In this document: positions 1 through 64,000 of the stretch, piece after piece
How positions within the stretch are numbered: the first letter of the stretch is position 1
Layout: each line of letters opens with the position of its first letter
Assembly (NCBI GenBank): GCA_964505415.1
Contig: CAZDHW010000004.1
Span: 5,051 to 69,050, forward strand
Source: an uncultured bacterium
GTDB lineage: Bacteria; Hydrothermota; Tepidihabitantia; Tepidihabitantales; DTDR01
Reading direction: 5' to 3'
DNA: 64,000 nucleotides
Notes under the pieces: model-generated
Told to the model about the DNA's origin: nothing
Database searches by the model: none
Seen by the model: the letters and a program-made list of their open reading frames with translations, nothing else
Made by a program: the position numbers and the translations under genes

Positions 1-1145
1 TCAGAAATATTTTTCATATTAGGCAGGTCAAACATTATATCTAACATAGTTTTTTCTAAAATACTTCTTAAAGCCCGGGCACCGGTTTTTTTCTTTAAAG
101 CAAGTTCAGCAACAGTTTCTAAGGCTTCTTGAGTGAAAGTTAATTTTACTCCTTCCATTTCAAAGATTTTTTCGTATTGTTTAATAAGAGCATTTTTTGG
201 TTTAGTTAAAATATCAATTAAGGCATTTTTATCTAAGGAATGTAAAGATGCAATCACCGGAAAACGGCTGATAAATTCGGGAATTAGACCGTATTTTATT
301 AAATCTTCCGGTTCAACCATCGCCAACAATTCATCTACCGTTTTTTCTTTTTTGGAATAGATTTCGGCTTTAAAACCAATACTTTGTTGTTTAATCCTTG
401 CTTCCACAATTTTTTCTAAACCCGAAAAAGCACCGCCAGCAATAAAAAGAATATTTCGGGTGTTAATTTGAATATAAGATTGCTCTGGATGTTTTCGGCC
501 ACCTTGAGGTGGTACGTTAGCAATTGTTCCTTCTAAAATTTTCAATAAGGCTTGCTGTACCCCTTCACCAGAGACATCACGCGTGATTGATGGTGAATCG
601 CTTTTTCTACTTATTTTATCAATTTCATCAATGTAGACAATCCCAATTTCGGCTAAAGGAATATTATAATCAGCTGCTTGGATTAGTCTTAAAAGAATAT
701 TTTCCACATCTTCACCGACATAACCAGCTTCTGTTAAAGGAGTGGCATCGGAAATAGAGAAAGGTACTTTAAGAAACTTGGCTAAGGTTTCCGCGATTAA
801 TGTTTTACCAACACCGGTAGGACCAATTAATAAAATATTACTTTTTTCTATTTCGACATCAGTCTTATTGGCAATTATTCTTTTATAATGGTTATAAACC
901 GCTACCGAAATTATCTTTTTTGCCTGTTCTTGCCCAACGATATATTCGTCTAAAAAGCTTTTAATTTCCGCCGGTGTTGGTAACTGCTTTAAAGTAAGAA
1001 TACTATTGGTAATCTTTTCTTGGGATTTTAAAATATTATAGCAAATACGAATACAATCTTCACAAATATAGCCCTTTCTGCCCGCCACAACCTGTTTTAA
1101 TACTGATTGGGGTCGGTCACAAAAGGAGCAACGGATTTCTTTCAT
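1..1145 (-). CDS. clpX: ATP-dependent Clp protease ATP-binding subunit ClpX (C-terminal end runs off the window)
   Basis: Absent from the ORF track because there is no stop in the window. Reverse translation from ATG 1145..1143 gives [35 protein letters not shown], the ClpX C4 zinc finger. Walker [14 protein letters not shown] is encoded at about 801-840. Near position 1 it reads ...[21 protein letters not shown]. The start overlaps the clpP stop (TAATG). Confidence 0.95.
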
Positions 1146-1729
1146 TATTTTCTTTTAACAATTATTTCATCAATAATTCCGTATTCTTTTGCCTCTTCGG
1201 GCGACATAAAGAAATTTCTATCAGAATCTTTTTCAATTTTTTCTTTTGGTTGTCCCGTATGAATAGATAAAATAGTATTAAGACGGTCTTTTAATCGGGT
1301 TATCTCTTTTGCGTGGATGATAATATCCGTAGCTTGACCCGAGAGCCCATGGATTTCTGGTTGATGAATCATAATTCGGGAATTTGGTAGGGCGTATCTT
1401 TTCCCTTTAGTTCCAGCAGCTAACAACAAAGCAGCGATACTGGCGGCTAAACCCATACAAATAGTCACCACATTAGGCTTTATATATTGCATCGTATCAT
1501 AAATTGCTAACCCGGAAGAGACGTAACCACCAGGGGAGTTGATATAAAGATAAATATCTTTATCCGGGTCTTCAGCTTCTAAAAATAGCAGTTGGGCAAT
1601 AATTAAATTGGCAACATTATCATCTACTGGTGAACCTAAAAAAACAATTCTTTCTTTTAAAAGGCGCGAATAGATATCATAAGCCCTTTCACCCCGAGCG
1701 GTTTGTTCAATCACGATAGGTACATACAT
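1145..1729 (-). CDS. clpP: ATP-dependent Clp protease proteolytic subunit ClpP
   Basis: 194 aa. [19 protein letters not shown], catalytic Ser block [11 protein letters not shown], His block IMIHQP and Asp block DSDRNFFMS are present. Sits in tig-clpP-clpX synteny. Confidence 0.97.
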
Positions 1730-1741
1730 TTTTTACCTCCT

Positions 1742-2923
1742 TCAATCTTCAATAATATTCGCTTTTTCTAACAAGTATTTTAAAACCTTTTCTTCTAAAA
1801 GTATTCTTTTTAAATAATCGCTTCTCTTTAATAAATCTATCTTTTCTTTTTCTAAATTTTCAAATTGTTTTAGCTCTTCTTCAACTTCTTCTTCTTTTAT
1901 TTCAATATTTTCCTTTTTAGCAATTTTTAATAAAATAGCACTCAATTTTGCTCTTCTTTCAGCCTCTTTTAAAAATTCCCTTTTTACCTCTTCCGATAGT
2001 TCTTCTTCTTTTTTATTTAAATTTTCTAAAAAAGATTGAAACTTTTCCGATACTAATGAAGGTGGTGGTTGAAAATCATGATTATTAATTAAATATTCAA
2101 TGATTTCTTTTTTGTTATTTTCTTCAATTATTTTTTCCCTTTCTTCTTGGATTTCATTCTCGATCTCTTCTTTTAAAGCCTTTAAGCTTTCAAAACCCAA
2201 GGCTTTAGCAAATTCTTCGTTAATTTCCGGTAACTGTTGTTCTCTTACCGAACGAACAAAAATTTTATAAAGATAATTATCAACTTTTATTTCCAATTCC
2301 TTGCCCCTTTCAACACCGATAAGATTTTTGTTAATCTCCGGGTGATTTTTTTCGTCACCCAATTTTATTAAAAGGTTCTCCTTTTTTTCTAATAGTTTAT
2401 TATCTTGGTCAAATAAAGAATAATCAATCAATAAAAAATCACCTTCTTTTGCGGGTCGATCTAATTCGCTATAAGTGGCGCATTTTTCTTGTAAAAACTT
2501 AACCCTTTTTTCAAACTCTTTATCAAAGCCAGTGGGATTTATTTTTTTAACAGGAATACCAAGATATTCTTTTAAAGGAAAATCAGGAATTACTTCTAAA
2601 AGAAGGGTGAATTTCAATTCCTTTTCCTCAGTAAGTTCGTACTCGGAAACTTTCGCGTTACCAACAACTTGCCAATCATTTTCCTTAATTAAATTTTCAT
2701 AAGTTTCACTAATTAATTTTTCAATAACCAATTCATCAATACCTTTTTTCAATTTTTTATAAATAAGCTCTTTAGGTGCCTTACCGATACGAAAGCCCGG
2801 GATAGCGATTTTATCCTTATAAATTTCTAATATTTCATCAATCTTTTTTTCAACGATTTCTTTTTCAATCGTAATATTGGCCTCTTTGAGATATTCAGTT
2901 TTATTGGTTATTGTGATATTCAA
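1742..2923 (-). CDS. tig: Trigger factor (short form)
   Basis: 393 aa. N-terminal ribosome-binding signature GFRIGKAPKELI; position directly upstream of clpP-clpX; SD GGAG upstream of the ATG. Confidence 0.9.
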   Translation of the reverse strand: MNITITNKTEYLKEANITIEKEIVEKKIDEILEIYKDKIAIPGFRIGKAPKELIYKKLKKGIDELVIEKLISETYENLIKENDWQVVGNAKVSEYELTEEKELKFTLLLEVIPDFPLKEYLGIPVKKINPTGFDKEFEKRVKFLQEKCATYSELDRPAKEGDFLLIDYSLFDQDNKLLEKKENLLIKLGDEKNHPEINKNLIGVERGKELEIKVDNYLYKIFVRSVREQQLPEINEEFAKALGFESLKALKEEIENEIQEEREKIIEENNKKEIIEYLINNHDFQPPPSLVSEKFQSFLENLNKKEEELSEEVKREFLKEAERRAKLSAILLKIAKKENIEIKEEEVEEELKQFENLEKEKIDLLKRSDYLKRILLEEKVLKYLLEKANIIED

Positions 2924-2940
2924 TTTTTAACTCCTTTTTA

Positions 2941-3022
<82 letters not shown>

Positions 3023-3030
3023 TTCTAAAT

Positions 3031-3059
3031 ATTATAATTTAAATCATTTTTTAAATCAA
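3031..3059 (-). promoter_or_regulatory. Sigma70-like promoter for tRNA-Leu-tig-clpP-clpX
   Basis: Minus strand: -35 TTGATT (3059..3054), 17-nt spacer, -10 TATAAT (3036..3031). Only 8 nt separate it from tRNA +1 at 3022. Confidence 0.55.
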
Positions 3060-3065
3060 GTTTAG

Positions 3066-3150
3066 GGGTAAGATAAGGTGGTACTTTTTCGTTAAATAAT
3101 AATTATGGCTTTAAATTATAAGGGAGTTGTATAGGGTATGATATATCATT
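3066..3150. repeat. Intergenic conserved element, copy A (second copy at 31524-31600)
   Basis: Shares ordered identical blocks with copy B: GGGTAAGATAAG (3066-3077), TTTTTCGTTA (3085-3094), AAGGGAG (3120-3126), TAGGG (3132-3136), ATATCATT (3143-3150). Block spacing is near identical (19 nt vs 19 nt, then 35 nt vs 34 nt). Confidence 0.6.
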
Positions 3151-3181
3151 TACTTTATTTAAGAATTTATTAAAATTAGGT

Positions 3182-3883
3182 ATGGAAATTTATGTGGGAA
3201 CATCCGGTTGGTATTATGATTGGAATCTTGAAGGTAATTTTGAGTGGTATCTAAAAAATTCTAAGTTAAATGCTATTGAGTTAAATGCTTCCTTTTATCG
3301 TTTCCCTTTTCCTAACCAAGTAAAAAGTTGGGCAGCAAAGGGAAAAAGTTTAAGATGGGCAATAAAAGTTAACCGCATTATTACCCATCGTTTTAAATTG
3401 AATGAAAAAGCTTACCCTTATTATGAACGCTTTATCAAACTTTTTGAAATTATGGACAATTATATTGATTTTTATCTCTTTCAATTACCGCCCAATTTTT
3501 CGCCAAAGATGATTGGCAAATTGAATAGATTTGTTGATTATACTAATTTAAAAGAAAGGTTTGCCTTAGAAGTAAGAAATGAGAAGTGGTTTAAAGAAGA
3601 ATATTACGGGTGGGCAAAAAATAAAAAAATCACATGGGTTTCTATTGATGCGCCAGATTTTGGAGAGATAATTGTAAAAACAAATGAATATATTTATTTA
3701 AGATTTCACGGGAAAATTGTTTGGTATTCCTATGATTATTCAAAAAGGGAGTTAGAAACTATTGCGGAAAAAGTGATAGAGAAAAAGCCAAAGAAAGTTT
3801 ATGCCTTTTTTAACAATAACCACGCGATGTTAAAAAATGCCCAATTATTTTATAAGATTTTAAAGAATTATGAAAAAGTTTAA
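3182..3883 (+). CDS. DUF72 (UPF0759) family protein
   Basis: 233 aa. The N-terminus MEIYVGTSGWYYDWN...ELNASFYRFP is the typical DUF72 signature. Confidence 0.8.
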   Translation: MEIYVGTSGWYYDWNLEGNFEWYLKNSKLNAIELNASFYRFPFPNQVKSWAAKGKSLRWAIKVNRIITHRFKLNEKAYPYYERFIKLFEIMDNYIDFYLFQLPPNFSPKMIGKLNRFVDYTNLKERFALEVRNEKWFKEEYYGWAKNKKITWVSIDAPDFGEIIVKTNEYIYLRFHGKIVWYSYDYSKRELETIAEKVIEKKPKKVYAFFNNNHAMLKNAQLFYKILKNYEKV

Positions 3884-4271
3884 AGAATATTTTAATTATT
3901 TAAAAGCAATAATTAAAAATAGTTATTCTCCTTATTCCCATTTTAAAGTCGCTACCCTTTTGGTGACTAAGAATAATAAAGTTTATTCCGGTGTGAATAT
4001 TGAAAATGTTTCTTTCTCTTTAACAATCTGTGCCGAAAGGGTGGCTATCTTTAAAGCGATAAGCGAAGGCGAAAAAGATTTTAAAATTTTATTTATTTAT
4101 ACTCCTACCCTAAATTTTACCTACCCTTGTGGTGCCTGTCTTCAGGTTTTAAAAGAGTTTAATAAAGATTTAGAGATAATTTTAATAAATAAAAAAGGAA
4201 AGATAAAAAAAGAAAGATTAAAGAACTTAATTAAAAATTTTAGCCCGCCCTCTTTAAAAAGAAAAGGTTGA
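3870..4271 (+). CDS. cdd: Cytidine deaminase
   Basis: 133 aa. Zinc-binding motifs CAERVAI and PCGACLQVLKEF are present. Overlaps the DUF72 gene by 14 nt. Confidence 0.85.
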   Translation: MKKFKEYFNYLKAIIKNSYSPYSHFKVATLLVTKNNKVYSGVNIENVSFSLTICAERVAIFKAISEGEKDFKILFIYTPTLNFTYPCGACLQVLKEFNKDLEIILINKKGKIKKERLKNLIKNFSPPSLKRKG

Positions 4272-4279
4272 GGGCGGGC
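4243..4279. terminator. Bidirectional intrinsic terminator between convergent cdd and the Kelch/T9SS gene
   Basis: Perfect 10-bp GC-rich stem GCCCGCCCTC (4243-4252) / GAGGGCGGGC (4270-4279) with a 17-nt loop. T-rich tracts flank it on both strands. The cdd stop codon lies inside the 3' arm. Confidence 0.6.
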
Positions 4280-4290
4280 TTCCTTTTATT

Positions 4291-6498
4291 TTATTTAGTG
4301 ATTATTAGTTTGTAATTCTTCTTTTCTTTTTCGTTTAAGAATTTGATAAAGTAGATGCCAGCTTTTAAATCCTTTTTTATATTTTTATTTTCTTTATCTT
4401 TAATGAAAAATTTCTTTATTAATTGGCCATTGAGGTTATAAATCTCACAAAGTCCTTCGCCAGTCGGTAAGTTATAGAGGGTCTTTTTAATATAGTGGTA
4501 TTTTTCTTCCGCAATATTTAAATATGGTGGATAATAAAAGATGATAGAGACTGAATCATCAACAATATGATGTGGTGGTTGACCATTATAAAGATATTGA
4601 TGATACCAACGGTTTGCACCGTATCTTCCTTGGATACCTACGGTGCTTGAGTTTAATGTTCCGGTCATCGTAAGATAACTGTATCTGATTACTGAATTAC
4701 GATAAAGAATTATTTCAAAAGTTTCTAATTCGTTAGGAGCATTATACCTGGGAACATTTACCCAAGCAAAGACAACAAAGTTTCCATTTGGGTCATTATA
4801 TTGATAAACTGTACCCGTTGTCCTTAAATCTAAATCATCCCACCAACCAGCAATATGATTTCTAATTGTTGTTGGAAATTGGGTATTGGAGAAACTAGTT
4901 GAGGCGGAATCAGATAAAAAGCCATTGGTACACACATACAAATTGGTCAAATTCTGGTCATAGTATCTAAAAGTAAAAGGTAAAGTTACTTGGACATAGC
5001 CATCATCAGCATTAGGATACCAGCCGGTTAGTGGTGTTCCGGAAGTTGGGTCAATCCAAATAAAAGAAACAGTATCACCTTCTTCTTGAGTTGATTCATA
5101 GATATAACCAAAACCATCTGGGTCACTACCAGTTCTTGCCACTACCCTTGTTCTGATTGTATCGTTAGCCGGATTTTCATCCTCAGGTAAATAAGTATAA
5201 ACGGTAAATTTATATATTTTTCCAGCAGTTGGGATAATTCTACCAAATTCAATTGCTAATGTCTCTCGAACAGCCAAGGTGATAGTAGTATCTTTTTGGA
5301 TTAAAAGGGTATCACCAATAGAATCGTAAACTAAACAAGTAGTTGTGAAAGTTTCTGGATTAAGACCAAAATTTTTAACAACACCAATAAAAGGTGTTTC
5401 CCGATTTGGTGGAGTTCTTAAAGCGGGGGATACTCTAACAATACCAACATCGTGGTTATATTGTCTTAAATCTAAGCCTTCGTGGACATTTGTATAAGCA
5501 CTACCAGTATAACCACCGGCAACATAAAGAATTCCTTGGGGGTCAACAGCAATTCCATAAACATTGGAAACTGCTGTTGGTTTATTTGCCCATTGTGACC
5601 AAGTATTTGTTCTTGGATTATAAGAACGGGTTTCCGCAAGCACTCCAGTTGAACCATTTCCACCCACTAAGAAAAGTTCGTCACCATAAACACCACAAAT
5701 TGTCCGATATCTTATTTCTCCCGGGCAAGAAGGACCGGTTGTCCAGGTAATCTGGGTTGGATTTTCTGGATTAATTGTGCCAATAAGGGTAATATTGGTT
5801 GCGCCAGCTGATTGATAGCCAGTAGAGACAACAATGGTATCGCCGATAATTCCTGCTCCCGGTGTTCCCATTGGTTGGGGCATCGGTGTGCAGGTTGACC
5901 AACTGTTAGTGAACGGATTATAAAGATAAACTGAAGAAATTGGTGGCGAATTGGTGTGCCAATTTCCACCACCAATAACATAGATTAAAGAATCTCGCCA
6001 AACACCGATACCAAAATCATGGTTACCAATAGGCATCGGAGCACCTGTGGACCAGCTATCATTTGCTGGGTCGTAGATTTCCACCACATTCAAACCGGTA
6101 CCAAAAGTTTGGCAACCACCAATTACATAGATTTTTCCCGTTTTTCCTACATAGGCAGCCCGACCGATTGCTCGAGCAGTAGGCATTGGTGCCTTTTCTT
6201 GCCAAGCATTAGTTCTCACATCATATTCCAATGTGATATTTTGAGCTGCACCACCGGGAACCTGAAAACCACCAAAGGAATACCATTTTTTTTCACCATT
6301 TACCACGCAGAAAGCGGTCATTTGATGGGCACGGGTAGTTGGTAAAGAGGCAAAAGTGAGCCATTCATTATAATCGGTAAAAGGCTTTTTGATCTCTTTT
6401 AAATTGGTGAAGGGAGCATAATCAGGATTTAAATGATAAGAAAAAAGGAAAATAGGTATAAAGAAAAAAATCATAAAGATTTTTTTTAGCATATTCAC
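4291..6498 (-). CDS. Secreted Kelch-repeat protein with T9SS-type (Por) C-terminal sorting domain
   Basis: 735 aa. N-terminal signal peptide MNMLKKIFMIFFFIPIFLFS. Repeated Kelch motifs (IYVIGG...YDP..D.WS...PMP). The C-terminal about 70 aa read ...CEIYNLNGQLIKKF...LKAGIYFIKF...YKLIITK, typical of T9SS type A CTDs. SD GGAGG upstream. Confidence 0.75.
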   Translation of the reverse strand: MNMLKKIFMIFFFIPIFLFSYHLNPDYAPFTNLKEIKKPFTDYNEWLTFASLPTTRAHQMTAFCVVNGEKKWYSFGGFQVPGGAAQNITLEYDVRTNAWQEKAPMPTARAIGRAAYVGKTGKIYVIGGCQTFGTGLNVVEIYDPANDSWSTGAPMPIGNHDFGIGVWRDSLIYVIGGGNWHTNSPPISSVYLYNPFTNSWSTCTPMPQPMGTPGAGIIGDTIVVSTGYQSAGATNITLIGTINPENPTQITWTTGPSCPGEIRYRTICGVYGDELFLVGGNGSTGVLAETRSYNPRTNTWSQWANKPTAVSNVYGIAVDPQGILYVAGGYTGSAYTNVHEGLDLRQYNHDVGIVRVSPALRTPPNRETPFIGVVKNFGLNPETFTTTCLVYDSIGDTLLIQKDTTITLAVRETLAIEFGRIIPTAGKIYKFTVYTYLPEDENPANDTIRTRVVARTGSDPDGFGYIYESTQEEGDTVSFIWIDPTSGTPLTGWYPNADDGYVQVTLPFTFRYYDQNLTNLYVCTNGFLSDSASTSFSNTQFPTTIRNHIAGWWDDLDLRTTGTVYQYNDPNGNFVVFAWVNVPRYNAPNELETFEIILYRNSVIRYSYLTMTGTLNSSTVGIQGRYGANRWYHQYLYNGQPPHHIVDDSVSIIFYYPPYLNIAEEKYHYIKKTLYNLPTGEGLCEIYNLNGQLIKKFFIKDKENKNIKKDLKAGIYFIKFLNEKEKKNYKLIITK

Positions 6499-6562
6499 CT
6501 CCTTATTAATTTATTGTGAAATTATTTTAAAAATAAATTTGAAAAAGTCAATAATAAAGATA

Positions 6563-6591
6563 TTGATTTTTTAAATATATTTTATTAAAAT
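6563..6591 (+). promoter_or_regulatory. Sigma70-like promoter of the polysaccharide locus (wzz-like gene)
   Basis: TTGATT (6563-6568), 17-nt spacer, TAAAAT (6586-6591). The ATG at 6601 is only 9 nt downstream and there is no SD. Confidence 0.45.
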
Positions 6592-6600
6592 AATCCAACC

Positions 6601-7758
6601 ATGAATTATCTTTTAATTTTATTTAAAGGTAGAAAATTTATTTTTGGGAATGTTATAATAATAACCCTTTTTTCACTATTTTTGTCATTTGTTTTACCAA
6701 AGAAATATAAAGCGATTGGTCAAATTTTACCACCACCCGATGAACCTACTATTTATAGCCTTTCCCAAGTTTTACCCGGTGCTTCATCAACCCAAAGATT
6801 AATGTTACGTAGTTGGAATATTAGTGATATTTTGATAGCTATTTTAAAAAGTCGAACAATTAAAGAATATGTTCTTAATAATACCCAATTTCCAAAGTTT
6901 TATAAATTTAAAAAAACAGAAGATGCTTTAAATTTTTTAGAAAAAATAACCAAAATTACCCAAAGTGAAGAGATGGTTATAAAAATCTCGGTAGAAGTGA
7001 AAAATAAAAATTTGGCGGCTGAGATGGTAAATGCTTATATTGCTGCTTTGGATAATTTTCTAAAAGAGTCAATGATGAGTCGGGGGAAATATTTAAGGAT
7101 ATTTTTAGAAAGTCAGTTAAAGAAAGTAGAAAACGAATTAGCCATAGCCCGGGAGTCATTAAAAGTTTTTCAAGAAAGACATAAATTACCCGAATTGGAA
7201 GAAGGCATTAAATCGGTATTGGATGCTTATGCCCAACTAAAATCCCAATTGATAGTAAAAGAGGCTGAGCTGGAGATGATAAAGGATATTTCTTCACCTA
7301 ATAATCCTTATTATCAAGATTTATTGGCAGAGGTAAAAAAATTTCGGGAAAAATTAGGCGAAATAGAGAAAGGTGGTGGTTTAGGTGGTTTTGGACCCGG
7401 TTTTGGAACACCCTTTAAAAAATTGCCAGCGGTTGCTAGTGAGTATATAAAAAGATATCAAGAATGGAAGTTAAAAAGCGAAATCTTGCTTTTATTACAA
7501 CAACAGTATGAACAAGCAAAACTAACCGAAGCTAAAGATACACCAACAATTACCATATTAGATTATGCCAAAATCCCCGAACGTCCTTCTTTTCCTAAAA
7601 AGAAAATATTTGTTATTAGTGGCTTTTTCTTTTCGCTTATTTTTAGTATTTTAATTTTATTTACTAAAGAATATCTAAATTCCCGTCCTGAGATTGCCAA
7701 TTTTCTTAAAGAGGCAATAGCTACTTTAAAAAAAGACTTTTCTTTTAAAAAGCATTAA
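6601..7758 (+). CDS. Polysaccharide chain-length determinant (Wzz/PCP family) protein
   Basis: 385 aa. N-terminal TM followed by LPKKYKAIGQILPP (Wzz N-domain signature), a central coiled coil and a C-terminal TM (KKIFVISGFFFSLIFSILILF). Confidence 0.7.
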   Translation: MNYLLILFKGRKFIFGNVIIITLFSLFLSFVLPKKYKAIGQILPPPDEPTIYSLSQVLPGASSTQRLMLRSWNISDILIAILKSRTIKEYVLNNTQFPKFYKFKKTEDALNFLEKITKITQSEEMVIKISVEVKNKNLAAEMVNAYIAALDNFLKESMMSRGKYLRIFLESQLKKVENELAIARESLKVFQERHKLPELEEGIKSVLDAYAQLKSQLIVKEAELEMIKDISSPNNPYYQDLLAEVKKFREKLGEIEKGGGLGGFGPGFGTPFKKLPAVASEYIKRYQEWKLKSEILLLLQQQYEQAKLTEAKDTPTITILDYAKIPERPSFPKKKIFVISGFFFSLIFSILILFTKEYLNSRPEIANFLKEAIATLKKDFSFKKH

Positions 7759-8903
7759 TGAAAAACCCGAAAATTTTGTTTGCTTTTGGCACTCGTCCCG
7801 AAGCAATAAAATTGGCGCCGATTATTCAAGAAATAAAAAAAGAAAAAAATCAAAAGATTTTTAAAAGTTATATTTGTATTACTGCCCAACATCGAGAAAT
7901 ATTGGATGAAGTTTTAAGATTATTTAAAATTCCTATTGATTATGATCTTGATATTATGGAAGATAATCAGACACCATGGTTAGTAAACGAAAAAATTTTC
8001 AAGAAGTTCCTACCTTGTTTAGAAAAAATAAAACCTGATTTGGTAGTGGTTCAAGGTGATACTACTTCGGCTTTTGCTTGTGCTTTGTTAGCTTTTTATC
8101 AAAAAATTAAAATTGCCCATGTGGAAGCGGGGTTGCGAACCGAAGATAAATATCAGCCTTATCCCGAAGAGATAAATCGCCGGCTAATTTCTCCTTTGGC
8201 TGATATCAATTTCGCTCCTACTAAGATTGCTGAAAGAAATTTATTAAAGGAAAATGTGAAAAAAGAGACAATTTTTGTCACCGGTAACACTATTGTTGAT
8301 GCCCTTTATCAAATTAAAAAAGAATTTAAAATTAAAAATCATTCTAAAAAAGAGAAGAGAATTCTTTTGACTATTCACCGTCGGGAAAATTGGGGAAGGC
8401 CATTAGAAGAAGTGTGTTTAGCAGTAAAAAAAATAGTTGAGATTTTCCCTTTTCTCACATTTGATATTCCGGTTCATCCCAATCCTAATGTGAAAGAAAT
8501 AGTTTATAAAAATTTGAAAAATATCCCGCAGATAAATCTTTTACCACCTTTACCTTATTTTCAATTATTAAAATTGATGAGTAAAAGTTATCTTATTCTT
8601 ACTGATTCGGGTGGAATTTGTGAAGAAGCCCCTAGTTTCAATGTACCGGTGCTTATTTTAAGAAATAAAACTGAAAGAAAAGAAGCAATAATAAGGGGAA
8701 CAGCTAAATTAGTAGGCACTTCTTATGAAAAAATAATAAAAAATGTTAGCCAATTGATAAGGAACAATAAAGAATATAAAAAAATGATAAAAAAGAGAAA
8801 TCCTTTTGGCGATGGAAAAGCTGCCAAAAGGATTGTGGAATATTTAAAATTTTATTATGGCTACCGAGATAAAAAACCAGAACCTTTTATTAACGGAAAT
8901 TAA
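7758..8903 (+). CDS. wecB: UDP-N-acetylglucosamine 2-epimerase (non-hydrolysing)
   Basis: 381 aa. FGTRPEAIKLAPI, VQGDTTSAF, HVEAGLRT, YPEEINRRL and TDSGGICEEAPS motifs are present. Confidence 0.9.
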   Translation: MKNPKILFAFGTRPEAIKLAPIIQEIKKEKNQKIFKSYICITAQHREILDEVLRLFKIPIDYDLDIMEDNQTPWLVNEKIFKKFLPCLEKIKPDLVVVQGDTTSAFACALLAFYQKIKIAHVEAGLRTEDKYQPYPEEINRRLISPLADINFAPTKIAERNLLKENVKKETIFVTGNTIVDALYQIKKEFKIKNHSKKEKRILLTIHRRENWGRPLEEVCLAVKKIVEIFPFLTFDIPVHPNPNVKEIVYKNLKNIPQINLLPPLPYFQLLKLMSKSYLILTDSGGICEEAPSFNVPVLILRNKTERKEAIIRGTAKLVGTSYEKIIKNVSQLIRNNKEYKKMIKKRNPFGDGKAAKRIVEYLKFYYGYRDKKPEPFINGN

Positions 8904-10236
8904 TTTTAATAAAATTTTATTTTTCTTTTTTCTAATTTTTCAGGCCCTTGCCTTAATAATTTGTTTTCAATATGATTTGATTTATTCTTTACCAATAATT
9001 TCCATTTTTTTAATTTTGCTTTTTTTTATTTTAGGTCAAAATCGTTTAAAAATTCTTTTGATTTTTACTATCTTATTGGCTTCCATTTTACCAAGGCCAA
9101 CTTCGCGGAAATTATTTTTTTTAAGGTTAGAAGAAATTCCCTTTATTTTGCTTCTTTTTTTAACCATTCTGGCATTTGAAAGAAAAGAGAGGTATCATTT
9201 GAAGACAAAAAGTGATTACTTATTGTTAAGCTTTCTTTTATTAACTTTTTTTTCTTTATTTTACGGAATTCTTCTGGGTAATCCGATTTTCCGAGCTTTT
9301 GATGATTTTTTGATTCTTTTTTATTATGCCTTTTATTTTTTGGTATTAATTTATTTTCAAGAAGAAAAATGGCAAAAGATTTTGGTTATTACGATTATTG
9401 TTGTTTCTGTTTTAGTCTCTCTGGAATATGTTCTTCCCTTTCTGCTTACTTTTCAAATTAAAAGATATGCTACTGATCAGCAGCATCTTTTTAACCTTGG
9501 TTATCCTTTATTATTTTCTTACATTCTTCTTGGCAAAAAAACAAAATATAAAATATTGGCTTTCCTTTCTTTAATTTTAATGACCTTGGCAGTCATAATT
9601 TCGCTTACCCGGGCTTTATGGTTTTCCATTCCTTTTTCTCTTTTTATAATTTTTTTTATCTATCTTTGGAAAGAGAAAAAAAAGCCAATGACAAAAATCT
9701 TTTTTATTCTTTCAGTAATTTTTCTATATTTTTTGATTTTTAACTTTTTATTTAAAAAAGAAGGTTTTCAAAAATTTTTGGCAGTGCGGGGGATTTCTCA
9801 AAGGGCCACAAGAATAAGTCGAGATCTTTCGCTTATTGAAAGGTTACTTTCTGCTCAATATATTCTTAAAAAATTTAAGCAAAATCCTATTTTAGGGATC
9901 GGTTTTGGCGATGTTCATCCGACAGTTATTCCTTGGAAAAAGAAATTGGAATTTTCCTGGATGGATTGTTTATTCTTAAACCTTTTATGGAAAATGGGTG
10001 TTACTGGTTTAATAATATTTCTTTTAATCTATTGTTTTTTCTTTAAAAATATTTTTAAGGTAATAAAATTGCCTAAGGATAATTTTCAATATTGGTTTAG
10101 CATAGGGGTTTTATCCTCTTTTGTTTCTTTATTATTAATAAGTATTACTTCCGGAGTTTTATTAATTTATCGTTTTAATTTTGTTTGGGCTTCATTGCTT
10201 GCTCTTTTTAATTTATGGTCACAACAAACCTCTTAA
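8857..10236 (+). CDS. O-antigen ligase/polymerase-like (Wzy_C family) membrane protein
   Basis: 459 aa, polytopic. Contains SLTRALWFSIP and GIGFG...LFLNLLWKMGVTGL, resembling the Wzy_C loop. The start is uncertain: the only ATG overlaps wecB by 47 nt. Confidence 0.6.
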   Translation: MATEIKNQNLLLTEINFNKILFFFFLIFQALALIICFQYDLIYSLPIISIFLILLFFILGQNRLKILLIFTILLASILPRPTSRKLFFLRLEEIPFILLLFLTILAFERKERYHLKTKSDYLLLSFLLLTFFSLFYGILLGNPIFRAFDDFLILFYYAFYFLVLIYFQEEKWQKILVITIIVVSVLVSLEYVLPFLLTFQIKRYATDQQHLFNLGYPLLFSYILLGKKTKYKILAFLSLILMTLAVIISLTRALWFSIPFSLFIIFFIYLWKEKKKPMTKIFFILSVIFLYFLIFNFLFKKEGFQKFLAVRGISQRATRISRDLSLIERLLSAQYILKKFKQNPILGIGFGDVHPTVIPWKKKLEFSWMDCLFLNLLWKMGVTGLIIFLLIYCFFFKNIFKVIKLPKDNFQYWFSIGVLSSFVSLLLISITSGVLLIYRFNFVWASLLALFNLWSQQTS

Positions 10237-12074
10237 TAATTTTAAGCTTATTTTTTCCCGGCCTCTTTTTACTTTTTTTAAAAAAAGTAGAAGAAGATTT
10301 TCTATTAAAATTTATTTTAATAATAAGTTTCTCTTTTAGTTATTGGATAATTACTTTTTGGCTTCTTTATTTTTCTATTTTTAAATATTGGCTATTAATA
10401 AGTATAATCTCTTCAATCTTTTTGGCTTTATTTCTTTTTTATAAAAATAAAAAATTAAAAATTGAAATAGATCATATTTTATTTTTCTTTTTTATAATTT
10501 TCGGTTTTTTCCGTTTTATTCCGATGTTTTTAAATGAAGCCGCTCCCGGGGGAGATATCACAATGCATACTTATAATACTCTTTTAATTACTATCTGGCA
10601 AAAAATACCCGAAGATTATCAACCGATTTTTAATATGAAGGGTTTTGGAGCCCAGCCGCAAGGGTTTAGTATTCTTTCAGCAATATTTTCTTTTTTAGGC
10701 AAGATACCTCCTTATAAAGCAACCTTTTTTCTTTCTTGTTTTACTTATTTTTTACTTCTTGGCGGATTTTATGCTTTACTACGGACTCGGTTTGATAGCC
10801 AAGTTGCTTTTTTAACAGCTAGTATCATTACCTTTTTTTGCCGGGGGCACCAGAATTTCTATTTATGGGGAGGTACACCGACGATTCTGGCTTTCTTTTT
10901 TTCTCTGCTCAGCTATTATTTTTTCATCAAAGAAATCGAAAACCCCACCTTATCTTTTTTTAGAATTTTTCTTTTAGCCTTTTTAATTTCTGCGGGATTT
11001 TTAACCCATTTTATTCCAATGGCAGTTTTTATTTTAATATTGATTGTTATTACTTTATATAAATTAATTACTATTGCTAACAAAAGAAATTTAGTAGTTA
11101 AAATTATTTTTACGGGGATATTAATTTTTATTTTTTCTTTACCTTATTTTATAGTATTTAAAAAGGTTAATACTTCGGAAAAAGAATGGCAAGTAATTTT
11201 TGATTGGAATGTTTATTTATGGAAATATGAGTTTCTTTCTCAATTTATTCCTCACAAATTAAAATTTCTTTGGGTATTTATAAAAATAATTTATACGACG
11301 GGAATATTGCCATTTATTTTAGCATTGATGGGAATGATTTCCTTAATAAAAAAGAAAAAATTCTACGAAGAAATTTTTCTTTCTTTTTTCACAATAATTA
11401 CAATTCTTTGCTTTAATCTTTTTTGGAAAATAAAATTGACACAGATTTTTTATCCTGAAAGAACTTCCTTATATTTTTTGTTTCCTTTTGGGCTGCTTAT
11501 TGGCGAATTTCTTTCTCAATTAAATCAAAGAAGTTTTAAGAAATATTTGTTGTATTTTTGTTTATTTCTTTTTTTCAATTTAGCTATTCTTTCTCCATTT
11601 TTATCAAAGAAGGGAGAAAAAACTTTTTTAAAAAAAATTATTAGAAGCCTTTTAGCCGAAGAGTTTTATAAATATCTTTTTGTGAAAGATAATTATTCGC
11701 TTACTAAAAATGATTTAGAAGCTTTTCTTTGGATAAAAAATAACTGTCCTGATGGCATAATTCTGACAAATTATTCTGATGGTGGAGTATGGCTGCCAGC
11801 AATTTTAGGAAGACCGAGCTATTTAGCTCATATCGTTTTTAATCTTTTTGATGAATATGAAAAATTTATTAAAAATACTCCTGTTGAAGAATTTAAATAT
11901 CTTTATATCGGTTCAAAAAATGTGGGGGAAAATATATTTTTTACTAAAAAGATTTTAGAAAAAGAAAATAAAAAAGTAGAAAAAATATATGAAAAAGGCG
12001 GAGTTTCTATTTATAAAATAAAAGAACCTTCTTATTTCTTGGAAAGAATCTTTCTTCATCGTCTTCCTAATTGA
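10215..12074 (+). CDS. Large polytopic membrane protein with C-terminal soluble domain (GT-C-like topology; function unknown)
   Basis: 619 aa with at least 10 hydrophobic helices. Has a loop motif APGGDITMHTY and a C-terminal segment LEAFLWIKNNCPDGIILTNYSDGGVWLPAILGRP. Lies within the polysaccharide locus. Confidence 0.45.
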   Translation: MVTTNLLIILSLFFPGLFLLFLKKVEEDFLLKFILIISFSFSYWIITFWLLYFSIFKYWLLISIISSIFLALFLFYKNKKLKIEIDHILFFFFIIFGFFRFIPMFLNEAAPGGDITMHTYNTLLITIWQKIPEDYQPIFNMKGFGAQPQGFSILSAIFSFLGKIPPYKATFFLSCFTYFLLLGGFYALLRTRFDSQVAFLTASIITFFCRGHQNFYLWGGTPTILAFFFSLLSYYFFIKEIENPTLSFFRIFLLAFLISAGFLTHFIPMAVFILILIVITLYKLITIANKRNLVVKIIFTGILIFIFSLPYFIVFKKVNTSEKEWQVIFDWNVYLWKYEFLSQFIPHKLKFLWVFIKIIYTTGILPFILALMGMISLIKKKKFYEEIFLSFFTIITILCFNLFWKIKLTQIFYPERTSLYFLFPFGLLIGEFLSQLNQRSFKKYLLYFCLFLFFNLAILSPFLSKKGEKTFLKKIIRSLLAEEFYKYLFVKDNYSLTKNDLEAFLWIKNNCPDGIILTNYSDGGVWLPAILGRPSYLAHIVFNLFDEYEKFIKNTPVEEFKYLYIGSKNVGENIFFTKKILEKENKKVEKIYEKGGVSIYKIKEPSYFLERIFLHRLPN

Positions 12075-13165
12075 TGCATAATATTTAAAATCTTTTCAGC
12101 CGATTTTTTAAAAGAGAAGATTTTGGCTCGCTCTTTACTTTTTTCGGAAAGTTCCTTTTGTAAAGAAGGAGAAGCGATTATATTTTTAATTTGGTTAGCT
12201 AATTCTTCTTCATCATAAGGAGAAAAATACAAAACTGCATCACCGCCTACTTCTGGCAAGCTAGAGGTATTAGAGGTGATTACCGGTATACCGCAACTCA
12301 TTGCTTCTAATACCGGTAAGCCAAAGCCTTCGTATAAAGAGGGGTAGACAAATAAAGTAGCAGCATTATAAAAATAGCATAAGTCTTCGTCTGATACTGA
12401 GAAAAAGAAAATAACCCTTCTTTCTAAATTTAATTTTTTTACCAATTGAAAGATTTCCTTATTTTTCCATCCTTTTTGCCCAATAATTATCAATAAAAAA
12501 TCTTCTTTAATGTTTTTAAAAGCTTTTATTAAAAGAGAGTAATTTTTTCTTGGCTGGATTGCCCCCACACTTAAAATAAAATCTTTTTCTATTCCATATT
12601 TTTCTTTTATCTTTTTTTTAGCAAAATCTTTATCTAAAGGTCGAAAAATTTCTTCCGCTCCTTCGTAAACGACACTTATTTTTTGAGGAGATATTCCCAA
12701 AGTGATTAAACTTTGGCGCACAAAATTTGAAGGGGTTAAAATATGAGTAGCTAAGCGGATTGCTTTAAAAAATAATGTCCGGATAATTAAAAAAGAACGA
12801 AAAGGAAGTGTTCGATAGATATAATAGAAGGATAAATCGTGGACCGTTAATAATGTGGGAATTTTTTTGGCTAATCTGAAAGGCAGAATATGGTTTTGCC
12901 CCCAAAAGATCTCAATTTTATCTTGGAATAGATATTTCTCTCCTTCTAATTGAAACCAAAAGGAGCCCAAATTTTTTGTTAAATTTTTCCCTAATCTTAG
13001 GGTAAGATTTTCGCTTTTAGGTAAAAAAGAAGGTTTTTTGGGGGAATAGAGAAAAAACACATCTTCTTTAGCCGTGTTTATTAAATTTATTAAAATATTT
13101 TTAAGATACCGAAAAATACCTGCTTGAGGGAAACGAAAAATGCTACCATCAATGCCAATTTTCAT
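12056..13165 (-). CDS. Glycosyltransferase family 4 (GT-B)
   Basis: 369 aa. Carries the EGFGLPVLEAMSCGIPVITSNTSSLPEV (E-x7-E) signature. Confidence 0.85.
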   Translation of the reverse strand: MKIGIDGSIFRFPQAGIFRYLKNILINLINTAKEDVFFLYSPKKPSFLPKSENLTLRLGKNLTKNLGSFWFQLEGEKYLFQDKIEIFWGQNHILPFRLAKKIPTLLTVHDLSFYYIYRTLPFRSFLIIRTLFFKAIRLATHILTPSNFVRQSLITLGISPQKISVVYEGAEEIFRPLDKDFAKKKIKEKYGIEKDFILSVGAIQPRKNYSLLIKAFKNIKEDFLLIIIGQKGWKNKEIFQLVKKLNLERRVIFFFSVSDEDLCYFYNAATLFVYPSLYEGFGLPVLEAMSCGIPVITSNTSSLPEVGGDAVLYFSPYDEEELANQIKNIIASPSLQKELSEKSKERAKIFSFKKSAEKILNIMHQLGRR

Positions 13166-14315
13166 TTTTAATAAATTTTAAAAGAGTATCAACTCTTTTT
13201 CGCCAAGTATGATTTTTTAATATATAATCTTTTCTTTGTTGACACAAAACAGGATTATTTTCTTTTAAAGCAATTTTTATTTTCTCAATAAATTCTTTTT
13301 CGTCTCTCCCCACATAAATTAAATCTTTTAAATAATTATCACTTTGCCATTCAATGGTTGAAATGACAGGCTTCCCTAATGCTAAATATTCATAAAGTTT
13401 TATTGGGTCGGCTTTATAGGAAACCTTTTCTTTTTTAAAAGGTATTATACAAATATCAAAAATATTTATCCATAAAGGAATGGAAGAATAAGGCTGAGCA
13501 CCCAAGAGTAAAATATTAGAATATTTAGATAATTTTTGGACACCCTTGCCTTTATGAGGACCAATTAAAATAAAAGTAGCATCAGGAAAATTTTGCAAGC
13601 ATTTTTCAATCAAATCTAAATCAACCCATTGGAAAAGGGAACCAATAAAACCAATAACAGGTTTTTTTAGATTTTTTTCTACTTGAAAATTTTCTGATTC
13701 TAAAGGTAAAATTAAACTCCATTCTTCAGGAACGCCGTTAGGAAGAAATAAAATTTTTAAAAAGGGATATTTCTTTTTTAACTCGTTTTCAATTTCTTTA
13801 CTTACTGCTAAACTAAGTTTTACTTTTTTTAAAAACATTTCTTCCAATTTTTCATAATACATTCTTATTTTTTTATAGGGATAAAAAACTTCTAAATCAT
13901 CTGCTCGGTCGTAAATAATGGTAACGGAGTTGTCCATCACTTTTTTTAATGTCCAAAACCATAATAAATTATTTACAAAGATAATACTTTTTTTAAAAAT
14001 ACTTTTAAATCTATTAAAAATTAAAGGAAGGAATAAGGTATAGTTAATTCGGTGAAAGGAGAGAAATCGCCGAGGAAAATAAACAGGAAAAGAAAATACT
14101 TCAATACCAGAGAGATGATAATGGGTAATTTTTAAAATATCAAAAAATTTTTGGGAGATATTTTTTTTCTCTTCAAAATAACGATAAAAAATTGGTGATA
14201 AAGCAAAATAAAAAACCTTATAACCTCTTTTTTTAATTTCCTTAGCTAAAAACCAAGGTCGACCAACAATTTTATTCTGAGGAGGTAATTCACAGAAAAA
14301 AATAAAATTTTTCAT
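13149..14315 (-). CDS. Glycosyltransferase (GT-B fold, GT1/GT4-like)
   Basis: 388 aa. C-terminal PIKLYEYLALGKPVIST motif. Overlaps both neighbours in the same operon. Confidence 0.65.
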   Translation of the reverse strand: MKNFIFFCELPPQNKIVGRPWFLAKEIKKRGYKVFYFALSPIFYRYFEEKKNISQKFFDILKITHYHLSGIEVFSFPVYFPRRFLSFHRINYTLFLPLIFNRFKSIFKKSIIFVNNLLWFWTLKKVMDNSVTIIYDRADDLEVFYPYKKIRMYYEKLEEMFLKKVKLSLAVSKEIENELKKKYPFLKILFLPNGVPEEWSLILPLESENFQVEKNLKKPVIGFIGSLFQWVDLDLIEKCLQNFPDATFILIGPHKGKGVQKLSKYSNILLLGAQPYSSIPLWINIFDICIIPFKKEKVSYKADPIKLYEYLALGKPVISTIEWQSDNYLKDLIYVGRDEKEFIEKIKIALKENNPVLCQQRKDYILKNHTWRKRVDTLLKFIKNENWH

Positions 14316-15640
14316 AGAAGTTTGTAGAAGATTATAATTACAATTAAGTTTAAAATCAAGATTTTTAAAATAAAAAGAGGTTTTTTTAAAAGATTTCTAA
14401 AATAAATTATCATCAAAAAAGCTTGAAAAAAGTAAGCGATATAAAAACTTATTCCCGCACCTAAGGCTCCCCATTTATAATTAAAAAGAAAAAAAACTCC
14501 AACAAGCAGAAAGAACCACAAACCATTAAAAAATGTTGCTAACCACATTTTTCCTGTTCCGGTTAAATAATAACCAAAGATATAACCAATACTTGCTGGA
14601 ATAATTGACCCAATAACAAAAAGAAATGCTTTTATTGCTGGTAGATAATCTTTGCCAAAAATTAAAAAAATAATCTTTGACGAAAAACTAAAAATTAAAA
14701 TAAGTAAGAATAAAAATAAAAAATTTAAATAGTTAATAATTTTACTTAAAAAAAATTTAATCTTTTCTAGGTTATTAACTTCTTCAGCAATTGTTGGTGT
14801 TAAGGGCATACCGATAGCAATCGGGATAAATAATAAAAATTGGAAAAAAGTGTTGGTTATATTAAAATAAGCTACTTCCGAGAAATTTTTTACAATTGCT
14901 AATTTGGTATTGATTAACCATAAAGCCGGAACCATTACTAAGCCGGATAAAAAGGTAGGGAAAGAAAGGTTGATAATATTTTTAACAATGGGTAGTTGGA
15001 AAGCTGTTTTTAATAAATCAAATTTTTTGATGGTAATTAAAAAAAGAATCACCCCTAAGAGATTGGCAAGGGTAAGAGCAATAATAGCGCCCACTAATTC
15101 GTATCGATGAGCAAAAATGAAGATCAAAGGAAAACTTACTAAATTATAAATTACAGTGATTAAAGAAATATGTTTTATTGCTTTTAACCCTTGAAGAACT
15201 CCGGTCCAAAAATTATTAAAAGTAATGAAAAAAAGTAAAAAAATTATTAAACGAAAATATTTCAATAAAAATGGTTTCTGATAAATGTTATAAGCTAAGG
15301 GAATGCTGATAAAAAAATAGATAAAAATAATAAATGAAGAGATTAAAATAATTAAAACTTGGGCTGTTCCATAGGTTTTTTCTAAAATTTTTTTTTCATT
15401 TTTTGTTTGAGCAATAAATTTGGTGATAATTGTGGGTATGCCAAAGCCCATAAAAAAAGTTAAAAGATTTATTAATTGGTTGATTAACGAATAAATGCCA
15501 AATTTTTCGCTTAATAAAAATCGAGCTAAATAAATACTATTTAAAGCGGTTATAAACCGGACAATAATTAGAGAAGTAAAATATTGAAGACTTTGAAAAA
15601 AAATTTTTTTAAGATCCCTAAGACTTTCATCTTTTAGCAT
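14312..15640 (-). CDS. Polysaccharide flippase (Wzx, MOP superfamily)
   Basis: 442 aa with about 12 TM helices. The N-terminal region resembles a polysaccharide biosynthesis protein. Context is GT genes. Confidence 0.75.
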   Translation of the reverse strand: MLKDESLRDLKKIFFQSLQYFTSLIIVRFITALNSIYLARFLLSEKFGIYSLINQLINLLTFFMGFGIPTIITKFIAQTKNEKKILEKTYGTAQVLIILISSFIIFIYFFISIPLAYNIYQKPFLLKYFRLIIFLLFFITFNNFWTGVLQGLKAIKHISLITVIYNLVSFPLIFIFAHRYELVGAIIALTLANLLGVILFLITIKKFDLLKTAFQLPIVKNIINLSFPTFLSGLVMVPALWLINTKLAIVKNFSEVAYFNITNTFFQFLLFIPIAIGMPLTPTIAEEVNNLEKIKFFLSKIINYLNFLFLFLLILIFSFSSKIIFLIFGKDYLPAIKAFLFVIGSIIPASIGYIFGYYLTGTGKMWLATFFNGLWFFLLVGVFFLFNYKWGALGAGISFYIAYFFQAFLMIIYFRNLLKKPLFILKILILNLIVIIIFYKLL

Positions 15641-15671
15641 AAATTTTTAAATTATAAAAAAGAAGGATTAC

Positions 15672-15700
15672 TTTTCAATAAACAGGAATTTTGTTATAAT
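15672..15700 (+). promoter_or_regulatory. Candidate promoter of nadE (extended -10)
   Basis: Weak -35 TTTTCA (15672-15677), 17-nt spacer, then TGtTATAAT (15692-15700). The start codon TTG 15705 / GTG 15708 follows within 4-7 nt. Confidence 0.4.
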
Positions 15701-15704
15701 TATT

Positions 15705-16631
15705 TTGGTGACCAAAGAAACTCTTTTGGAAGCCTTAGCAATTGACTGTCCAAAGATATTTTTAGGTTTAAAAGATTTTATTAAAAAATGTTATAAAGAT
15801 TTTAAAAAGAACGGCATAGTTTTGGGATTAAGTGGAGGTATTGATTCTTCAGTAGTTGCTTATCTTTGTAAGGAGGCAATAGGTAAAGAAAATGTTTTAG
15901 CTTTAATTATGCCGGAAAAGGAAAGTGATTTTAATAACTTTCAGGATGCCTGTTTTTGGGCAGAAGAATTAGGAATTAAATATAAAATTATCTTTCTCAC
16001 TAAGTATTTAAAAAATTTTAATATCTACGATTTATTTTTTCTTAACAAATTAATAATTCCTGAAAGATTGAAACCAATGGTCGTGAAAAAATTATCCCGC
16101 TTGTATGCTAAGATAACTGATGAACCAGTTTTCAATATCAATTTTAAAAATGATAAACTTTTGAGAAAAATAAATGCCTATTATCGTTTTAAACATCGTT
16201 TGAGAATGATAATTATCTATCTTTTTGCTGATTTAGAAAATCGGTTGGTTGTTGGTTGTACTAACAAAACTGAGTATCTTATTGGTTTTTTTGTTAATTA
16301 TGGTTGTGATGATGCTAGTGATATAATGCCGCTTTTATCTTTATACAAAACCCAAGTGAAAACATTGGCTAAGTATTTAGGATTGCCTAATAGATTAATT
16401 GAGAAAAAACCTTCGCCTGATATTATTCCGGGAATTTTTGATGAAGAAATTATTGGCATTGATTACGAAATATTAGACTTAATTTTATTAGGAATAGAAA
16501 AAGGGTTAAGTATCTCTCAAATTAGCAGTCTCCTGAACGTTGAAGAGAAAAAGGTAGAATATGTTTTTGATTTATTTATAAAATCAAAACCTTTACGGCT
16601 AAAGTCGATAAGCTATGGAAATCATAATTAA
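15705..16631 (+). CDS. nadE: NAD+ synthetase (NH3-dependent type, PP-loop ATPase)
   Basis: 308 aa. PP-loop GLSGGIDSSVVAYLC; later CTNKTEYLIGFFVNYGCDDASDIMPL and PSPDI motifs. Uses a non-ATG (TTG/GTG) start. Confidence 0.8.
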   Translation: MVTKETLLEALAIDCPKIFLGLKDFIKKCYKDFKKNGIVLGLSGGIDSSVVAYLCKEAIGKENVLALIMPEKESDFNNFQDACFWAEELGIKYKIIFLTKYLKNFNIYDLFFLNKLIIPERLKPMVVKKLSRLYAKITDEPVFNINFKNDKLLRKINAYYRFKHRLRMIIIYLFADLENRLVVGCTNKTEYLIGFFVNYGCDDASDIMPLLSLYKTQVKTLAKYLGLPNRLIEKKPSPDIIPGIFDEEIIGIDYEILDLILLGIEKGLSISQISSLLNVEEKKVEYVFDLFIKSKPLRLKSISYGNHN

Positions 16632-17709
16632 TGGTCGTTTTTTGACCCAAAAGATTACCGGAGTCCAAAGATATGCCCAGCAATTGGTGAAAGAAATTGA
16701 CCGGCTTTATGAGAAAGAAGAAATAATTAAAAAACGCTTTCAGTTTAAAATCCTTGCTCCCAAAAGTATTATTCACCATTTGGAATTGAAACATATTCCA
16801 ATAAAAAAAATCGGTTTTCTAAAGGGACATTTTTGGGAGCAGTTAGTGTTGCCCTTTTATCTTAAAAATAGAATTCTTCTTTGTTTAGGAAATACTGCTC
16901 CTTTATTGACGTTGTTTTTTAACAAAAAAGTTATTGTAACGGTTCACGATTTAGGTTTCAAATATTTTCCTAAAAATTATCGTTTTCTTTTTCGCACTTT
17001 TTATTCAATAATCATTCCTTTAATTTTAAAATATGCCTGGGCAATTATTACCGATTCCCAAAGTGAAAAAGAAAAAATTATTAAGAGATATTATTTTGTA
17101 AAAGAAAAAATTTTTGCTATTCCTCAGGGAGGTTTTAGTGAAGAATTAAAAGCCTTTGATATTAGAGAAAAAAATTATCTTCTTTATGTTGGCTCTTTAA
17201 GCAAAAAGAAAAATTTTAATGGTTTTCTTTCGGCTTTGGAAATAATTGTGAAAAAAAAATTACCATTAAAAGCAATAGCGATTATTTCTCAGAATGATAT
17301 TTTTGAAGAAATAGCCATTGATTTAAAACCGGGAATTAAAGAGCGGATTAAGATTATTCACCAGGTAAGCGATGAAGAATTAATGGGTTATTATAAAAAT
17401 GCCTTTTTATTTGTTTTTCCTTCTTTTCACGAAGGTGCCGGCATCCCTCCGATTGAAGCCATGAGTTGTGGCTGCCCAGTTATTTGTTCCGACATTCCTT
17501 CTTTAAGAGAACGCTGCGGGGAAGCTGCTCTTTATTTTAACCCTTATTCACCAGAAGATATTGCCCAAAAAATCATCTTATTATGGGAAAATGAAGAACT
17601 CCGCAAAAGTTTGATAGAAAAAGGGTTGGAAAGGGCCAAAATCTTTTCGTGGGAAAATACTGCTAAACAAACATTAAAGATTTTGGAAAAAGTAATATAC
17701 AAAAAATGA
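16615..17709 (+). CDS. Glycosyltransferase family 4
   Basis: 364 aa. Carries the HEGAGIPPIEAMSCGCPVICSDIPSLRE signature. Confidence 0.85.
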   Translation: MEIIINGRFLTQKITGVQRYAQQLVKEIDRLYEKEEIIKKRFQFKILAPKSIIHHLELKHIPIKKIGFLKGHFWEQLVLPFYLKNRILLCLGNTAPLLTLFFNKKVIVTVHDLGFKYFPKNYRFLFRTFYSIIIPLILKYAWAIITDSQSEKEKIIKRYYFVKEKIFAIPQGGFSEELKAFDIREKNYLLYVGSLSKKKNFNGFLSALEIIVKKKLPLKAIAIISQNDIFEEIAIDLKPGIKERIKIIHQVSDEELMGYYKNAFLFVFPSFHEGAGIPPIEAMSCGCPVICSDIPSLRERCGEAALYFNPYSPEDIAQKIILLWENEELRKSLIEKGLERAKIFSWENTAKQTLKILEKVIYKK

Positions 17710-18791
17710 AAGTAGCTATTATCCACGATTGGCTTACTGGTATGCGAGGAGGCGAAAAGGTTTTAGAAGTTTTTTGTGAAATTTTTCCCAATGCCACTCT
17801 TTATACTTTGGTTTATTTTAAAGAAAAAATCTCACCCATTATTAATCAAATGAAAATTGTAACCTCTTTTCTTCAGAAATTTCCTAATATCGAAAAAAAT
17901 TATCGTTATTATTTACCTTTAATGCCGATGATAATTGAACAATTTAATCTAAAAGATTACGATTTAATTATCTCTTCCAGCCACTGCGTTGCCAAAGGAA
18001 TTAAAAAATCAAAAACCCAAATCCATATCTGCTATTGTCATAGTCCCATGAGATATGTTTGGGATATGTTTGATGAATATTTTAAAAAAGCAAAAATAAT
18101 TACTAAATTGGGAGCCCATATTTTTCGTCCCTATCTTAAAAATTGGGATAGAAAAAGTTCCGAAAGGGTTGATTACTTTATCGCCAATTCAAAAAATATT
18201 GCTAACAAAATTAAAAAGTATTATAAAAAAGAAGCTACTATTATCTATCCGCCAGTGGATACTGATTTTTACCAATTTTTAAATTTTAAAAGAGATAATT
18301 TTTTTCTTATTGTTTCGGCTTTAGTGCCTTATAAAAAAGTTGATTTAGCCATTAATGTTTTTAACAAATTAAGGTTACCATTAAAAATTGTTGGTACCGG
18401 TCCGGAAGAAAAAAAATTAAAATCAATGGCAAAAGAGAATATTGAATTTTTAGGTTGGCAACCCGAGGAAAAACTTTTAGAATATTATAATAAATGTCAA
18501 GCATTGATCTTTCCTCAAGAAGAAGATTTAGGAATTGTCCCTTTAGAAGCTCAGGCCTGTGGCACACCAGTTATTGCTTATAAAAAAGGTGGTGCTTTAG
18601 AGACAATAATTGAAAATGAAACTGGGTTGTTTTTCTATCCTCAGACCGAAGAAGCCTTAATGGCAAAGATTAAAGAATTTGAAAAATCAAATTTTTCTCC
18701 AGAAAAATGCCGAAAGAATGCTTTAAGATTTACCAAAAAAAGGTTTTATTTTGAAATTAAAGAATTTATCAATCAGCACGTTAGCTTATAA
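17706..18791 (+). CDS. Glycosyltransferase family 4
   Basis: 361 aa. N-terminal MKVAIIHDWLTGMRGGEKV and EEDLGIVPLEAQACGTPVIAYKKGGALETI. Confidence 0.85.
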   Translation: MKVAIIHDWLTGMRGGEKVLEVFCEIFPNATLYTLVYFKEKISPIINQMKIVTSFLQKFPNIEKNYRYYLPLMPMIIEQFNLKDYDLIISSSHCVAKGIKKSKTQIHICYCHSPMRYVWDMFDEYFKKAKIITKLGAHIFRPYLKNWDRKSSERVDYFIANSKNIANKIKKYYKKEATIIYPPVDTDFYQFLNFKRDNFFLIVSALVPYKKVDLAINVFNKLRLPLKIVGTGPEEKKLKSMAKENIEFLGWQPEEKLLEYYNKCQALIFPQEEDLGIVPLEAQACGTPVIAYKKGGALETIIENETGLFFYPQTEEALMAKIKEFEKSNFSPEKCRKNALRFTKKRFYFEIKEFINQHVSL

Positions 18792-19025
18792 AAGATTAAT
18801 AATTAATAAAAACCATTCTTTCTTAAAGCTCAACCATTCCCCGAATGGCTCCCATCTTAGTTTTTATAATTTCTACCTTACTTATTTATTTGAAAATCCC
18901 CATTTCCTATTTAAAATCAGCCCTCTATTTGGAATTAAAAAATTTAATCTTTTAGGAAATATTAAACTTCCTTTGCGGAGAAAAGATTGTTAGTATTACT
19001 ATTAACTTTCTTTTAGCCTTTCTAA

Positions 19026-19763
19026 TTATTCTTTTCTTTTAAATATGAGGGATAAAAGTTCAATTGGTAAAGGAAAGATTATTGTTGAGTTTTTTTCGGC
19101 GGCGATTTCGGTTAATGTTCCTAAATAACGGAGTTGTAAAGCCGCTGGCGTTTGAGAAAGGATTTCCGCCGCTTCCCGCAGTTTAGCTGCCGCTTGTAAT
19201 TCACCATCAGCATGGATAATTTTTGCTCTTCTTTCCCTTTCGGCTTCAGCTTGACGGGCAATCGCCCTTTTCATCTCTTCGGGAATATCAACATGTTTGA
19301 TTTCTACCATACTAACTTTTATCCCCCAAGGGTCAGTTTGTTGGTCAATAATCTTTTGTAATCTTTGGTTAATCATCTCTCTTTTAGTTAATAAATCATC
19401 AAGCTCGTATTCACCTAAAACACTTCTTAATGTTGTCTGAGATATTTGGGAGGTCGCATAAAGATAATTTTCTACTTCAATAATCGCCTTTTTCGGATCA
19501 GAAACCTTAAAATAGGCAACAGCGTTTACCTTCACCGAAATATTATCACGGGTAATTACATCTTGCGGCGGGACATCTAAAGTAACTACTCGTAAACTTA
19601 CTTTTACCATTCGGTCAACAAAGGGGATTAAGAAAATAAGTCCGGGTCCTTTTACCTTATAAAACCTCCCCAAACGGAAAATAACTCCCCTTTCATATTC
19701 GGCTAAAATTCTTATTGCCATTAATAAAATAATAATAATGATAACAAAAAGAAGATACCACAT
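19026..19763 (-). CDS. SPFH/band-7 (stomatin-like) membrane protein
   Basis: 245 aa. N-terminal TM, then [13 protein letters not shown]...[12 protein letters not shown]...TRDN and [11 protein letters not shown]. Confidence 0.9.
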
Positions 19764-19772
19764 AATACCTCC

Positions 19773-20099
19773 TTATTTTTCTAAAATATCTTTGATTTCC
19801 AAAAGTTCTTTATAAAGGGTGTTTAAAAATTTTAAAGAAAGTTTTCTTTTTCTTTCACTTTTCTTTTCTCTTATCTTTTTTGAGAGATTAGTTTGGATAG
19901 CTTTTTTAGAATAACCTTCTTTAAAAAGGTCTTTAATCACTTTTATCTTCTCCATTTCTTTTTCGTTAAAATAAATCTTTTTCTTTATCTTTCTGCCCAC
20001 TTCAAAAATTTTTGCCCATTTACGCAATAAATCATTTTTTATTTTTAGTTTTTTGCTCACTTCGGCTAAAGAGTATAATTTTTTCTCTTTCATTGCCAA
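19773..20099 (-). CDS. Small MerR-like HTH protein
   Basis: 108 aa. LYSLAEVSKKLKIKNDLLRKWAKIF resembles the MerR N-terminal HTH. Overlaps gpsA by 10 nt. Confidence 0.45.
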   Translation of the reverse strand: MAMKEKKLYSLAEVSKKLKIKNDLLRKWAKIFEVGRKIKKKIYFNEKEMEKIKVIKDLFKEGYSKKAIQTNLSKKIREKKSERKRKLSLKFLNTLYKELLEIKDILEK

Positions 20100-21037
20100 A
20101 ACTCCTCTTTAAGTTTTCTTTTTAACAATTTTTTTATAATTTCATCAATATCTCTTTTTAAAAAAAGAATTTGATAAACACTTTCGCAAATAGGCATTTC
20201 AATCTGGTATTTTTCTTTTAGTTGGTAGATAGCTTTTGCCGTATGATAGCCTTCAATCACCCCTTTTTCTTTTTTTAAAATTTCTGTTAATTTCTTACCT
20301 TTGCCTAAGGAAAAACCTAATTGATAATTTCGCGAATTTTTAGAAAAAGAAGTAACGATTAAATCACCAATACCCGAAAGCCCCGCAAAAGTAAGGGGTG
20401 AGGCTCCTAATTTTATTCCTAAACGCATCATTTCGCATAGCCCCCGGCTTATTAAAGCTGCTTTCGCATTAATCCCTAACCCTTTGCCATCCAAAATACC
20501 GGCAGCAATTGCGATCACATTTTTTATCGCCCCACCAATTTCGCAGCCAATCACATCGTCCTGTAAGTAAACTCTTAAATTATCAAAAGAAAGGAGTTTT
20601 TGAATTTTTTCCGAAGTTTTTCTATCTTTACTAGCCACTACCAAAGTGGTAGGAATGCCAGCGATTACTTCTTCGGGAATTCCGGGACCACATAAAACGG
20701 CAATTGGGTTATAAGGAAAATATTCTTCAATTATTTCAGACATTCTTTTTAAACTTTCTTCTTCAATTCCTTTTATTGCTGAAACAAGAATAGTTTTTTT
20801 TCTTATTGGTAAAGTTTTAATTTCCGAAAGTATGGTCCTTAAAGAATAAGAAGGAACTGTAAAGAAGATAATTGTCGCTTCTTTTATCTTTTCTAAATTT
20901 TTAACAATCTTAAATTTTTTTAATTTGATTAATTTTTCTTTATTTTTATCATACAGATAAATTTCTTTTTCTTTTTTTGCTAAATGCGAAGCTAAGGTTA
21001 AACCCCAGCGACCAGCTCCAATAAAAACAATTTTCAT
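20090..21037 (-). CDS. gpsA: NAD(P)H-dependent glycerol-3-phosphate dehydrogenase
   Basis: 315 aa. MKIVFIGAGRWG Rossmann motif; GGAIKNVIAIAAGI, GDLIVTSFS..SRN and EGYHTAKA. Confidence 0.9.
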   Translation of the reverse strand: MKIVFIGAGRWGLTLASHLAKKEKEIYLYDKNKEKLIKLKKFKIVKNLEKIKEATIIFFTVPSYSLRTILSEIKTLPIRKKTILVSAIKGIEEESLKRMSEIIEEYFPYNPIAVLCGPGIPEEVIAGIPTTLVVASKDRKTSEKIQKLLSFDNLRVYLQDDVIGCEIGGAIKNVIAIAAGILDGKGLGINAKAALISRGLCEMMRLGIKLGASPLTFAGLSGIGDLIVTSFSKNSRNYQLGFSLGKGKKLTEILKKEKGVIEGYHTAKAIYQLKEKYQIEMPICESVYQILFLKRDIDEIIKKLLKRKLKEEFWQ

Positions 21038-21663
21038 TTTAATTTTAATTTAAATTTTGGTTCTTCTTTTTTTATCAATCTTTTAATATTGGGAAGATGT
21101 TTACCAATAATTAAGATGCTAATAATGGTAAAGAAAACCGGCGTTAAAGAATTAGAAGACTTTAATAAAAGAAAGGAGAAAGGTAAAGAACCAGCAAAAG
21201 ATATTGATGCTAAAGACATATAAGAAAAGCTTAGAAGGATTATCAACCAAATAATTAAAGAAAAGATTAAATTTTTAGGAGCTAATGCCAAAAGAACACC
21301 GATAGTAGTGGCTACCCCTTTACCACCACGAAAACGGAGATAGGGAGTAAAAAAATGTCCTAAAATAGTTCCACCACCAACAAAAATTGGAGATAAAGAA
21401 AAACTTTCAGCAAAGTAAGTTGGAAAAAAACCTTTACTAATATCCAAAATTAAAACCAAAATTCCGTAAAAAAACCCTAAGGTGCGATAAACATTAGTAA
21501 AACCAATATTTCCGCTGCCATAATTTCTGATGTCAATTTTTTTGAAAATCTTAGGAATTAAATAACCAAAAGGGATACTGCCGATTAAAAAACCAATTAA
21601 AAATGAAAAAAAATAGTCTCCCAAAATTTCTAATTCTTTATTGAGAAGAAAATAGCTTTTCAT
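21034..21663 (-). CDS. plsY: Glycerol-3-phosphate acyltransferase PlsY
   Basis: 209 aa. GSGNIGFTNVYR, HFFTPYLRFRGGKGVAT. Confidence 0.9.
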   Translation of the reverse strand: MKSYFLLNKELEILGDYFFSFLIGFLIGSIPFGYLIPKIFKKIDIRNYGSGNIGFTNVYRTLGFFYGILVLILDISKGFFPTYFAESFSLSPIFVGGGTILGHFFTPYLRFRGGKGVATTIGVLLALAPKNLIFSLIIWLIILLSFSYMSLASISFAGSLPFSFLLLKSSNSLTPVFFTIISILIIGKHLPNIKRLIKKEEPKFKLKLK

Positions 21664-21705
21664 CTTCTAAATTTTAAAAGTAAAATAGTAAAAATCAAAT
21701 ATTAT

Positions 21706-21733
21706 TTGAATTTTTTGTAAAAAAGATTACAAT
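21706..21733 (+). promoter_or_regulatory. Candidate promoter of the thiolase-like/DUF35/HIT/gltX operon
   Basis: TTGAAT (21706-21711), 16-nt spacer, TACAAT (21728-21733). Unlike most operon starts here it is followed by a real leader with SD GGAGG (21746-21750) before ATG 21755. Confidence 0.4.
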
Positions 21734-21754
21734 AATAAGTTAAATGGAGGAATT

Positions 21755-22867
21755 ATGAAAAGAAGGGTTTGTATTGTGGGTATTGGGATGACTCCTTTAA
21801 AACCTTTATCGGAAGAAGTTTCTTACAAAGAGATGATGTTTGAAGCCGCGGTAAAGGCTTATGAAGATTGTGGAATAAATCCCCGAAAAGATGTTGACAC
21901 TTTTGTTTGCTGTTCGGAAGATTACATTGAAGGAACAAGCATTTTTGATGAATATGTTCCTGATCAAATCGGCGGCGCTTTAAAACAAGTTCACACAATC
22001 ACTTCTGACGGACTTTTTGGTGTTTGTGCCGCAATTTTACAGCTTTTAACCGAGGAATTTAAAGTCGCTGTTGTTGAAGCTCATGCAAAGGCTTCCAATA
22101 TTTTAACTCCGGAAGGCGTTCATATGTGTGCTTTGGATCCTATTTATACCCGACCACTTAATGTCAATCCAATTTTTATTGCTGGTTTAGAATATAATTC
22201 CTTTTTATTTAATTATCCTTTTACTCAAACTGATTGTGCGGAAGTGGTTGTGAAGAATAAAAAAAATGCTTTAAAAAATCCTTACGCTGCTTACGGGGCT
22301 AATTTATCGGTTGAAGATGTTTTGAACTCTTTTCCGGTTGCTTATCCGTTAACAGAATTAGAAGTTAGTCCTTATGCAGATGGAGCCTGCGTAATCGTTT
22401 TAGCAAGGGAAGAAGTTGCCAAAGATTTAAAGAAGAAACCTATTTATATAGATGGTTTTTCTTTTATCCAAGGTTCACCCAATTTGGAAGTTCGGTCTTG
22501 GGAGTATCCGCGGGCTACTGAAGAAGCTGCCAAAAGGGCTTATAAAATGGCAGGAATTTCTAATCCTAATAAGGAGATTGATTTTTGCGAAATTGATGAT
22601 ACCTATTCTTATAAAGAAATCCAAAATGCTTTGGCATTAAATTGTCAAGATATAATTATTAATCCTTCCGGCGGAAGTTTAGGAATGGGATATATCTATG
22701 AAGGAACTGGTTTGATGCGACTAATTATGGCGGTTTTGCAATTGCGGGGCGAAGCTGGTAGCTTTCAAATAAAAATAAATAACGAGTTACCCAAGAAAGC
22801 TTTGGTGCAATCTTGGCGTGGTCTGCCAACAGAAAATAGTTGTGTTTTAATTTTAAATAGAGAATAG
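21755..22867 (+). CDS. Thiolase-fold protein (SCP-x/archaeal-thiolase-like), canonical catalytic residues absent
   Basis: 370 aa. VCIVGIGMTP N-terminus and C-terminal NPSGGSLGMG...LQLRGEAG. The nucleophile block reads ITSDG, the HDCF block reads IDDTY, and the GHP block reads GYIYEGTG. Confidence 0.75.
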   Translation: MKRRVCIVGIGMTPLKPLSEEVSYKEMMFEAAVKAYEDCGINPRKDVDTFVCCSEDYIEGTSIFDEYVPDQIGGALKQVHTITSDGLFGVCAAILQLLTEEFKVAVVEAHAKASNILTPEGVHMCALDPIYTRPLNVNPIFIAGLEYNSFLFNYPFTQTDCAEVVVKNKKNALKNPYAAYGANLSVEDVLNSFPVAYPLTELEVSPYADGACVIVLAREEVAKDLKKKPIYIDGFSFIQGSPNLEVRSWEYPRATEEAAKRAYKMAGISNPNKEIDFCEIDDTYSYKEIQNALALNCQDIIINPSGGSLGMGYIYEGTGLMRLIMAVLQLRGEAGSFQIKINNELPKKALVQSWRGLPTENSCVLILNRE

Positions 22868-22876
22868 GGGGAAATT

Positions 22877-24037
22877 ATGGGAAGAAGAGTGGCTATTGTT
22901 GGTGCCGGTATGACAAAATTTGTGAGAAGAGCAAAAGAGACCGGTAAAGAGTTGGCTTTTTACGCCGCAAAGGCAGCTTTAGATTCGTGCGGAGCTAAAT
23001 TGAGAGATATTGATGCGGTAGTTTTAGGTAGTGCTCCTGATACTTTTGATGGTGTCCATATGAAAGGCGAATATCTTTCTTGTGGGGCCGGTGCTTTTGG
23101 GAAGCCTTATCTGCGATGTTATGTTGGTGGCGGTACCGGTGTTTTTGCCGTAGCTGTCGGTTGGTATTATATTGCCAGCGGAATATTTGATACCTGTTTA
23201 GTGGTTTGTGAAGAAAAAATGTCATCTTATCAACCCCATCCTCAAGGTGCTTTTTTAACTATTTTTGACCATACTACTGAAAGACCTTTGGGACCGAATC
23301 TTCTTTGGATTTTTGCTTTGGAGATGCAGCGTTACATGCAAACCTACGGAATAAAAAAAGAAGAGATTGCTTTGGTAGCCGTTAAGAATAAAAAAAATGC
23401 CTTAGACCATCCGGCTGCTCAAATTGCCGCAGAAATAACTGTGGAAGATGTATTAAATAGCGAAGTGCTTTGTTATCCGGTTCAAAGATTAGATGTTTCA
23501 CCAGTTTCTGACGGTGCCTGCGCGATTGTTATGACCAATGAATATTTGGCAAGAAGATTTACTGATAAGCCGGTATGGGTGAGCGGTGTTGGTTGGTGTT
23601 TGGATACTGCTTATTGGACAAATAGAGATTTGGCTTATCCTCGATATGTAGAAGAAGCTGCCCGAATGGCATATAAAATGGCGGGTATAAGAGATCCAAG
23701 AAGAGAGATTGATGTGGCTGAACCTTACGACCCATTTGATTATAAAGAACTACATCACCTGGAAGGTTTGATGTTATGTGGTCGCGGAGAGGCGCCTCAA
23801 TTATTAGTGGATGGAAAGACCCAAAGGGATGGCGAATTACCGGTTTGCCCTTCTGGTGGTTTATTAGGAGTTGGTAATCCAATTGCCGCTGCTGGTTTGA
23901 TGAAGGTGATTGAAATTTTCTGGCAACTAAGGGGTGAAGCGGATAAGAGGCAGATTGCCAAAAAAGCAAAAAGGGGAGTGGCCCAGGCTTGGGGTGATTT
24001 GATGCAGGTGGGCACCGTGGTTGTTTTAGAAATTTAA
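22877..24037 (+). CDS. Thiolase-fold protein paralog, canonical catalytic residues absent
   Basis: 386 aa. VAIVGAGMTKF; ...IASGIFDTCLVVCEEKMS; CPSGGLLGVGNPIAAAGLMKVIEIFWQLRGEA. The nucleophile block reads GGGTG, the HDCF block reads PYDPF, and the GHP block reads GNP. Confidence 0.75.
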   Translation: MGRRVAIVGAGMTKFVRRAKETGKELAFYAAKAALDSCGAKLRDIDAVVLGSAPDTFDGVHMKGEYLSCGAGAFGKPYLRCYVGGGTGVFAVAVGWYYIASGIFDTCLVVCEEKMSSYQPHPQGAFLTIFDHTTERPLGPNLLWIFALEMQRYMQTYGIKKEEIALVAVKNKKNALDHPAAQIAAEITVEDVLNSEVLCYPVQRLDVSPVSDGACAIVMTNEYLARRFTDKPVWVSGVGWCLDTAYWTNRDLAYPRYVEEAARMAYKMAGIRDPRREIDVAEPYDPFDYKELHHLEGLMLCGRGEAPQLLVDGKTQRDGELPVCPSGGLLGVGNPIAAAGLMKVIEIFWQLRGEADKRQIAKKAKRGVAQAWGDLMQVGTVVVLEI

Positions 24038-24049
24038 AAGGAGGAAAAG

Positions 24050-24544
24050 ATGAAGAATTTTTTTGCTACTCCTTTAAGTGAAGAGGATTTTAAAAAGAAA
24101 AATTTTTGTTTTGAAACCTGGATTGGTAATTGTTTTTATGCCTGGGATTGCGGAGTTGCGATTGGTAAATATTTAGAAGGATTAAAAAAAGGTAAGATAA
24201 TCGGTGTCAAATGTCCAAAATGTGAAAGAATAATGGTACCACCAAGAATCTTTTGCGAATGGTGTTTTGTTTTGATAGAAGATTTTGTTGAATTAAAGGA
24301 TACCGGAAGAATAAATACCTTTTCTATTTCTTATATTAGTTGGGATGTAAAAAAATTGGAAAAACCTCAGATTCCAGCAGTAATTGAGATTGATGGTGCT
24401 TCTCCCGGTTACGGAATTTTACATTTGATTTCCGAAGTCGACCCAAAGGAAGTGAAGATTGGTATGCGGGTAAAGGCTGTTTGGAAAGACGAAAAAGAAA
24501 GGGAAGGTAAAATTACCGATATAAAATATTTTAAACCTTATTAG
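24050..24544 (+). CDS. DUF35 protein (rubredoxin-like zinc ribbon + OB fold)
   Basis: 164 aa. CPKCERIMVPPRIFCEWC C4 ribbon followed by an OB-like region. SD AAGGAGG upstream. Confidence 0.8.
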   Translation: MKNFFATPLSEEDFKKKNFCFETWIGNCFYAWDCGVAIGKYLEGLKKGKIIGVKCPKCERIMVPPRIFCEWCFVLIEDFVELKDTGRINTFSISYISWDVKKLEKPQIPAVIEIDGASPGYGILHLISEVDPKEVKIGMRVKAVWKDEKEREGKITDIKYFKPY

Positions 24545-24553
24545 GAGGAAAAT

Positions 24554-25024
24554 ATGGAATTTAAAGTAAATAAAAAAAGAGAGATTAAACATCATTTAGG
24601 ACAATTGCCGGTGGAAAGTTTGTATACTGCGGGGATCGCTGGTGAAAAATTTCTTTTGGGTTTGAAGGAGGGTAAATTTTTAGCCAATTATTGTTCTGAT
24701 TGTGATTTTGTTTTTCTGCCACCAAAGCTTTATTGTGAATTTTGTTTTAAAGAAATTCCTGATGAGGATTGGCAAGAAGTGGAGAATAAGGGTATTTTGG
24801 TTTCTTATACTTTTGTTCATGTTGATAGCAATGGTAACAAATTAGAAAATCCGATTATTGTCGGCGCAATTAAAATGGCTGATACCGATACTACTTTTAT
24901 TCACAAACTTTTGGATAAAGTGGAAGATATTGAAATCGGAATGTTGGTAGAAGCCATTTTTGCTCCAAAAGAAAGAAGAAGAGGGAGCATTAACGATATT
25001 GTTGGTTTTAGAAAAGTTGAATAA
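24554..25024 (+). CDS. DUF35 protein, second paralog
   Basis: 156 aa. CSDCDFVFLPPKLYCEFC C4 ribbon. SD AGGAGG upstream. Confidence 0.8.
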   Translation: MEFKVNKKREIKHHLGQLPVESLYTAGIAGEKFLLGLKEGKFLANYCSDCDFVFLPPKLYCEFCFKEIPDEDWQEVENKGILVSYTFVHVDSNGNKLENPIIVGAIKMADTDTTFIHKLLDKVEDIEIGMLVEAIFAPKERRRGSINDIVGFRKVE

Positions 25025-25450
25025 ATGCTGAATTGCCCCTTTTGTCTGATTGCTGAAAAAAAAGAAAAAGCGTATATAGTTTACGAGGACGAAAAAAATA
25101 TTGCCTTTTTAGATATTTATCCGGTTACTATCGGTCATACTTTAGTTATTCCTAAAAAACATGTTGTGTTTCATACGGACTTGGCTCCCGAAGATGCCGG
25201 TCCTTTTTATCGAGCAGTTTATCTGGTAAGTCAGAAACTAAAAAATGTTTTTAAGCCGGAATACATTTCGCTGTTAATTCGGGGAACCAGAATTCCTCAT
25301 CTTCATTGTCATTTGATTCCTAAGATAAAAGAGAAAGATAATATTTTTGACAAGATTATGGATCTCCATCATTTCCTACAGGTAAGGTTAAAGACTGATT
25401 TAAAAGAAGAAGATTTTGTTAAAATTGCGAAGATGGTTAGTGAAAGTTAA
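25025..25450 (+). CDS. HIT-family (histidine triad) nucleotide hydrolase/transferase
   Basis: 141 aa. CPFC...ENIAFLDIYP...GHTLVIPKKH and histidine triad HLHCHLIP. Zero-nt junctions with both neighbours. Confidence 0.85.
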   Translation: MLNCPFCLIAEKKEKAYIVYEDEKNIAFLDIYPVTIGHTLVIPKKHVVFHTDLAPEDAGPFYRAVYLVSQKLKNVFKPEYISLLIRGTRIPHLHCHLIPKIKEKDNIFDKIMDLHHFLQVRLKTDLKEEDFVKIAKMVSES

Positions 25451-26890
25451 ATGGTAAGGGTAAGAATTGCTCCTTCACCGACTGGTGCTATTCATATTGG
25501 GTTAGCAAGAAGTGCTTTATATAATTTTCTTTTTGCTCGTCAGAATAACGGAAAGTTTATTTTGAGAATCGAGGATACTGACCCAAGCCGTTCAACAAAA
25601 GAATCAGTAGAAGCAATTTTAGAAGGTTTAAAATGGCTTTCTTTATATTGGGATGAGGGGCCTTATTTTCAATCGCAAAGGTTTTCCATTTATAAAGAAT
25701 ATGCAGAAATTTTACTAAAAAAAGGCAAGGCTTATTACTGCTATTGTTCGCAAGAAAGGTTAAAGGCAGAGAAGGAAAAGGCATTAAAAGAAAAAAGAAG
25801 TTGGCAATACGACCGCCATTGCTTATATTTAAGTGAAAAAGAAAAAGAAAAATTAGAAAGAGAAGGTGTTCCGAAAACAATAAGATTTCTTGTCCCCAGT
25901 GAAAGGAATGTTGTTTTTGAAGATATTATTCACGGAAGAATTGAGAAAAGTGGGCGGGATATTGAAGATTTTATTTTATTAAGAGCCGATGGCACACCAA
26001 CTTATAATTTTGCCTGTGTTGTCGATGATGCGCTTATGGAGATTACCCATGTTATTCGGGCAGTTGAACATATTTCTAATACTTTTAAACAAATTCTTTT
26101 ATACGAAGCACTTAATTTTAAAATACCCTATTTTGCTCATTTGCCTTTAATTTTGGGTAAGGATGGAAAAAAGTTATCAAAACGCCACGGAGCAGTTTCT
26201 ATTATGGAATATAAAAAGATGGGAATTTTACCAGAAGCCTTAGTAAATTACCTGGCTTTATTAGGCTGGTCACCGGGTGGCGATTTAGAAATCTTTAGTT
26301 TAGAGGAGGCGATAAAACTTTTTAAATTAGAAAAAGTAAAAAAATCAAACGCTATTTTTGATTTTCAAAAATTGGAATGGATGAACAGCGAATATATGAA
26401 AAGAAGTACTAATGAAAGATTGTTAATCGGAGTTAAACCATTTCTAATTGAAAGAAATCTCTCTCCGGATAAAGAAGATGAAAAGCGGCTTTTGGCAATA
26501 ATTGAAATAAACAAGGAAAGAAGCAGAAACCTTAATGAGTTAGCCGATAATATAGCAATTTATTTAAAAGAAGAGATAACTTACGATGAAGAAGGTGTAA
26601 AGAAATTTTTGGATGAGAAAGGCAAAGAAAATTTAAAGACACTTTTAAAGGTCTATGAAAATTTAACCGATTTTAATAAAGAAACTACTGAGAAAGTTCT
26701 TAGAGAATTGGCTAATAATCTTAATAAAAAGCCGGCCGAATTTATTCATCCTTTAAGAGTGGCCTTAACCGGAAAATTGGTTGGCCCCCCAATTTTTGAT
26801 GTGGTGAATGTTATGGGAAAAGAATTGGTAATAAAAAGAATTAAAAAAGCTTTAACCGTGGCTTTGGATAATTATTCCCAAAATAATTAA
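25451..26890 (+). CDS. gltX: Glutamyl-tRNA synthetase
   Basis: 479 aa. RIAPSPTGAIHIG (HIGH), RIEDTD, and KLSKRHG (KMSKS). Confidence 0.95.
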   Translation: MVRVRIAPSPTGAIHIGLARSALYNFLFARQNNGKFILRIEDTDPSRSTKESVEAILEGLKWLSLYWDEGPYFQSQRFSIYKEYAEILLKKGKAYYCYCSQERLKAEKEKALKEKRSWQYDRHCLYLSEKEKEKLEREGVPKTIRFLVPSERNVVFEDIIHGRIEKSGRDIEDFILLRADGTPTYNFACVVDDALMEITHVIRAVEHISNTFKQILLYEALNFKIPYFAHLPLILGKDGKKLSKRHGAVSIMEYKKMGILPEALVNYLALLGWSPGGDLEIFSLEEAIKLFKLEKVKKSNAIFDFQKLEWMNSEYMKRSTNERLLIGVKPFLIERNLSPDKEDEKRLLAIIEINKERSRNLNELADNIAIYLKEEITYDEEGVKKFLDEKGKENLKTLLKVYENLTDFNKETTEKVLRELANNLNKKPAEFIHPLRVALTGKLVGPPIFDVVNVMGKELVIKRIKKALTVALDNYSQNN

Positions 26891-27706
26891 AAAAAGTCCA
26901 ATTAGAGTAGAGAGATAAACTTTTTCACGCAAAACAAAGTTAATAAAGATTAATGATAAAAAGGGAGTAAAATAAACAAGATTGTTTATTTTCGCTTTAT
27001 TTTCAGCTATTTTTAATGCTTTTAGAAAAAAGAAAAAAGGTAACCCCATTTCAAAAATTCCTACATAAATACCCCCTAAAAAATAATTAAACTTAGGAAA
27101 AGAAAAATTTTTACTAATCAAAAGGAAAAAAGTAACATAAATAAATCCGAAAAGAAAATTAGTAAAAAGTTTTACCTCTTCTTTTCTTTTATCCTGCAAG
27201 TTTAATAACCAATAGGTAGCCCAAACTAAGGAGGAAGAAAGGGCTAAAATTATTCCTAAAATATTTATATTTTGAAAATTAAAGAATTTTCCGTAAGAAG
27301 TAATAATCAAAACACCAATAAAACTAACGCTTAACGCCAAAAAATTAATAGGTCTAATCTTTTCTTTTAAAAATACAGCCGTAAAGAAGGTTAAAACAAT
27401 TGGCCAAGTAAAATTTAAAGGTTGAGCTAATTGAGCCGGCAAAAGAGAATAGGCTTTAAAAAGCACTAAATAATATAAAAAAGGATTAAGAAAACCAAGA
27501 AGAAAAGATCGGTTAATACTCTTTTTAATTAAAGAAAAATAATTCTGAAAAAAAATAAATAAAAATTGAATAATTACCGCGGTAAGGGTGGAGATAAATA
27601 AAAGTTGATAATGATTCAAATAGCGAAGAGCTATTTTAAAAGCGGTAGCAACTGTTGACCAACAAAAAATAGTTAAAAAAGCATAAAAATAAGCCTTTTT
27701 AGCCAA
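26852..27706 (-). CDS. EamA/DMT-family transporter
   Basis: 284 aa with 10 predicted TM helices and a duplicated EamA-like architecture. Its 3' end overlaps gltX by 39 nt (convergent). Confidence 0.7.
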   Translation of the reverse strand: MAKKAYFYAFLTIFCWSTVATAFKIALRYLNHYQLLFISTLTAVIIQFLFIFFQNYFSLIKKSINRSFLLGFLNPFLYYLVLFKAYSLLPAQLAQPLNFTWPIVLTFFTAVFLKEKIRPINFLALSVSFIGVLIITSYGKFFNFQNINILGIILALSSSLVWATYWLLNLQDKRKEEVKLFTNFLFGFIYVTFFLLISKNFSFPKFNYFLGGIYVGIFEMGLPFFFFLKALKIAENKAKINNLVYFTPFLSLIFINFVLREKVYLSTLIGLFLIILGIIIQSHG

Positions 27707-27745
27707 TTGATAATTATAACGAAAAATAAGGTAAAATAAATATTC

Positions 27746-27773
27746 TTGATTTTTAAAAAGATTTGTTTAAATT
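27746..27773 (+). promoter_or_regulatory. Candidate promoter of the TPR/FG-GAP gene
   Basis: TTGATT (27746-27751), 16-nt spacer, TAAATT (27768-27773). The ATG at 27780 is 6 nt downstream and there is no SD. Confidence 0.35.
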
Positions 27774-27779
27774 TTAAAA

Positions 27780-30353
27780 ATGAAGTTTATAATTTTTTTA
27801 TTAATTTTTCAAGTTGGTGATAAAGATTTTAAAAAAATTTCTTACTTTTTTAAAACCCATCAGTTTGATTCCAGTATTTTTTATCTTAATCCTCTTTTAA
27901 AGAAAAATAGCCAAGATTCTTTTGGCTACCTTTATTTAGGAAAAAGTTATCTTTTTAAAAAAGATTATAAAAAAGCCAAAGAAATTTTTTTGGTGGCGAA
28001 GAATAAATTCTTAAGCTTTGATAGTCTTCATTATTATTATTTTTTCTCCGCCTTTAAAGAATGGGAGAAAGATACCATAAAGTTAAGAAATTTAAAAAAG
28101 GAAATTAATAATTTTGTGGATTCTCTTTTAAACAATGCCGATGAAAAAAGTCTTTCTTTGGCTTATCGGTTAATTGACTTTTTGGACACCAATTATCCTC
28201 AAAAAATCGTTGCGCTTATTTTAGAAAAATTTCCGGAAAGTAAAATTGGTTATCAAATTATTGGCAATATTTTTTACGATAGTCTTTATCCGATTTGGTA
28301 TAATGATACTTTAAAAATAGAATATTTAAAAAGATTTTTGGAAAAGTTTAAAACAACTGAATGGCGTTTTAATGCTTATCAATTTTTGCTGACTTCCCTT
28401 TATAATTTAAAAAATTACCAGGATCTCTTTTTCTTTACCGAAAAAATGGTAAAAGAAATGCCTAAAGATGTGCGGGCACTTAATTTTGTTGCTTCTTTGT
28501 ATTTAAGATGTGAGACGCTTTTTGCTAAAAGTTTAGAGTATTCTTTTTGGGCATTAAGTTCAATAAAAAATTTTAAGAAACCAAAAAATTTACCCGAAGA
28601 ACAATGGCAGCTTATTTTTCCTAAACTCTTACCCGATATCTTTTTCAATATCGCTCGTTCTTATTATTATCAAAAAAAATATCTTTTGGCTGAAAAATAT
28701 ATTAAAAAAGCATTAAAATTTGAGTTTGATGTGGATAATGATGCTACAAAAGCGCCTTATTATTATTATTCCGGCTTGATAAAAGAAAAAACGGGAAGAA
28801 TAAAAGCAGCAATAAAAGATTATGGTAAAACATTGATTATTGGTGATGTTAATAACTTTTATCCACCAAAAGCCGAAAGTGCTTTAAAAAGAATTTTTGG
28901 GGATACCATTGAGATTGTTTCGTATTTAAGAAAAATTTTTAAATATCGGGGTCCGATTTTTACTGATATTACCAAAGAAGTTGGTTTAGAAAAAGAAAAA
29001 GGTGGACGGGTTGCCTTTGGAGATTTTGATAATGATGGTTATGAAGATTTGTTACTGAATGGTAGTAGATTGTTTAAAAATGATAGTGGTCGTCGATTTT
29101 TGGATAAGACAAAAGAATCGGGTATTTATGGTAATAATAATGGTGGGCTCTTTGCTGATTTAAATAACGATGGTTATTTGGATATTGTTTGTCTTTCCAA
29201 TGAGAAAAAGGGAGAGAAGGTTTTTAAAAACAATGGCGACGGAACTTTTACTGATATGAGTGAAATAGCAAAAATTTATGATGATTATCCAAGCGAAGGT
29301 TTGGGGATGGGTGATATTGATAATGATGGACTTTTAGATATTTATATTGCTAATTATGAAATTTGGGAAGAACACAAATATCTACCTGATTTTTTGTATA
29401 AAAACTTGGGTGATTTTAAATTTGTTGATATTAGTGAAAAAGCAAAAATAAGAGAAGTTGAAAATAAAGCCGGTAGGGGAGTTAATTTTGGTAATTATAA
29501 CGATGACGATTATTTAGATATCTATGTTTCTAATTATCGGCTTTGTGAAAATTTTTTATGGCATAATAATGGTGACTTGACTTTTGAAAATAAAGCCCAT
29601 TATTTAGGAATAGCGGGTGAAGAACGGGAAGGCTATTATGGTCACACTATCGGTTCTGAATGGGGTGATTTTGATAATGACGGTGATTTGGATTTGATTA
29701 CGGCTAATCTGGCTCATCCCCGTTATATCCAATTTTCCAATCGGACGATGTTGTATAAAAATCAGGGAAAACCAAATTACCAATTTCTGGAGGTGCGAAG
29801 AAAGGCAAAAATAAAATATGAGGAAACCCATTCGGACCCGGCCTTTGGTGATGTGGATAATGATGGTGACTTGGATTTGTATCTTACTTCGGTTTATGAA
29901 AATCGTCGTTCTTTTCTCTATTTAAATAACGGGAAGGGAGTTTTTGAAGATGTTACCTATCTTGCTGGGGTACGGGTATTTAACGGTTGGGGATGCGCTT
30001 TTGCCGATTTTGATAATGATGGTGATTTAGATTTGATTGTTGGTTCGGGTTCAGGAGTAAGATTTTTCCGAAACGATACTAAAAATGGAAATAATTATTT
30101 AAAAGTGAAAATGATTGGTAAAAAATCTAATAGGAATGGAATCGGTGCCCGGGTTAAAATAAATATTGGTAAAAAAATTTTATTAAGAGAAGTCACCTGT
30201 GGCAAAGGAACAACCTCTCAATCATCCATTATTTTACATTTTGGGTTGGGAAAGAAAAAGAAAGTGAATTTAAATTACCACTTTCTTTCTAAAGAAGAAA
30301 AAACTTTAAAAAATATTAAAGCCAATCAATTGATAATAATTGAAGAAGAATAA
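27780..30353 (+). CDS. TPR-repeat + FG-GAP/VCBS-repeat + ASPIC/UnbV-domain protein (CRTAC1-like)
   Basis: 857 aa. The N-terminal half is TPR-like. It has at least 7 repeats of GDFDNDG(Y/D)LD(L/I) and a C-terminal NRNGIGARVKI...GKGTTSQSS..LHFGLG (UnbV_ASPIC). Confidence 0.8.
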   Translation: MKFIIFLLIFQVGDKDFKKISYFFKTHQFDSSIFYLNPLLKKNSQDSFGYLYLGKSYLFKKDYKKAKEIFLVAKNKFLSFDSLHYYYFFSAFKEWEKDTIKLRNLKKEINNFVDSLLNNADEKSLSLAYRLIDFLDTNYPQKIVALILEKFPESKIGYQIIGNIFYDSLYPIWYNDTLKIEYLKRFLEKFKTTEWRFNAYQFLLTSLYNLKNYQDLFFFTEKMVKEMPKDVRALNFVASLYLRCETLFAKSLEYSFWALSSIKNFKKPKNLPEEQWQLIFPKLLPDIFFNIARSYYYQKKYLLAEKYIKKALKFEFDVDNDATKAPYYYYSGLIKEKTGRIKAAIKDYGKTLIIGDVNNFYPPKAESALKRIFGDTIEIVSYLRKIFKYRGPIFTDITKEVGLEKEKGGRVAFGDFDNDGYEDLLLNGSRLFKNDSGRRFLDKTKESGIYGNNNGGLFADLNNDGYLDIVCLSNEKKGEKVFKNNGDGTFTDMSEIAKIYDDYPSEGLGMGDIDNDGLLDIYIANYEIWEEHKYLPDFLYKNLGDFKFVDISEKAKIREVENKAGRGVNFGNYNDDDYLDIYVSNYRLCENFLWHNNGDLTFENKAHYLGIAGEEREGYYGHTIGSEWGDFDNDGDLDLITANLAHPRYIQFSNRTMLYKNQGKPNYQFLEVRRKAKIKYEETHSDPAFGDVDNDGDLDLYLTSVYENRRSFLYLNNGKGVFEDVTYLAGVRVFNGWGCAFADFDNDGDLDLIVGSGSGVRFFRNDTKNGNNYLKVKMIGKKSNRNGIGARVKINIGKKILLREVTCGKGTTSQSSIILHFGLGKKKKVNLNYHFLSKEEKTLKNIKANQLIIIEEE

Positions 30354-31474
30354 GTAAAAGAAAATACTTTTTGATAAAAGGCTAACTGATTTTTAGCAAT
30401 AATATCCCAATTAAATTGTTTTGCCCATTCTTTGCCATTATTTCCTAAAAATTTTCTTAATTCTTTATCTTTGATTAATCTTAACATACTTTCCGCCAAT
30501 TGTTGGGGATTATCTCTTTCTACTAATAAACCTGTTTTCTTATCAATTATTAAAGAAGTTAAGGGTTCAATGTTGGAAGCAATAATCGGTTTTCCGCAAG
30601 CTTGGCTTTCACAAGCAACCATTCCGAAAGACTCAAAGCGAGAAGGCATACAGATAAATAAAGAATTTTTTATCATTTCCCTTTTTCTTTCTTTATAAAC
30701 CGGTGGCAGTAATTTAATTTTATCTTCTAATTTTAAAGAAAAAATTAACGTTTTTATCTTTTTTTCATCCTTTCCTTTACCAACAAGATATAGATCAGGT
30801 AACCAATTTTTTGTTAATTTTTCAACTAAAATTTTGTAAGCTGCTATTAGAATATCAATTCCCTTTTGCTCAATGTCAAACCTACCCAAAAAGAGGATAT
30901 AATTTTTCTCTTCACCATTTCCATTAAAAAGTATTTCTTCAACACCATAAGGAATAATAAAAATATTAGCATTGGGATTGATTTTTTTAATTTCTTTTTC
31001 CAGAAGCGAAGACACGGCAATGATATTTTTAAAATTTTTAATAGCGATAATTTCAAAAAGATAACTTAAAATACCCTGAATTTTTTTTAACCCTTTGTAG
31101 TTTTTTAATTCGTATTTGCCAAAAAGATTCTGAAAAAGAGCAATTGTTGGTTTTTTAGTAAATAAAAAACTAAAAACCGGCGAGTGGGCAGAAAAATCTT
31201 CAATTAGAATATCAAAATTTAATTTTTTTATCCAAAAGGGTGCCAAGAAAGAATAAGTTAAACGAGATAAAGGATAATTAAAAGGAAGTCCAATTCTTAA
31301 ATATTTGATATTTTCTTTCTTTTCAATCCTTTGACAATTAGGATAGGCACCGGTGATTACCGTAATTTCCCAATCCTTAGGAAATCTTTTATAGACTTCT
31401 AAAGTTCTTATTGCTCCCCCACCACCACACCAAGGATTAGTAATATCGTCATAAATAAGGTGCAAAATTTTCAT
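30326..31474 (-). CDS. Glycosyltransferase family 4
   Basis: 382 aa. MKILHLIYD...GGGGAIR and FESFGMVACESQACGKPIIASNIEPL. Confidence 0.85.
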   Translation of the reverse strand: MKILHLIYDDITNPWCGGGGAIRTLEVYKRFPKDWEITVITGAYPNCQRIEKKENIKYLRIGLPFNYPLSRLTYSFLAPFWIKKLNFDILIEDFSAHSPVFSFLFTKKPTIALFQNLFGKYELKNYKGLKKIQGILSYLFEIIAIKNFKNIIAVSSLLEKEIKKINPNANIFIIPYGVEEILFNGNGEEKNYILFLGRFDIEQKGIDILIAAYKILVEKLTKNWLPDLYLVGKGKDEKKIKTLIFSLKLEDKIKLLPPVYKERKREMIKNSLFICMPSRFESFGMVACESQACGKPIIASNIEPLTSLIIDKKTGLLVERDNPQQLAESMLRLIKDKELRKFLGNNGKEWAKQFNWDIIAKNQLAFYQKVFSFTYSSSIIIN

Positions 31475-31483
31475 TATTGGAGA

Positions 31484-31511
31484 ATAATAACTAACCCTTT
31501 TAAATTGTCAA
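31484..31511 (-). promoter_or_regulatory. Candidate promoter of GT4 gene 30326-31474
   Basis: Minus strand: TTGACA (31511..31506), 16-nt spacer, TATTAT (31489..31484). The ATG at 31474 is 9 nt downstream and there is no SD. Confidence 0.4.
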
Positions 31512-31523
31512 TAATAAAATTTC

Positions 31524-31600
31524 GGGTAAGATAAGAGATGATTTTTTCGTTATTTTTATTTATGAAATAATTGGTAAAGGGAGCAGTAGGGGATATCATT
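31524..31600. repeat. Intergenic conserved element, copy B (first copy at 3066-3150)
   Basis: Blocks GGGTAAGATAAG (31524-31535), TTTTTCGTTA (31543-31552), AAGGGAG (31577-31583), TAGGG (31587-31591), ATATCATT (31593-31600). Order, orientation and spacing match copy A. Confidence 0.6.
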
Positions 31601-31606
31601 AGGTCA

Positions 31607-32794
31607 TTAATTTTTTAGAGTATCTTTATAAAGGTTTATTATTTCATTAATTATTTTTTCCCAAGAAAAATTTTCCTTTACAAATTGATAGCCCTTTTCG
31701 CCCAAATTTTTTGCCAGTTCTTCATTAGTTAATACCTCAAGAATCTTTTCTTTTAGTGCCTTTTCATCTTTTTCGGGAACCAATATTCCGTTTTCGTAAT
31801 TTTTTACAATATCTAAAATTCCACCGACTGCCGAAGCAATCACTGGTTTTTTGTAAGCCATAGCTTCTAATAACACCACACCGAGCCCTTCAGTGTCGCC
31901 TTTCTCATCAATAATTGCTGGCAAGACAAAAAGGTCACAGTTTTGATAATAATCAGCAAGTTCTTTATCACTTATAAAACCTTTGAATTCCACATGGTTA
32001 TTGAGAGCTAAATCTTTTACCAATTTTTCTAAATTTTCTCTTTCACTGCCATCGCCAATCACGATCAATTTAGCAGCAATCGTTTTTATTACCTCTTTAA
32101 AAGCCAATATTAAATATTTAACCCCTTTCCTTTTTACTAATCGGCCAACAAATAAAATAATTTTTTTCTTTTTTTCTTTTTTAAGTTCTTTTTTTTCAAT
32201 TATTTTGACTGCCGCACCAAAAGGAATAATTTTAATATTTTTATTACTGTACTTTTTCACTTCTCCAGCAGTATAGTGAGAGATAGCAGTAATTTGGTCA
32301 CTTTTTTTAACTATTAATTTTATTAAAAATTTGGTTAATTTTGATTTTAAAAATTTAAATTCCACACTATAAAAGCTACTTATCAATTTTGGTCTTTTAT
32401 GAGCAAAAGGAAGGCTTAAAAAGGCAAAGAAAAAATGGGGAAGGGGCCAATGGATATGAAGGAGATCATAATTTTTTCTTCTTAATAAAATTACCAAATT
32501 TAAAATACCAAAAAATAAATAAAAAATTAATAATATTTTATAAAAAAACCCCTTTTTTAATCTATCGGGGACATTTTCTTCATGGGTTAATTTTTCATAT
32601 TTTTTAAAAAAATAACGAAAACGGTATACTAAAATATCAAAAATTCTTTGGTTTTTTAAACCTAAATAACTGGAGGTATAAACTTCGCAATCAATATTTT
32701 TTTCTTTCAATCTTTTTAAAGTTTCAGTTAACCAAGGAGTAATAACATCTTTTTCATTCCGCGCAAAAGCCGTAGCAATGTGTAAAACTTTCAT
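31607..32794 (-). CDS. Glycosyltransferase family 4
   Basis: 395 aa. EGLGVVLLEAMAYKKPVIASAVGGILDIV, plus an internal hydrophobic segment. Confidence 0.85.
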   Translation of the reverse strand: MKVLHIATAFARNEKDVITPWLTETLKRLKEKNIDCEVYTSSYLGLKNQRIFDILVYRFRYFFKKYEKLTHEENVPDRLKKGFFYKILLIFYLFFGILNLVILLRRKNYDLLHIHWPLPHFFFAFLSLPFAHKRPKLISSFYSVEFKFLKSKLTKFLIKLIVKKSDQITAISHYTAGEVKKYSNKNIKIIPFGAAVKIIEKKELKKEKKKKIILFVGRLVKRKGVKYLILAFKEVIKTIAAKLIVIGDGSERENLEKLVKDLALNNHVEFKGFISDKELADYYQNCDLFVLPAIIDEKGDTEGLGVVLLEAMAYKKPVIASAVGGILDIVKNYENGILVPEKDEKALKEKILEVLTNEELAKNLGEKGYQFVKENFSWEKIINEIINLYKDTLKN

Positions 32795-32802
32795 TTAAAA
32801 AT

Positions 32803-33063
32803 TTAAGAAAGGGAAGTAATATATTCGGCGAGTTTACTTTTAATTCGGGCAGCCTTATTTTTATGGATAATACCAACTTTAGCTGCCTTGTCAATAATTG
32901 ATTGAACCTTAGGAAATAGTTTTAAAGCTTCTTCTTTATTAGTAGTTTTCTTCAATTCTTTTATTGCTTCTTTTAATCTTTCTTTTCGGACTTTATTTCT
33001 TAAATATCTTTTTTTATTTTGTCTTATTCTTTTTAATACTGAAGGTTTCTTTTTCTTTGCCAT
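32803..33063 (-). CDS. rpsT: 30S ribosomal protein S20
   Basis: 86 aa. KKPSVLKRIRQNKKRYLRNK...IDKAAKVGIIHKNKAARIKSKL. SD AGGAG upstream. Confidence 0.9.
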   Translation of the reverse strand: MAKKKKPSVLKRIRQNKKRYLRNKVRKERLKEAIKELKKTTNKEEALKLFPKVQSIIDKAAKVGIIHKNKAARIKSKLAEYITSLS

Positions 33064-33085
33064 TTTTCGTGACTCCTGATTTTTA

Positions 33086-33157
33086 TGCCAGGGCGCGGAA
33101 TCGAACCGCGGACTCCCGGATTTTCAGTCCGGAGCTCTACCTCTGAGCTACCCTGGC
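33086..33157 (-). tRNA. tRNA-Phe (anticodon GAA)
   Basis: The minus strand reads GCCAGGG-TA-GCTC-AGAGGTA-GAGC-T-CCGGA-CTGAAAA-TCCGG-GAGTC-CGCGG-TTCGATT-CCGCG-CCCTGGC-A. Confidence 0.9.
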
Positions 33158-33168
33158 TAATTTATATA

Positions 33169-33196
33169 ATTTTATAAAAATTTTTTTTATTGTCAA
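33169..33196 (-). promoter_or_regulatory. Candidate promoter of tRNA-Phe-rpsT(-GT4) transcript
   Basis: Minus strand: TTGACA (33196..33191), 16-nt spacer, TAAAAT (33174..33169). The tRNA +1 at 33157 is 11 nt downstream. Confidence 0.45.
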
Positions 33197-33217
33197 CAAG
33201 AAAATTATTGTTATAAT
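33190..33217 (+). promoter_or_regulatory. Candidate promoter of 33226-33654 (extended -10)
   Basis: TTGTCA (33190-33195), 16-nt spacer, TGtTATAAT (33209-33217). The ATG at 33226 is 8 nt downstream with no SD. The -35 overlaps the divergent tRNA-Phe -35. Confidence 0.45.
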
Positions 33218-33225
33218 TATTTTAA

Positions 33226-33654
33226 ATGGAAAAAAAAGAAATTAAAATTAATAAAAGGGACCTTTTGTTTGTTTTGCAGAAAAGATTACCGGAAATTGAT
33301 TATTTCTTAGATTTAGAAAAGGGCGAAATAATTCCGGTTTTTGAAATTACTAAAGAAGATTTTTTAAAAATGAAAAATAAATTTCCCCAGCGTTTTTATA
33401 AGCTCAAACCTTTTACTAGTACTGAGACATTTTTTATCGTGAGAAATTTTATTAACCTGATTAAAGATTCAAAAATTAAGAAAGAAATACTTGCTAATTT
33501 AGAAGGAAAAATTTCCTATAAAAAATTTAAAGAAGTTTTAAAAAAATACCAAAAAGAATGGCAGGAATGGTTGATTTACGAACGAAACGAGCTGCTTAAT
33601 TATTTTAAAAAGAAAATAGAAGAAAAATTTCCTATTTTTATCCAGTTTGAATGA
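33226..33654 (+). CDS. Hypothetical protein, UPF0158-like
   Basis: 142 aa. ...EIDYFLDLEKGEIIPV... resembles the UPF0158 N-terminal signature. Recognised from memory only. Confidence 0.4.
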   Translation: MEKKEIKINKRDLLFVLQKRLPEIDYFLDLEKGEIIPVFEITKEDFLKMKNKFPQRFYKLKPFTSTETFFIVRNFINLIKDSKIKKEILANLEGKISYKKFKEVLKKYQKEWQEWLIYERNELLNYFKKKIEEKFPIFIQFE

Positions 33655-33659
33655 CTTTC

Positions 33660-33687
33660 TTGACTTTTAACTAATTTTTATTATAAT
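33660..33687 (+). promoter_or_regulatory. Candidate promoter of the PKD/beta-propeller gene
   Basis: TTGACT (33660-33665), 16-nt spacer, TATAAT (33682-33687). The ATG at 33696 is 8 nt downstream and there is no SD. Confidence 0.5.
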
Positions 33688-33695
33688 AGTTAACT

Positions 33696-35141
33696 ATGAA
33701 AAAATTAATTTTTAAGATTGTTATTTTAGTAATCGTGCTTTTTAGTGGTAAGTGTAAGCAAAATAAACCACCAGAATTGATAAATACAGAAATTCCCCAA
33801 GTAGGTAAAATCAATCAGTTAATTACTTTTAAAGTAAAAGCAAAGGATCCCGAAGGAGAAAAGATAAGTTTTAAATTTGATTTTGGTGATAATAACCAAT
33901 CAGATTGGTCTTCTTATTTTCTTTCCGAATCTACCTATAGTGATACCCATACTTATCAGTATCCCGGACAATTTGTTGTTCAAGTTAAAATAAAGGATAT
34001 TAAAGGAAAAGAAAGTGATTGGATAAAAATAGGAGAAATTGCTATTGCCCCTTTAACTCCCGGTGAAGTTTTTTGGGTTTTTGTATGCGAAGAAGAGGGG
34101 GATACAGCGAGTTTTTATTCAACTCCAATTATTGATGAAGAGGATAGTTTAATTTTTGTTGCTTGTGAAAAAGGACATTTACATGCTATTAAATTTAATG
34201 GTAAAGAAAAATGGCGTTTTTCTTTATTGGAAGAAGAAAGAATAATTTCTTCGCCATTAATGGATGATTATAAAAATATTTATTTCGTAACCGAAGATGG
34301 TAAAATAATTTCTTTGACTAAGGATGGCCGATTAAGATGGGAAAGAGATTTATTTAATCCTTTCTATGCTTCTCCGGCCTTGGGGAGAAATAACGAAATT
34401 TATTTCCAAAGTGAAGATAGTATTTTTGCTTTTTCTATTACGGGTGAAATACTTTGGACAAAAAGTTATGGCGGTGGTAACAATTCTCCCATAGTTGATT
34501 TTGAAGGTAATGTCTATTTTGCCAGTGAAAAAGATAGCTTTTTTTTAGCTTGCAATTATAATGGTATAACCCGATTTATCTTTACTTTTGATTGTGCCGT
34601 TATAAATTCACCCTTTTTTATCAATAGCAAAAAAATTCTTTTGGGCTTAGAAAATAACCAAATTGTCTGTATGGATACTCGGGGAGAAACTTTGTGGTCA
34701 AGGATTTTAGGTGAACCAGTAACTTCTTCCGGTGTGCTTTTTGATGATACCAATTTTTATGTAGTTACCAAATACGGTAGTATTTATAAGGGCGATGGTA
34801 ATGGCAATTTTATACCAGTAATTTCTATCTCTTGTGATTTAACCTCTTCTTTGGCAATTTCGAAAGATAATTACCTTTATTTTCGAGCAAGTTGGGAAGA
34901 TAGTGAGGATGATACTTTGTATTGTTTTACCACTGATGGAAAAGTCATTTTTAGCATACCAATACCGGGAGAAGACGAATCAGAAGATTGGGAAATCTTG
35001 GCTTCGCCCAAAATCGGTCCTGACGGAACAGTCTATATTGCTACGGCTAAAGGGCTTTACGCAATTGTTGGCAAAGAAAAAGCAAAAAATACTGGTTGGT
35101 ATTCTTTCCGAAAAGATAATCGGAATACCGGTAGAAGATAA
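33696..35141 (+). CDS. Secreted PKD-domain + PQQ-like (BamB-like) beta-propeller repeat protein
   Basis: 481 aa. Signal peptide; PKD-like FKFDFGDNNQSDW...HTYQYPGQFVVQVKIKD; then repeated ...G(K/E)..W.. beta-propeller blades. Confidence 0.65.
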   Translation: MKKLIFKIVILVIVLFSGKCKQNKPPELINTEIPQVGKINQLITFKVKAKDPEGEKISFKFDFGDNNQSDWSSYFLSESTYSDTHTYQYPGQFVVQVKIKDIKGKESDWIKIGEIAIAPLTPGEVFWVFVCEEEGDTASFYSTPIIDEEDSLIFVACEKGHLHAIKFNGKEKWRFSLLEEERIISSPLMDDYKNIYFVTEDGKIISLTKDGRLRWERDLFNPFYASPALGRNNEIYFQSEDSIFAFSITGEILWTKSYGGGNNSPIVDFEGNVYFASEKDSFFLACNYNGITRFIFTFDCAVINSPFFINSKKILLGLENNQIVCMDTRGETLWSRILGEPVTSSGVLFDDTNFYVVTKYGSIYKGDGNGNFIPVISISCDLTSSLAISKDNYLYFRASWEDSEDDTLYCFTTDGKVIFSIPIPGEDESEDWEILASPKIGPDGTVYIATAKGLYAIVGKEKAKNTGWYSFRKDNRNTGRR

Positions 35142-38092
35142 TGAAAAGCAAAAGGTATTTTGAACCGGTTCCCTCTCTGCCTGATTTTGTAAAAATTGAA
35201 CACAAAATTTTGAAATTTTGGCAGGAGAATGATTTTTTAAAACAATTAATAGCAAAAAATAAAGGAAAAAAGAAATTTTCCTTTTTGGACGGTCCAATTA
35301 CTGCTAATAATCCAATGGGTGTTCATCATGCTTGGGGAAGAACCTATAAGGATGTTATCCAGCGATATAAAGCCCAAAAAGGTTTTGATCAAAGGTTTCA
35401 AAACGGTTTTGATTGTCAAGGACTTTGGGTAGAAGTTGAGGTAGAAAAAGAATTGGGTTTTAAATCAAAAAAAGATATTGAAAAATTTGGTATTGATAAA
35501 TTTGTTGAGAAATGCAAGGAAAGAGTAATAAAATATTCAAAAATTCAAACTGAACAGTCAATAAGATTAGGTCAATGGATGGATTGGGAGAATTCTTATT
35601 ACACGATGTCTGATGAAAATAATTATACTATTTGGTATTTTTTGAAAAAATGTCACCAAAAAGGCTGGATATATAAAGGAGAAGATGTTGTTCCTTGGTG
35701 TCCTCGATGCGGGACAGCAATTTCTCAACACGAGATTGTTACTGAAGGGTATAAAGAATTAATCCATCCGGGAGTTTATTTACAATTTCCTTTGAAAGGA
35801 AAAGAAAGTCATTATCTTTTAGTTTGGACAACTACCCCTTGGACATTAACCGCTAATGTAGCTTGTGCTGTTCATCCGGATCTATTGTATGTTTTGATTA
35901 AACATAATGGTAAGTTTTATTATCTTTTAAAAGAAAGGTTAAATATCATTGAAGGTCAATACGAAATAATAAAAGAGTTAATAGGTAAAGAGATGATTAA
36001 TTGGGAGTATGAAGGCCCGCTATCTTTCTTGTCAATTCAAAAAGGGATTAAACATATAATTATTCCTTGGGAAGGGGTAAGTGCTGAAGAAGGGACCGGC
36101 ATTGTTCATATTGCTCCTGGTTGTGGTCATGAAGATTTTTTATTAGGAAAAGAATTTCAACTTCCAGCAATTTGTCCAATAGATGAAGAAGGGATATTTT
36201 TAAATAACTATGATTTTCTTTCCGGAAAAACTACTAAAGAGAGCGAAGAATTAATTTTTGAATCTTTAAAAAGAGAGGATAAACTTTATAAAATTGAAAA
36301 ATATACCCATCGTTATCCTGTTTGCTGGCGTTGCGGAACAGAATTAGTTTTTCGTTTAGTACCTGAATGGTATATTTCCATGAAAGAACTAAGATATCAG
36401 ATAATGGAAGTAGCTAAAAAAGTTCAGTGGATACCTTCTTTTGGTTTGGAGAGAGAATTAGATTGGTTAAGAAATATGGAAGATTGGTTAATCTCTAAAA
36501 AGAGATATTGGGGTTTGGCTTTACCAATCTATGAATGTGAATGCGGTTATTTTGATGTGATCGGTGGAAAAGAAGAGTTAAAAGCACGAGCAGTGGAAGG
36601 TTACGAAAAATTTGAAGGTCATTCACCCCATCGTCCTTGGATTGATTATGTAAAAATTAAATGTGAAAAATGTGGTCAGATAATAAGTCGAATACCAGAT
36701 GTTGGTAATCCGTGGTTAGATGCTGGCATAGTTCCTTTTTCTACTTTAAATTATTTGAAAGACCGAAAATATTGGGAAGAATGGTATCCCTTTGATTTTG
36801 CAGTAGAGTGTTTTCCCGGACAATTTCGTAATTGGTTCTATGCGATTTTAGCTATGGCCACAGTATTAGAAAATTCGCCACCGGTTAAAACTATTTTTGG
36901 CTACGCCTTGGTAAAAGATGAGAAAGGTGAAGATATGCATAAAAGTAAAGGAAATGTTATTTGGTTTGACGAAGCCGCCGAAAAGATGGGCGCCGACATT
37001 ATGCGCTGGGTTTTTGTCTCCCATAATCCTTTTGAAAATCTTCACTTTGGCTATAAATTAGGCTACGAAGCTAAAAGAAAGTTGTTAACTTTGTGGAATT
37101 GTTATTCTTTTTTTGTTACCTATGCCCGAATTGATAATTTTCATCCCCAAAGAAAAGAATGTTACGTTGATTTAAAAGAAGTAAAAAATCCTTTAGATCA
37201 ATGGTTGCTTTCAATTACCAATACCTTAATAAAAAATGTTGACAATGCTTATAACAATTATGAATTTGATAAAGTACCGAGGTTGATCGAGAAATATATT
37301 GACGACCTTTCTAACTGGTATATTCGCCGTTCTCGCAGAAGATTTTGGAAATCTCAGGGTGATTATGATAAATGGTCAGCTTATCATACGTTGTATTATT
37401 CTTTAACCACTTTGATCCAGCTGATTGCTCCGATAATGCCTTTTTTGAGTGAAGAGATTTATCAAAATTTGGTTGTGAATATTAATGAAAATGTTTGGAA
37501 AAGCATTCATTTGAACGATTTTCCCGAGGTAAAAGAAGAATTGATCAATAAAGATATTGAAGAGCGAATGGCGTTATGTCGTAAATTGGTTTCTTTAGGT
37601 AGAATGGCTCGGGAAAAGGTTAAAATTAAAATCCGCCAACCGTTGAGAAAAATAATTTTCTTAAATATTGATGAAAAAGAAAAATTAAATGATTTAGTGT
37701 CATTTATTATCGAAGAATTAAATGTTAAAGAAGTTATTTTTGGTGAAAAAGAAGAGTTTACTGATAATTTTGTTAAAGTTGAAGAAGATAATTTAATTGC
37801 TCTCTTAGATATTACTTTAGATGAAGATTTACTTTGGGAAGGGTTTTTAAGAGAGTTTATTCACCGTATCCAAGTCTTAAGAAAAGAAGCCGGTTTTGAA
37901 ATTACTGACCGGATTATTATGGGTTATCAAGCGGATAAAAAAGTTGAAGAAATTATTGAAAAAAATTCTGCTTATATCAAAGCGGAAATTTTAGCGGAGG
38001 ATATAAAAAGGAATCTTTTGAAAGATAAAGATATTGAAAGAAAAATAACTGTTAACAATTGGGAGATTTTAGTTAGTTTAAAAAGGAAATAA
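35141..38092 (+). CDS. ileS: Isoleucyl-tRNA synthetase (type 2-like, HH variant of the HIGH motif)
   Basis: 983 aa. DGPITANNPMGVHHAWGRTYKD (HIGH-region variant as in Bacteroidota-type IleRS), CPRCGT and CWRCGT zinc knuckles, MHKSKGN (KMSKS), and a C-terminal FIHRIQVLRKEAGFEITDRI. Confidence 0.9.
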   Translation: MKSKRYFEPVPSLPDFVKIEHKILKFWQENDFLKQLIAKNKGKKKFSFLDGPITANNPMGVHHAWGRTYKDVIQRYKAQKGFDQRFQNGFDCQGLWVEVEVEKELGFKSKKDIEKFGIDKFVEKCKERVIKYSKIQTEQSIRLGQWMDWENSYYTMSDENNYTIWYFLKKCHQKGWIYKGEDVVPWCPRCGTAISQHEIVTEGYKELIHPGVYLQFPLKGKESHYLLVWTTTPWTLTANVACAVHPDLLYVLIKHNGKFYYLLKERLNIIEGQYEIIKELIGKEMINWEYEGPLSFLSIQKGIKHIIIPWEGVSAEEGTGIVHIAPGCGHEDFLLGKEFQLPAICPIDEEGIFLNNYDFLSGKTTKESEELIFESLKREDKLYKIEKYTHRYPVCWRCGTELVFRLVPEWYISMKELRYQIMEVAKKVQWIPSFGLERELDWLRNMEDWLISKKRYWGLALPIYECECGYFDVIGGKEELKARAVEGYEKFEGHSPHRPWIDYVKIKCEKCGQIISRIPDVGNPWLDAGIVPFSTLNYLKDRKYWEEWYPFDFAVECFPGQFRNWFYAILAMATVLENSPPVKTIFGYALVKDEKGEDMHKSKGNVIWFDEAAEKMGADIMRWVFVSHNPFENLHFGYKLGYEAKRKLLTLWNCYSFFVTYARIDNFHPQRKECYVDLKEVKNPLDQWLLSITNTLIKNVDNAYNNYEFDKVPRLIEKYIDDLSNWYIRRSRRRFWKSQGDYDKWSAYHTLYYSLTTLIQLIAPIMPFLSEEIYQNLVVNINENVWKSIHLNDFPEVKEELINKDIEERMALCRKLVSLGRMAREKVKIKIRQPLRKIIFLNIDEKEKLNDLVSFIIEELNVKEVIFGEKEEFTDNFVKVEEDNLIALLDITLDEDLLWEGFLREFIHRIQVLRKEAGFEITDRIIMGYQADKKVEEIIEKNSAYIKAEILAEDIKRNLLKDKDIERKITVNNWEILVSLKRK

Positions 38093-38093
38093 T

Positions 38094-38471
38094 ATGGATA
38101 AAAAGAAATTAAATAAGTTTCGAGAGTTGTTACTTACAGAAAAGGAAAAATTATTAAAAGGAAAAGCCCATATTGAAGAAATTTTAAAGAAAAGTCCTAA
38201 AGAGGCGACTGGGGAACTTTCTACTTATCGGACTCATCTTGCTGATTTAGGAAGCGATACTTACCAAAAAGAAATAGCTGCTTATTTGACAACCAAGGAA
38301 ACTCAAATTTTAATGAAAATCGATAAGGCTTTAAGAAAAATTGAAGAAGGAATTTATGGCAAATGTGAAAAATGTAACAAAGATATCGATGAGAAGAGAT
38401 TGGAGGCGATACCTTATGCAGAATTTTGTATTGATTGTCAAAAAGCATTAGAAAACCGTCAAAAAAAATAA
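38094..38471 (+). CDS. DksA/TraR-family C4 zinc-finger protein
   Basis: 125 aa. Coiled-coil N-terminus and CEKCNKDIDEKRLEAIPYAEFCIDCQ. Confidence 0.8.
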   Translation: MDKKKLNKFRELLLTEKEKLLKGKAHIEEILKKSPKEATGELSTYRTHLADLGSDTYQKEIAAYLTTKETQILMKIDKALRKIEEGIYGKCEKCNKDIDEKRLEAIPYAEFCIDCQKALENRQKK

Positions 38472-38478
38472 TTCTTAA

Positions 38479-39216
38479 ATGAAAAACATTCTTTTGACGA
38501 TTGAATTCGACGGTCGTAATTTTTTTGGTTGGCAAGAACAAAAAGAGAAAAAAACAGTTAGTGGGGAAATTAAAAAAGTTTTGAAAGAGATTTTCCAAAG
38601 AGAAGTAAAACTAATAGGTATGGGAAGAACGGACCGGGGTGTTTCCGCGTTAAAATATTTTTGTAATTTTAAAATATCAGAAGAAAAGATTGATTGGGAA
38701 AATTTAAAAAAGCGGATGAATTACCTATTGCCAGCAGAAATTTATGTAAAAGAAATTAAAGAAGTACCGCTTAATTTTAATTCTCGTTACGCAGTTAAAA
38801 ATAAAACTTATTGCTATTTGATTTTTGAAGGTATTTCACCTGTGCGGCGAGAGTTTTTTTGGGAAATACCGAAAAAAATTGACCTTCAAAAAATAGAAGA
38901 AGCTAAGAGATTTTTTCTTGGGGAAAAAGATTTTAGCAAGTTTTGTTATTATTCGGGAAAAGGAGTTTGTCGGATAGAAAAAATTGAAATAATAAAAAAA
39001 AATGAGGAGATAATTTTCAAAATAACTGGCAATCGATTTTTATACAAAATGGTAAGAAGGATAGTCGGTGCTCTTATTGATATTGGTTTGGGCAGAAGAA
39101 CACTAAAAGATATTGAAAATGCTTTTTTAGGCAAACATCATTTACCTTTAACCACTGCTCCGGCTAAAGGGTTAATTCTTTACGATTGTGAAATTGATTT
39201 ACTGAAAAATTGTTGA
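38479..39216 (+). CDS. truA: tRNA pseudouridine(38-40) synthase TruA
   Basis: 245 aa. LTIEFDGRNFFGWQEQ, GRTDRGVSA (catalytic Asp), FLYKMVRRIVG. Confidence 0.9.
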   Translation: MKNILLTIEFDGRNFFGWQEQKEKKTVSGEIKKVLKEIFQREVKLIGMGRTDRGVSALKYFCNFKISEEKIDWENLKKRMNYLLPAEIYVKEIKEVPLNFNSRYAVKNKTYCYLIFEGISPVRREFFWEIPKKIDLQKIEEAKRFFLGEKDFSKFCYYSGKGVCRIEKIEIIKKNEEIIFKITGNRFLYKMVRRIVGALIDIGLGRRTLKDIENAFLGKHHLPLTTAPAKGLILYDCEIDLLKNC

Positions 39217-39240
39217 CAATTAGAAAAATTTTGTTATATT
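39213..39240 (+). promoter_or_regulatory. Promoter of the tRNA(Thr-Tyr-Gly) cluster
   Basis: TTGACA (39213-39218, overlapping the truA stop), 16-nt spacer, TATATT (39235-39240). The tRNA +1 at 39253 is 12 nt downstream. Confidence 0.5.
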
Positions 39241-39252
39241 TATATTTAGTAA

Positions 39253-39324
39253 GCCGGCATAGCTCAGTGGTAGAGCAGGGGTTTTGTAAACCTCAGGTCG
39301 GGGGTTCGAATCCCTCTGTCGGCT
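39253..39324 (+). tRNA. tRNA-Thr (anticodon TGT)
   Basis: GCCGGCA-TA-GCTC-AGTGGTA-GAGC-A-GGGGT-TTTGTAA-ACCTC-AGGTC-GGGGG-TTCGAAT-CCCTC-TGTCGGC-T. Confidence 0.9.
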
Positions 39325-39329
39325 TATGT

Positions 39330-39413
39330 GGGCAGGTACCCAAGTGGACAAAGGGGGCAGACTGTAAATCTGCTGGCGTGATGCCTTCGGAGGTTCGAAT
39401 CCTTCCCTGCCCA
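39330..39413 (+). tRNA. tRNA-Tyr (anticodon GTA), long variable arm
   Basis: GGGCAGG...GCAGA-CTGTAAA-TCTGC-(TGGCGTGATGCCTTC)-GGAGG-TTCGAAT-CCTTC-CCTGCCC-A. Confidence 0.9.
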
Positions 39414-39420
39414 CGTTATT

Positions 39421-39492
39421 GCGGGTGTAGCGCAACGGTAGCGCAACGGCCTTCCAAGCCGTTGGTTGCGGGTTCGAATCCCGTCACCCGCT
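39421..39492 (+). tRNA. tRNA-Gly (anticodon TCC)
   Basis: GCGGGTG-TA-GCGC-AACGGTA-GCGC-A-ACGGC-CTTCCAA-GCCGT-TGGTT-GCGGG-TTCGAAT-CCCGT-CACCCGC-T. Confidence 0.9.
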
Positions 39493-39498
39493 TAATTA

Positions 39499-39526
39499 TT
39501 GACTTTTTTAAAAAAATTAATATACT
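39499..39526 (+). promoter_or_regulatory. Internal promoter ahead of tRNA-Thr(GGT)-tuf
   Basis: TTGACT (39499-39504), 16-nt spacer, TATACT (39521-39526). The tRNA +1 at 39538 is 11 nt downstream. Confidence 0.45.
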
Positions 39527-39537
39527 TAAAATTTATT

Positions 39538-39610
39538 GCCCATGTAGCTCAGGCGGTAGAGCACACCCTTGGTAAGGGTGTGGTCGCCGGTTCGAGTCCG
39601 GCCATGGGCT
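39538..39610 (+). tRNA. tRNA-Thr (anticodon GGT)
   Basis: GCCCATG-TA-GCTC-AGGCGGTA-GAGC-A-CACCC-TTGGTAA-GGGTG-TGGTC-GCCGG-TTCGAGT-CCGGC-CATGGGC-T. Confidence 0.9.
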
Positions 39611-39663
39611 TGAAATTTTTAAAATTTTAGGTAAAATATAATTTAAAAAATGGAGGAAAAAAT

Positions 39664-40863
39664 ATGGCAAAACAAAAATTTGAAAGGAAAAAGCCACATG
39701 TAAATATTGGAACAATTGGTCATGTTGACCACGGGAAAACTACTTTGACGGCTGCAATTACGTTGGTTTTGGAAAAAAAAGGCTTAGCAAAATACACTCC
39801 TTATGATCAAATTGATAAAGCACCCGAGGAAAGAGCAAGAGGATTAACGATTCAGTTAGCTCACATTGAATACGAAACTGAAAAGAGACATTATGCTCAT
39901 ATTGATTGTCCGGGTCATGCTGACTACATCAAAAACATGATTACTGGTGCTGCCCAAATGGACGGAGCAATTTTAGTAGTTTCAGCTCCTGATGGACCAC
40001 AGCCGCAAACACGTGAGCATGTACTTTTAGCGCGACAAGTTAATGTACCAGCAATGGTAGTTTTTTTAAATAAAATTGATATGATGAGTGATCCTGAGTT
40101 AATTGAATTAGTTGAATTAGAAGTACGGGAAATTCTTTCTAAATATGAATATCCTGGCGATAAAGTTCCTTTCGTTAAAGGAAGCGCGTTAAAAATTCTG
40201 GAATGTGGTTGCGGTAAAGAAGATTGCCAGTGGTGTGGAGCTATTTGGCAACTTATGAAAGCAGTGGATGAATATATTCCTGAGCCGCTAAGAGAGTTAG
40301 ATAAACCTTTTTTGATGCCTGTGGAAGATGTTTTTTCAATTACTGGTAGAGGCACAGTAGTTACTGGTAAAGTAGAAAGAGGGAGAATCAAACCTGGTGA
40401 GGAAGTAGAGTTGATTGGTTTTGGTACCCATATAAAAACAGTAGCAGTGAGTATTGAAATGTTTCGAAAAGTTTTAGATGAAGGAGTAGCCGGTGATAAT
40501 ATTGGTATTCTTTTGAGGGGTGTTGAAAAAGATCAAGCAATGCGGGGAATGGTAGTAGCTGCTCCAGGTTCAATTAAACCTCATAAAAAATTTCAAGCGC
40601 AAGTTTACGTGCTAAAAAAAGAAGAAGGCGGAAGGCACACACCTTTCTTTAGTGGTTATCGACCGCAGTTTTATATTCGAACAACCGATGTTACCGGAAC
40701 GGTTAAATTACCCGAAGGAGTAGAAATGGTAATGCCTGGAGATAACGTAAATCTTGAAGTAGAATTGATAAGCGAGGTAGCCTTAGAAGAAGGTTCTCGT
40801 TTTGCTATTCGGGAAGGTGGTAAAACAGTTGGTGCCGGAGTAGTAACAAAAATTCTTGAATAA
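39664..40863 (+). CDS. tuf: Elongation factor Tu
   Basis: 399 aa. [29 protein letters not shown] upstream. Contains an unusual [11 protein letters not shown] segment (see findings). Confidence 0.98.
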
Positions 40864-40865
40864 AG

Positions 40866-41012
40866 ATGCGGGTTTTTATCCATTTGGCTTGTACTGAATG
40901 TAAAAGAAAAAATTATCAAACAACTAAAAATAAAAATAAACAAGAGAAATTAGAACTTAAAAAATATTGTAAGTTTTGTAAAAAACATACAATTCATAAA
41001 GAGACTAAATAG
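40866..41012 (+). CDS. rpmG: 50S ribosomal protein L33 (C4 zinc form)
   Basis: Not in the ORF track (48 aa). [48 protein letters not shown]. Sits in the tuf-rpmG-tRNA-Trp-secE position. Confidence 0.9.
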
Positions 41013-41083
41013 GCCAGTAGCTCGAACGGTAGAGCACCGGACTCCAAATCCGGGGGATGGGGGTTCAAATCCCTCCTGGCCTG
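41011..41083 (+). tRNA. tRNA-Trp (anticodon CCA)
   Basis: AGGCCAG-TA-GCTC-GAACGGTA-GAGC-A-CCGGA-CTCCAAA-TCCGG-GGGAT-GGGGG-TTCAAAT-CCCTC-CTGGCCT-G. The A1:U72 pair and G73 are typical of bacterial tRNA-Trp. Confidence 0.9.
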
Positions 41084-41094
41084 TGTTGTTTTAA

Positions 41095-41289
41095 ATGAAA
41101 AAAATATTATTAAAAATAAAAATTTTCTTGATGGATGTAAAAAATGAATTAAAAAAAGTATCATGGTCTTCAAGGAAGGAACTATTTCAGACCACATTGT
41201 TAGTAATTATTCTTTCCTTTCTTTTATCCCTTTTTATTGGCTTTTGGGATTTTGTATTTTCTCGAATTTTAGGATTAATTATTAGATGA
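41095..41289 (+). CDS. secE: Preprotein translocase subunit SecE
   Basis: 64 aa. ...VKNELKKVSWSSRKEL followed by a single TM. Lies immediately upstream of nusG. Confidence 0.85.
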   Translation: MKKILLKIKIFLMDVKNELKKVSWSSRKELFQTTLLVIILSFLLSLFIGFWDFVFSRILGLIIR

Positions 41290-41293
41290 TATT

Positions 41294-41857
41294 ATGAAAA
41301 AATTTTATGTTGTTCATACTCGTACGGGAAGCGAAAAAAAAGCAAAAGAAATATTAGAAAAGTTAATTGCTGAAGAAGAAAAACAGGATTTATTCGGGCG
41401 AATTATTGTACCGATAAAAAAAACTGCCCGTTGGTACAAGAAAAAAAGTAAAAGTGGTCAAAAAGAAGAAAATGAATATCAAATGGTTGAAGAAGAAAGA
41501 AAACTTTATCCGGGATACATTGTAGTGGAAATGGAAGAAAATAATGAAGAAGCGATTAAGTTAGTTACTTCTGTGCCTTATGTAACTCATTTTTTAGGAA
41601 CCCGAAATCGTCCCACACCACTTTCGGAGGAAGAAGTGAAAATGATAGAAGAAATTGAGAAAGAAAAAGATACTTCCTTACCAGAAATTCCTTTTTCTCC
41701 GGGAGATCATGTTCGGGTTGTTAAAGGACCATTTGCTGGGTTCAGCGGCACAGTGGAAGAAGTATATCCAGATCGAAGAAGAATCAAAATGACAATTACT
41801 ATCTTTGGCCGAATGACACCTATCGAAATAGATTTTTTTGAAGTAGAAAAAATTTGA
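41294..41857 (+). CDS. nusG: Transcription termination/antitermination factor NusG
   Basis: 187 aa. FYVVHTRTGSEKKA (NGN), YPGYIVVEM, and the KOW motif GDHVRVVKGPFAGFSGTVEEV. Confidence 0.95.
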   Translation: MKKFYVVHTRTGSEKKAKEILEKLIAEEEKQDLFGRIIVPIKKTARWYKKKSKSGQKEENEYQMVEEERKLYPGYIVVEMEENNEEAIKLVTSVPYVTHFLGTRNRPTPLSEEEVKMIEEIEKEKDTSLPEIPFSPGDHVRVVKGPFAGFSGTVEEVYPDRRRIKMTITIFGRMTPIEIDFFEVEKI

Positions 41858-41869
41858 TAGGAGTTTATA

Positions 41870-42304
41870 ATGGCAAAAAAAGAAATTGCTAAAGTAAAAT
41901 TACAAATTCCTGCTGGTCAAGCTACTCCAGCACCTCCGGTAGGACCCGCTTTGGGTCAACACGGGGTGAATATCATGGAGTTTTGTAAACAGTTTAATGC
42001 TCGAACAAAAAATGAGCCACCGGGTATAATTATTCCGGTAGTAGTAACTATTTATTCTGATAGAAGTTTTACTTTTGTAACTAAGAGTCCTCCCGCTTCG
42101 GTTCTTTTAAAACAAGCTGCAGGGTTAGCTAAAGGATCCAGCGCTCCTAATCAAATTAAAGTTGGAAAGATCACCAAAAAACAGTTGCGGGAGATTGCAG
42201 AAAAGAAAATAAAAGATCTCAATACCACTGATATTGAAGCTGCTATGCGAATTATTGAAGGGACAGCAAGACAAATGGGTATTACTATTGTGGAGGAAGA
42301 ATGA
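41870..42304 (+). CDS. rplK: 50S ribosomal protein L11
   Basis: 144 aa. [34 protein letters not shown]. Confidence 0.97.
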
Positions 42305-43011
42305 GAAGGAGTAAAAGATATCAGACAATAAGTGGAAAAGTAGACAAAACTAAAACTTATTCTTTAGACGAAGCCTTAGATTTGTTAAAAGAAACAGCCA
42401 ACGCTAAATTTATGGAAGCTGTTGATATTGCTATTAAATTAGGAATAGACCCTAAAAGAACCGACCAGTTAATAAAAGGAAGTGTTACCTTACCTTATGG
42501 TACTGGAAAAGATGTTAAAGTATTAGTGTTAACAAAAGGAGAAAAGGAAAAAGAAGCTAAGGAAGCCCAAGCTGATTATGTTGGTTTAGAAGAGTATATA
42601 GAAAAAATAAAAAATGGCTGGTTAGATTTTGATGCCATAGTAGCTACTCCTGATGTAATGCCAGAAGTTGGAAAATTAGGTAAGATTTTGGGTCCAAAAG
42701 GTTTAATGCCTTCTCCCAAGACGGGAACGGTTACTTTTGATGTGGGTAATGCGGTAAAAAGTTTGAAAGCTGGAAAAATTCAATATAAAACTGACAAAAC
42801 AGGTAATATCCATGCTCGAATAGGTAGAATTGATTTTGAAAAAGAAAAATTAAGGAAAAACATTATTACTTTTGTTAGTGAAATATTAAAAGAAAAACCT
42901 GCTGGAGTGAAAGGTCAGTATTTGAAATCGGTTACAATTTCTTCTACGATGGGCCCGGGTATAAAGCTAGATATTAAAGAATTACAAGAGTTAGCAAGAA
43001 AGGAGTTATAA
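42301..43011 (+). CDS. rplA: 50S ribosomal protein L1
   Basis: 236 aa. ...[15 protein letters not shown]...[16 protein letters not shown]. Confidence 0.97.
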
Positions 43012-43012
43012 A

Positions 43013-43525
43013 ATGATAAAAGAAGAAAAAATAAATAAAGTGAAAGAATTGAAAGAAATTTTACAAAAGGCCACAGGGATATATTTTGTTGATTTCACTC
43101 ACATTCCCGCTAATGAGCTTTCTAAAATTAGAATGCGTTTTCGAGAGGAAAAAATCAGAATGATAGTTGTAAAAAATAATTTATGCGAACTGGCTTTACG
43201 AGAATTGAATTTTCCTCCTGAAACCAGTGATTTTCTTGTAGGTCCAACTGCTTTGATAGTGGCTAACGGCGAGCCTGTGAAAGCAGCCAAAATAATTAAA
43301 GAATTAAAAGTTTTAAGATTTAAAGGTTCAGTTGTTGAAAACAGAATTTTTTATGAAAAAGATTTTGAATTTTTAGCCAGTATTCCTACCAAAGAAGAAC
43401 TTTATTCGCAAATTTTTAATTATTTTTTGTCACCCGTATGGGAATTAGTTTTTGTTTTAGAAAATAAAATAAGGGAACTAATATTTATTTTAGAAACTTT
43501 AACTTCAGAAAAACAAAAAAATTAA
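43013..43525 (+). CDS. rplJ: 50S ribosomal protein L10
   Basis: 170 aa. Position between rplA and rplL; LRMRFREEKIRMIVVKNNL pattern. Confidence 0.9.
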   Translation: MIKEEKINKVKELKEILQKATGIYFVDFTHIPANELSKIRMRFREEKIRMIVVKNNLCELALRELNFPPETSDFLVGPTALIVANGEPVKAAKIIKELKVLRFKGSVVENRIFYEKDFEFLASIPTKEELYSQIFNYFLSPVWELVFVLENKIRELIFILETLTSEKQKN

Positions 43526-43535
43526 GGAGGTAAAG

Positions 43536-43919
43536 ATGTCGTCAAAAATTGATGAATTAATTAATATCATTGAAAATTTAACAGTAATGGAACTTGCTGA
43601 ATTAGTTCAAAGACTGAAAGATAAATTTGGAATTACTCACACAGCTTTTGTAACCCCCGCAGTAAGCTCAGCGCAATCCACAACTGCTTCTGAGGTTAAG
43701 GAAGAAAAAACCGAATTTACCGTTACTTTAATCGCTGTAGGTGATAAAAAAATCCAAGTTCTAAAAGAATTACGGGCACTAACAAATTTAGGTTTAAAGG
43801 AAGCTAAAGATTTGATTGACAATGTCCCCAGCATTATTAAAGAAAAAGCTACAAAAGAAGAGGCTGAAAAAATAAAAGCGAAATTAGAAGAAGTAGGCGC
43901 TAAAGTTGAAATAAAATGA
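43536..43919 (+). CDS. rplL: 50S ribosomal protein L7/L12
   Basis: 127 aa. ...LTVMELAELV..LKDKFG...KIQVLKELRALTNLGLKEAKDLID..P. SD AAGGAGG upstream. Confidence 0.97.
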   Translation: MSSKIDELINIIENLTVMELAELVQRLKDKFGITHTAFVTPAVSSAQSTTASEVKEEKTEFTVTLIAVGDKKIQVLKELRALTNLGLKEAKDLIDNVPSIIKEKATKEEAEKIKAKLEEVGAKVEIK

Positions 43920-46900
43920 AAAAAAGAGATTTTACCAAATATAAACATTCGTGGGAAATTCCGCCTTTACTTTCTATTCAACTGGAATCTTTTCGTTCTT
44001 TCTTTCAATTTGAAAAACCTCCTGAGGAGCGAGAAGAGATTGGTTTGCAAAAAATTTTTAAAGAAATTTTCCCAATAGTTGATACCCATAAACGTTTTAT
44101 TTTGGATTTTGTAAAATATGAAATAAAAGAACCGCGATACTCTCCGGAAGAAGCTTTATTAAAAGGATTAAGTTACGATGCTCCTTTTTATGTAACTTTT
44201 CGCTTTATTAAAGGAGAGCCCGGTAAGGAAAAAGAAGAATTTAAGATTAAGGAAATAATTGAGCAAGATATTTATCTTTTTAATTTGCCATTAATGACCA
44301 AAGATGGCACTTTTATTATTAATGGTAACGAGCGAGTAGTGGTTAATCAATTACACCGTGCTCCTGGTGTTTATCTTATAAGAGAAAAAAGCGATCATTC
44401 TTTGTTGTTGGTACCTTTGAGAGGAGCTTGGTTTGAAATGCTTATCTCTCGAGATAATGATTTTTCAGTGTTACTGGATCGAAAAAGAAAAATACCTTTA
44501 TTTATTTTTCTTCAAGCCTTAGGATATTCACCAGAAGCAGCATTAGAAAAAATTTATCCCGATATGATTATAGAAAAAGAAATAGAAGTAGGAGATATGA
44601 TTGCTCAGCAGACTAATTTGGAAGCCATTTTTATTGGTGAAATAATAACTGAAGGCATTTTGGAATTTTTGCAAAAACAAGGACAGACACGATTGAAATG
44701 TTTAAAAAAAGATGCTCCAGGAATAAAAGTTATCCATAATGTGCTTAAATCACATCCCTTTGTGGATGAAAATGAAGCTCTAAAAAAGATTTATAAAAAG
44801 CTTCGCGGTATTGAACCTACCCAATTATTGACAGCAAGGAATGTCATTGAAGGAGCTTTGTTTGATATTACTCGATTTGATTTAGGAAAATGTGGTCGTT
44901 TCCGGCTCAATCAGATTTTTAATGAAAATATTCCTTTAGAAAAAACAAATTTTGAGAAGGAAGAACTTTTTAAATTAATTCGACGACTTTTAGAATTTTA
45001 TGAACGACTAATTCCACCCGATGATACAGAACATCTATCAGCTAGGAGAGTTCGATCGGTGGGCGAACTTCTAGAACCATATTTTCGGAATTCCCTCATA
45101 GCATTTACTAATCAAGTAAAAGAAAAAATTTTACAACTTGGTGTTAGCAAAATCACTTCTTTAAGAGAATTAATCCAAGGAAAGCCGATAGAAGGAATGG
45201 TATTAAAGTTTTTTACTCAACATCCTTTGTGCCAATATATGGAACAAGTGAATCCTTTATCTTCTTTAATTCATAAAAGAAGAGTTTCAGCTTTAGGACC
45301 CGGAGGTTTAACAAAAGAAACGGCTGGATTTGAAGTCCGAGATGTTCATTATTCTCATTACGGGAGAATCTGTCCAATAGAAACTCCCGAAGGTGCGAAT
45401 ATTGGGTTAATAAATACTATTGCTACTTATAGTAAAATTAATGAATTTGGTTTTATTACTACTCCTTATTGGCGGGTAAAAAATGGAATAGTAACAAAAG
45501 AAATAGTTTACTTAGCTCCTTATGAAGAAGAAGGGTATAAAATTGCTCAATTTACTACTCGTTTAGATGAAGAAAGAAGAATTATTGATAAAGAAGTAGT
45601 GGTGAGATACCGTGGCGACGTTATTACAGTTTCGCGAGAAGAAGTTGATTTTATGGATGTCTCCCCTAAACAACTTTTTTCTCCTTCTACAGTGATGATT
45701 CCTTTTTTGGAGCATAATGATGCTGACCGGGCTTTAATGGGAGCAAATATGCAACGTCAGGCAGTACCGCTATTAAAACCGGAAAAACCCTTAGTAGCCA
45801 CTGGAGTGGAAGAACAGTGGGCAAGAGAATCTGGGGCAGTAGTTATTGCTGAAGAGGATGGAGAAGTAATTAAAGTAGATGCCGAACGAATATTGGTGAA
45901 AACTGTTACTGGTTTAAAAGAATATCGACTTAAAAAATTTAAAAAAACCAATCAATATACCTGTTATAATCAAATCCCTAAGGTTAAAAAAGGAATGAAA
46001 ATAAAAAAAGGAGATTTATTAGCGGATGGTCCTTGTACGGATGATGGTCAATTGGCTTTAGGAAGGAATATTTTAGTAGCCTTTTTGCCTTGGCGCGGTT
46101 ATAATTATGAGGATGCTATTGTAATTTCTGAAAATCTTTTAAAAGAAGATGTGTTCACTTCTATTCAGATATTGGAATTTGAAATACAAGCACGGGAAAC
46201 AAAATTAGGACCGGAAGAAATTACTCGTGATATTCCAGGAGTAACGGAAGAAGATTTAGCTCACTTAGATAAATTTGGAATCGTTCGAATAGGTACGGAA
46301 GTTGGTCCTGGAGATATTTTAGTAGGAAGAATTACTCCCCGAGGAGAAACTGAATTTATGCCCGAAGAAAAATTATTGAGAGCAATTTTTGGTGAAAAAG
46401 CAGCAAATGTTCGGGATACCTCTTTAAGAGTAGAACCCGGAGTTTATGGAACAGTTATTGATGTACAGATTTTTTCTCGGAGGACGGACGATCCTTTAGC
46501 AAAAGAAGTATTTAGAATAAGAGAAGAAGAACTGGAAAAAAGATTTGCTGAGAAAAAAAATTTCCTTATTCAAGAAAAAAATGAAAAATTAAAAAACATT
46601 TTATTAAACGTAGTTGCATCTAAAAATATTAAAGACAAAAAAAATAAAATAATTTTAAAAGAAGGTGAAAAAATTACAGAAGAATTATTTAACTCTGGCA
46701 AAATAGATAAAATTAAAACCGAGGATTTAATCGGGTTGATAAAAAACGAAGAAAAGAAAAAAGAAATTCAAAAAATACTTGAGGAATTTGAGGTAGGATT
46801 AAAATTAATTGAAGTTGAAAGAAAAAAAGAACAGGAAAAATTAAAAGTTGGCGATGAACTTCCGAGTGGAGTACTTAAATGGGTACGGGTTTATATAGCT

Positions 46901-47620
46901 CAAAAACGAAAGATTAGCGTAGGTGATAAATTAGCGGGACGGCATGGAAATAAAGGAGTGATCAGTAAAATTTTACCTGTAGAAGATATGCCTTATTTAC
47001 CGGATGGCACACCAGTAGATATGGTGTTAAATCCTTTAGGAGTTCCATCGCGAATGAATATTGGGCAGATTTTAGAAACAGCTTTGGGCTGGGCAATGAA
47101 AGTACAGGGATGTCAAGCGATAACGCCTATATTTGAAGGAGCAACAATAAAGGAAATAAAAGAAGAATTAAAAAAAGCCGGTTTGCCTGAAGATGGTAAG
47201 ATTACTTTATATGACGGAAGGACAGGACTTCCGTTTAAAGAAAAAGTGGTTGTGGGGTACATTTACATGATGAAATTAATTCATATGGTGGACGATAAAA
47301 TTCATGCCCGATCCGTTGGACGGTATTCTTTAATTACCCAACAACCATTGGGGGGAAAAGCTCAGTTTGGTGGCCAAAGATTTGGCGAGATGGAAGTTTG
47401 GGCCTTAGAAGCTTATGGTGCTGCTTATACTTTACAAGAAATGCTTACTATAAAATCTGATGATGTAGAAGGAAGAACAGAACTTTTTGAATCTTTAATA
47501 AAAGGAACTAATCCACCCACTCCTAAAATTCCTGCCTCTTTTTCAGTATTAGTTAAAGAATTAAGAGGTCTTTGTTTAGATTTGGTACCAATTAATTTAG
47601 AGCGGAGGAAAAATGAGTGA
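43916..47620 (+). CDS. rpoB: DNA-directed RNA polymerase subunit beta
   Basis: 1234 aa. ...RRVSALGPGGL, FLEHNDADRALMGANMQRQAVP, GRHGNKGV, GGQRFGEMEVWALEAYGAAY. Confidence 0.99.
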   Translation: MKKRDFTKYKHSWEIPPLLSIQLESFRSFFQFEKPPEEREEIGLQKIFKEIFPIVDTHKRFILDFVKYEIKEPRYSPEEALLKGLSYDAPFYVTFRFIKGEPGKEKEEFKIKEIIEQDIYLFNLPLMTKDGTFIINGNERVVVNQLHRAPGVYLIREKSDHSLLLVPLRGAWFEMLISRDNDFSVLLDRKRKIPLFIFLQALGYSPEAALEKIYPDMIIEKEIEVGDMIAQQTNLEAIFIGEIITEGILEFLQKQGQTRLKCLKKDAPGIKVIHNVLKSHPFVDENEALKKIYKKLRGIEPTQLLTARNVIEGALFDITRFDLGKCGRFRLNQIFNENIPLEKTNFEKEELFKLIRRLLEFYERLIPPDDTEHLSARRVRSVGELLEPYFRNSLIAFTNQVKEKILQLGVSKITSLRELIQGKPIEGMVLKFFTQHPLCQYMEQVNPLSSLIHKRRVSALGPGGLTKETAGFEVRDVHYSHYGRICPIETPEGANIGLINTIATYSKINEFGFITTPYWRVKNGIVTKEIVYLAPYEEEGYKIAQFTTRLDEERRIIDKEVVVRYRGDVITVSREEVDFMDVSPKQLFSPSTVMIPFLEHNDADRALMGANMQRQAVPLLKPEKPLVATGVEEQWARESGAVVIAEEDGEVIKVDAERILVKTVTGLKEYRLKKFKKTNQYTCYNQIPKVKKGMKIKKGDLLADGPCTDDGQLALGRNILVAFLPWRGYNYEDAIVISENLLKEDVFTSIQILEFEIQARETKLGPEEITRDIPGVTEEDLAHLDKFGIVRIGTEVGPGDILVGRITPRGETEFMPEEKLLRAIFGEKAANVRDTSLRVEPGVYGTVIDVQIFSRRTDDPLAKEVFRIREEELEKRFAEKKNFLIQEKNEKLKNILLNVVASKNIKDKKNKIILKEGEKITEELFNSGKIDKIKTEDLIGLIKNEEKKKEIQKILEEFEVGLKLIEVERKKEQEKLKVGDELPSGVLKWVRVYIAQKRKISVGDKLAGRHGNKGVISKILPVEDMPYLPDGTPVDMVLNPLGVPSRMNIGQILETALGWAMKVQGCQAITPIFEGATIKEIKEELKKAGLPEDGKITLYDGRTGLPFKEKVVVGYIYMMKLIHMVDDKIHARSVGRYSLITQQPLGGKAQFGGQRFGEMEVWALEAYGAAYTLQEMLTIKSDDVEGRTELFESLIKGTNPPTPKIPASFSVLVKELRGLCLDLVPINLERRKNE

Positions 47621-50600
47621 AGAATTTATTTTAATGGATTTTGATGGTTTAAAAATAACTTTAGCTTCTCCAGAAACTATTAGAAGTTGGTCTTATGGAG
47701 AAGTAACAAAACCGGACACGATTAATTATCGAACTCAAAAACCAGAAAGAGATGGGCTTTTTTGTGAGAGAATATTTGGTCCGGTAAGAGATTACGAATG
47801 TAATTGCGGAAAGTATAAGAAAATAAGATTTAAAGGTACTATTTGTGACCGCTGCGGAGTAGAAGTTACTACTTCTTTAGTAAGAAGAGAAAGAATGGGT
47901 CATATTGAATTAGCGGCTCCGGTAGCTCATTTTCTTTTTTATCAAGTGCCGCCTTCAAAAATGGGTTTACTGCTAGATTACACAATTAACGAAATTCAAA
48001 GTATCTTGAATTATCAAATATATGTTGTATTGGAACCCGGCGATTCTCCTTATCGAGTTAAAGATTTAATAGAAGAAGAAGAATATTTAGAGAAGAAAAA
48101 AGAATATGACGGATTTATAGCGGCTACAGGTGCCGAAGCGTTAGAAGAACTTTTGAAAAGAATTGATTTAGAAAAATTAGCAGCTGAATTAAGAGCCCGG
48201 ATTCCTCATGAACAGTCGAGACGGTTTCAATTATTGAGAAGATTACAAATTGTTGAAGCTTTTAAGAATTCGGGCATAAGACCAGAATGGATGATTTTAC
48301 GTGTTATTCCTGTAATTCCCCCTGATTTACGTCCTTTGGTTACTTTAGAAGGGGGAAGATACGCTAGCGCCGATTTAAATGATCTTTATAAAAGAGTAAT
48401 TTCTAGGAATAATCGATTGAAACATCTTTTAAGTACCAAAACTCCGGAAGTGATTCTTAAGTATGAAAAAAGGTTACTGCAGGAGGCCGTAGATGCGCTT
48501 TTCAGTAATGAAAGTAAGCCTAATCCTATAATTGGAAAACAGAATCGTCCTTTAAAGTCGCTTTGTGAATCTCTTCGGGGAAAACAAGGGAGATTTAGAA
48601 GAAATCTTTTAGGTAAAAGAGTTGACTATTCGGGTCGATCAGTAATTGTTGTGGATCCAACTTTAAAACTTCACCAATGTGCTTTACCAAAAGAAATGGC
48701 GTATGAATTATTTAAACCAATGGTGATGAGGAAATTAGAAGAAATGAAAGTTGCTGATAGTCAGAAAACAGCCAAGGCGTTATATAGAAAAGCTCCACCA
48801 GAAGTTTGGGCAGCTTTGGTAGAGGTGACTAAAAACCATCCCGTTCTTTTAAATCGCGCACCAACTCTTCATCGTGTTTCTATCCAAGCTTTTTATCCTG
48901 TATTAGTAGAACATCGAGCAATAGGAATTCATCCATTAGTATGTCCACCTTTTAACGCTGATTTTGACGGTGACACAATGTCTTGTCACGTACCTCTTAT
49001 TCCTGAGGCAATTTTGGAATCTGCTACTCTTTTGCTTTCTTGCAACAATATTCTTTCACCCGCTCATGGGAAGCCATTAATGACACCTACCCAAGATATT
49101 GTAGCAGGTATTTATTTTATAACTAAAGAACATCCAACTGCGCCAAAAATTGATAGAGTATATGATGATTTTTCTGAAATAGTGAGTGGTTATGAATTAG
49201 GAGAATTTTCGATCCATGCTAAAATTAAATTTCGTTATAAAAATGTTACCTATGACACTACTGTGGGTCGAGTTATTTTAAACCATATTTTGCCTGATGA
49301 GCTTAGGTTTGTTAATGAAGTTTTGAATAAAGATAAACTTAATGAACTTGTAGATAAATGCTATCGCAAATTAGGAAGTAAAAGAACAGCTCAACTTTTA
49401 GATGATTTAAAGGATTTAGGATTTGAAATGGCTACTTGTGCGGGAATTTCTTTGGGTATGGATGATATTATTGTGCCCAAGGAAAAAGAAAAAATTATTA
49501 AAGAAGCAGAATCAGAAATTAAAAAAATATTGGAGAGGCACAGAAAGGGATACATTTCTGATTCTGAACGTTATAACATGGTAGTTACTATTTGGAATAA
49601 TGCCACTCAAGAAATTGAAAATAAGCTAATGGAAGAATTAGAAAAATCTCAAAATGGATTTAATCCTCTTTTCCTTCTTATTGATTCCGGTGCCCGAGGT
49701 TCAAAAGCTCAAGCAGTTCAAATTGGTGGAATGAGAGGTTTAATGGCAAAACCCCAAAGAGGAGGAGAAGGTGAGGAAGTTATTGAAACTCCCATTAAGA
49801 GTTCTTTTCAAGAAGGGTTATCAGTGTGGGAATATTTTATTTCTACCCGTGGCGGCAGAAAAGGATTAACCGATACTGCGTTGAAAACAGCTGAAGCAGG
49901 TTATCTTACTCGAAGACTAGTGGATGTCGCTCAAGAAGTAGTAATTACTATGGAAGATTGTGGAACGATTTTGAGTCAAGAAGTGACTGCTTTGAAAGAA
50001 GGAGGAGATATAATTGAATCGTTAGCAGAAAGAATTGTTGGAAGAATAGCTGCTGAGGACATTGTTAATCCGATTACTAACGAAATAATTGTGAAAGAAG
50101 GTGAGGAAATAGATGAAGAAAAAGCTAAAGAGATTGAAAATTGTGGAATTGAGAAAGTAAAAGTTCGTTCAGTTTTGACCTGTCAGGCCCCACATGGTTT
50201 GTGCGCTAAATGCTATGGAAGAAATTTAGCTACTGGTAAGTTAGTTGATGTAGGTGAAGCAGTAGGAATAATTGCCGCTCAATCGATTGGTGAGCCAGGT
50301 ACCCAATTAACATTGAGAACTTTTCATGTAGGAGGGATGGCAACCCATATGGTAGAACAAAATAAAGCAGTTGCAAAATTTGCAGGAAAAATTAAATATG
50401 ATAAACAACTACAGCATTCTGTAAGAAGCGACGGTCAAATAGTTACTTTGAATCCCGGAAAAATAGAGCTTATTGAGGATACCAAAAAAATAGATTACGA
50501 AGTTCCGGAAGGTGCGATTCTTCGAGTAGAAGATGGACAAAGAGTAAAGGAGAATGATATACTATTTGAATGGGAACCATATTCTATTTTAATAATTGCT

Positions 50601-51623
50601 AAAAAAAGTGGAAAAGTGAGATATTGTGATATTGAATTGGGAAAAACTCTTCAAGAAGATATCGATGAAAGGGTAGGGAGAAAAGAAAAAAGAGTTATTG
50701 AGGATCGGGAAAGAATGCGACATCCCAGATTAGAAATTTTAGATGAAACTGGAAAAGTTCTGGAAGTTAAGGAATTACCTAATGACGCATATTTAGTAGT
50801 TGAAGATGGTCAATTAGTAAGACCCGGAGATGTGCTAGCCCGGTTAGTTAAAGAAGTTGTTAGAGCAAAAGATATTACTGGCGGGTTACCGAAAGTGGCA
50901 GAGCTATTTGAGGCCAAGCGGGTGAAAGATCCAGCGGTAATAAGTGATATTGATGGTCGAGTAGAGGTTTCCCCACCTCATATGGGCATGAGAATTGTTA
51001 AAGTTGTGGCTGAAGATGGTAAAACTGAAAGAATTTACAAAATTCCGTACGGTAAATATTTATTAGTTAAAACTGGTGATATGGTGAAAGCAGGTGACAA
51101 ACTATGTGAAGGAGAGGTTGATCCCCACGATGTATTGAGAGTAAAAGGTTGGATGGCAGTCCAAGAGTTTTTAACTAATCGCATTCAAGAAGTTTATCGG
51201 TTACAAAATGTAAAAATAAATGATAAACATATTTCCATTATTGTGCGTCAAATGTTAAAAAAGGTAAAGATAGAAGACCCGGGCGATAGCAATTTTATGG
51301 AAGGTCAAATTGTGGATGCTCAAAAGGTTGATTTAGAAAATCAGCGTTTAACTGCTGAGCATAAACGACCAGCGAGATATACTAGAATTATTTTAGGAAT
51401 TACAAGGGCAGCTTTGCTGACCGAAAGTTGGCTTTCAGCTGCATCTTTTCAGGAGACTACCCGGGTACTTTCAGAAGCGGCTATCGAAGGTAGAATTGAT
51501 TATTTAAAGGGATTAAAAGAAAATGTAATTGTTGGTAGATTAATTCCTGCCGGTACTGGTTTTCGTGAATTTAAAAAAGTAAAAGTAGTAACAAAAGCAG
51601 AAGAAATTAAGGAGGTAGGTTAA
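47613..51623 (+). CDS. rpoC: DNA-directed RNA polymerase subunit beta-prime
   Basis: 1336 aa. Zinc motif CNCGKYKK...CDRCGVEV and catalytic NADFDGD. Overlaps rpoB by 8 nt. Confidence 0.99.
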
Positions 51624-51624
51624 T

Positions 51625-52008
51625 ATGCCAACGATTAATCAATTGGTTAGAAAAGGAAGAAAAAAGATAAAGAAAAAAAGTAAGGCCCCTGCTTTAATGG
51701 GGTGTCCTCAAAAACGAGGGGTATGCATTCGCGTTTACACAACTACTCCTAAAAAACCTAATTCAGCATTGAGAAAAGTTTGTAAGGTAAGATTAAGTAA
51801 CGGACATGAAGTAATTGCTTATATTCCTGGTGAAGGTCATAATCTTCAAGAACATTCTATTGTGTTGATTCGCGGTGGAAGAGTTAAAGATTTACCCGGT
51901 GTAAGATATCACGTAATAAGAGGAGTTTATGATTGTGCCGGTGTTGAAGGCAGAAGACAAAGTCGTTCTTTATACGGTGCCAAAAAACCAAAAGAAACAA
52001 AAAGGTGA
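51625..52008 (+). CDS. rpsL: 30S ribosomal protein S12
   Basis: 127 aa. [12 protein letters not shown]...[12 protein letters not shown]...[14 protein letters not shown]. Confidence 0.98.
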
Positions 52009-52016
52009 GGTAAAAA

Positions 52017-52487
52017 ATGGCACGAAGAAAAAGAGCAGAAGTAAGAGAAATTTCTCCAGACCCAGTATATAATTCGGTTCTTGTTCAGAAATTTATAAAT
52101 AACCTAATGTGGGATGGAAAGAAGACAATCGCTCAAAAAATTTTTTATGGTGCTTTAGAACTGATTAAAAAGAAAACTGGAGAGGATGGTTACAGTGTAT
52201 TTTTAAAAGCAATTAATAACGTGAAACCCGTATTAGAAGTAAGACCGCGAAGAGTAGGAGGTGCTACTTATCAAATTCCTGTGGAAGTTTCTCCCCGAAG
52301 AAGGGAATCTTTGGCGATTAAATGGATTATTCGAGCTGCCCGAGAGCGTAGCGAATATAGGATGGTTGAAAGATTGGCTAACGAATTAATCGAAGCTGCT
52401 AAGGGAACTGGTCAGGCAATAAAAATTAAAGAAACTACCCATAAAATGGCCGAAGCTAATCGAGCTTTTGCTCATTTTCGTTGGTAA
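52017..52487 (+). CDS. rpsG: 30S ribosomal protein S7
   Basis: 156 aa. ...DPVYNS.LV.KFIN..M.DGKK..A..I...A; C-terminal [10 protein letters not shown]. Confidence 0.97.
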
Positions 52488-53073
52488 AAATATTAAAACT
52501 TTAATTATTAACTTCTACCCTTCCAAAAAAGAAGCAAAAATAAGTTTTTATATTGAATTAATAAAAAATTTTAGCAATTATCGAGTAATTCCGGAAAATG
52601 AGTTTTCACTTAGTTTAATAAAAAATTCAAATGCTCTTATTCTTTCTGGCTCTCCCCGAATGCTTTCCCGAGGAGAATATAAAGAAGAATTTTTAGAGAT
52701 ATTAAGAAATATTTCTCTTCCCATTTTAGGAATCTGTTACGGACATCAACTTTTAGCCAAAGCTTTTGGAGCTCAAATTGGTCGGTATCCAGAATTTATT
52801 AAAAAAGAGGAAGAAATTTATATTTTGGATAAAAAAGATATATTTTATAATTTGCCGGATAAGATCGTGGTTAAGGAATTTCATCAAGAATATGTAATAA
52901 AAAATTCTTTAGAAAATACTAATTTAGAAGTTATCGCCTTTTCTCAAACTTGTGAAGTAGAAGCAATAAGACATAAAAAAAGAAAAATTTTTGGCGTTCA
53001 GTTTCATTTAGAACGTTCTGGAGATATCGGATATAAAATAATGAAAAATTTTTACGAAAAAGTTGTTTTTTAA
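52468..53073 (+). CDS. Stand-alone class-I glutamine amidotransferase-like protein (GuaA N-domain-like)
   Basis: 201 aa. Nucleophile elbow [17 protein letters not shown] and His/Glu block FGVQFHLE. The ATG overlaps the rpsG 3' end by 20 nt. Confidence 0.7.
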
Positions 53074-53108
53074 TTAAATATTCTTTTTCAAAAATTGATA
53101 TTAAAATA

Positions 53109-53137
53109 TTGACAAGTTATTAAATTTTGGTTATAAT
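53109..53137 (+). promoter_or_regulatory. Consensus sigma70 promoter directly abutting the start codon at 53143
   Basis: TTGACA (53109-53114), 17-nt spacer, TATAAT (53132-53137). Only 5 nt precede ATG 53143, so a leaderless mRNA is predicted. Confidence 0.6.
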
Positions 53138-53142
53138 TTTAT

Positions 53143-54081
53143 ATGATAAAAAAATTGTTATTAATAATAATAAATTTTTTTCTTATTTTGGTTATTATGG
53201 AAAATTATAAAGAATATCAACGATTAAACTTTTTAGATGAAGAATATTTAAAAGAAAAAGATAAAATTAATAAGGAAATTTTTTTATTAAAGGAAATTGC
53301 TATTAATTTAGAGAAATTTCGGTTGTTTTTTGAACCTATTTATTTAGAAGAGATTAAGAAATTGGCTAGAAAAAGTGAAATTTTTAAAAATGGCACTTAT
53401 CCAATGCTTATAAATAATTTAGATTATTTAGCTGTTAAGCCGAAAAAAAATGATTTGACGGTTTTCAGTAATTTTAGGATGTTTTTAACCGAGAAGGAAA
53501 AGGAACAAAAAAATAAATTGAATAATTTAGAAATTAATTATAAAAAGTTAAAAGATAAAAGGAAAGAAAAAATATATTGGCAAAATATAATAATTACCTG
53601 CGGATTAATTGCTTTTTTTTTGGTGAATATATTTTTCCCTTTTAAAAATAAAAAAGAAAAAATTTTTAACAATTATCTTTCTTTATTAGAATTACTTAAA
53701 ATTGTGAAAGAAAAAAATGATAAATATTTAGAAAAAATAACTAATTGGGAAAATAAGATCAAAGAATTCAAGAAATCTGGGGAAAATTTGGGTACTTCCC
53801 AGGATTTAAAAGATATTGATAATTATCGAAAAAATTTTGCTTATTGTTTACTAAATCTTCAATTAGGTTTATTGCAAAAAGACCACTTACTTATTAATAA
53901 ATACTTTACAAAGTTTCAACAAATGAAAGAGAAAATTTTAAATTTCCTTATTCAAAATAAGAGCCAATATTTGAATAATTATTTTAAAGAAAGTGAAGAA
54001 ATGATTAATGGTTTTAAAGAAGATTTAATAAATCTTAAAAAAATAATCGGTGAAATCAAAAATTACGAAATAAAAAAATAA
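53143..54081 (+). CDS. Hypothetical 2-TM coiled-coil membrane protein (MCP-like topology, no recognisable signalling motif)
   Basis: 312 aa. TM1 at aa about 4-19, a roughly 130-aa Lys/Glu-rich loop, TM2 (IIITCGLIAFFLVNIFFPF), then a roughly 150-aa predicted coiled coil. I recognise no family signature. Confidence 0.5.
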   Translation: MIKKLLLIIINFFLILVIMENYKEYQRLNFLDEEYLKEKDKINKEIFLLKEIAINLEKFRLFFEPIYLEEIKKLARKSEIFKNGTYPMLINNLDYLAVKPKKNDLTVFSNFRMFLTEKEKEQKNKLNNLEINYKKLKDKRKEKIYWQNIIITCGLIAFFLVNIFFPFKNKKEKIFNNYLSLLELLKIVKEKNDKYLEKITNWENKIKEFKKSGENLGTSQDLKDIDNYRKNFAYCLLNLQLGLLQKDHLLINKYFTKFQQMKEKILNFLIQNKSQYLNNYFKESEEMINGFKEDLINLKKIIGEIKNYEIKK

Positions 54082-54083
54082 TT

Positions 54084-54536
54084 ATGGGAAAAAGTAACTT
54101 TTTAATATGCGAAATTGGTGAAGTGGAATTAGCTTTATCTATTTACGGAATAAAAGAAATTTTGTGGGATGTAAAAGTTTATCCTTTGCCTCAGGTATCC
54201 GAGTACATCATTGGTATTCTTGCTGATGACAAAAAATTAGCTGTGGTAATTGATTTGGTAAAGTTTTTTGGTATAAGTGAAGAAAATAAAGAAAAAATTT
54301 TATTGAAATTTAAAACTGAGGAAATTTTGGTTTTTTTAGCAGTAAAAGATGTTAAAGAAATTATTGAAGTAAAAGAAGAAGAAATTTATCCTTGTCCTCC
54401 CATGTTCTCTTCATTAATCCCTAATTATTATATTAGTAGTTTAATAAAAAAAGAAGAAAGATTTATCCCTATTATAGATATTGCCAAAATTCTTGCTCAT
54501 GAAGAAATAAAACCTTATACAATGATTAGTAAGTAA
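54084..54536 (+). CDS. CheW-like domain protein (orphan)
   Basis: 150 aa. [22 protein letters not shown]...[34 protein letters not shown] aligns block-for-block with the CheW consensus (F..F.....yai....V.EI......tpvP.....v.GvinlRG.i.pViDL...lg). The second half, ...[13 protein letters not shown].....[12 protein letters not shown], matches too. Confidence 0.75.
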
Positions 54537-54544
54537 ATTTTTTC

Positions 54545-54572
54545 TTGACTTTAAAAAGATTTTTAGTATAAT
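54545..54572 (+). promoter_or_regulatory. Promoter of rplM-rpsI-rpsB-tsf-pyrH-frr-uppS-cdsA
   Basis: TTGACT (54545-54550), 16-nt spacer, TATAAT (54567-54572). The ATG at 54586 is 13 nt downstream and there is no SD. Confidence 0.55.
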
Positions 54573-54585
54573 TTTATACAAATTT

Positions 54586-55023
54586 ATGAAAACAACGATT
54601 ATTACAGATAAAAAAATGGTAGAAAGAAAATGGTGGTTGGTAGATGCTAAAGATAAAATCTTAGGTCGATTGGCTTCTAAAATTGCTTTTTTGCTTATGG
54701 GCAAACATAAACCTTATTATACTCCTCATATTGATTGCGGAGATTTTGTTATTGTTATTAATGCTTCGCAAATTAAAGTTACTGGGAAAAAAGAAAAAAA
54801 GAAGATTTATTACTGGCATACTGGTTATCCAGGGGGATTAAAGTCGATGACTTTTGAAGAAATGATGAAAAAAAATCCTAAAAAAGTTATAGAATTAGCC
54901 GTAAAAAGAATGTTGCCAAAAAATCGTTTACTTAAATTTCGCTTAAGAAGGTTAAAAATTTATTTAGATGATAAACATCATCACGAAGCTCAAAAAAAAT
55001 TAATTGTTGAGGCAAAATTATGA
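54586..55023 (+). CDS. rplM: 50S ribosomal protein L13
   Basis: 145 aa. ...[37 protein letters not shown]. Confidence 0.97.
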
Positions 55024-55421
55024 GTCAATTTTATTTTGCTTCGGGCAGTAGAAAAGAAGCCGTAGCCAAAGTTTGGCTTTATCTTAAGGCCAGCAATGAT
55101 AATTGGAAATTTATTGTGAACAATCAACCTGCAGAAAAATATTTTGGCCGTTTTGACCTAATTCTTTTGGCTCAACAACCGTTGAAAGTTACTAATCTTT
55201 TAGGACGCTTTGATGTGAAATGCGAAGTGAAAGGTGGGGGGAAATCAGGTCAGGCAGGTGCTATTTCTTTGGGAATTGCTCGGGCATTAGTTAGCTATCA
55301 GCCAGAGTTAAGAAAAATCCTTGCCGATGCTGAATTATTAAAAAGAGATCCTCGAGAAAAAGAAAGATGCAAATATGGATTAGCAAAAAGAAGGAAGAGT
55401 TTCCAATGGACCAAACGTTAA
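55020..55421 (+). CDS. rpsI: 30S ribosomal protein S9
   Basis: 133 aa. ...[12 protein letters not shown]...[19 protein letters not shown]...[25 protein letters not shown]. Confidence 0.97.
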
Positions 55422-56119
55422 CTATTAAAGAATTGTTAGAAGCCGGCGTTCATTTTGGTCATCTCTCTAAAAGATGGAATCCTAAAATGGCCTCTTTTAT
55501 CTTTGGCAAAAAAAATGGGGTCTACATAATAAACGTAGAAAAAACTTTAGAACAGTTACGCATTGCGTGCGAAGCAGTAAGAAGGATAGCCGAGAAAGGG
55601 GAGGATATTTTATTTGTCGGAAGAAAACAGCAAGCAAAACCAATAATTGAAGAAGAGGCAACGAGGTGTCAGGCTTTATATGTAACAGAAAGATGGGTTG
55701 GTGGACTTTTGACAAATTTTACTGTTATTAGTTCACGAATTACCCGTTACTTAGAATTAGAAAAAACTTTTCAAACAAAAGATTTTAAAAACATGGGTAA
55801 TAAAGAGATTAGAAAATTAGAAAGAGAATTTGGTAAATTAGAAAAAATTTATAAGGGGCTAAGAGAAATGGAAAGACTTCCAGGAATTATTTATGTGGTT
55901 GATGTGCGGATGGAAAGAACCCCTATTTTAGAAGCTAAAAGAGTAGGCATTCCAATTGTGGCTTTAGTTGATACCGATGGCGATCCTACTTTAGTTGATT
56001 ATCCTATACCAGGAAATGATGACGCAATGCGCTCAATAAAATTGATAACTGCGCAAATTGCAAATGCTGTAATCGAAGGTAGAAAAATTTTTGAACAAGA
56101 ATCAAAGGAGGAATTATGA
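55406..56119 (+). CDS. rpsB: 30S ribosomal protein S2
   Basis: The ORF-track start 55367 is rejected in favour of ATG 55406 ([19 protein letters not shown]...), which has AAGGAAG 9 nt upstream and matches the conserved S2 N-terminus. Overlaps rpsI by 16 nt. Confidence 0.93.
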
Positions 56120-56712
56120 AAGAAATTTCTATCGAAAAAATTAAAGAACTGAGACAAAGAACCGGTTCAGGAGTTTTAGATTGTAAGTTAGCTTTAGAAG
56201 AAGCTAACGGAGATATCGAGAAGGCCATTGAAATTTTAAGAAAAAAAGGTATTGCTAAAGCCGAGAAAAAAAAGGAACGGCCTACGGCAGAAGGAGTGAT
56301 CGATGCTTATATTCATCCCGGAGAAAAATTAGGAGTATTGGTTGAAGTCACTTGTGAAACGGATTTTGTAGCTCGAAATCAAGAATTTCGGAGATTCGTT
56401 AGAGATATTGCTATGCAAATTGCTGCTACTGACCCTTTGGCAATAAGTCCTGAGGATTTACCTCCTCATATTATTGAAAGAGAAAGGAAAATTTATGAGG
56501 AACAACTAAAAGATAGTGGCAAGCCTAAAGAAGTAATTGAAAAAATAATTCAAGGTAAATTACAAAAATTTTATGAGGAGGTTTGTCTTTTAAATCAAGC
56601 GTTTATAAAAAATCCTGAGAAGACCGTGGAAGTTTACTTAAAAGAACAAATTGCTAAATTTGGCGAAAATATAAGAATAAAACGTTTTGCTCGATTTAAA
56701 ATTGGTGAATAA
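56116..56712 (+). CDS. tsf: Elongation factor Ts (short form)
   Basis: 198 aa. [45 protein letters not shown]. Confidence 0.95.
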
Positions 56713-57394
56713 AATTCCTAAATATCAAAAAGTTCTTCTTAAGTTAACCGGCGAAATTTGGGAAAGAAGAAAACTTTTGGAAGAAATAAGCGAAGAAATA
56801 ATTGAAATTGTTAAAGACTTTTCAATAAAAATGGTAATCGTTACGGGAGGTGGTAATTTTATTCGAGGAGTAGTAGATGATATGGGGAATCGGTTATTGG
56901 CTGACCGAATAGGAATGTTAGGCACAGTTATTAATGCGTTAATAATTGAGAATTATTTAAAAAAAAGTCTCCCTTGCACAGTTTTTTCGTCTTTTTTTTG
57001 TATGCCTCTTGTGGAATATTATAATGTAGAAAAAGCTAAAGAGACTTTGGAAGAAAAGAAATTGATAATTATTGCTGGAGGTACAGGAAATCCTTATTTT
57101 TCTACTGATACTGCTTGTGCTTTGCGAGCGCGAGAATTAGGTGCGGAGATAATATTAAAAGGAACAAAAGTAGAGGGAATTTATTCTGACGATCCCTTTA
57201 AAAATAAAAAAGCAAAATTTTACAAAAAAATTACTTATGAAGAAGCAATTAAAAAAGAATTAAAAATAATGGATGGAACAGCTTTTTTTCTTTTAAAAGA
57301 AGCCAAAATTCCTTTAGTCGTTTATAATGCAATGAAAAAAGGTAATCTAAAAAAAATCTTATTAGGCGAAAGTATTGGAAGTTTAGTATGTTAG
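56687..57394 (+). CDS. pyrH: UMP kinase
   Basis: 235 aa. YQKVLLKLTGE, VTGGGNFIRG, AGGTGNPYFSTDTAC. The start codon is uncertain (TTG 56687, TTG 56702 or GTG 56705). Confidence 0.92.
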   Translation: MLDLKLVNKIPKYQKVLLKLTGEIWERRKLLEEISEEIIEIVKDFSIKMVIVTGGGNFIRGVVDDMGNRLLADRIGMLGTVINALIIENYLKKSLPCTVFSSFFCMPLVEYYNVEKAKETLEEKKLIIIAGGTGNPYFSTDTACALRARELGAEIILKGTKVEGIYSDDPFKNKKAKFYKKITYEEAIKKELKIMDGTAFFLLKEAKIPLVVYNAMKKGNLKKILLGESIGSLVC

Positions 57395-57945
57395 AGGAAA
57401 TCTATAAAATCGCAAGAAATAAAATGCAAAAGACTTATGAATTGCTTAGTCAAGAATTAGCAAAAATTAGAACTGGTCGCGCCAATCCAGCGATTTTAGA
57501 TGGAATTAAGGTTGATTATTACGGCAATCTAACTCCTTTAAAACAATTGGCTAATATTTATGTACCTGAACCAAGAATGTTAGTTATCCAGGTGTGGGAT
57601 AAGAATGCGGTAGCAGAAATCGAAAAAGCTATCTATAAAGCTGAATTAGGACTTACACCTAAAATAGATGGTTCTTTAATTAAAATTCCTATTCCACCCT
57701 TAACTGAGGAAAGACGTAAAGAACTTATTAAATTATGTGCCAAACTAGCCGAAGATGCTAAAATTGCTATTAGAAATATTAGGAGAGATGCTAATGATGA
57801 AATAAAAAAATTGGAAAAGGAAAAAAAAATTTCCGAAGATGATGGTCGAATAGGAATCAAAAAAATTCAAGAGATTACTGATGAATTCACCGAAAAAATA
57901 GAAGAACTTCTAAAAAAGAAAGAAAAAGAAATCTTAGAAGAGTAG
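57388..57945 (+). CDS. frr: Ribosome recycling factor
   Basis: 185 aa. ...ELAKIRTGRANPAILDGIKVDYYG...IPIPPLTEERRKEL.K......E.AKIAIRNIRRDAND. Confidence 0.96.
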   Translation: MLEEIYKIARNKMQKTYELLSQELAKIRTGRANPAILDGIKVDYYGNLTPLKQLANIYVPEPRMLVIQVWDKNAVAEIEKAIYKAELGLTPKIDGSLIKIPIPPLTEERRKELIKLCAKLAEDAKIAIRNIRRDANDEIKKLEKEKKISEDDGRIGIKKIQEITDEFTEKIEELLKKKEKEILEE

Positions 57946-58646
57946 TGCAAAAGATTCCTACCCACATTGCTATTATCATGGATGGCAACGGGCGTTGGGC
58001 GAAAGAAAGAAATCTTCCTCGGTATTTTGGTCATAAAGCCGGTGTGGAGGCGGTTAGGGAGGTGGTACGTGGTTGTGCCCGATTAGGAATAAAATATTTA
58101 ACCCTTTTTGTCTTTTCTACCGAAAATTGGGAAAGACCCAAAAGTGAAGTGAATGCTTTGATGCAATTATTGAAAAAATTGTTAAAAAGTGAAGCTAAAG
58201 AATTATACGAAAATAATGTTCGTGTAAAGGCAATTGGCCAAATTGAAAAGTTGCCTAAAGAAGTTAAGGAGAATTTAGAAGAATTAATTAACTTAACTAA
58301 AGATAATAATGGTTTAACTTTGGTTTTAGCCTTGAGTTATGGTGGTCGTCAAGAAATTGTAGAGGCTGTAAAGAAAATTTTGAAAATAAAAATGGAGCCA
58401 GAAAAACTTGATGAAAAGGAATTTAGAAAATTTCTCTACGACCCCGAAATTCCCGATCCCGATTTACTAATAAGAACCGGTGGAGAATTACGAATATCTA
58501 ACTTTTTACTTTTTCAATCAGCTTATACCGAATTTTATTTTACTCCTACTCTTTGGCCTGATTTTCGGGAAAAAGAATTAATTTTGGCGATTGAAGATTA
58601 CCAAAAAAGAAAAAGAAAATTCGGAAGAGTTTTAGAATTTGAGTGA
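57945..58646 (+). CDS. uppS: Undecaprenyl-diphosphate synthase (cis-prenyltransferase)
   Basis: 233 aa. HIAIIMDGNGRWA, TLFVFSTENWERP, RTGGELRISNFLL.Q.AYTEF. The GTG start overlaps the frr stop by 1 nt. Confidence 0.95.
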   Translation: MQKIPTHIAIIMDGNGRWAKERNLPRYFGHKAGVEAVREVVRGCARLGIKYLTLFVFSTENWERPKSEVNALMQLLKKLLKSEAKELYENNVRVKAIGQIEKLPKEVKENLEELINLTKDNNGLTLVLALSYGGRQEIVEAVKKILKIKMEPEKLDEKEFRKFLYDPEIPDPDLLIRTGGELRISNFLLFQSAYTEFYFTPTLWPDFREKELILAIEDYQKRKRKFGRVLEFE

Positions 58647-59427
58647 TTTTTTAAAAAGATCAATTATTGCTCTTCTTTTTGGGGGGCTTTTAATAATTTC
58701 TTCTTTTAATAATTTTTTTCTTTTCCTTTATTTACAGATTTTTTTATTTATTGCTGGCTACGAACTTTTAAAAATTTATCGATTGAAATTTTATAATTTT
58801 AGTTGGATTTTTTATTTTTATCCCTTTTTAAATATTCTTCTTTTAACTGTTTTTTATCTTCAAAAAAATATTAATTTAATATTATTTTATTATTTTGTTA
58901 TTTTAACAATAATAACTTTATTAAGAAGACCAATTTCTATTGAAAATTTAATTTTTGGTCTTTTTTTCTTTATCTATTTGGGTATCTTACCCGCTCACAT
59001 TTTTTTATTAAAAAATTTTATATTAAAAAAAAATTTTTCTCATTGGTTATTTTTATTTCCTTTTTTCTTCACTTGGTTTAACGATACAATTGCTTACATT
59101 TTTGGTAGTTTGTTTGGTAAACATAAAATTGCTAAGGATATAAGTCCTAATAAGAGTTGGGAAGGGCTGTTATTTAGTATCGTTTTTTCTATTTTTTTTG
59201 CTTTTTTCTATTTGAAGAAATTTTTTCCTCTTAAAAATCTTTTGCTTTTAGGAGTCTCATTAAGTCTTTTGGCATTTCTTGGTGATTTATTAGAATCTTT
59301 AATGAAAAGGGAAGTGAAAATTAAAGATAGTTCAAATTTATTACTTGCTCACGGTGGTTTTTTAGACCGGATTGATAGTTTACTTTTTACTATTCCAGGT
59401 TTTTATTATTTTTTGATTAATCAATGA
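58639..59427 (+). CDS. cdsA: Phosphatidate cytidylyltransferase (CDP-diglyceride synthase)
   Basis: 262 aa, polytopic. NDT.AYIFGSLFGKHK...ISPNKSWEG and the C-terminal signature GD...S..KR...KDSSNLL..HGG.LDR.DSLLF. Uses a TTG start. Confidence 0.9.
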   Translation: MSDFLKRSIIALLFGGLLIISSFNNFFLFLYLQIFLFIAGYELLKIYRLKFYNFSWIFYFYPFLNILLLTVFYLQKNINLILFYYFVILTIITLLRRPISIENLIFGLFFFIYLGILPAHIFLLKNFILKKNFSHWLFLFPFFFTWFNDTIAYIFGSLFGKHKIAKDISPNKSWEGLLFSIVFSIFFAFFYLKKFFPLKNLLLLGVSLSLLAFLGDLLESLMKREVKIKDSSNLLLAHGGFLDRIDSLLFTIPGFYYFLINQ

Positions 59428-59597
59428 AAAAGAAAATTGGTTTTCGAGTTTCTCGTTATCAACTAGTAAAATCATTATCACGGCAGAAAAGGATTGTAAA
59501 GCCAACAAAAATTTTTAAGAATAAAAAGGCATACAAAAGAAGTAAAGAAAAAGAAAAATTTAGAAAAATAATAAAAGAAAATCTTGAAGATAAATAA
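59424..59597 (+). CDS. Small, extremely basic hypothetical protein (57 aa), not in the ORF track
   Basis: The ATG at 59424 overlaps the cdsA stop (ATGA). MKKKIGFRVSRYQLVKSLSRQKRIVKPTKIFKNKKAYKRSKEKEKFRKIIKENLEDK. It fills an otherwise 190-nt gap in a compact region. Coding status is not proven. Confidence 0.45.
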   Translation: MKKKIGFRVSRYQLVKSLSRQKRIVKPTKIFKNKKAYKRSKEKEKFRKIIKENLEDK

Positions 59598-59617
59598 TAT
59601 TTAATTAAAATAAAAAA

Positions 59618-60166
59618 ATGAAAAGGGAAGAAGCCTTAACATTGATCAATCAGCATGTAAAAAATGAAAATCTTAAGAAACACTTATTAGCCGTGGAAGC
59701 TTGTATGAAGGCCTTAGCAAAATATTTTAACGAAGACGAAGAAAAATGGGGACTCTGCGGTTTGCTTCACGATTTAGATTACGAAGAAACCAATAGACAG
59801 CCGGAAAAACATGGTATTTTAACAGTTGAGATTTTAAAAAAAGAGAACTTTGCCGATCAAGAAGTCTTAAACGGAATTTTGGCTCATTGTGAGAAAAAGA
59901 TACCCGAAAATAAATTAGAAAAATCGATTTATGCAATTGACCCTTTAACCGGTCTTATCATCGCTGCTTGTTTGATGCATCCAGAAAAAAAATTGAAAAG
60001 CTTAGATGTAGGATTTATATTACGCCGTTTTAAAGAGAAAAAATTTGCTGCCGGAGCTAATCGCGAACAAATCAAAAAATGTGAAGAGCTTGGCTTGAGT
60101 TTAGAAAATTTTATTGAAATCTGTTTAAAAGCAATGCAGGATATTGATAAGGAATTGGGTTTATGA
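59618..60166 (+). CDS. HD-domain metal-dependent phosphohydrolase
   Basis: 182 aa. H...LLHDLDYE (HD motif) and a later H..C/E ligand region. Overlaps the glyQ start by 4 nt. Confidence 0.75.
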   Translation: MKREEALTLINQHVKNENLKKHLLAVEACMKALAKYFNEDEEKWGLCGLLHDLDYEETNRQPEKHGILTVEILKKENFADQEVLNGILAHCEKKIPENKLEKSIYAIDPLTGLIIAACLMHPEKKLKSLDVGFILRRFKEKKFAAGANREQIKKCEELGLSLENFIEICLKAMQDIDKELGL

Positions 60167-61029
60167 GTATAAAAAGTTTTCAAGAAATTTTTTTAACTTT
60201 ACAAATTTTTTGGGAAAATCAAGGTTGCCTCATTTTTACTCCTTATAATTCTGAAGTTGGTGCAGGAACTTTTAATCCAGCTACTTTTTTTAAAGTTTTG
60301 GATGAAAAACCTTGGCGAGTTTGTTATGTTGAACCATCAAAGAGACCTCGAGATGGTCGTTACGGCAAAAACCCTTTGAGAGTTCAACAATATTGGCAGT
60401 TGCAAGTAGTTTTAAAGCCAGCACCCAAAAATATTCAAGAAATTTATTTAAAAAGTTTGACAGCTATTGGTATCGATTTAAAAAATAATGATATTAAATT
60501 TATTGAAGATGATTGGGAATCGCCAACCTTAGGAGCTTGGGGAATAGGCTGGCAGGTAGAACTTAATGGAATTGAGATAACTCAATTTACTTATTTTCAG
60601 CAAATGGGTGGTTTAGATTTGAAAATTATTCCGGTAGAAATTACCTATGGTTTAGAACGGATTGCTATGTTTTTACAGAAAGTTTTTTCAATTTTTGATA
60701 TTCAATGGGATGGGAAGGATACCTGGGGCGATATTTATTTCCAAAATGAAAAAGAATTTTCGCATTTTAATTTTGAAGAAATTATTCCGGAAGAATATGT
60801 AAGATTATTTAATCTTTACGAAAAAGAAGCCCAAAGGCTATTAGCGAAAGGTTTGGTTTATCCCGGTTATGACTTTGTGATTAAATGTTCTCATATTTTT
60901 AATCTTTTAGAAGCTCGAGGTGTTATTAGTGTTTCCGAAAGGATAAATTACATAAAAAGAATAAGAGATTTAGCCCGATTAGCAGCAATAAAATATTTAG
61001 AGAAGAAGCAATCCCTTCCCTCCTCTTAG
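60163..61029 (+). CDS. glyQ: Glycyl-tRNA synthetase alpha subunit
   Basis: 288 aa. FQEIFLTLQIFWENQGC, PYNSEVGAGTFNPATF, VEPSKRPRDGRYG.NP.R.Q.YWQ.QV. Confidence 0.96.
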   Translation: MSIKSFQEIFLTLQIFWENQGCLIFTPYNSEVGAGTFNPATFFKVLDEKPWRVCYVEPSKRPRDGRYGKNPLRVQQYWQLQVVLKPAPKNIQEIYLKSLTAIGIDLKNNDIKFIEDDWESPTLGAWGIGWQVELNGIEITQFTYFQQMGGLDLKIIPVEITYGLERIAMFLQKVFSIFDIQWDGKDTWGDIYFQNEKEFSHFNFEEIIPEEYVRLFNLYEKEAQRLLAKGLVYPGYDFVIKCSHIFNLLEARGVISVSERINYIKRIRDLARLAAIKYLEKKQSLPSS

Positions 61030-61084
61030 CTCAGTCTTTTTGCTAACTGTTTAAAAATTAAGAAGTTATTGTAATTTTTTATTG

Positions 61085-61113
61085 TTGACATTTTTATTGT
61101 TTATAAATAAAAT
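61085..61113 (+). promoter_or_regulatory. Consensus promoter of the KaiC-like/GGDEF-like - TPR-barrel - GT2 operon
   Basis: TTGACA (61085-61090), 17-nt spacer, TAAAAT (61108-61113). It is followed by GAGG (61127-61130) and ATG 61139. Confidence 0.55.
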
Positions 61114-61138
61114 ACTCAATATTATTGAGGACTGGGTA

Positions 61139-62161
61139 ATGATACCTGATTTTTTAAAGACAGGTATTAAAGAAATTGATGACAATTGGGGTGGTTTTCG
61201 TGTAGGCTACCCTTACCTTTTAATTTCGGAAAAAGAAACAATAAATAACGAAATTCTTCTAAAATATACTCATAAAAATTTAATAGCTGGTCAAGCAGTT
61301 CTTTATTTTACTTCTTTAGATACTGAAAATTTTTTAAATTATATTCAAAAAATAATACCAAATACCAATGAATATATTAAAAAAAATCTTTTAGCGCTTC
61401 ATTTTATTAACCCGAAATTTCTTAGGATCAAGGATGATAAAAAAATTCTTACTGCTTTATCTGTTTTAAAAAAAATTTTAGTTAAAGAATCAGCTAAATT
61501 ATTAATAATTGAAAACTTTGATTATTTTCTTAATTTACAAAATTTAGAAAAACTTTATAAAGAGATATTTGAAGTTTTCCAAATACTGAAAGAATGTTCC
61601 TGTATAGGGTTTTTTTCTTTAATAAAAAAATTTGTTGAAGAAAATAATGAAATTTTTTCTTATTTAAAAGAAATTGCCGCGGGTGTTATTTTTTATGAAA
61701 ATAATAACTACCATTTATTTTCGCGTTTTTCTCACGGAATAAAGCAAGTAGAAAAAGAAGTGATTTCTATTTCCGAATTTCCTCAAGATTTAGCTGACCA
61801 GGATGAGTATACCGGTCTTTATAATTATCAAGGATTTTGCCGAATTTTAGCTAATTTAATTACCCAAAAAATTAATTTCTTCCTTTTTGGTTTTTCGATT
61901 AGTTTTGAGTTTAATGAACATTTAAAGAGAATTTTTCTTCATCGGATAACTAAGGTCTTGAAAGAAAACGGAATAAAAGTTCCTGGGATGCGATATCAGG
62001 ATAAAATTTATCTATTATTTTTAGATAATAAAGAAAAGCTGGAAGAATGTAAAAAAATCATTAACCAAGAAGAAATTGCCGGAGGAATAAAAATTACTAA
62101 CTTTATTTACCATTATCCAGAAGATTTTCAAACATTAGAAGAACTTATTAAAATTTTATGA
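61139..62161 (+). CDS. Fusion of a degenerate KaiC/RecA-like ATPase domain and a degenerate GGDEF-like domain
   Basis: The track ORF starts at TTG 61082 inside the promoter, so ATG 61139 is preferred. The N-domain TGIKEIDDNWGGFRVGYPYLLISEKETINN...GQAVLYFTSLD parallels KaiC-type TGI.GLD..LGGG...G...L..G.PG.GKT...G....Y.S.E but lacks Walker A. The C-domain DEYTGLYNYQGF... ...GMRYQDKIYLLF parallels D.LTGL.NRR.F......R.GGDEF..LL with GGDEF replaced by QDKIY. Confidence 0.55.
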   Translation: MIPDFLKTGIKEIDDNWGGFRVGYPYLLISEKETINNEILLKYTHKNLIAGQAVLYFTSLDTENFLNYIQKIIPNTNEYIKKNLLALHFINPKFLRIKDDKKILTALSVLKKILVKESAKLLIIENFDYFLNLQNLEKLYKEIFEVFQILKECSCIGFFSLIKKFVEENNEIFSYLKEIAAGVIFYENNNYHLFSRFSHGIKQVEKEVISISEFPQDLADQDEYTGLYNYQGFCRILANLITQKINFFLFGFSISFEFNEHLKRIFLHRITKVLKENGIKVPGMRYQDKIYLLFLDNKEKLEECKKIINQEEIAGGIKITNFIYHYPEDFQTLEELIKIL

Positions 62162-63720
62162 ATTTCTTTTTAATTATCTTTGTTCTTTTTACTAATAACC
62201 AATTGGAGAAAGCTAAAGAATTGTACCAAAAAGGAATATATTTAGAAGCAATTTATTATTTAAATAACTATTTAGAAAAAAATCCCCATGATAAAGAAGC
62301 GCAGACGCTGAAGAAAAAGATTTTTTTAGAATTAAATCTTACTGATTCTTTATCACAAAATAATAATCCTTCATTTATTTCTCGTAAAAGAAAAAAGGGA
62401 GATCAACTAATAAAAAAGCCGGGGATAACTTATTTAGATACTTTATTAAAAGCGAAGAAAGCAAAGGAAGAAGGTGATTATTTTAAAAGTCTTATTTTTT
62501 ATGAAGCCTTTTTAAAAAAAGATACCACTGATAAAAAAATATTTTACGAAGTGGCTCAAGTCGCCAGTTGGTTAGGTTTTTTAAATAAAGCTGTTTTTTA
62601 TTACGAAAAATATTTGCGTTATTTTCCGGAAGATAAAAAAGCCCTTTACGAATTAGGTTTAACTTATAGTTGGAATGGAAATTATGAAAAGGCATTAGCA
62701 ATTTTAGACAGTTTAGAAAAAGAAACGAGCGATGTAAAAATTAGTTTAACAAAAGCAAAGATTTATGAATGGCAAGGGAATTATCTTAATGCTTATAAAA
62801 TTTATCAACAATTAAAAAATCTTTATCCTGAAAGTGAAGATATTGCTCAAGAAATGGAACGTTTAAAAAAGATAATTAATAAGACTGAAGAGAAAAAAGA
62901 TAAATTTTTGAAGTATGCTTTCTTACCATTATTTGCTTATCAACAGACAAACGAAGGTTGGCAGCGATTTTTGTTAAAATCTTCTTGTCAATTTGTGGAG
63001 AATAAATTAACAAGTAGCCTTTTTTATGAATGGCAACAATGCCGAGAAAAAGAAAGTTTAAGAATAATAAATAAAATTGGTTTAAATAATAAAATTAATC
63101 TTTCTGAAGAAGTGAGCCTTAATTTGAATATTCATTATTTAGCCATAAAGAAAAGCGCAGATATAATTCTTTATGGCTGTGGTGTGGATTATGAAAATCA
63201 AAAATTAGCGATAAATTTAGCCTATAACAAAAAACCAATTTGGGAAGAAGTCTATAAAATAAATACTTGTTACAATTTACTAACAAGTGACGAACTTTTT
63301 GGTTTTTGGGCTTATCGGCCTTTTGATTTTTTAGGTTTTGAAGGAGGTTATCGTTATGCTTTTTATCGGGATGAAAACGAATTAAATAATGGTAATTTTC
63401 GTTTCTTTTTTTTATTTATGAATAACTTAAAATGTGGTTACGAGTACCATTTTTTAGGCTATCATTTGCAAAAGGAAGAATATTGGTCACCGAAATTTTA
63501 TGAAGTTCATTCACTTTTTCTCAATATTTTTAACGAAAATTGGGAAGCTTTTTTTAAATTGGGGAAACCAATGGACCATCGGTTTTTAGAAAAGAATATT
63601 GCGGCAGCTTTTAAAATAAAATTGGTAAAGACTTTAGAGTTTTTAATAAGTGGTCGCTACAGCGAAACTTATTATTATAAAATTGGCGAAATTAGTTTTA
63701 ATTTTAGCTATCTCTGGTGA
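62158..63720 (+). CDS. TPR-repeat protein with predicted C-terminal outer-membrane beta-barrel (PgaA/BcsC-like architecture)
   Basis: 520 aa. Short hydrophobic N-terminus, TPR-like helices (aa about 20-260), then an alternating aromatic/polar C-terminal half that ends ...EISFNFSYLW (terminal aromatic residue typical of OMPs). Confidence 0.5.
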   Translation: MNFFLIIFVLFTNNQLEKAKELYQKGIYLEAIYYLNNYLEKNPHDKEAQTLKKKIFLELNLTDSLSQNNNPSFISRKRKKGDQLIKKPGITYLDTLLKAKKAKEEGDYFKSLIFYEAFLKKDTTDKKIFYEVAQVASWLGFLNKAVFYYEKYLRYFPEDKKALYELGLTYSWNGNYEKALAILDSLEKETSDVKISLTKAKIYEWQGNYLNAYKIYQQLKNLYPESEDIAQEMERLKKIINKTEEKKDKFLKYAFLPLFAYQQTNEGWQRFLLKSSCQFVENKLTSSLFYEWQQCREKESLRIINKIGLNNKINLSEEVSLNLNIHYLAIKKSADIILYGCGVDYENQKLAINLAYNKKPIWEEVYKINTCYNLLTSDELFGFWAYRPFDFLGFEGGYRYAFYRDENELNNGNFRFFFLFMNNLKCGYEYHFLGYHLQKEEYWSPKFYEVHSLFLNIFNENWEAFFKLGKPMDHRFLEKNIAAAFKIKLVKTLEFLISGRYSETYYYKIGEISFNFSYLW

Positions 63721-63721
63721 G

Positions 63722-64000
63722 ATGCGAGAGAAAAAATTTTTTATTACTTTAATTCTTTTAGTAATCATTATCATTAGTTGTTTTTATCTTTTAAGGTTTA
63801 TAAAAGAAAAGATTAATTTAAGTTATTCTCATATTTTTATGTTAAGTTTAAGCGTTATGCTTTTGACCTTTTTTATACTTTTGCTTTTCCGCTATCTTTT
63901 AATTCTTGTTTTTTCCTTACTTTTTCATTTTCGTTATCAAAAAGAATTTTCAAAAGATAATCTAAAAATGGTATCAATTTTAATACCGGTTTATAACGAA
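63722..64000 (+). CDS. Family-2 glycosyltransferase with N-terminal TM helices (PgaC/BcsA/IcaA-like synthase), 5' fragment only
   Basis: Not in the ORF track because it runs off the window. MREKKFFITLILLVIIIISCFYLL... has two hydrophobic helices and then ...NLKMVSILIPVYNE, the canonical start of the GT2 catalytic domain. Confidence 0.6.
   Translation, partial: MREKKFFITLILLVIIIISCFYLLRFIKEKINLSYSHIFMLSLSVMLLTFFILLLFRYLLILVFSLLFHFRYQKEFSKDNLKMVSILIPVYNE

Follow-up and report, generated by a model that had tools for sequence, protein, structure and literature searches.

A conserved four-gene cassette of two thiolase-fold paralogues with substituted catalytic residues and two DUF35 proteins: a possible heteromeric acyl-CoA carbon-carbon lyase

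Here, we describe a module of four genes, encoding two thiolase-fold paralogues (T1 and T2) and two DUF35 proteins (D1 and D2), that is widespread in uncultured anaerobic bacteria and archaea and very strongly conserved. Our preferred, still tentative, reading is that the four genes encode an obligate heteromeric complex acting as an aldolase-type C-C lyase on a small acyl-CoA, with T2 as the catalytic subunit. The module was recognised in a 64,000-nucleotide stretch of DNA (the window) from an uncultured bacterium of candidate division WOR-3, and the order T1-T2-D1-D2 recurs in at least ~588 species genomes from many bacterial phyla and from archaea. This distribution bears out the conservation of the cassette, but not the tie to a compact, AT-rich genome drawn in the initial annotation.

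The four open reading frames are all present on the forward strand as initially described, namely T1 (21755-22867, 370 aa, Pfam Thiolase_C_1), T2 (22877-24037, 386 aa, Thiolase_N and Thiolase_C_1), D1 (24050-24544, 164 aa) and D2 (24554-25024, 156 aa), the latter two both matching zf-ChsH2 and OB_ChsH2_C, with spacers of 9, 12 and 9 nt. T1 is separated by 91 nt from plsY, and the divergent plsY-gpsA setting, although correct here, is not kept at other loci. A consensus scan and the sequence itself place a promoter-like site (TTGAAT-16 nt-TACAAT, 21706-21733, forward strand) and a ribosome-binding site (GGAGGA, 21747-21752, forward strand) in this 91-nt region, where the number of promoter-like matches showed no excess over chance; 21706-21752 is a plausible start of the T1-D2 transcription unit. 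On the same strand, D2 directly abuts a HIT-family hydrolase gene (25025-25450), which in turn abuts gltX (25451-26890), with zero gap at both junctions and no terminator between D2 and these two genes. Both probably share a transcript with the cassette in this genome, and they are outside the conserved module. A HIT-family gene was also seen ~700 nt 3' of the cassette at one other locus (L011).

Gene order is intact in 85/85 loci where contig ends permit, the pairwise distances among the four proteins correlate (r 0.72-0.84), and a natural T2-D1-D2 fusion is recurrent (27 cluster members), with the T1 gene 2 nt upstream. Constant order, correlated distances and fusion together indicate that the four genes are one unit.

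The catalytic positions were mapped by phmmer and HMM alignment to the solved thiolases 7yvy, 4yzo, 6esq and 7pxp, and the alignments agree with the by-eye map of the initial annotation: neither copy keeps any of the canonical catalytic residues. In T2, the nucleophilic cysteine is replaced by Gly85 (codon 23129-23131, within VGGGTG at 23123-23140), the HDxF histidine by Tyr284 (Tyr284-Asp-Pro-Phe, 23726-23737; aligned with the HD[AC]F histidine of the four solved thiolases), the HDCF cysteine by Pro286 and the GHP histidine by Asn334 (Gly-Asn334-Pro, 23873-23881), all on the forward strand. The cysteines of LRCYV (Cys81) and VCAA do not fall on the nucleophile position. Gly85, Tyr284-Asp-Pro-Phe and Asn334 are found in 62/62 orthologues, and Arg18, His61, His121, His178, His293 and His294 are likewise invariant. 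T2 identity is 71-83% across domains, 48% of its positions are at least 95% conserved (T1, 23%), and with a mean pairwise distance of 0.24 against 0.44-0.57 for its partners it is among the most constrained proteins at these loci. A GC excess in T2 is confined to codon positions 1 and 2, with GC3 near the host range, which points to amino-acid constraint and not to foreign origin.

This degree of constraint bears on the possibility of a non-enzymatic complex, that is, a pseudoenzyme scaffold, or a sensor or carrier of acyl-CoA, through which other enzymes are recruited or regulated. Such a complex would suit two paralogues without any canonical catalytic residue and genomic contexts that are diverse and frequently housekeeping; moreover, DUF35 proteins have a documented scaffolding role, bringing in reductase and dehydratase partners, as they do in the archaeal assemblies of thiolase/HMG-CoA synthase and of fatty-acid synthase. 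We consider it quite improbable, as the substituted T2 positions are invariant across domains and, together with the low T2 distance, give a pattern typical of a working active site, and as the T2 signature is shared with a class whose aldol-lyase function has genetic support.

T1 evolves at about twice the rate of T2. Its AlphaFold model (pLDDT 85.5, pTM 0.89) has the archaeal thiolase 6et9_C as best structural match (TM 0.91), and the assignment of both open reading frames to the SCP2/archaeal-type thiolase fold with DUF35 partners is upheld. In the alignments to solved thiolases, Thr83 (ITSDG, 21998-22012) takes the place of the nucleophile, Asp281 (IDDTY, 22592-22606) that of the HDxF histidine and Tyr313 (GYI, within GYIYEGTG at 22688-22711) that of the GHP histidine, all on the forward strand. 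Position 83 is T, P, A, S or G among the 62 orthologues, of which 38 have His and only five have Tyr at position 313, so the substitutions are family traits in T2 but not in T1, and the T1 tyrosines of GYIYEG and IDDTY, not being conserved, carry no mechanistic weight. An 18-residue hairpin after residue 297 is lost in this lineage. An acidic loop (E55-D56..E59..D65-E66-Y67..D70-Q71; 21917-21973, forward strand) is kept, with E55, D56, E59, D65, E66 and D70 in 62/62 orthologues, as is an Asp or Glu at position 85 in the former nucleophile loop. Given that the T2 residues are invariant while their T1 equivalents vary, T2 is probably the catalytic subunit and T1 probably a non-catalytic partner, as judged from the sequences.

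Neighbouring genes are uninformative at most loci, where the context is housekeeping. Of 83 loci, 16-17, belonging to several phyla, have a short-chain acyl-CoA dehydrogenase (ACAD) beside the cassette. Seven loci, three of them archaeal, carry an ICM-type (isobutyryl-CoA) B12 mutase, the B12 subunit of this mutase or MeaB, and a CitE-type acyl-CoA lyase adjoins the cassette in two. These neighbours give the cassette an acyl-CoA setting that favours the lyase reading. No crotonase or MaoC hydratase was found inside ~6 kb at any of the 83 loci. Frequent ACAD linkage without a separate hydratase would be expected if the cassette itself performed other nucleophile-free enolate chemistry, such as hydration/dehydration, double-bond isomerisation or epimerisation, and in a two-step form T1 might hydrate and T2 cleave. 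The invariant T1 acidic loop and the conserved Asp/Glu85 would suit acid-base hydration; the loop is, however, disordered in the model of T1 alone and would fit an interface equally well, the other T1 pocket positions vary, and the hairpin has been lost. We know of no thiolase-fold hydratase or isomerase, and we regard this chemistry as improbable.

The operon context at loci L014, L001 and L071 (ACAD, ICM mutase, phosphate butyryltransferase) also suits a non-canonical but working thiolase or condensing enzyme of the acetoacetyl-CoA thiolase type, carrying out the thiolase step in butyryl/isobutyryl-CoA oxidation or synthesis. Lacking the usual acyl-cysteine, such an enzyme would rely on direct CoA attack in a ternary complex, or on a relocated Cys324 or Cys111 of T2. 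Most flanks show no other thiolase, Cys324 (CPSGG, 23846-23860, forward strand) is kept in 59/62 orthologues, true archaeal thiolases are nearest to T2 in sequence (E values of 1e-46, against 3e-23 for Ltp2 and 8e-20 for Sal), and source databases annotate T2 as acetyl-CoA C-acetyltransferase. These annotations are automatic, however; Gly84-Gly85 at the nucleophile site is invariant, four of four catalytic residues are replaced, Cys111 is Ala in 13/62 orthologues and Cys324 is not kept across the wider T2-class. To our knowledge, no cysteine-less enzyme of the thiolase superfamily performs Claisen chemistry, and we judge a thiolase function unlikely.

Still less probable is an acyl-CoA decarboxylase of the KSQ/CLF-like or TbSLP-like kind, with a Tyr/Asn oxyanion hole acting on a malonyl-type or beta-keto-acyl-CoA substrate. 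Decarboxylating condensing enzymes use a His/Asn pair, which the Asn at the GHP position and the polar residue at the HDCF position of T2 recall. The placement of the cassette between the mutase subunits and MeaB at L014 also resembles E. coli sbm-ygfD-ygfG, a comparable mutase-MeaB-linked arrangement. The specificity positions of the linked mutase are, however, Phe/Ala/Gln. The Tyr/Arg with which methylmalonyl-CoA mutase binds the carboxylate of its substrate are missing, and the product of the linked mutase therefore offers no carboxyl for removal. TbSLP (motif Y-D-C-F) does decarboxylate malonyl-CoA, but slowly, at only 0.005 per second, and Sal showed no such activity.

The lyase reading draws on comparison with the steroid side-chain retro-aldolases Ltp2 and Sal (PDB 6ok1, 9myr), which like T2 combine an SCP2-thiolase fold and a DUF35 partner with the loss of the thiolase nucleophile. 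The paper on Sal gives Tyr294 of Y-D-H-F as the base of Ltp2, together with Tyr344, and Tyr302 of Y-D-C-Y as that of Sal, which has Gln352 and a Gly at the nucleophile position, as does T2. Tyr284 of T2 opens the former H-D-C-F loop, at the catalytic-base site of Ltp2, Sal and TbSLP, and to this extent the suggested connection with the Ltp2 tyrosine mechanism stands, whereas the T1 tyrosines are lineage-specific. In the T2/Ltp2 alignment, whose ends (5-341 against 8-351) give an offset of +10, Tyr284 falls on Tyr294 and Asn334 on Tyr344, and the spacing from the Tyr to the second site is an identical 50 residues. Against a lyase, neither known position of a second catalytic residue is filled in T2, Tyr344 of Ltp2 corresponding to Asn334 and Cys304 of Sal to Pro286 (a His in Ltp2). 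As T2 is closer to true thiolases than to Ltp2 or Sal, the shared Tyr and Gly could be convergent. Ltp2-ChsH2 and Sal-Shy are also homodimeric, their single DUF35 domain being fused to a MaoC hydratase, and a hydratase is linked in the Ltp2, Sal and Rhodococcus systems but not at the 83 cassette loci.

Characterised thiolase-fold/DUF35 pairs assemble as alpha2-beta2, and the cassette may follow this thiolase/DUF35 and aldolase/DUF35 plan with each homodimer replaced by a diverged paralogue pair, giving a pseudo-symmetric T1/T2 heterodimer between two zinc-ribbon/OB 'staple' proteins, D1 probably on T2 and D2 probably on T1. The sole functional active site would then be in T2, which cannot form an acyl-enzyme because of the Gly at its nucleophile position but may retain the thioester-enolate machinery, as in thiolase-fold retro-aldolases. 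Tyr284 would act as general base on the beta-hydroxyl, with the hydroxyl/oxyanion held by the backbone at Gly85 and the amide of Asn334, and a family-specific residue of the Cys324 type or an invariant His would protonate the acyl-CoA enolate. These residue roles are read from alignment, the T2 structure prediction being of low confidence (pLDDT 38). The reaction would interconvert a small beta-hydroxyacyl-CoA with a carbonyl compound and acetyl- or propionyl-CoA, possibly as part of the way in which anaerobes metabolise short- or branched-chain acyl-CoAs of the butyryl/isobutyryl-CoA type. T1 would have a structural or regulatory role, its acidic loop touching T2, one of the DUF35 subunits or the substrate, and D1 and D2 would be structural.

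The closest parallel in layout is the actinobacterial Rv3521-ltp4-ltp3 system, so the initial view that the cassette maps onto no described arrangement was too strong, also because the paralogues correspond to the catalogued NCBIfam families PRK06065 (T2, 672 bits, cutoff 455) and PRK06066 (best match of T1, under that family's cutoff). In both systems, two neighbouring thiolase-fold paralogues, each devoid of the nucleophilic Cys, are encoded together with two DUF35 domains. The Gly/Tyr/x/Asn signature was found in 23 sequences of the class analysis, including a Tsukamurella Ltp3-type protein (AGSVG / YVPF / SNP, i.e. Gly at the nucleophile site, Y-x-P-F and x-N-P) from a locus syntenic with that of M. 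tuberculosis, and a Rhodococcus protein whose gene follows those of two ACADs and of a split MaoC hydratase, just as Ltp2 is placed in the igr operon. The second paralogue of the Ltp3/Ltp4 pair is shorter, degenerate and T1-class, and the T1- and T2-classes have common derived characters absent from canonical thiolases. In sterol-degrading actinobacteria, Ltp3-Ltp4, with Rv3521, has been termed a heteromeric aldol-lyase, with C24-branched sterol side chains as substrate. This function rests on genetics, and we found no biochemistry or structure for Ltp3-Ltp4 in the literature. Identity to these proteins is about 36%, and the family scores are low: 265 bits for T2 on PRK08313 (cutoff 514) and 117 bits for T1 on PRK07937 (cutoff 419). 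Their DUF35 domains form one tandem-fused gene before the thiolase genes, as opposed to two separate genes 3' of them, and the cassette hosts are anaerobes and archaea without steroid-catabolic context. The five invariant His, Arg18, Cys324 and the change of Asn178 to His that mark the T2 family are absent from the Ltp3-like class, and the chemistry may therefore differ.

Among other systems, the archaeal thiolases (6et9) are also among the best T2 sequence matches and have a stand-alone DUF35 subunit in alpha2-beta2 complexes, but they keep Cys/His/His, are homodimeric and recruit HMGCS or a reductase and dehydratase. BbsAB (benzoylsuccinyl-CoA thiolase), PhlABC and MucABC likewise pair a thiolase fold with a DUF35 zinc-ribbon subunit, and the PhlABC and MucABC acyltransferases combine two different thiolase-superfamily subunits, as the cassette does. 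In contrast, the catalytic Cys is still present in BbsB, PhlC and MucC, and PhlA and MucA are KAS III/HMGCS-like, unlike the SCP2-type cassette paralogues.

The C4 zinc ribbons of both DUF35 proteins are intact, as had been noted, with the pattern C-x2-C-x10-C-x2-C (D1, CPKC...CEWC, 24212-24265; D2, CSDC...CEFC, 24692-24745; both forward strand) and an OB fold in each. D1 is the better conserved of the two, and D2 is the least conserved of the four subunits. The closest solved relative of both is SSO2064, a stand-alone DUF35 protein of Sulfolobus solfataricus (PDB 3irb; E values of 2e-16 to D1 and 6e-17 to D2); the DUF35 subunits of characterised complexes rank well behind it.

The cassette comprises four genes on the forward strand: T1 (21755-22867; 370 aa) and T2 (22877-24037; 386 aa), encoding paralogues of the SCP2/archaeal-type thiolase fold, followed by D1 (24050-24544; 164 aa) and D2 (24554-25024; 156 aa), encoding DUF35 zinc-ribbon/OB proteins, with gaps of 9, 12 and 9 nt between T1/T2, T2/D1 and D1/D2, respectively. 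The positions are exactly those given in the initial annotation. Pfam assigns Thiolase_C_1 to T1, Thiolase_N and Thiolase_C_1 to T2, and zf-ChsH2 and OB_ChsH2_C to both D1 and D2, which alike carry a canonical C-x2-C-x10-C-x2-C ribbon. Upstream of T1, plsY-gpsA lie on the opposite strand. Downstream (25025-26890), a HIT-family gene and then gltX each begin right at the preceding stop codon (of D2 and the HIT-family gene), and these 0-nt gaps suggest co-transcription with the cassette in the window's lineage. A HIT-family gene is also located approximately 700 nt downstream of the cassette in one of the fetched homologous loci (L011). A promoter and terminator scan gave counts not above chance.

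GC3 is 0.25-0.32 in the cassette genes and 0.20-0.29 in the neighbouring genes, and the raised GC of T2 resides in codon positions 1 and 2. A foreign origin or mobile island was ruled out by the host-like GC3 and the core-gene surroundings (tuf, rpoBC), and the cassette is compositionally native to the genome. The surroundings (39252-41084 and 43916-51623) feature a tRNA cluster (Thr-Tyr-Gly-Thr), a 399-aa tuf-like ORF, tRNA-Trp and then ORFs of 1234 and 1336 aa resembling rpoB and rpoC, a classic core-chromosome layout as judged from ORF sizes and tRNAs only. Closer to the cassette, 27780-30353 encodes an 857-aa protein in whose translation visual inspection suggests N-terminal TPR-like repeats, repeats of the FG-GAP/VCBP type and a C-terminus resembling ASPIC/UnbV.

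The thiolase fold is present in T2 (E 1.5e-46 against 7yvy), and the AlphaFold model of T1 (pLDDT 85.5, pTM 0.89) matches the archaeal thiolase of the thiolase/HMGCS/DUF35 complex (6et9_C) with a TM of 0.91, its top structural matches being mostly thiolase-fold proteins with DUF35 partners. Residues were mapped by phmmer alignments to 7yvy (P. furiosus), 4yzo (ST0096), 6esq (M. thermolithotrophicus thiolase) and 7pxp (BbsB). The position of the nucleophilic Cys, in the N-beta3/N-alpha3 loop, is occupied by Gly85 in T2 and Thr83 in T1, the His of H-D-x-F by Tyr284 and Asp281, and the His of G-H-P by Asn334 and Tyr313, while the Cys of H-D-C-F corresponds to Pro286 in T2. For the window genome, these alignments to solved thiolases confirmed the earlier by-eye mapping, according to which all catalytic positions are replaced in both copies. 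The proteins thus share the fold of SCP2/archaeal thiolases (EC 2.3.1.9/2.3.1.16), but both T1 and T2 of the window lack the nucleophilic Cys and the catalytic residues of H-D-C-F and G-H-P. With the fold on one side and these substitutions on the other, a Cys-independent thiolase appears unlikely. Heterodimers of the KS/CLF or PqsBC type also differ in that they keep the Cys in one subunit, whereas neither T1 nor T2 has it in any of the 62 orthologue pairs. Routine annotation names these genes 'acetyl-CoA C-acetyltransferase', and metabolic reconstructions of the host lineages therefore probably credit them with a thiolase that the cassette cannot be. The 'thiolase-like protein' ST0096 of Sulfolobus tokodaii (PDB 4yzo), with Ser at the nucleophile position (N-T-S-G-S-G) and both His motifs kept, is a further Cys-less thiolase-fold type, separate from T1 and T2.

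T1 and T2 are 34% identical to each other, and positions conserved to at least 95% make up 48% of T2 and 23% of T1. In T2, Gly84-Gly85, Tyr284-Asp-Pro-Phe and Gly-Asn334-Pro are unchanged in all 62 orthologues, as are Arg18, His61, His121, His178, His293 and His294, and Cys324 is kept in 59 of the 62. In all other thiolase-fold classes, the position of His178 is almost always Asn. In the 62 T1 orthologues, position 83 is T, P, A, S or G and never Cys, position 281 is D, C or S, and position 313 is His in 38 (the His of G-H-x being kept by most) and Tyr in just five. Because these equivalent positions vary among orthologues, the T1 tyrosines are lineage-specific and no longer serve as the mechanistic hint that they had been taken for. 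T2 is, by its sequence, likely the one active subunit. Although the canonical residues are replaced in both paralogues, the invariance of the replacements in T2 makes a non-enzymatic scaffold distinctly unlikely.

T1 has an invariant feature of its own, an acidic loop (residues 55-73; window 21917-21973) in which E55, D56, E59, D65, E66, Y67, D70 and Q71 are identical in 62/62 orthologues and which is the single low-confidence stretch of the T1 AlphaFold model, predicted to be disordered. Together with the five invariant His and Arg18 of T2, this loop might bind a metal or serve as a charged interface. A different enolate-based reaction, perhaps with a part for this loop, is rather unlikely: the loop's invariance would suit it, but the catalytic-site positions of T1 vary. 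Additionally, an 18-residue hairpin kept in T2 and in other T1 orthologues is missing from T1 of the window and from its nearest relative, P0122, after residue 297 (window 22645-22660) and before the NPSGG strand. The window's T1 is unusually divergent, with approximately 60% identity to the T1 proteins of other members of candidate division WOR-3, to which the source genome belongs, compared with 82-83% for T2.

For the chemistry, the relevant comparison is with Ltp2 and Sal, thiolase-fold retro-aldolases with DUF35 partners. In Ltp2, Tyr294 of Y-D-H-F is the general base and Tyr344 the acid, while in Sal, Tyr302 and Cys304 of Y-D-C-Y are catalytic, Gln352 occupies the position of Ltp2 Tyr344, and a Gly stands in place of the nucleophilic Cys of SCP2 thiolase; the motif of TbSLP reads Y-D-C-F, and the Cys in these motifs is the catalytic Cys of the thiolase motif (PMC12329534). 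The motif Tyr therefore lies at the thiolase His position, where T2 has Tyr284. Ltp2 (294-344), Sal (302-352) and T2 (284-334) all place the second site 50 residues beyond this Tyr, and the alignment of T2 with Ltp2 (5-341 vs 8-351) has an offset of +10 at its C-terminal limit; T2 thus carries the Gly and Tyr hallmark of the aldolases. Tyr284 is placed opposite Ltp2 Tyr294 and Sal Tyr302 by motif mapping (PMC12329534), transitivity and alignment offsets rather than by direct residue alignment.

T2, but not T1, thus resembles Ltp2, Sal and Atf1 in having the base Tyr of Y-D-x-[FY] and Gly at the nucleophile site. However, T2 lacks their second catalytic residue, with Asn334 for Ltp2 Tyr344 and Pro286 for Sal Cys304, although the amide of Asn334 stands where Sal has the amide of Gln352. 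As T2 has Pro where the aldolases have His or Cys, the proton donor, if any, would have to be elsewhere in T2, and we infer Cys324 or a histidine as candidates. Our leading reading, given somewhat less than an even chance, is that the cassette encodes a heteromeric C-C lyase with a thiolase fold and retro-aldol chemistry, acting on small, possibly branched acyl-CoAs in anaerobes, with T2 catalytic and T1, D1 and D2 structural. A decarboxylase is a very unlikely reading.

Unlike Ltp2, Sal and Atf1, the cassette has no coupled gene for a MaoC-type enoyl-CoA hydratase nearby, and the absence of any MaoC or crotonase homologue within approximately 6 kb in all 83 loci argues against a simple hydratase-aldolase operon. 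The cassette could be a hitherto unrecognised central-metabolic enzyme of anaerobic bacteria and archaea, a self-sufficient thiolase-fold machine that interconverts 3-hydroxyacyl-CoAs with short or branched chains, or the enoyl-CoAs themselves, with an aldehyde or ketone plus acetyl-CoA, the acidic loop of T1 acting as hydratase and T2 as lyase, a possibility that we consider rather unlikely as well. It would cleave, for example, 3-hydroxybutyryl-CoA to acetaldehyde and acetyl-CoA or 3-hydroxyisovaleryl-CoA to acetone and acetyl-CoA, and would provide beta-oxidation or butyrate/isobutyrate metabolism with a shunt that needs neither thiolase nor dehydrogenase; such a central role could account for the 71-83% identity of T2 across domains.

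Thiolase-fold/DUF35 pairs that have been characterised assemble into alpha2-beta2 complexes, where the DUF35 protein shapes the substrate cleft or recruits further enzymes. By analogy, T1 and T2 may form a central pseudo-symmetric dimer with D1 and D2 as flanking staples. Two DUF35 genes adjoin the thiolase-fold genes in the 85 fetched loci, as far as the contigs reach. An exhaustive search of representatives further retrieved a natural T2-D1-D2 fusion of 731 aa (L088 2585-4780, protein P0242), whose 90% cluster has 27 members from many contigs and whose gene is preceded by a T1-like gene ending 2 nt ahead of it. The D2-derived ribbon of this fusion lacks two of its four cysteines (WCDELEAVLIPPSSFCENG), and the first copy of a tandem DUF35 protein from Tsukamurella is likewise without its cysteines; tethering of the DUF35 domains seems to make one of the two ribbons dispensable.

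The two paralogues belong to a wider set of sequences. In a 50%-clustered library, full-length T2 relatives of at least 60% identity were followed by a sharp drop to at most 43%, and among 94 full-length representatives with 30-64% identity, canonical thiolases (Cys/His/[Cys,Ala]/His) accounted for 23 and the exact T2-class signature (Gly/Tyr/Pro or Ala/Asn) for 19, with near variants among the others. Re-alignment with the window's T1 and T2 and three actinobacterial proteins added gave 23 T2-class and 37 T1-class sequences, the latter combining, at the nucleophile site, a one-residue deletion with an x-D-G loop, and also featuring loops that are acidic or read D-G-R-T-I-S. Gly59, Lys76, Trp234, an inserted Pro274 and Arg343 (Lys in the window's T2) are derived in both classes and not found in canonical thiolases, and these shared characters suggest that the two classes diversified together. 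Based on the exhaustive search, the Cys-less T1-like and T2-like classes represent a large and essentially unstudied radiation of the thiolase superfamily.

Two annotated loci from cultured actinobacteria illustrate this radiation. A Rhodococcus plasmid carries two acyl-CoA dehydrogenases (ACADs), a split MaoC hydratase, a T1-like remnant, a T2-class protein (TGGATG / YAPF / ANP) and a DUF35 protein, with CoA-transferase, SDR and ligase genes next in line. The igr operon is arranged in this way, and the T2-class protein takes the place that Ltp2 has there. A Tsukamurella replicon encodes the tandem-DUF35 protein (309 aa), a PRK07937 'lipid-transfer protein' of the T1-class (593 bits) and a PRK08313 protein of the T2-class (734 bits; AGSVG / YVPF / SNP), adjoining AMP-ligase, crotonase, F420 oxidoreductase and P450 genes, and is syntenic with fadD19, echA19, cyp142, Rv3520c, Rv3521, ltp4 (Rv3522) and ltp3 (Rv3523) of M. 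tuberculosis. Ltp3-Ltp4 is reported, in literature citing Wilbrink et al. 2012, as essential for degradation of C24-branched sterol side chains and termed a heteromeric aldol-lyase. The 2+2 arrangement, which the initial annotation could not map onto any described pathway, has its counterpart in Rv3521-ltp4-ltp3, since both place a T2-class protein beside a T1-class paralogue and two DUF35 domains. The window's proteins are, however, not members of the same families (T2 scores 265 bits on PRK08313, cutoff 514, and T1 117 on PRK07937, cutoff 419), the cassette flanks lack steroid genes, and the hosts are anaerobes and archaea.

The module would belong with the thiolase-fold/DUF35 lyases and is not categorically new, its notable features being breadth, exceptional conservation and routine misannotation. 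To our knowledge, the shift of the thiolase fold from Claisen to retro-aldol chemistry has so far been seen only where steroid side chains are degraded aerobically (by Ltp2, Sal, Atf1 and, on genetic grounds, Ltp3-Ltp4). The cassette displays active-site remodelling of the same kind, with four subunits, far wider spread and exceptional constraint.

No neighbouring gene is universal among the cassette loci. Synteny with fabD-fabG-nusB-tatAC is restricted to Anaerolineae and that with plsY-gpsA to the window's lineage, and adjacency to plsY-gpsA or fabD-fabG was ruled out as a clue to lipid synthesis on account of this lineage specificity. Across 83 loci, a short-chain ACAD lies near the cassette in 16-17 (Chloroflexota, Deltaproteobacteria, Actinomycetota and one unclassified bacterium), the large subunit of a B12 acyl-CoA mutase in six, three of them archaeal, MeaB in three, including one (L046) with no mutase on its fetched stretch, a CitE/HpcH-type lyase in two and a phosphate acyltransferase in one. 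The deltaproteobacterial locus L014 is a tight operon of a TetR/FadR-like regulator, ACAD, cob(I)alamin adenosyltransferase, mutase large subunit, B12 subunit, T1, T2, D1, D2 and MeaB, and the isobutyryl-CoA mutase cluster of Syntrophothermus lipocalidus has the same parts as its mutase-operon genes.

The mutase type was read by alignment to solved 2-hydroxyisobutyryl-CoA mutase (HCM) and MCM. The specificity positions are RQF / SVAF / IAQ in the L014 mutase, RQI / STDF / MAQ in HCM and RQY / SVAF / MVR in MCM. HCM, which would have supplied a beta-hydroxyacyl-CoA directly, was ruled out as the linked mutase, its Ile90 and Asp117 being Phe and Ala in L014. These residues point to neither MCM nor HCM and fit an isobutyryl/butyryl-CoA-type mutase, Phe and Gln at these positions being what we take to be the ICM type. 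If the lyase reading is true, the cassette would add a new step to the short- and branched-chain acyl-CoA metabolism of subsurface anaerobes, tied to isobutyryl-CoA mutase and ACAD.

The cassette is widespread: a scan with one genome per species gave confirmed matches in at least 588 species genomes, mostly of uncultured anaerobes, and T2 belongs to the catalogued family PRK06065 (672 bits, NCBIfam cutoff 455). T1 scores below the cutoff of its best NCBIfam model, PRK06066 (400.6 vs 516 bits), as a divergent member with the 18-residue deletion, and both families are named merely 'thiolase domain-containing protein'. A literature search found no description of the T1-T2-D1-D2 cassette, and among cultured hosts a search of plasmids yielded no orthologue with more than 38% identity. 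The closest T2 relatives (95-98% identity) are from candidate division WOR-3, and more distant ones, at 71-83% identity, are from Chloroflexota, Actinomycetota, Deltaproteobacteria, Krumholzibacteriota, UBP1, a Symbiobacterium MAG, Bathyarchaeia and Methanofastidiosia.

The order T1-T2-D1-D2 on a single strand is kept in 85/85 fetched loci as far as the contigs reach, with identities to the window of 72-83% for T2, about 50-66% for D1, 44-57% for T1 and 34-50% for D2. Mean pairwise distances, computed over the 27 loci that have the complete set, are 0.24 (T2), 0.44 (D1), 0.45 (T1) and 0.57 (D2), and all six between-gene distance correlations fall within 0.72-0.84; the four genes are therefore inherited as a unit. 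The two strongest correlations, T2-D1 and T1-D2, give a weak hint that D1 binds T2 and D2 binds T1. The nearest neighbour is from the same phylum for 46-48 of 62 sequences. As identity between archaea and bacteria equals that between bacterial phyla (0.54 and 0.54 for T1; 0.73 and 0.75 for T2), the unit has crossed domains, with T2 near-constant since.

In several Anaerolineae, toxin-antitoxin-type genes (PIN, HEPN plus nucleotidyltransferase, DUF6036, PD-(D/E)XK) are inserted between T1/T2 or T2/D1 (L019 5221-5917, L028 1902-2800, L033 7162-8001, L042 5373-5921, L044 4940-5657 and L075 4781-5878), splitting the compact cassette and leaving its genes intact. As PIN, HEPN/nucleotidyltransferase and PD-(D/E)XK genes, these ORFs were ruled out as cassette components. 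Finally, three archaeal loci, from Bathyarchaeia and a related archaeon (L016 3092-4647, L017 3134-4637 and L055 3101-4641), carry, immediately upstream of the cassette and on the other strand, a second thiolase paired with a DUF35 protein, this thiolase being 33-34% identical to T2, so that both types occur side by side.

Follow-up and report, generated by a model that had tools for sequence, protein, structure and literature searches.

The region examined lies in the genome of an uncultured bacterium of the candidate division WOR-3, represented by a 1.5 Mb metagenome-assembled genome (MAG) in 49 contigs that is 97% complete. The window is the whole 64,000-nucleotide stretch of one of its contigs that was analysed. 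Within the window two adjoining genes, referred to here as A and B, form a module headed by a promoter of its own. The module and its boundaries comprise the following features.

52468–53073, forward strand: class I glutamine amidotransferase gene, 201 aa, outside the module (PF00117, E = 1.8e-31).
53109–53137, forward strand: sigma-70-type promoter TTGACA-17 nt-TATAAT, with the -35 hexamer at 53109–53114 and the -10 hexamer at 53132–53137, read in the sequence.
53143–54081, forward strand: gene A, 312-aa two-pass membrane protein, N-in/C-in (hydropathy, charge, AlphaFold and family searches).
53212–53367, forward strand: segment of gene A, residues ~24–75, with the motif EIFLLKEIAINLEKFRLFFEPIYLEEIK, aligned by hhalign to the mini-MCP family (xLEKYRLFxQ).
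54084–54536, forward strand: gene B, 150-aa single-domain CheW-like protein (PF01584), carrying the sole CheW-like domain in the genome.
54545–54572, forward strand: rplM promoter TTGACT-16-TATAAT, the downstream boundary, 13 nt ahead of the rplM ATG at 54586.

The A–B promoter, predicted to be a strong one, is the sole 12/12 match to the consensus within 11 kb (47000–58000). Only 5 nt separate its -10 hexamer from the ATG of gene A at 53143, and an A–B mRNA with little or no leader is therefore predicted. The preliminary description of this DNA had already pointed to this perfect promoter and its 5-nt distance from the ATG, and both are confirmed: all five genomes of the genus have identical hexamers, spacing and 5-nt gap, amid adjoining coding DNA that is variable. 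That description had also treated the leaderless start as a feature of the module, a view that is not upheld, since 48 of the 112 consensus promoters found genome-wide stand 5–8 nt ahead of the start codon of a long ORF. Leaderless initiation is a genome-wide habit and is nothing particular to the A–B module. The phrase 'inserted between ribosomal operons' holds as a description only, the codon GC3 of the pair being native. Of the ribosomal flanks that had been named, rplM does follow downstream, but rpsG is not the direct upstream neighbour: the glutamine amidotransferase gene comes after rpsG, overlapping it, and immediately precedes A. In relatives, the stop codon of the amidotransferase gene falls within the -35 hexamer of the A–B promoter. 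Gene B starts close behind gene A, as had been stated, although the interval in the source genome is 2 nt past the A stop codon rather than three. The B start and the A stop overlap (ATGA) in the other four species of the genus, as they do in one metagenome relative; B is predicted to be translationally coupled to A. An Rfam search over 52400–54700 and a PADLOC search on A and B returned nothing.

In the proposed check of the pair against related genomes, all five informative genomes of the genus keep the pair together with its synteny and its promoter; A and B strictly co-occur, and no other genome of the order has either. One genome, G004, lacks the pair and also lacks rpsG, and the absence is therefore attributed to an assembly gap; G004 was accordingly rejected as a natural A–B knock-out. 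In all five species, as in several metagenome relatives, A and B have intact reading frames, and each of the two families has more than 70 invariant residues. In comparison with the closest relative, dN/dS is 0.19 for A and 0.05 for B, next to 0.02 for rplM and 0.07 for rpsI, and the ranges are 0.19–0.30 for A and 0.05–0.19 for B. Both genes are under purifying selection, and the constraint on B is comparable to that on ribosomal protein S9. These data weigh heavily against the idea that A and B are a decaying relic, two functionless leftover genes heading for loss. Loss of Che genes is clearly under way in the lineage, and A evolves fast at 20% GC, as a relic might; nevertheless, the intact frames in five species and metagenome relatives, dN/dS values of 0.05–0.30, the conserved consensus promoter and start/stop overlap, and the large number of invariant residues in each family make a relic the least probable of the explanations considered here.

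The product of gene B matches the CheW profile PF01584 with E = 8.6e-15 and 55 bits (cut-off 23.5) over model positions 2–137 of 138, and phmmer relates it to the CheW structures 2qdl, 2ho9 and 1k0s with E values from 9e-10 to 3.5e-5. The full-length CheW assignment made earlier from the letters thus stands at the HMM level. In a maximum-likelihood tree, P5-like domains separate from all CheWs, the B clade included, with a support of 99/93, and on this phylogenetic evidence gene B is assigned to the CheW lineage and not to the CheA-P5 lineage. Two more specific origins were considered and given up. A derivation from the P5 domain encoded by the third gene of a kinase-less cluster in sister families (described below), which would have accounted for the gene order, is rejected by the tree. 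A closest kinship with CheW1 of those families was dropped: higher scores come from a phylum profile search and from CheWs in the PDB, and the CheW tree does not resolve at depth. The best phylum matches of the B profile are Lys-rich CheWs from other WOR-3 families. The interface residues of B were read from an alignment to CheW of E. coli, T. maritima and T. tengcongensis. Among the positions with interface roles (V36, E38, G41, R62 and G63; PMC13098124), E. coli G41 is replaced by W28, R62 by D49 and G63 by K50; E38 is retained as E25, as is G57, and V36 is changed to I. The R62 position is Asp or Glu in all nine members of the B family, and K50 is invariant.

Gene B provides the only CheW domain detected by profile search in the 97%-complete genome, and each of the other four genomes of the genus likewise contains exactly one, all five having been assembled independently. 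The MCPsignal domain, among the best-conserved bacterial domains, had no match by profile search anywhere in the 97%-complete genome, and no FHIPEP flagellar export gene was found in it. No CheA-like kinase was found in the genome either: tblastn with two CheA queries returned generic receiver and HATPase matches only, as did a genome-wide tblastn search with three MCP queries. One query each for CheR and CheB gave only receiver-domain matches by tblastn, neither gene being detected at the low sensitivity of this search. The absence of CheA, MCP and flagellar genes, noted at first for the 64 kb of the window, is thus borne out and extends to the whole 97%-complete genome; Che genes are missing from nearly all of the order. 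The genome contains five HATPase ORFs. Four were scanned with Pfam: three of these contain PAS, one of the three HisKA as well, one ORF is without any sensor domain, and CheA-type domains (Hpt, H-kinase_dim and CheW) are absent from all four. The fifth, the C9 hybrid kinase, was inspected by eye outside the Pfam scan. No CheW-dependent kinase architecture is present in the genome. Three single-domain receivers were found, together with type IV pilus/T2SS genes for two PilB/GspE-like and two PilT-like ATPases, PilC/GspF, a secretin and a prepilin peptidase; the source genome has no ExeA-like ATPase partner of the kind known from families f35 and f36.

This inventory bears on two alternative explanations. 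According to the first, A and B are an ordinary dispersed receptor/CheW pair of normal chemotaxis or pilus-taxis, the CheA, MCPs and other genes of which fall within the 3% of the genome missing from the assembly or have diverged beyond recognition. A very divergent CheA P5 can escape profile searches, the real CheA of genome G099 having been missed by a CheW-domain search; moreover, the MAG is in 49 contigs and type IV pilus genes exist. Five independently assembled genomes with exactly one CheW domain each, the lack of any MCPsignal match, the failure of A itself in the MCP comparison described below, the retrieval of generic kinases only by the CheA queries, with four scanned ORFs free of Hpt, H-kinase_dim and CheW, and an order that is almost entirely without Che genes nevertheless render this explanation very unlikely. 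According to the second, B works apart from A, either as a PilI-like pilus adaptor or as a binder of a PAS-type histidine kinase, and A is an unrelated, co-transcribed gene. The remodelled canonical CheW surface of B is in keeping with such a role, and the genome offers pilus ATPases, three PAS kinases, the sensorless kinase ORF, the C9 hybrid and three receivers. However, A and B strictly co-occur, the A stop overlaps the B start in four of five species and the metagenome relative, and the genome holds no CheW-dependent kinase architecture, so that we regard an independent role of B as quite unlikely.

The product of gene A has the chemoreceptor topology ascribed to it in the preliminary description. 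Hydropathy and AlphaFold indicate the class I order of an N-in terminus, TM1, an outside helical sensor domain, TM2 and a cytoplasmic helical domain, with hydrophobic segments at residues ~5–23 and ~148–168, KK at the N-terminus and an acidic stretch past TM1. In the AlphaFold model, the outside four-helix domain (~25–145) has pLDDT values of 80–96 and is continuous with both TM helices; the cytoplasmic part (177–311) is modelled, at low confidence, as four helices and not as one hairpin. The cytoplasmic part had been described as a coiled coil. It is indeed all-helical (~170–312), but its heptad periodicity is weak and the coiled coil is not sustained. The best local Foldseek matches of the model are weak (TM ~0.5) and fall on the periplasmic four-helix sensors QseE, Adeh_2942 and NarQ, with no match under E = 0.4. 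The reported lack of an MCP hairpin and of HAMP is corroborated: at E ≤ 1, Pfam gives no match in A to MCPsignal (PF00015) and none past TM2 to HAMP (PF00672), and hhalign of the cytoplasmic part against a 121-sequence MCP profile yields a probability of 0.1%, the mini-MCP used as a positive control reaching 100% with E = 1e-42. Neither Pfam nor NCBIfam assigns A to a family, the PDB sequence profile gives a chance coiled-coil match only, and a profile of A searched against 1.84 billion representatives recovers its own family only, which is restricted to one WOR-3 genus. A conserved helix-turn-helix of A, LLNLQLGLLQxDxxLINKYF, was considered as a decayed MCP tip; profile comparison (E = 0.17, probability 0.3%) does not support this. 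Conserved cytoplasmic helices of A lie at residues 176–205 and 234–258, and its C-terminal IGEIKNYEIKK is invariant. The gene is fast-evolving and strongly AT-biased, with 20% GC.

Sister families of the same order possess a conserved cluster, found on eight independent contigs, in the order CheW, mini-MCP and CheA remnant, adjoining a T9SS cargo gene and czcD. The mini-MCP is a two-pass protein of ~300 aa with a very short signalling domain (PF00015, E ~1e-17). The third protein comprises only CheA P1 and P5 folds with a long linker between them and is without a kinase domain; Foldseek matches it to CheA3 P1 (3kyi) and to CheA P5 (4jpb_A, TM 0.87), and its P1-like domain has no invariant histidine. 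The P1–long linker–P5 architecture is shared with Rhodobacter sphaeroides CheA3, a split CheA that consists of P1 and P5 only and is phosphorylated by CheA4. CheA architectures without HATPase_c have been catalogued (10.1101/2022.05.07.491035). In genome G007, no CheA4-type kinase partner was detected, and the only two CheW-like domains found both lie inside the cluster. The source genome contains no P1/P5 protein; a weak tblastn match of the P1-like domain in contig C14 was discarded, as it lies in an unrelated 636-aa protein. No published description of the WOR-3 mini-MCP cluster was found in the literature, and nothing directly relevant was found on CheW without CheA or on WOR-3 chemotaxis.

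The WOR-3 mini-MCP family is the only remote relative of A that was found. The hhalign match has a probability of 51–78% and E values of 1.9e-5 to 1.5e-4 and is confined to one segment of ~50 residues. The match scores 38.0, where 100 column shuffles reached 19.6 at most, the reversed alignment 12.8 and three unrelated MCP families 11.8–13.7, and BLASTP finds the match at equivalent coordinates with E = 0.001. The matched segment is the first outside helix, which occupies the same place past TM1 in both families. The cytoplasmic domains of A and the mini-MCP show no similarity (probability 0.3%). Judged from these alignments, gene A is most likely descended from a WOR-3 mini-chemoreceptor, and the A–B pair is probably not a free invention. 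The most serious rival denies this descent: A would be a membrane protein particular to the lineage and unrelated to chemoreceptors by descent, a stray CheW would have been recruited or merely be adjacent, the likeness to the mini-MCP would reflect convergence of short amphipathic helices and the pair would form an unrelated membrane complex. Consistent with this, the A profile finds its own family only among 1.84 billion representatives, the cytoplasmic domain is unlike those of MCPs, Foldseek gives nothing under E = 0.4, the gene order is unlike that of the sister cluster and the tree does not settle the origin of B. On the other hand, the match falls at the same post-TM1 position, the two proteins agree in length and topology and belong to one order, the score of the match is double the highest of the 100 shuffles and threefold that of the unrelated MCP families, and a CheW partner gene is present in both cases. 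An origin without chemoreceptor ancestry is thus considered unlikely.

Taken as a unit, A and B resemble the canonical Tsr/Tar–CheW–CheA of E. coli and Tm14–CheW–CheA of T. maritima in having a two-pass N-in/C-in protein with an outside helical bundle and an adjoining single-domain CheW, and B aligns over its full length with CheW structures of the canonical unit (2qdl, 2ho9 and 1k0s). A receptor/MCP–CheW complex is known to form without CheA (PMC13098124). In contrast to the canonical receptor, A is without the MCP signalling hairpin, HAMP and the methylation region; CheA, a CheY-type pathway, CheR, CheB and flagella were not detected in the source genome, and G41, R62 and G63 are replaced in B. 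The WOR-3 mini-MCP cluster shares with the pair the order, the length and topology of the receptor, a probably homologous first outside helix, the adjoining dedicated CheW and the absence of a kinase domain. It differs in keeping the MCP tip and the third protein, both of which are gone in the genus of the window, and in gene order, A preceding B here whereas CheW precedes the mini-MCP in the sister families; the pair also lies at another locus. CheW is usually regarded as a pure coupler between receptors and CheA. In Vibrio ParP, however, a CheW-like domain has a task other than kinase coupling. The same applies to the CheW-domain protein CheWS of Treponema denticola, whose task extends beyond kinase coupling (PMC10653840). 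Both resemble B as read here, with the CheW-like domain serving as an anchoring or integration module and not as a plain kinase coupler; they differ in that ParP and CheWS insert into arrays with CheA and MCPs, whereas B is the sole array component of the source genome.

We interpret A and B as a reduced, kinase-independent remnant of a chemoreceptor–CheW couple, with a probability of roughly 0.55. The analysis found neither a bona fide MCP in A accompanied by a full che operon nor a failure of the CheW match at the HMM level. B matches the CheW HMM, its partner is tip-less, CheA, MCPs and flagella were not found and the pair is conserved; the minimal or repurposed scaffold suggested in the preliminary description is therefore favoured, and chemotaxis scaffold proteins seem to have a kinase-free job in this bacterium. 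A would dimerise in the membrane, and B would dock on its cytoplasmic helices via the remodelled CheW surface that normally serves receptor tips and CheA-P5. Docking via such a rebuilt surface would explain the family-invariant changes of B at G41, R62 and G63. With no CheA-like kinase found, CheA–CheY phosphorylation would be excluded as the output, and the pair is therefore most likely an adaptor or scaffold anchored in the membrane. Its task would be to link a cue from outside, or a position in the membrane, to the assembly or recruitment of a non-Che partner; candidates at hand are the three single-domain receivers and the type IV pilus/secretion machinery. The evolutionary path may have led from a complete Che system of the kind found in many WOR-3 lineages to the kinase-less CheW–mini-MCP–P1/P5-only remnant of the sister families, and from a remnant of the sister type to A and CheW in this genus.

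A broader proposal, which is conceivable but on balance doubtful, is that one WOR-3 order kept array building blocks for a kinase-free purpose, first as CheW, mini-receptor and P1/P5 remnant and then as a tip-less receptor descendant with a rebuilt CheW. Should the proteins still assemble into a membrane lattice or polar platform, they would provide the first example of a CheW-based assembly in CheA-less genomes; if the proposal is true, the lineage would constitute a natural experiment on the roles of the array scaffold apart from the control of phosphorylation. B is a CheW without either of its usual partners in the genome and is constrained like a ribosomal protein. Together with the sister three-gene cluster, the A–B pair forms a graded series that makes it testable whether receptor and CheW serve together in a role independent of a kinase, for instance in localization, the building of a lattice or the recruitment of another effector. 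For annotation, the label 'chemotaxis protein CheW' in WOR-3 MAGs does not imply chemotaxis.

Gene A, encoding a two-pass membrane protein, and gene B, encoding a CheW-like protein, form a pair that resembles the MCP–CheW couple, and would operate similarly, but falls outside it, because the MCPsignal domain that defines an MCP was not recovered in A, and B, a CheW by fold and profile, departs from that couple in its interface residues and in its co-occurring genes. The gene order is rpoC, rpsL, rpsG, a class-I glutamine amidotransferase (201 aa), A, B, rplM, rpsI, rpsB and tsf.

Features of the A–B locus
52468-53073, + strand: stand-alone class-I glutamine amidotransferase, 201 aa, overlapping rpsG by 20 nt
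53109-53137, + strand: A–B promoter, TTGACA (53109-53114), 17-nt spacer, TATAAT (53132-53137), then 5 nt to ATG 53143 (sequence read)
53143-54081, + strand: gene A, 312 aa
54084-54536, + strand: gene B, 150 aa

The third-position GC of A and B is that of the neighbouring genes. Calculated against the closest relative (dS about 0.3–0.4), dN/dS is 0.19 for A and 0.05 for B, with 0.16 for the amidotransferase, 0.02 for rplM and 0.07 for rpsI; the outside and cytoplasmic parts of A are under equal constraint. By these sequence measures, A and B are native, functioning genes. Conservation of the pair among relatives, a point raised in the preliminary description, was borne out: A, B, their order, neighbours and promoter are kept in G001, G002, G003 and G005, genomes of the same genus, and in a closer metagenome relative, in all of which the ATG of B overlaps the stop codon of A (ATGA). 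Neither gene was found in G004 of this genus; rpsG is missing there as well, so that the gap is an unassembled region and not a true loss.

The perfect TTGACA-17-TATAAT promoter described 5 nt before the ATG of A was confirmed by reading the sequence and is the sole 12/12 consensus match in 11 kb. Its hexamers, spacer length and 5-nt gap are unchanged in five of five genus genomes, while the adjoining coding sequence differs. The leaderless arrangement noted for the module is not particular to it; it is a genome-wide habit. The host genome, G000 (1.50 Mb, 49 contigs, 31.9% GC, 97% complete), is assigned by its database matches to candidate division WOR-3, and the window corresponds to C4:5051-69050 of its contigs. 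Throughout G000, 48 of 112 TTGAC[AT]-N16-18-TATAAT sites are followed by a long-ORF start codon 5–8 nt past the −10 hexamer (exactly 5 nt at 21 of the 48); leaderless and near-leaderless starts seem to be the norm.

Hydrophobic segments at about residues 5–23 and 148–168, an N-terminal KK and an acidic stretch past the first transmembrane segment (TM1) point to an N-in/C-in topology for A. AlphaFold with the family alignment gave an outside domain of four helices (pLDDT 80–96), the first running on from TM1 and the last into TM2, and a cytoplasmic part of four helices at low confidence. Foldseek returned no significant match to this model; the best local matches, also not significant (TM about 0.5), are the periplasmic four-helix sensor domains of QseE, Adeh_2942 and NarQ. 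The earlier failure to find an MCP signalling hairpin in A stands: a Pfam scan gave no family, and the cytoplasmic part matched a broad MCP profile with a probability of 0.1%, against 100% for the positive control. A word search yielded a family of 16 proteins (identity at least 52%), confined within its order to the genus, and an A profile run with HMMER against 1.84 billion representatives recovered only A's own clusters. The C-terminus IGEIKNYEIKK (residues 302–312, window 54046-54081) is almost invariant, against a family identity of only 52–86% elsewhere, and looks like a docking tail, comparable to the NWETF tail that some chemoreceptors use for docking.

The CheW match reported along the whole of B holds at the HMM level (PF01584, CheW-like domain, E = 8.6e-15, 55 bits, Pfam), and B can be aligned with CheW proteins of solved structure. 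In E. coli CheW numbering, E38 and G57 are retained and G41, R62 and G63 are replaced by W, D and K; in all nine B-family members (9/9), D or E stands in place of R62 and K in place of G63. The mapped residues belong to the receptor- and CheA-binding surfaces (PMC13098124). A tree of CheW-like domains places B within the CheW lineage and outside the CheA-P5 lineage (99/93 support), on a long branch and with no firm deeper placement. Searched against the phylum, the B profile scored best (47–52 bits) on Lys-rich CheWs from other WOR-3 families. The proteins closest to B in families f35 and f36 are CheWs of 230–247 aa with a Lys-rich N-terminal extension; their genes cluster with those for a TPR protein, an ExeA-like AAA ATPase and a multi-pass MCP (L051:3-3376 in G240; L046:2-3400 in G249), a grouping that may be a pilus-linked sensory module.

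The absence of CheA, MCP and flagellar genes noted for the 64 kb extends to the 97%-complete genome, in which domain searches found one CheW-like domain, no MCPsignal match and no FHIPEP flagellar export gene. Another WOR-3 genome, G099, cautions against counting CheA by CheW-domain matches: scored with one CheW domain, it carries a CheW, two MCPs and a CheA–CheY fusion (L074:6117-12279), and the P5 domain of its CheA was missed by PF01584 at E ≤ 1e-3. G000 was therefore re-checked. In tblastn, the query proteins (two CheA, one CheR, one CheB, three MCP) matched nothing beyond generic receivers and HATPases. Pfam scans of four of the five HATPase ORFs found PAS in three, one of these also with HisKA, and no Hpt, H-kinase_dim or CheW domain; the fifth is a hybrid kinase on contig C9, with domains assigned by eye. 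Each of the other four genus genomes has exactly one CheW domain. Across the phylum, CheW domains occur in 124 of 272 genomes, usually three to four and including CheA-sized ORFs, and in the window's order in only eight of 66. One of these eight is G063, a MAG with 7% contamination; the single canonical che cluster that the order yielded lies there (L073, G063:C489:1-16000), on a contig that is probably a contaminant, given its 64% GC against 33–44% at other WOR-3 loci.

Two further families of the order, represented by G007 and G011, share a conserved cluster that also occurs on six contigs from metagenomes.

Genes of the sister cluster
Gene 1: T9SS cargo protein, 609 aa
Gene 2: CheW, 142–197 aa
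Gene 3: two-pass mini-MCP, roughly 300 aa, whose MCPsignal domain (E about 1e-17) is very short
Gene 4: 327–644-aa protein with P1-like and P5-like folds
Gene 5: czcD
Loci: L018:1939-4393 (G007), L019:3-2284 (G011), L020:4102-6722, L023:7583-10818
Further loci: L028:4528-7536, L029:4491-6926, L030:3524-6142

The gene 4 protein has a C-terminal CheA-P5 fold (4jpb_A, TM 0.87, E = 4e-11) and an N-terminal CheA-P1 fold (1i5n, 3kyi; TM 0.71–0.77), and contains neither a kinase domain nor an invariant histidine. It shares the P1/P5 architecture of R. sphaeroides CheA3; unlike for CheA3, no kinase partner was detected. The A and mini-MCP families align over residues about 24–75 (NLEKFRLFFE versus xLEKYRLFxQ, at equal position past TM1), with an hhalign probability of 51–78% and E from 2e-5 to 1.5e-4; no other part of A aligns. 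The alignment scores 38; 100 column shuffles reached 19.6 at the highest, and three unrelated MCP families 11.8–13.7. G000 retains an ortholog of the T9SS cargo gene, with holA-like and leuS genes downstream; neither the P1/P5 protein nor czcD was found in it.

Stepwise reduction is the most economical reading. A full Che system would have been reduced to a kinase-less CheW, a mini-receptor and a P1/P5 remnant, and in the window's genus this remnant would have been further reduced to a tip-less receptor descendant and a CheW with a rebuilt binding surface. Joint action of A and B is supported by the purifying selection on them, by their strict co-occurrence and by their translational coupling, and the lack of CheA of any kind argues for an output other than phosphorylation. 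The pair would then be a membrane-anchored adaptor or scaffold that couples an outside cue or membrane position to another partner. We give this explanation as a whole a probability of about 0.55, because A is tied to the mini-MCP by one helix, the A–B gene order is unlike the CheW-then-mini-MCP order of the sister cluster and the tree does not settle the origin of B. The minimal or repurposed scaffold first proposed is the reading favoured for this kinase-less pair under purifying selection; the pair probably did not arise from scratch, A having most likely descended from a mini-receptor by reduction. No account of CheW retained in CheA-free genomes, or of the sister cluster, turned up in the literature searched.

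G000 also encodes five receiver domains (three in single-domain proteins), two PilB/GspE-like and two PilT-like ATPases, PilC/GspF, a secretin and a prepilin peptidase. The C9 hybrid kinase (796 aa, receiver-PAS-HisKA-HATPase as read by eye) lies in a row (G000:C9:32980-39501) of a chain-length-determinant/tyrosine-kinase-like gene, the kinase, a single-domain receiver and a PilB/GspE-like ATPase, which may represent two-component control of a pilus or secretion ATPase.

Beside the pair, rplM is preceded by a separate consensus promoter, 13 nt upstream of its ATG (window 54545-54588), and lacks a Shine–Dalgarno sequence. The gene usually found beside rpsG is fusA, and the amidotransferase occupies this position; the models that come nearest to it, those of GMP synthase subunit A and the guaA N-terminus, score below their cut-offs, and in relatives its stop codon falls within the −35 hexamer of the A–B promoter.
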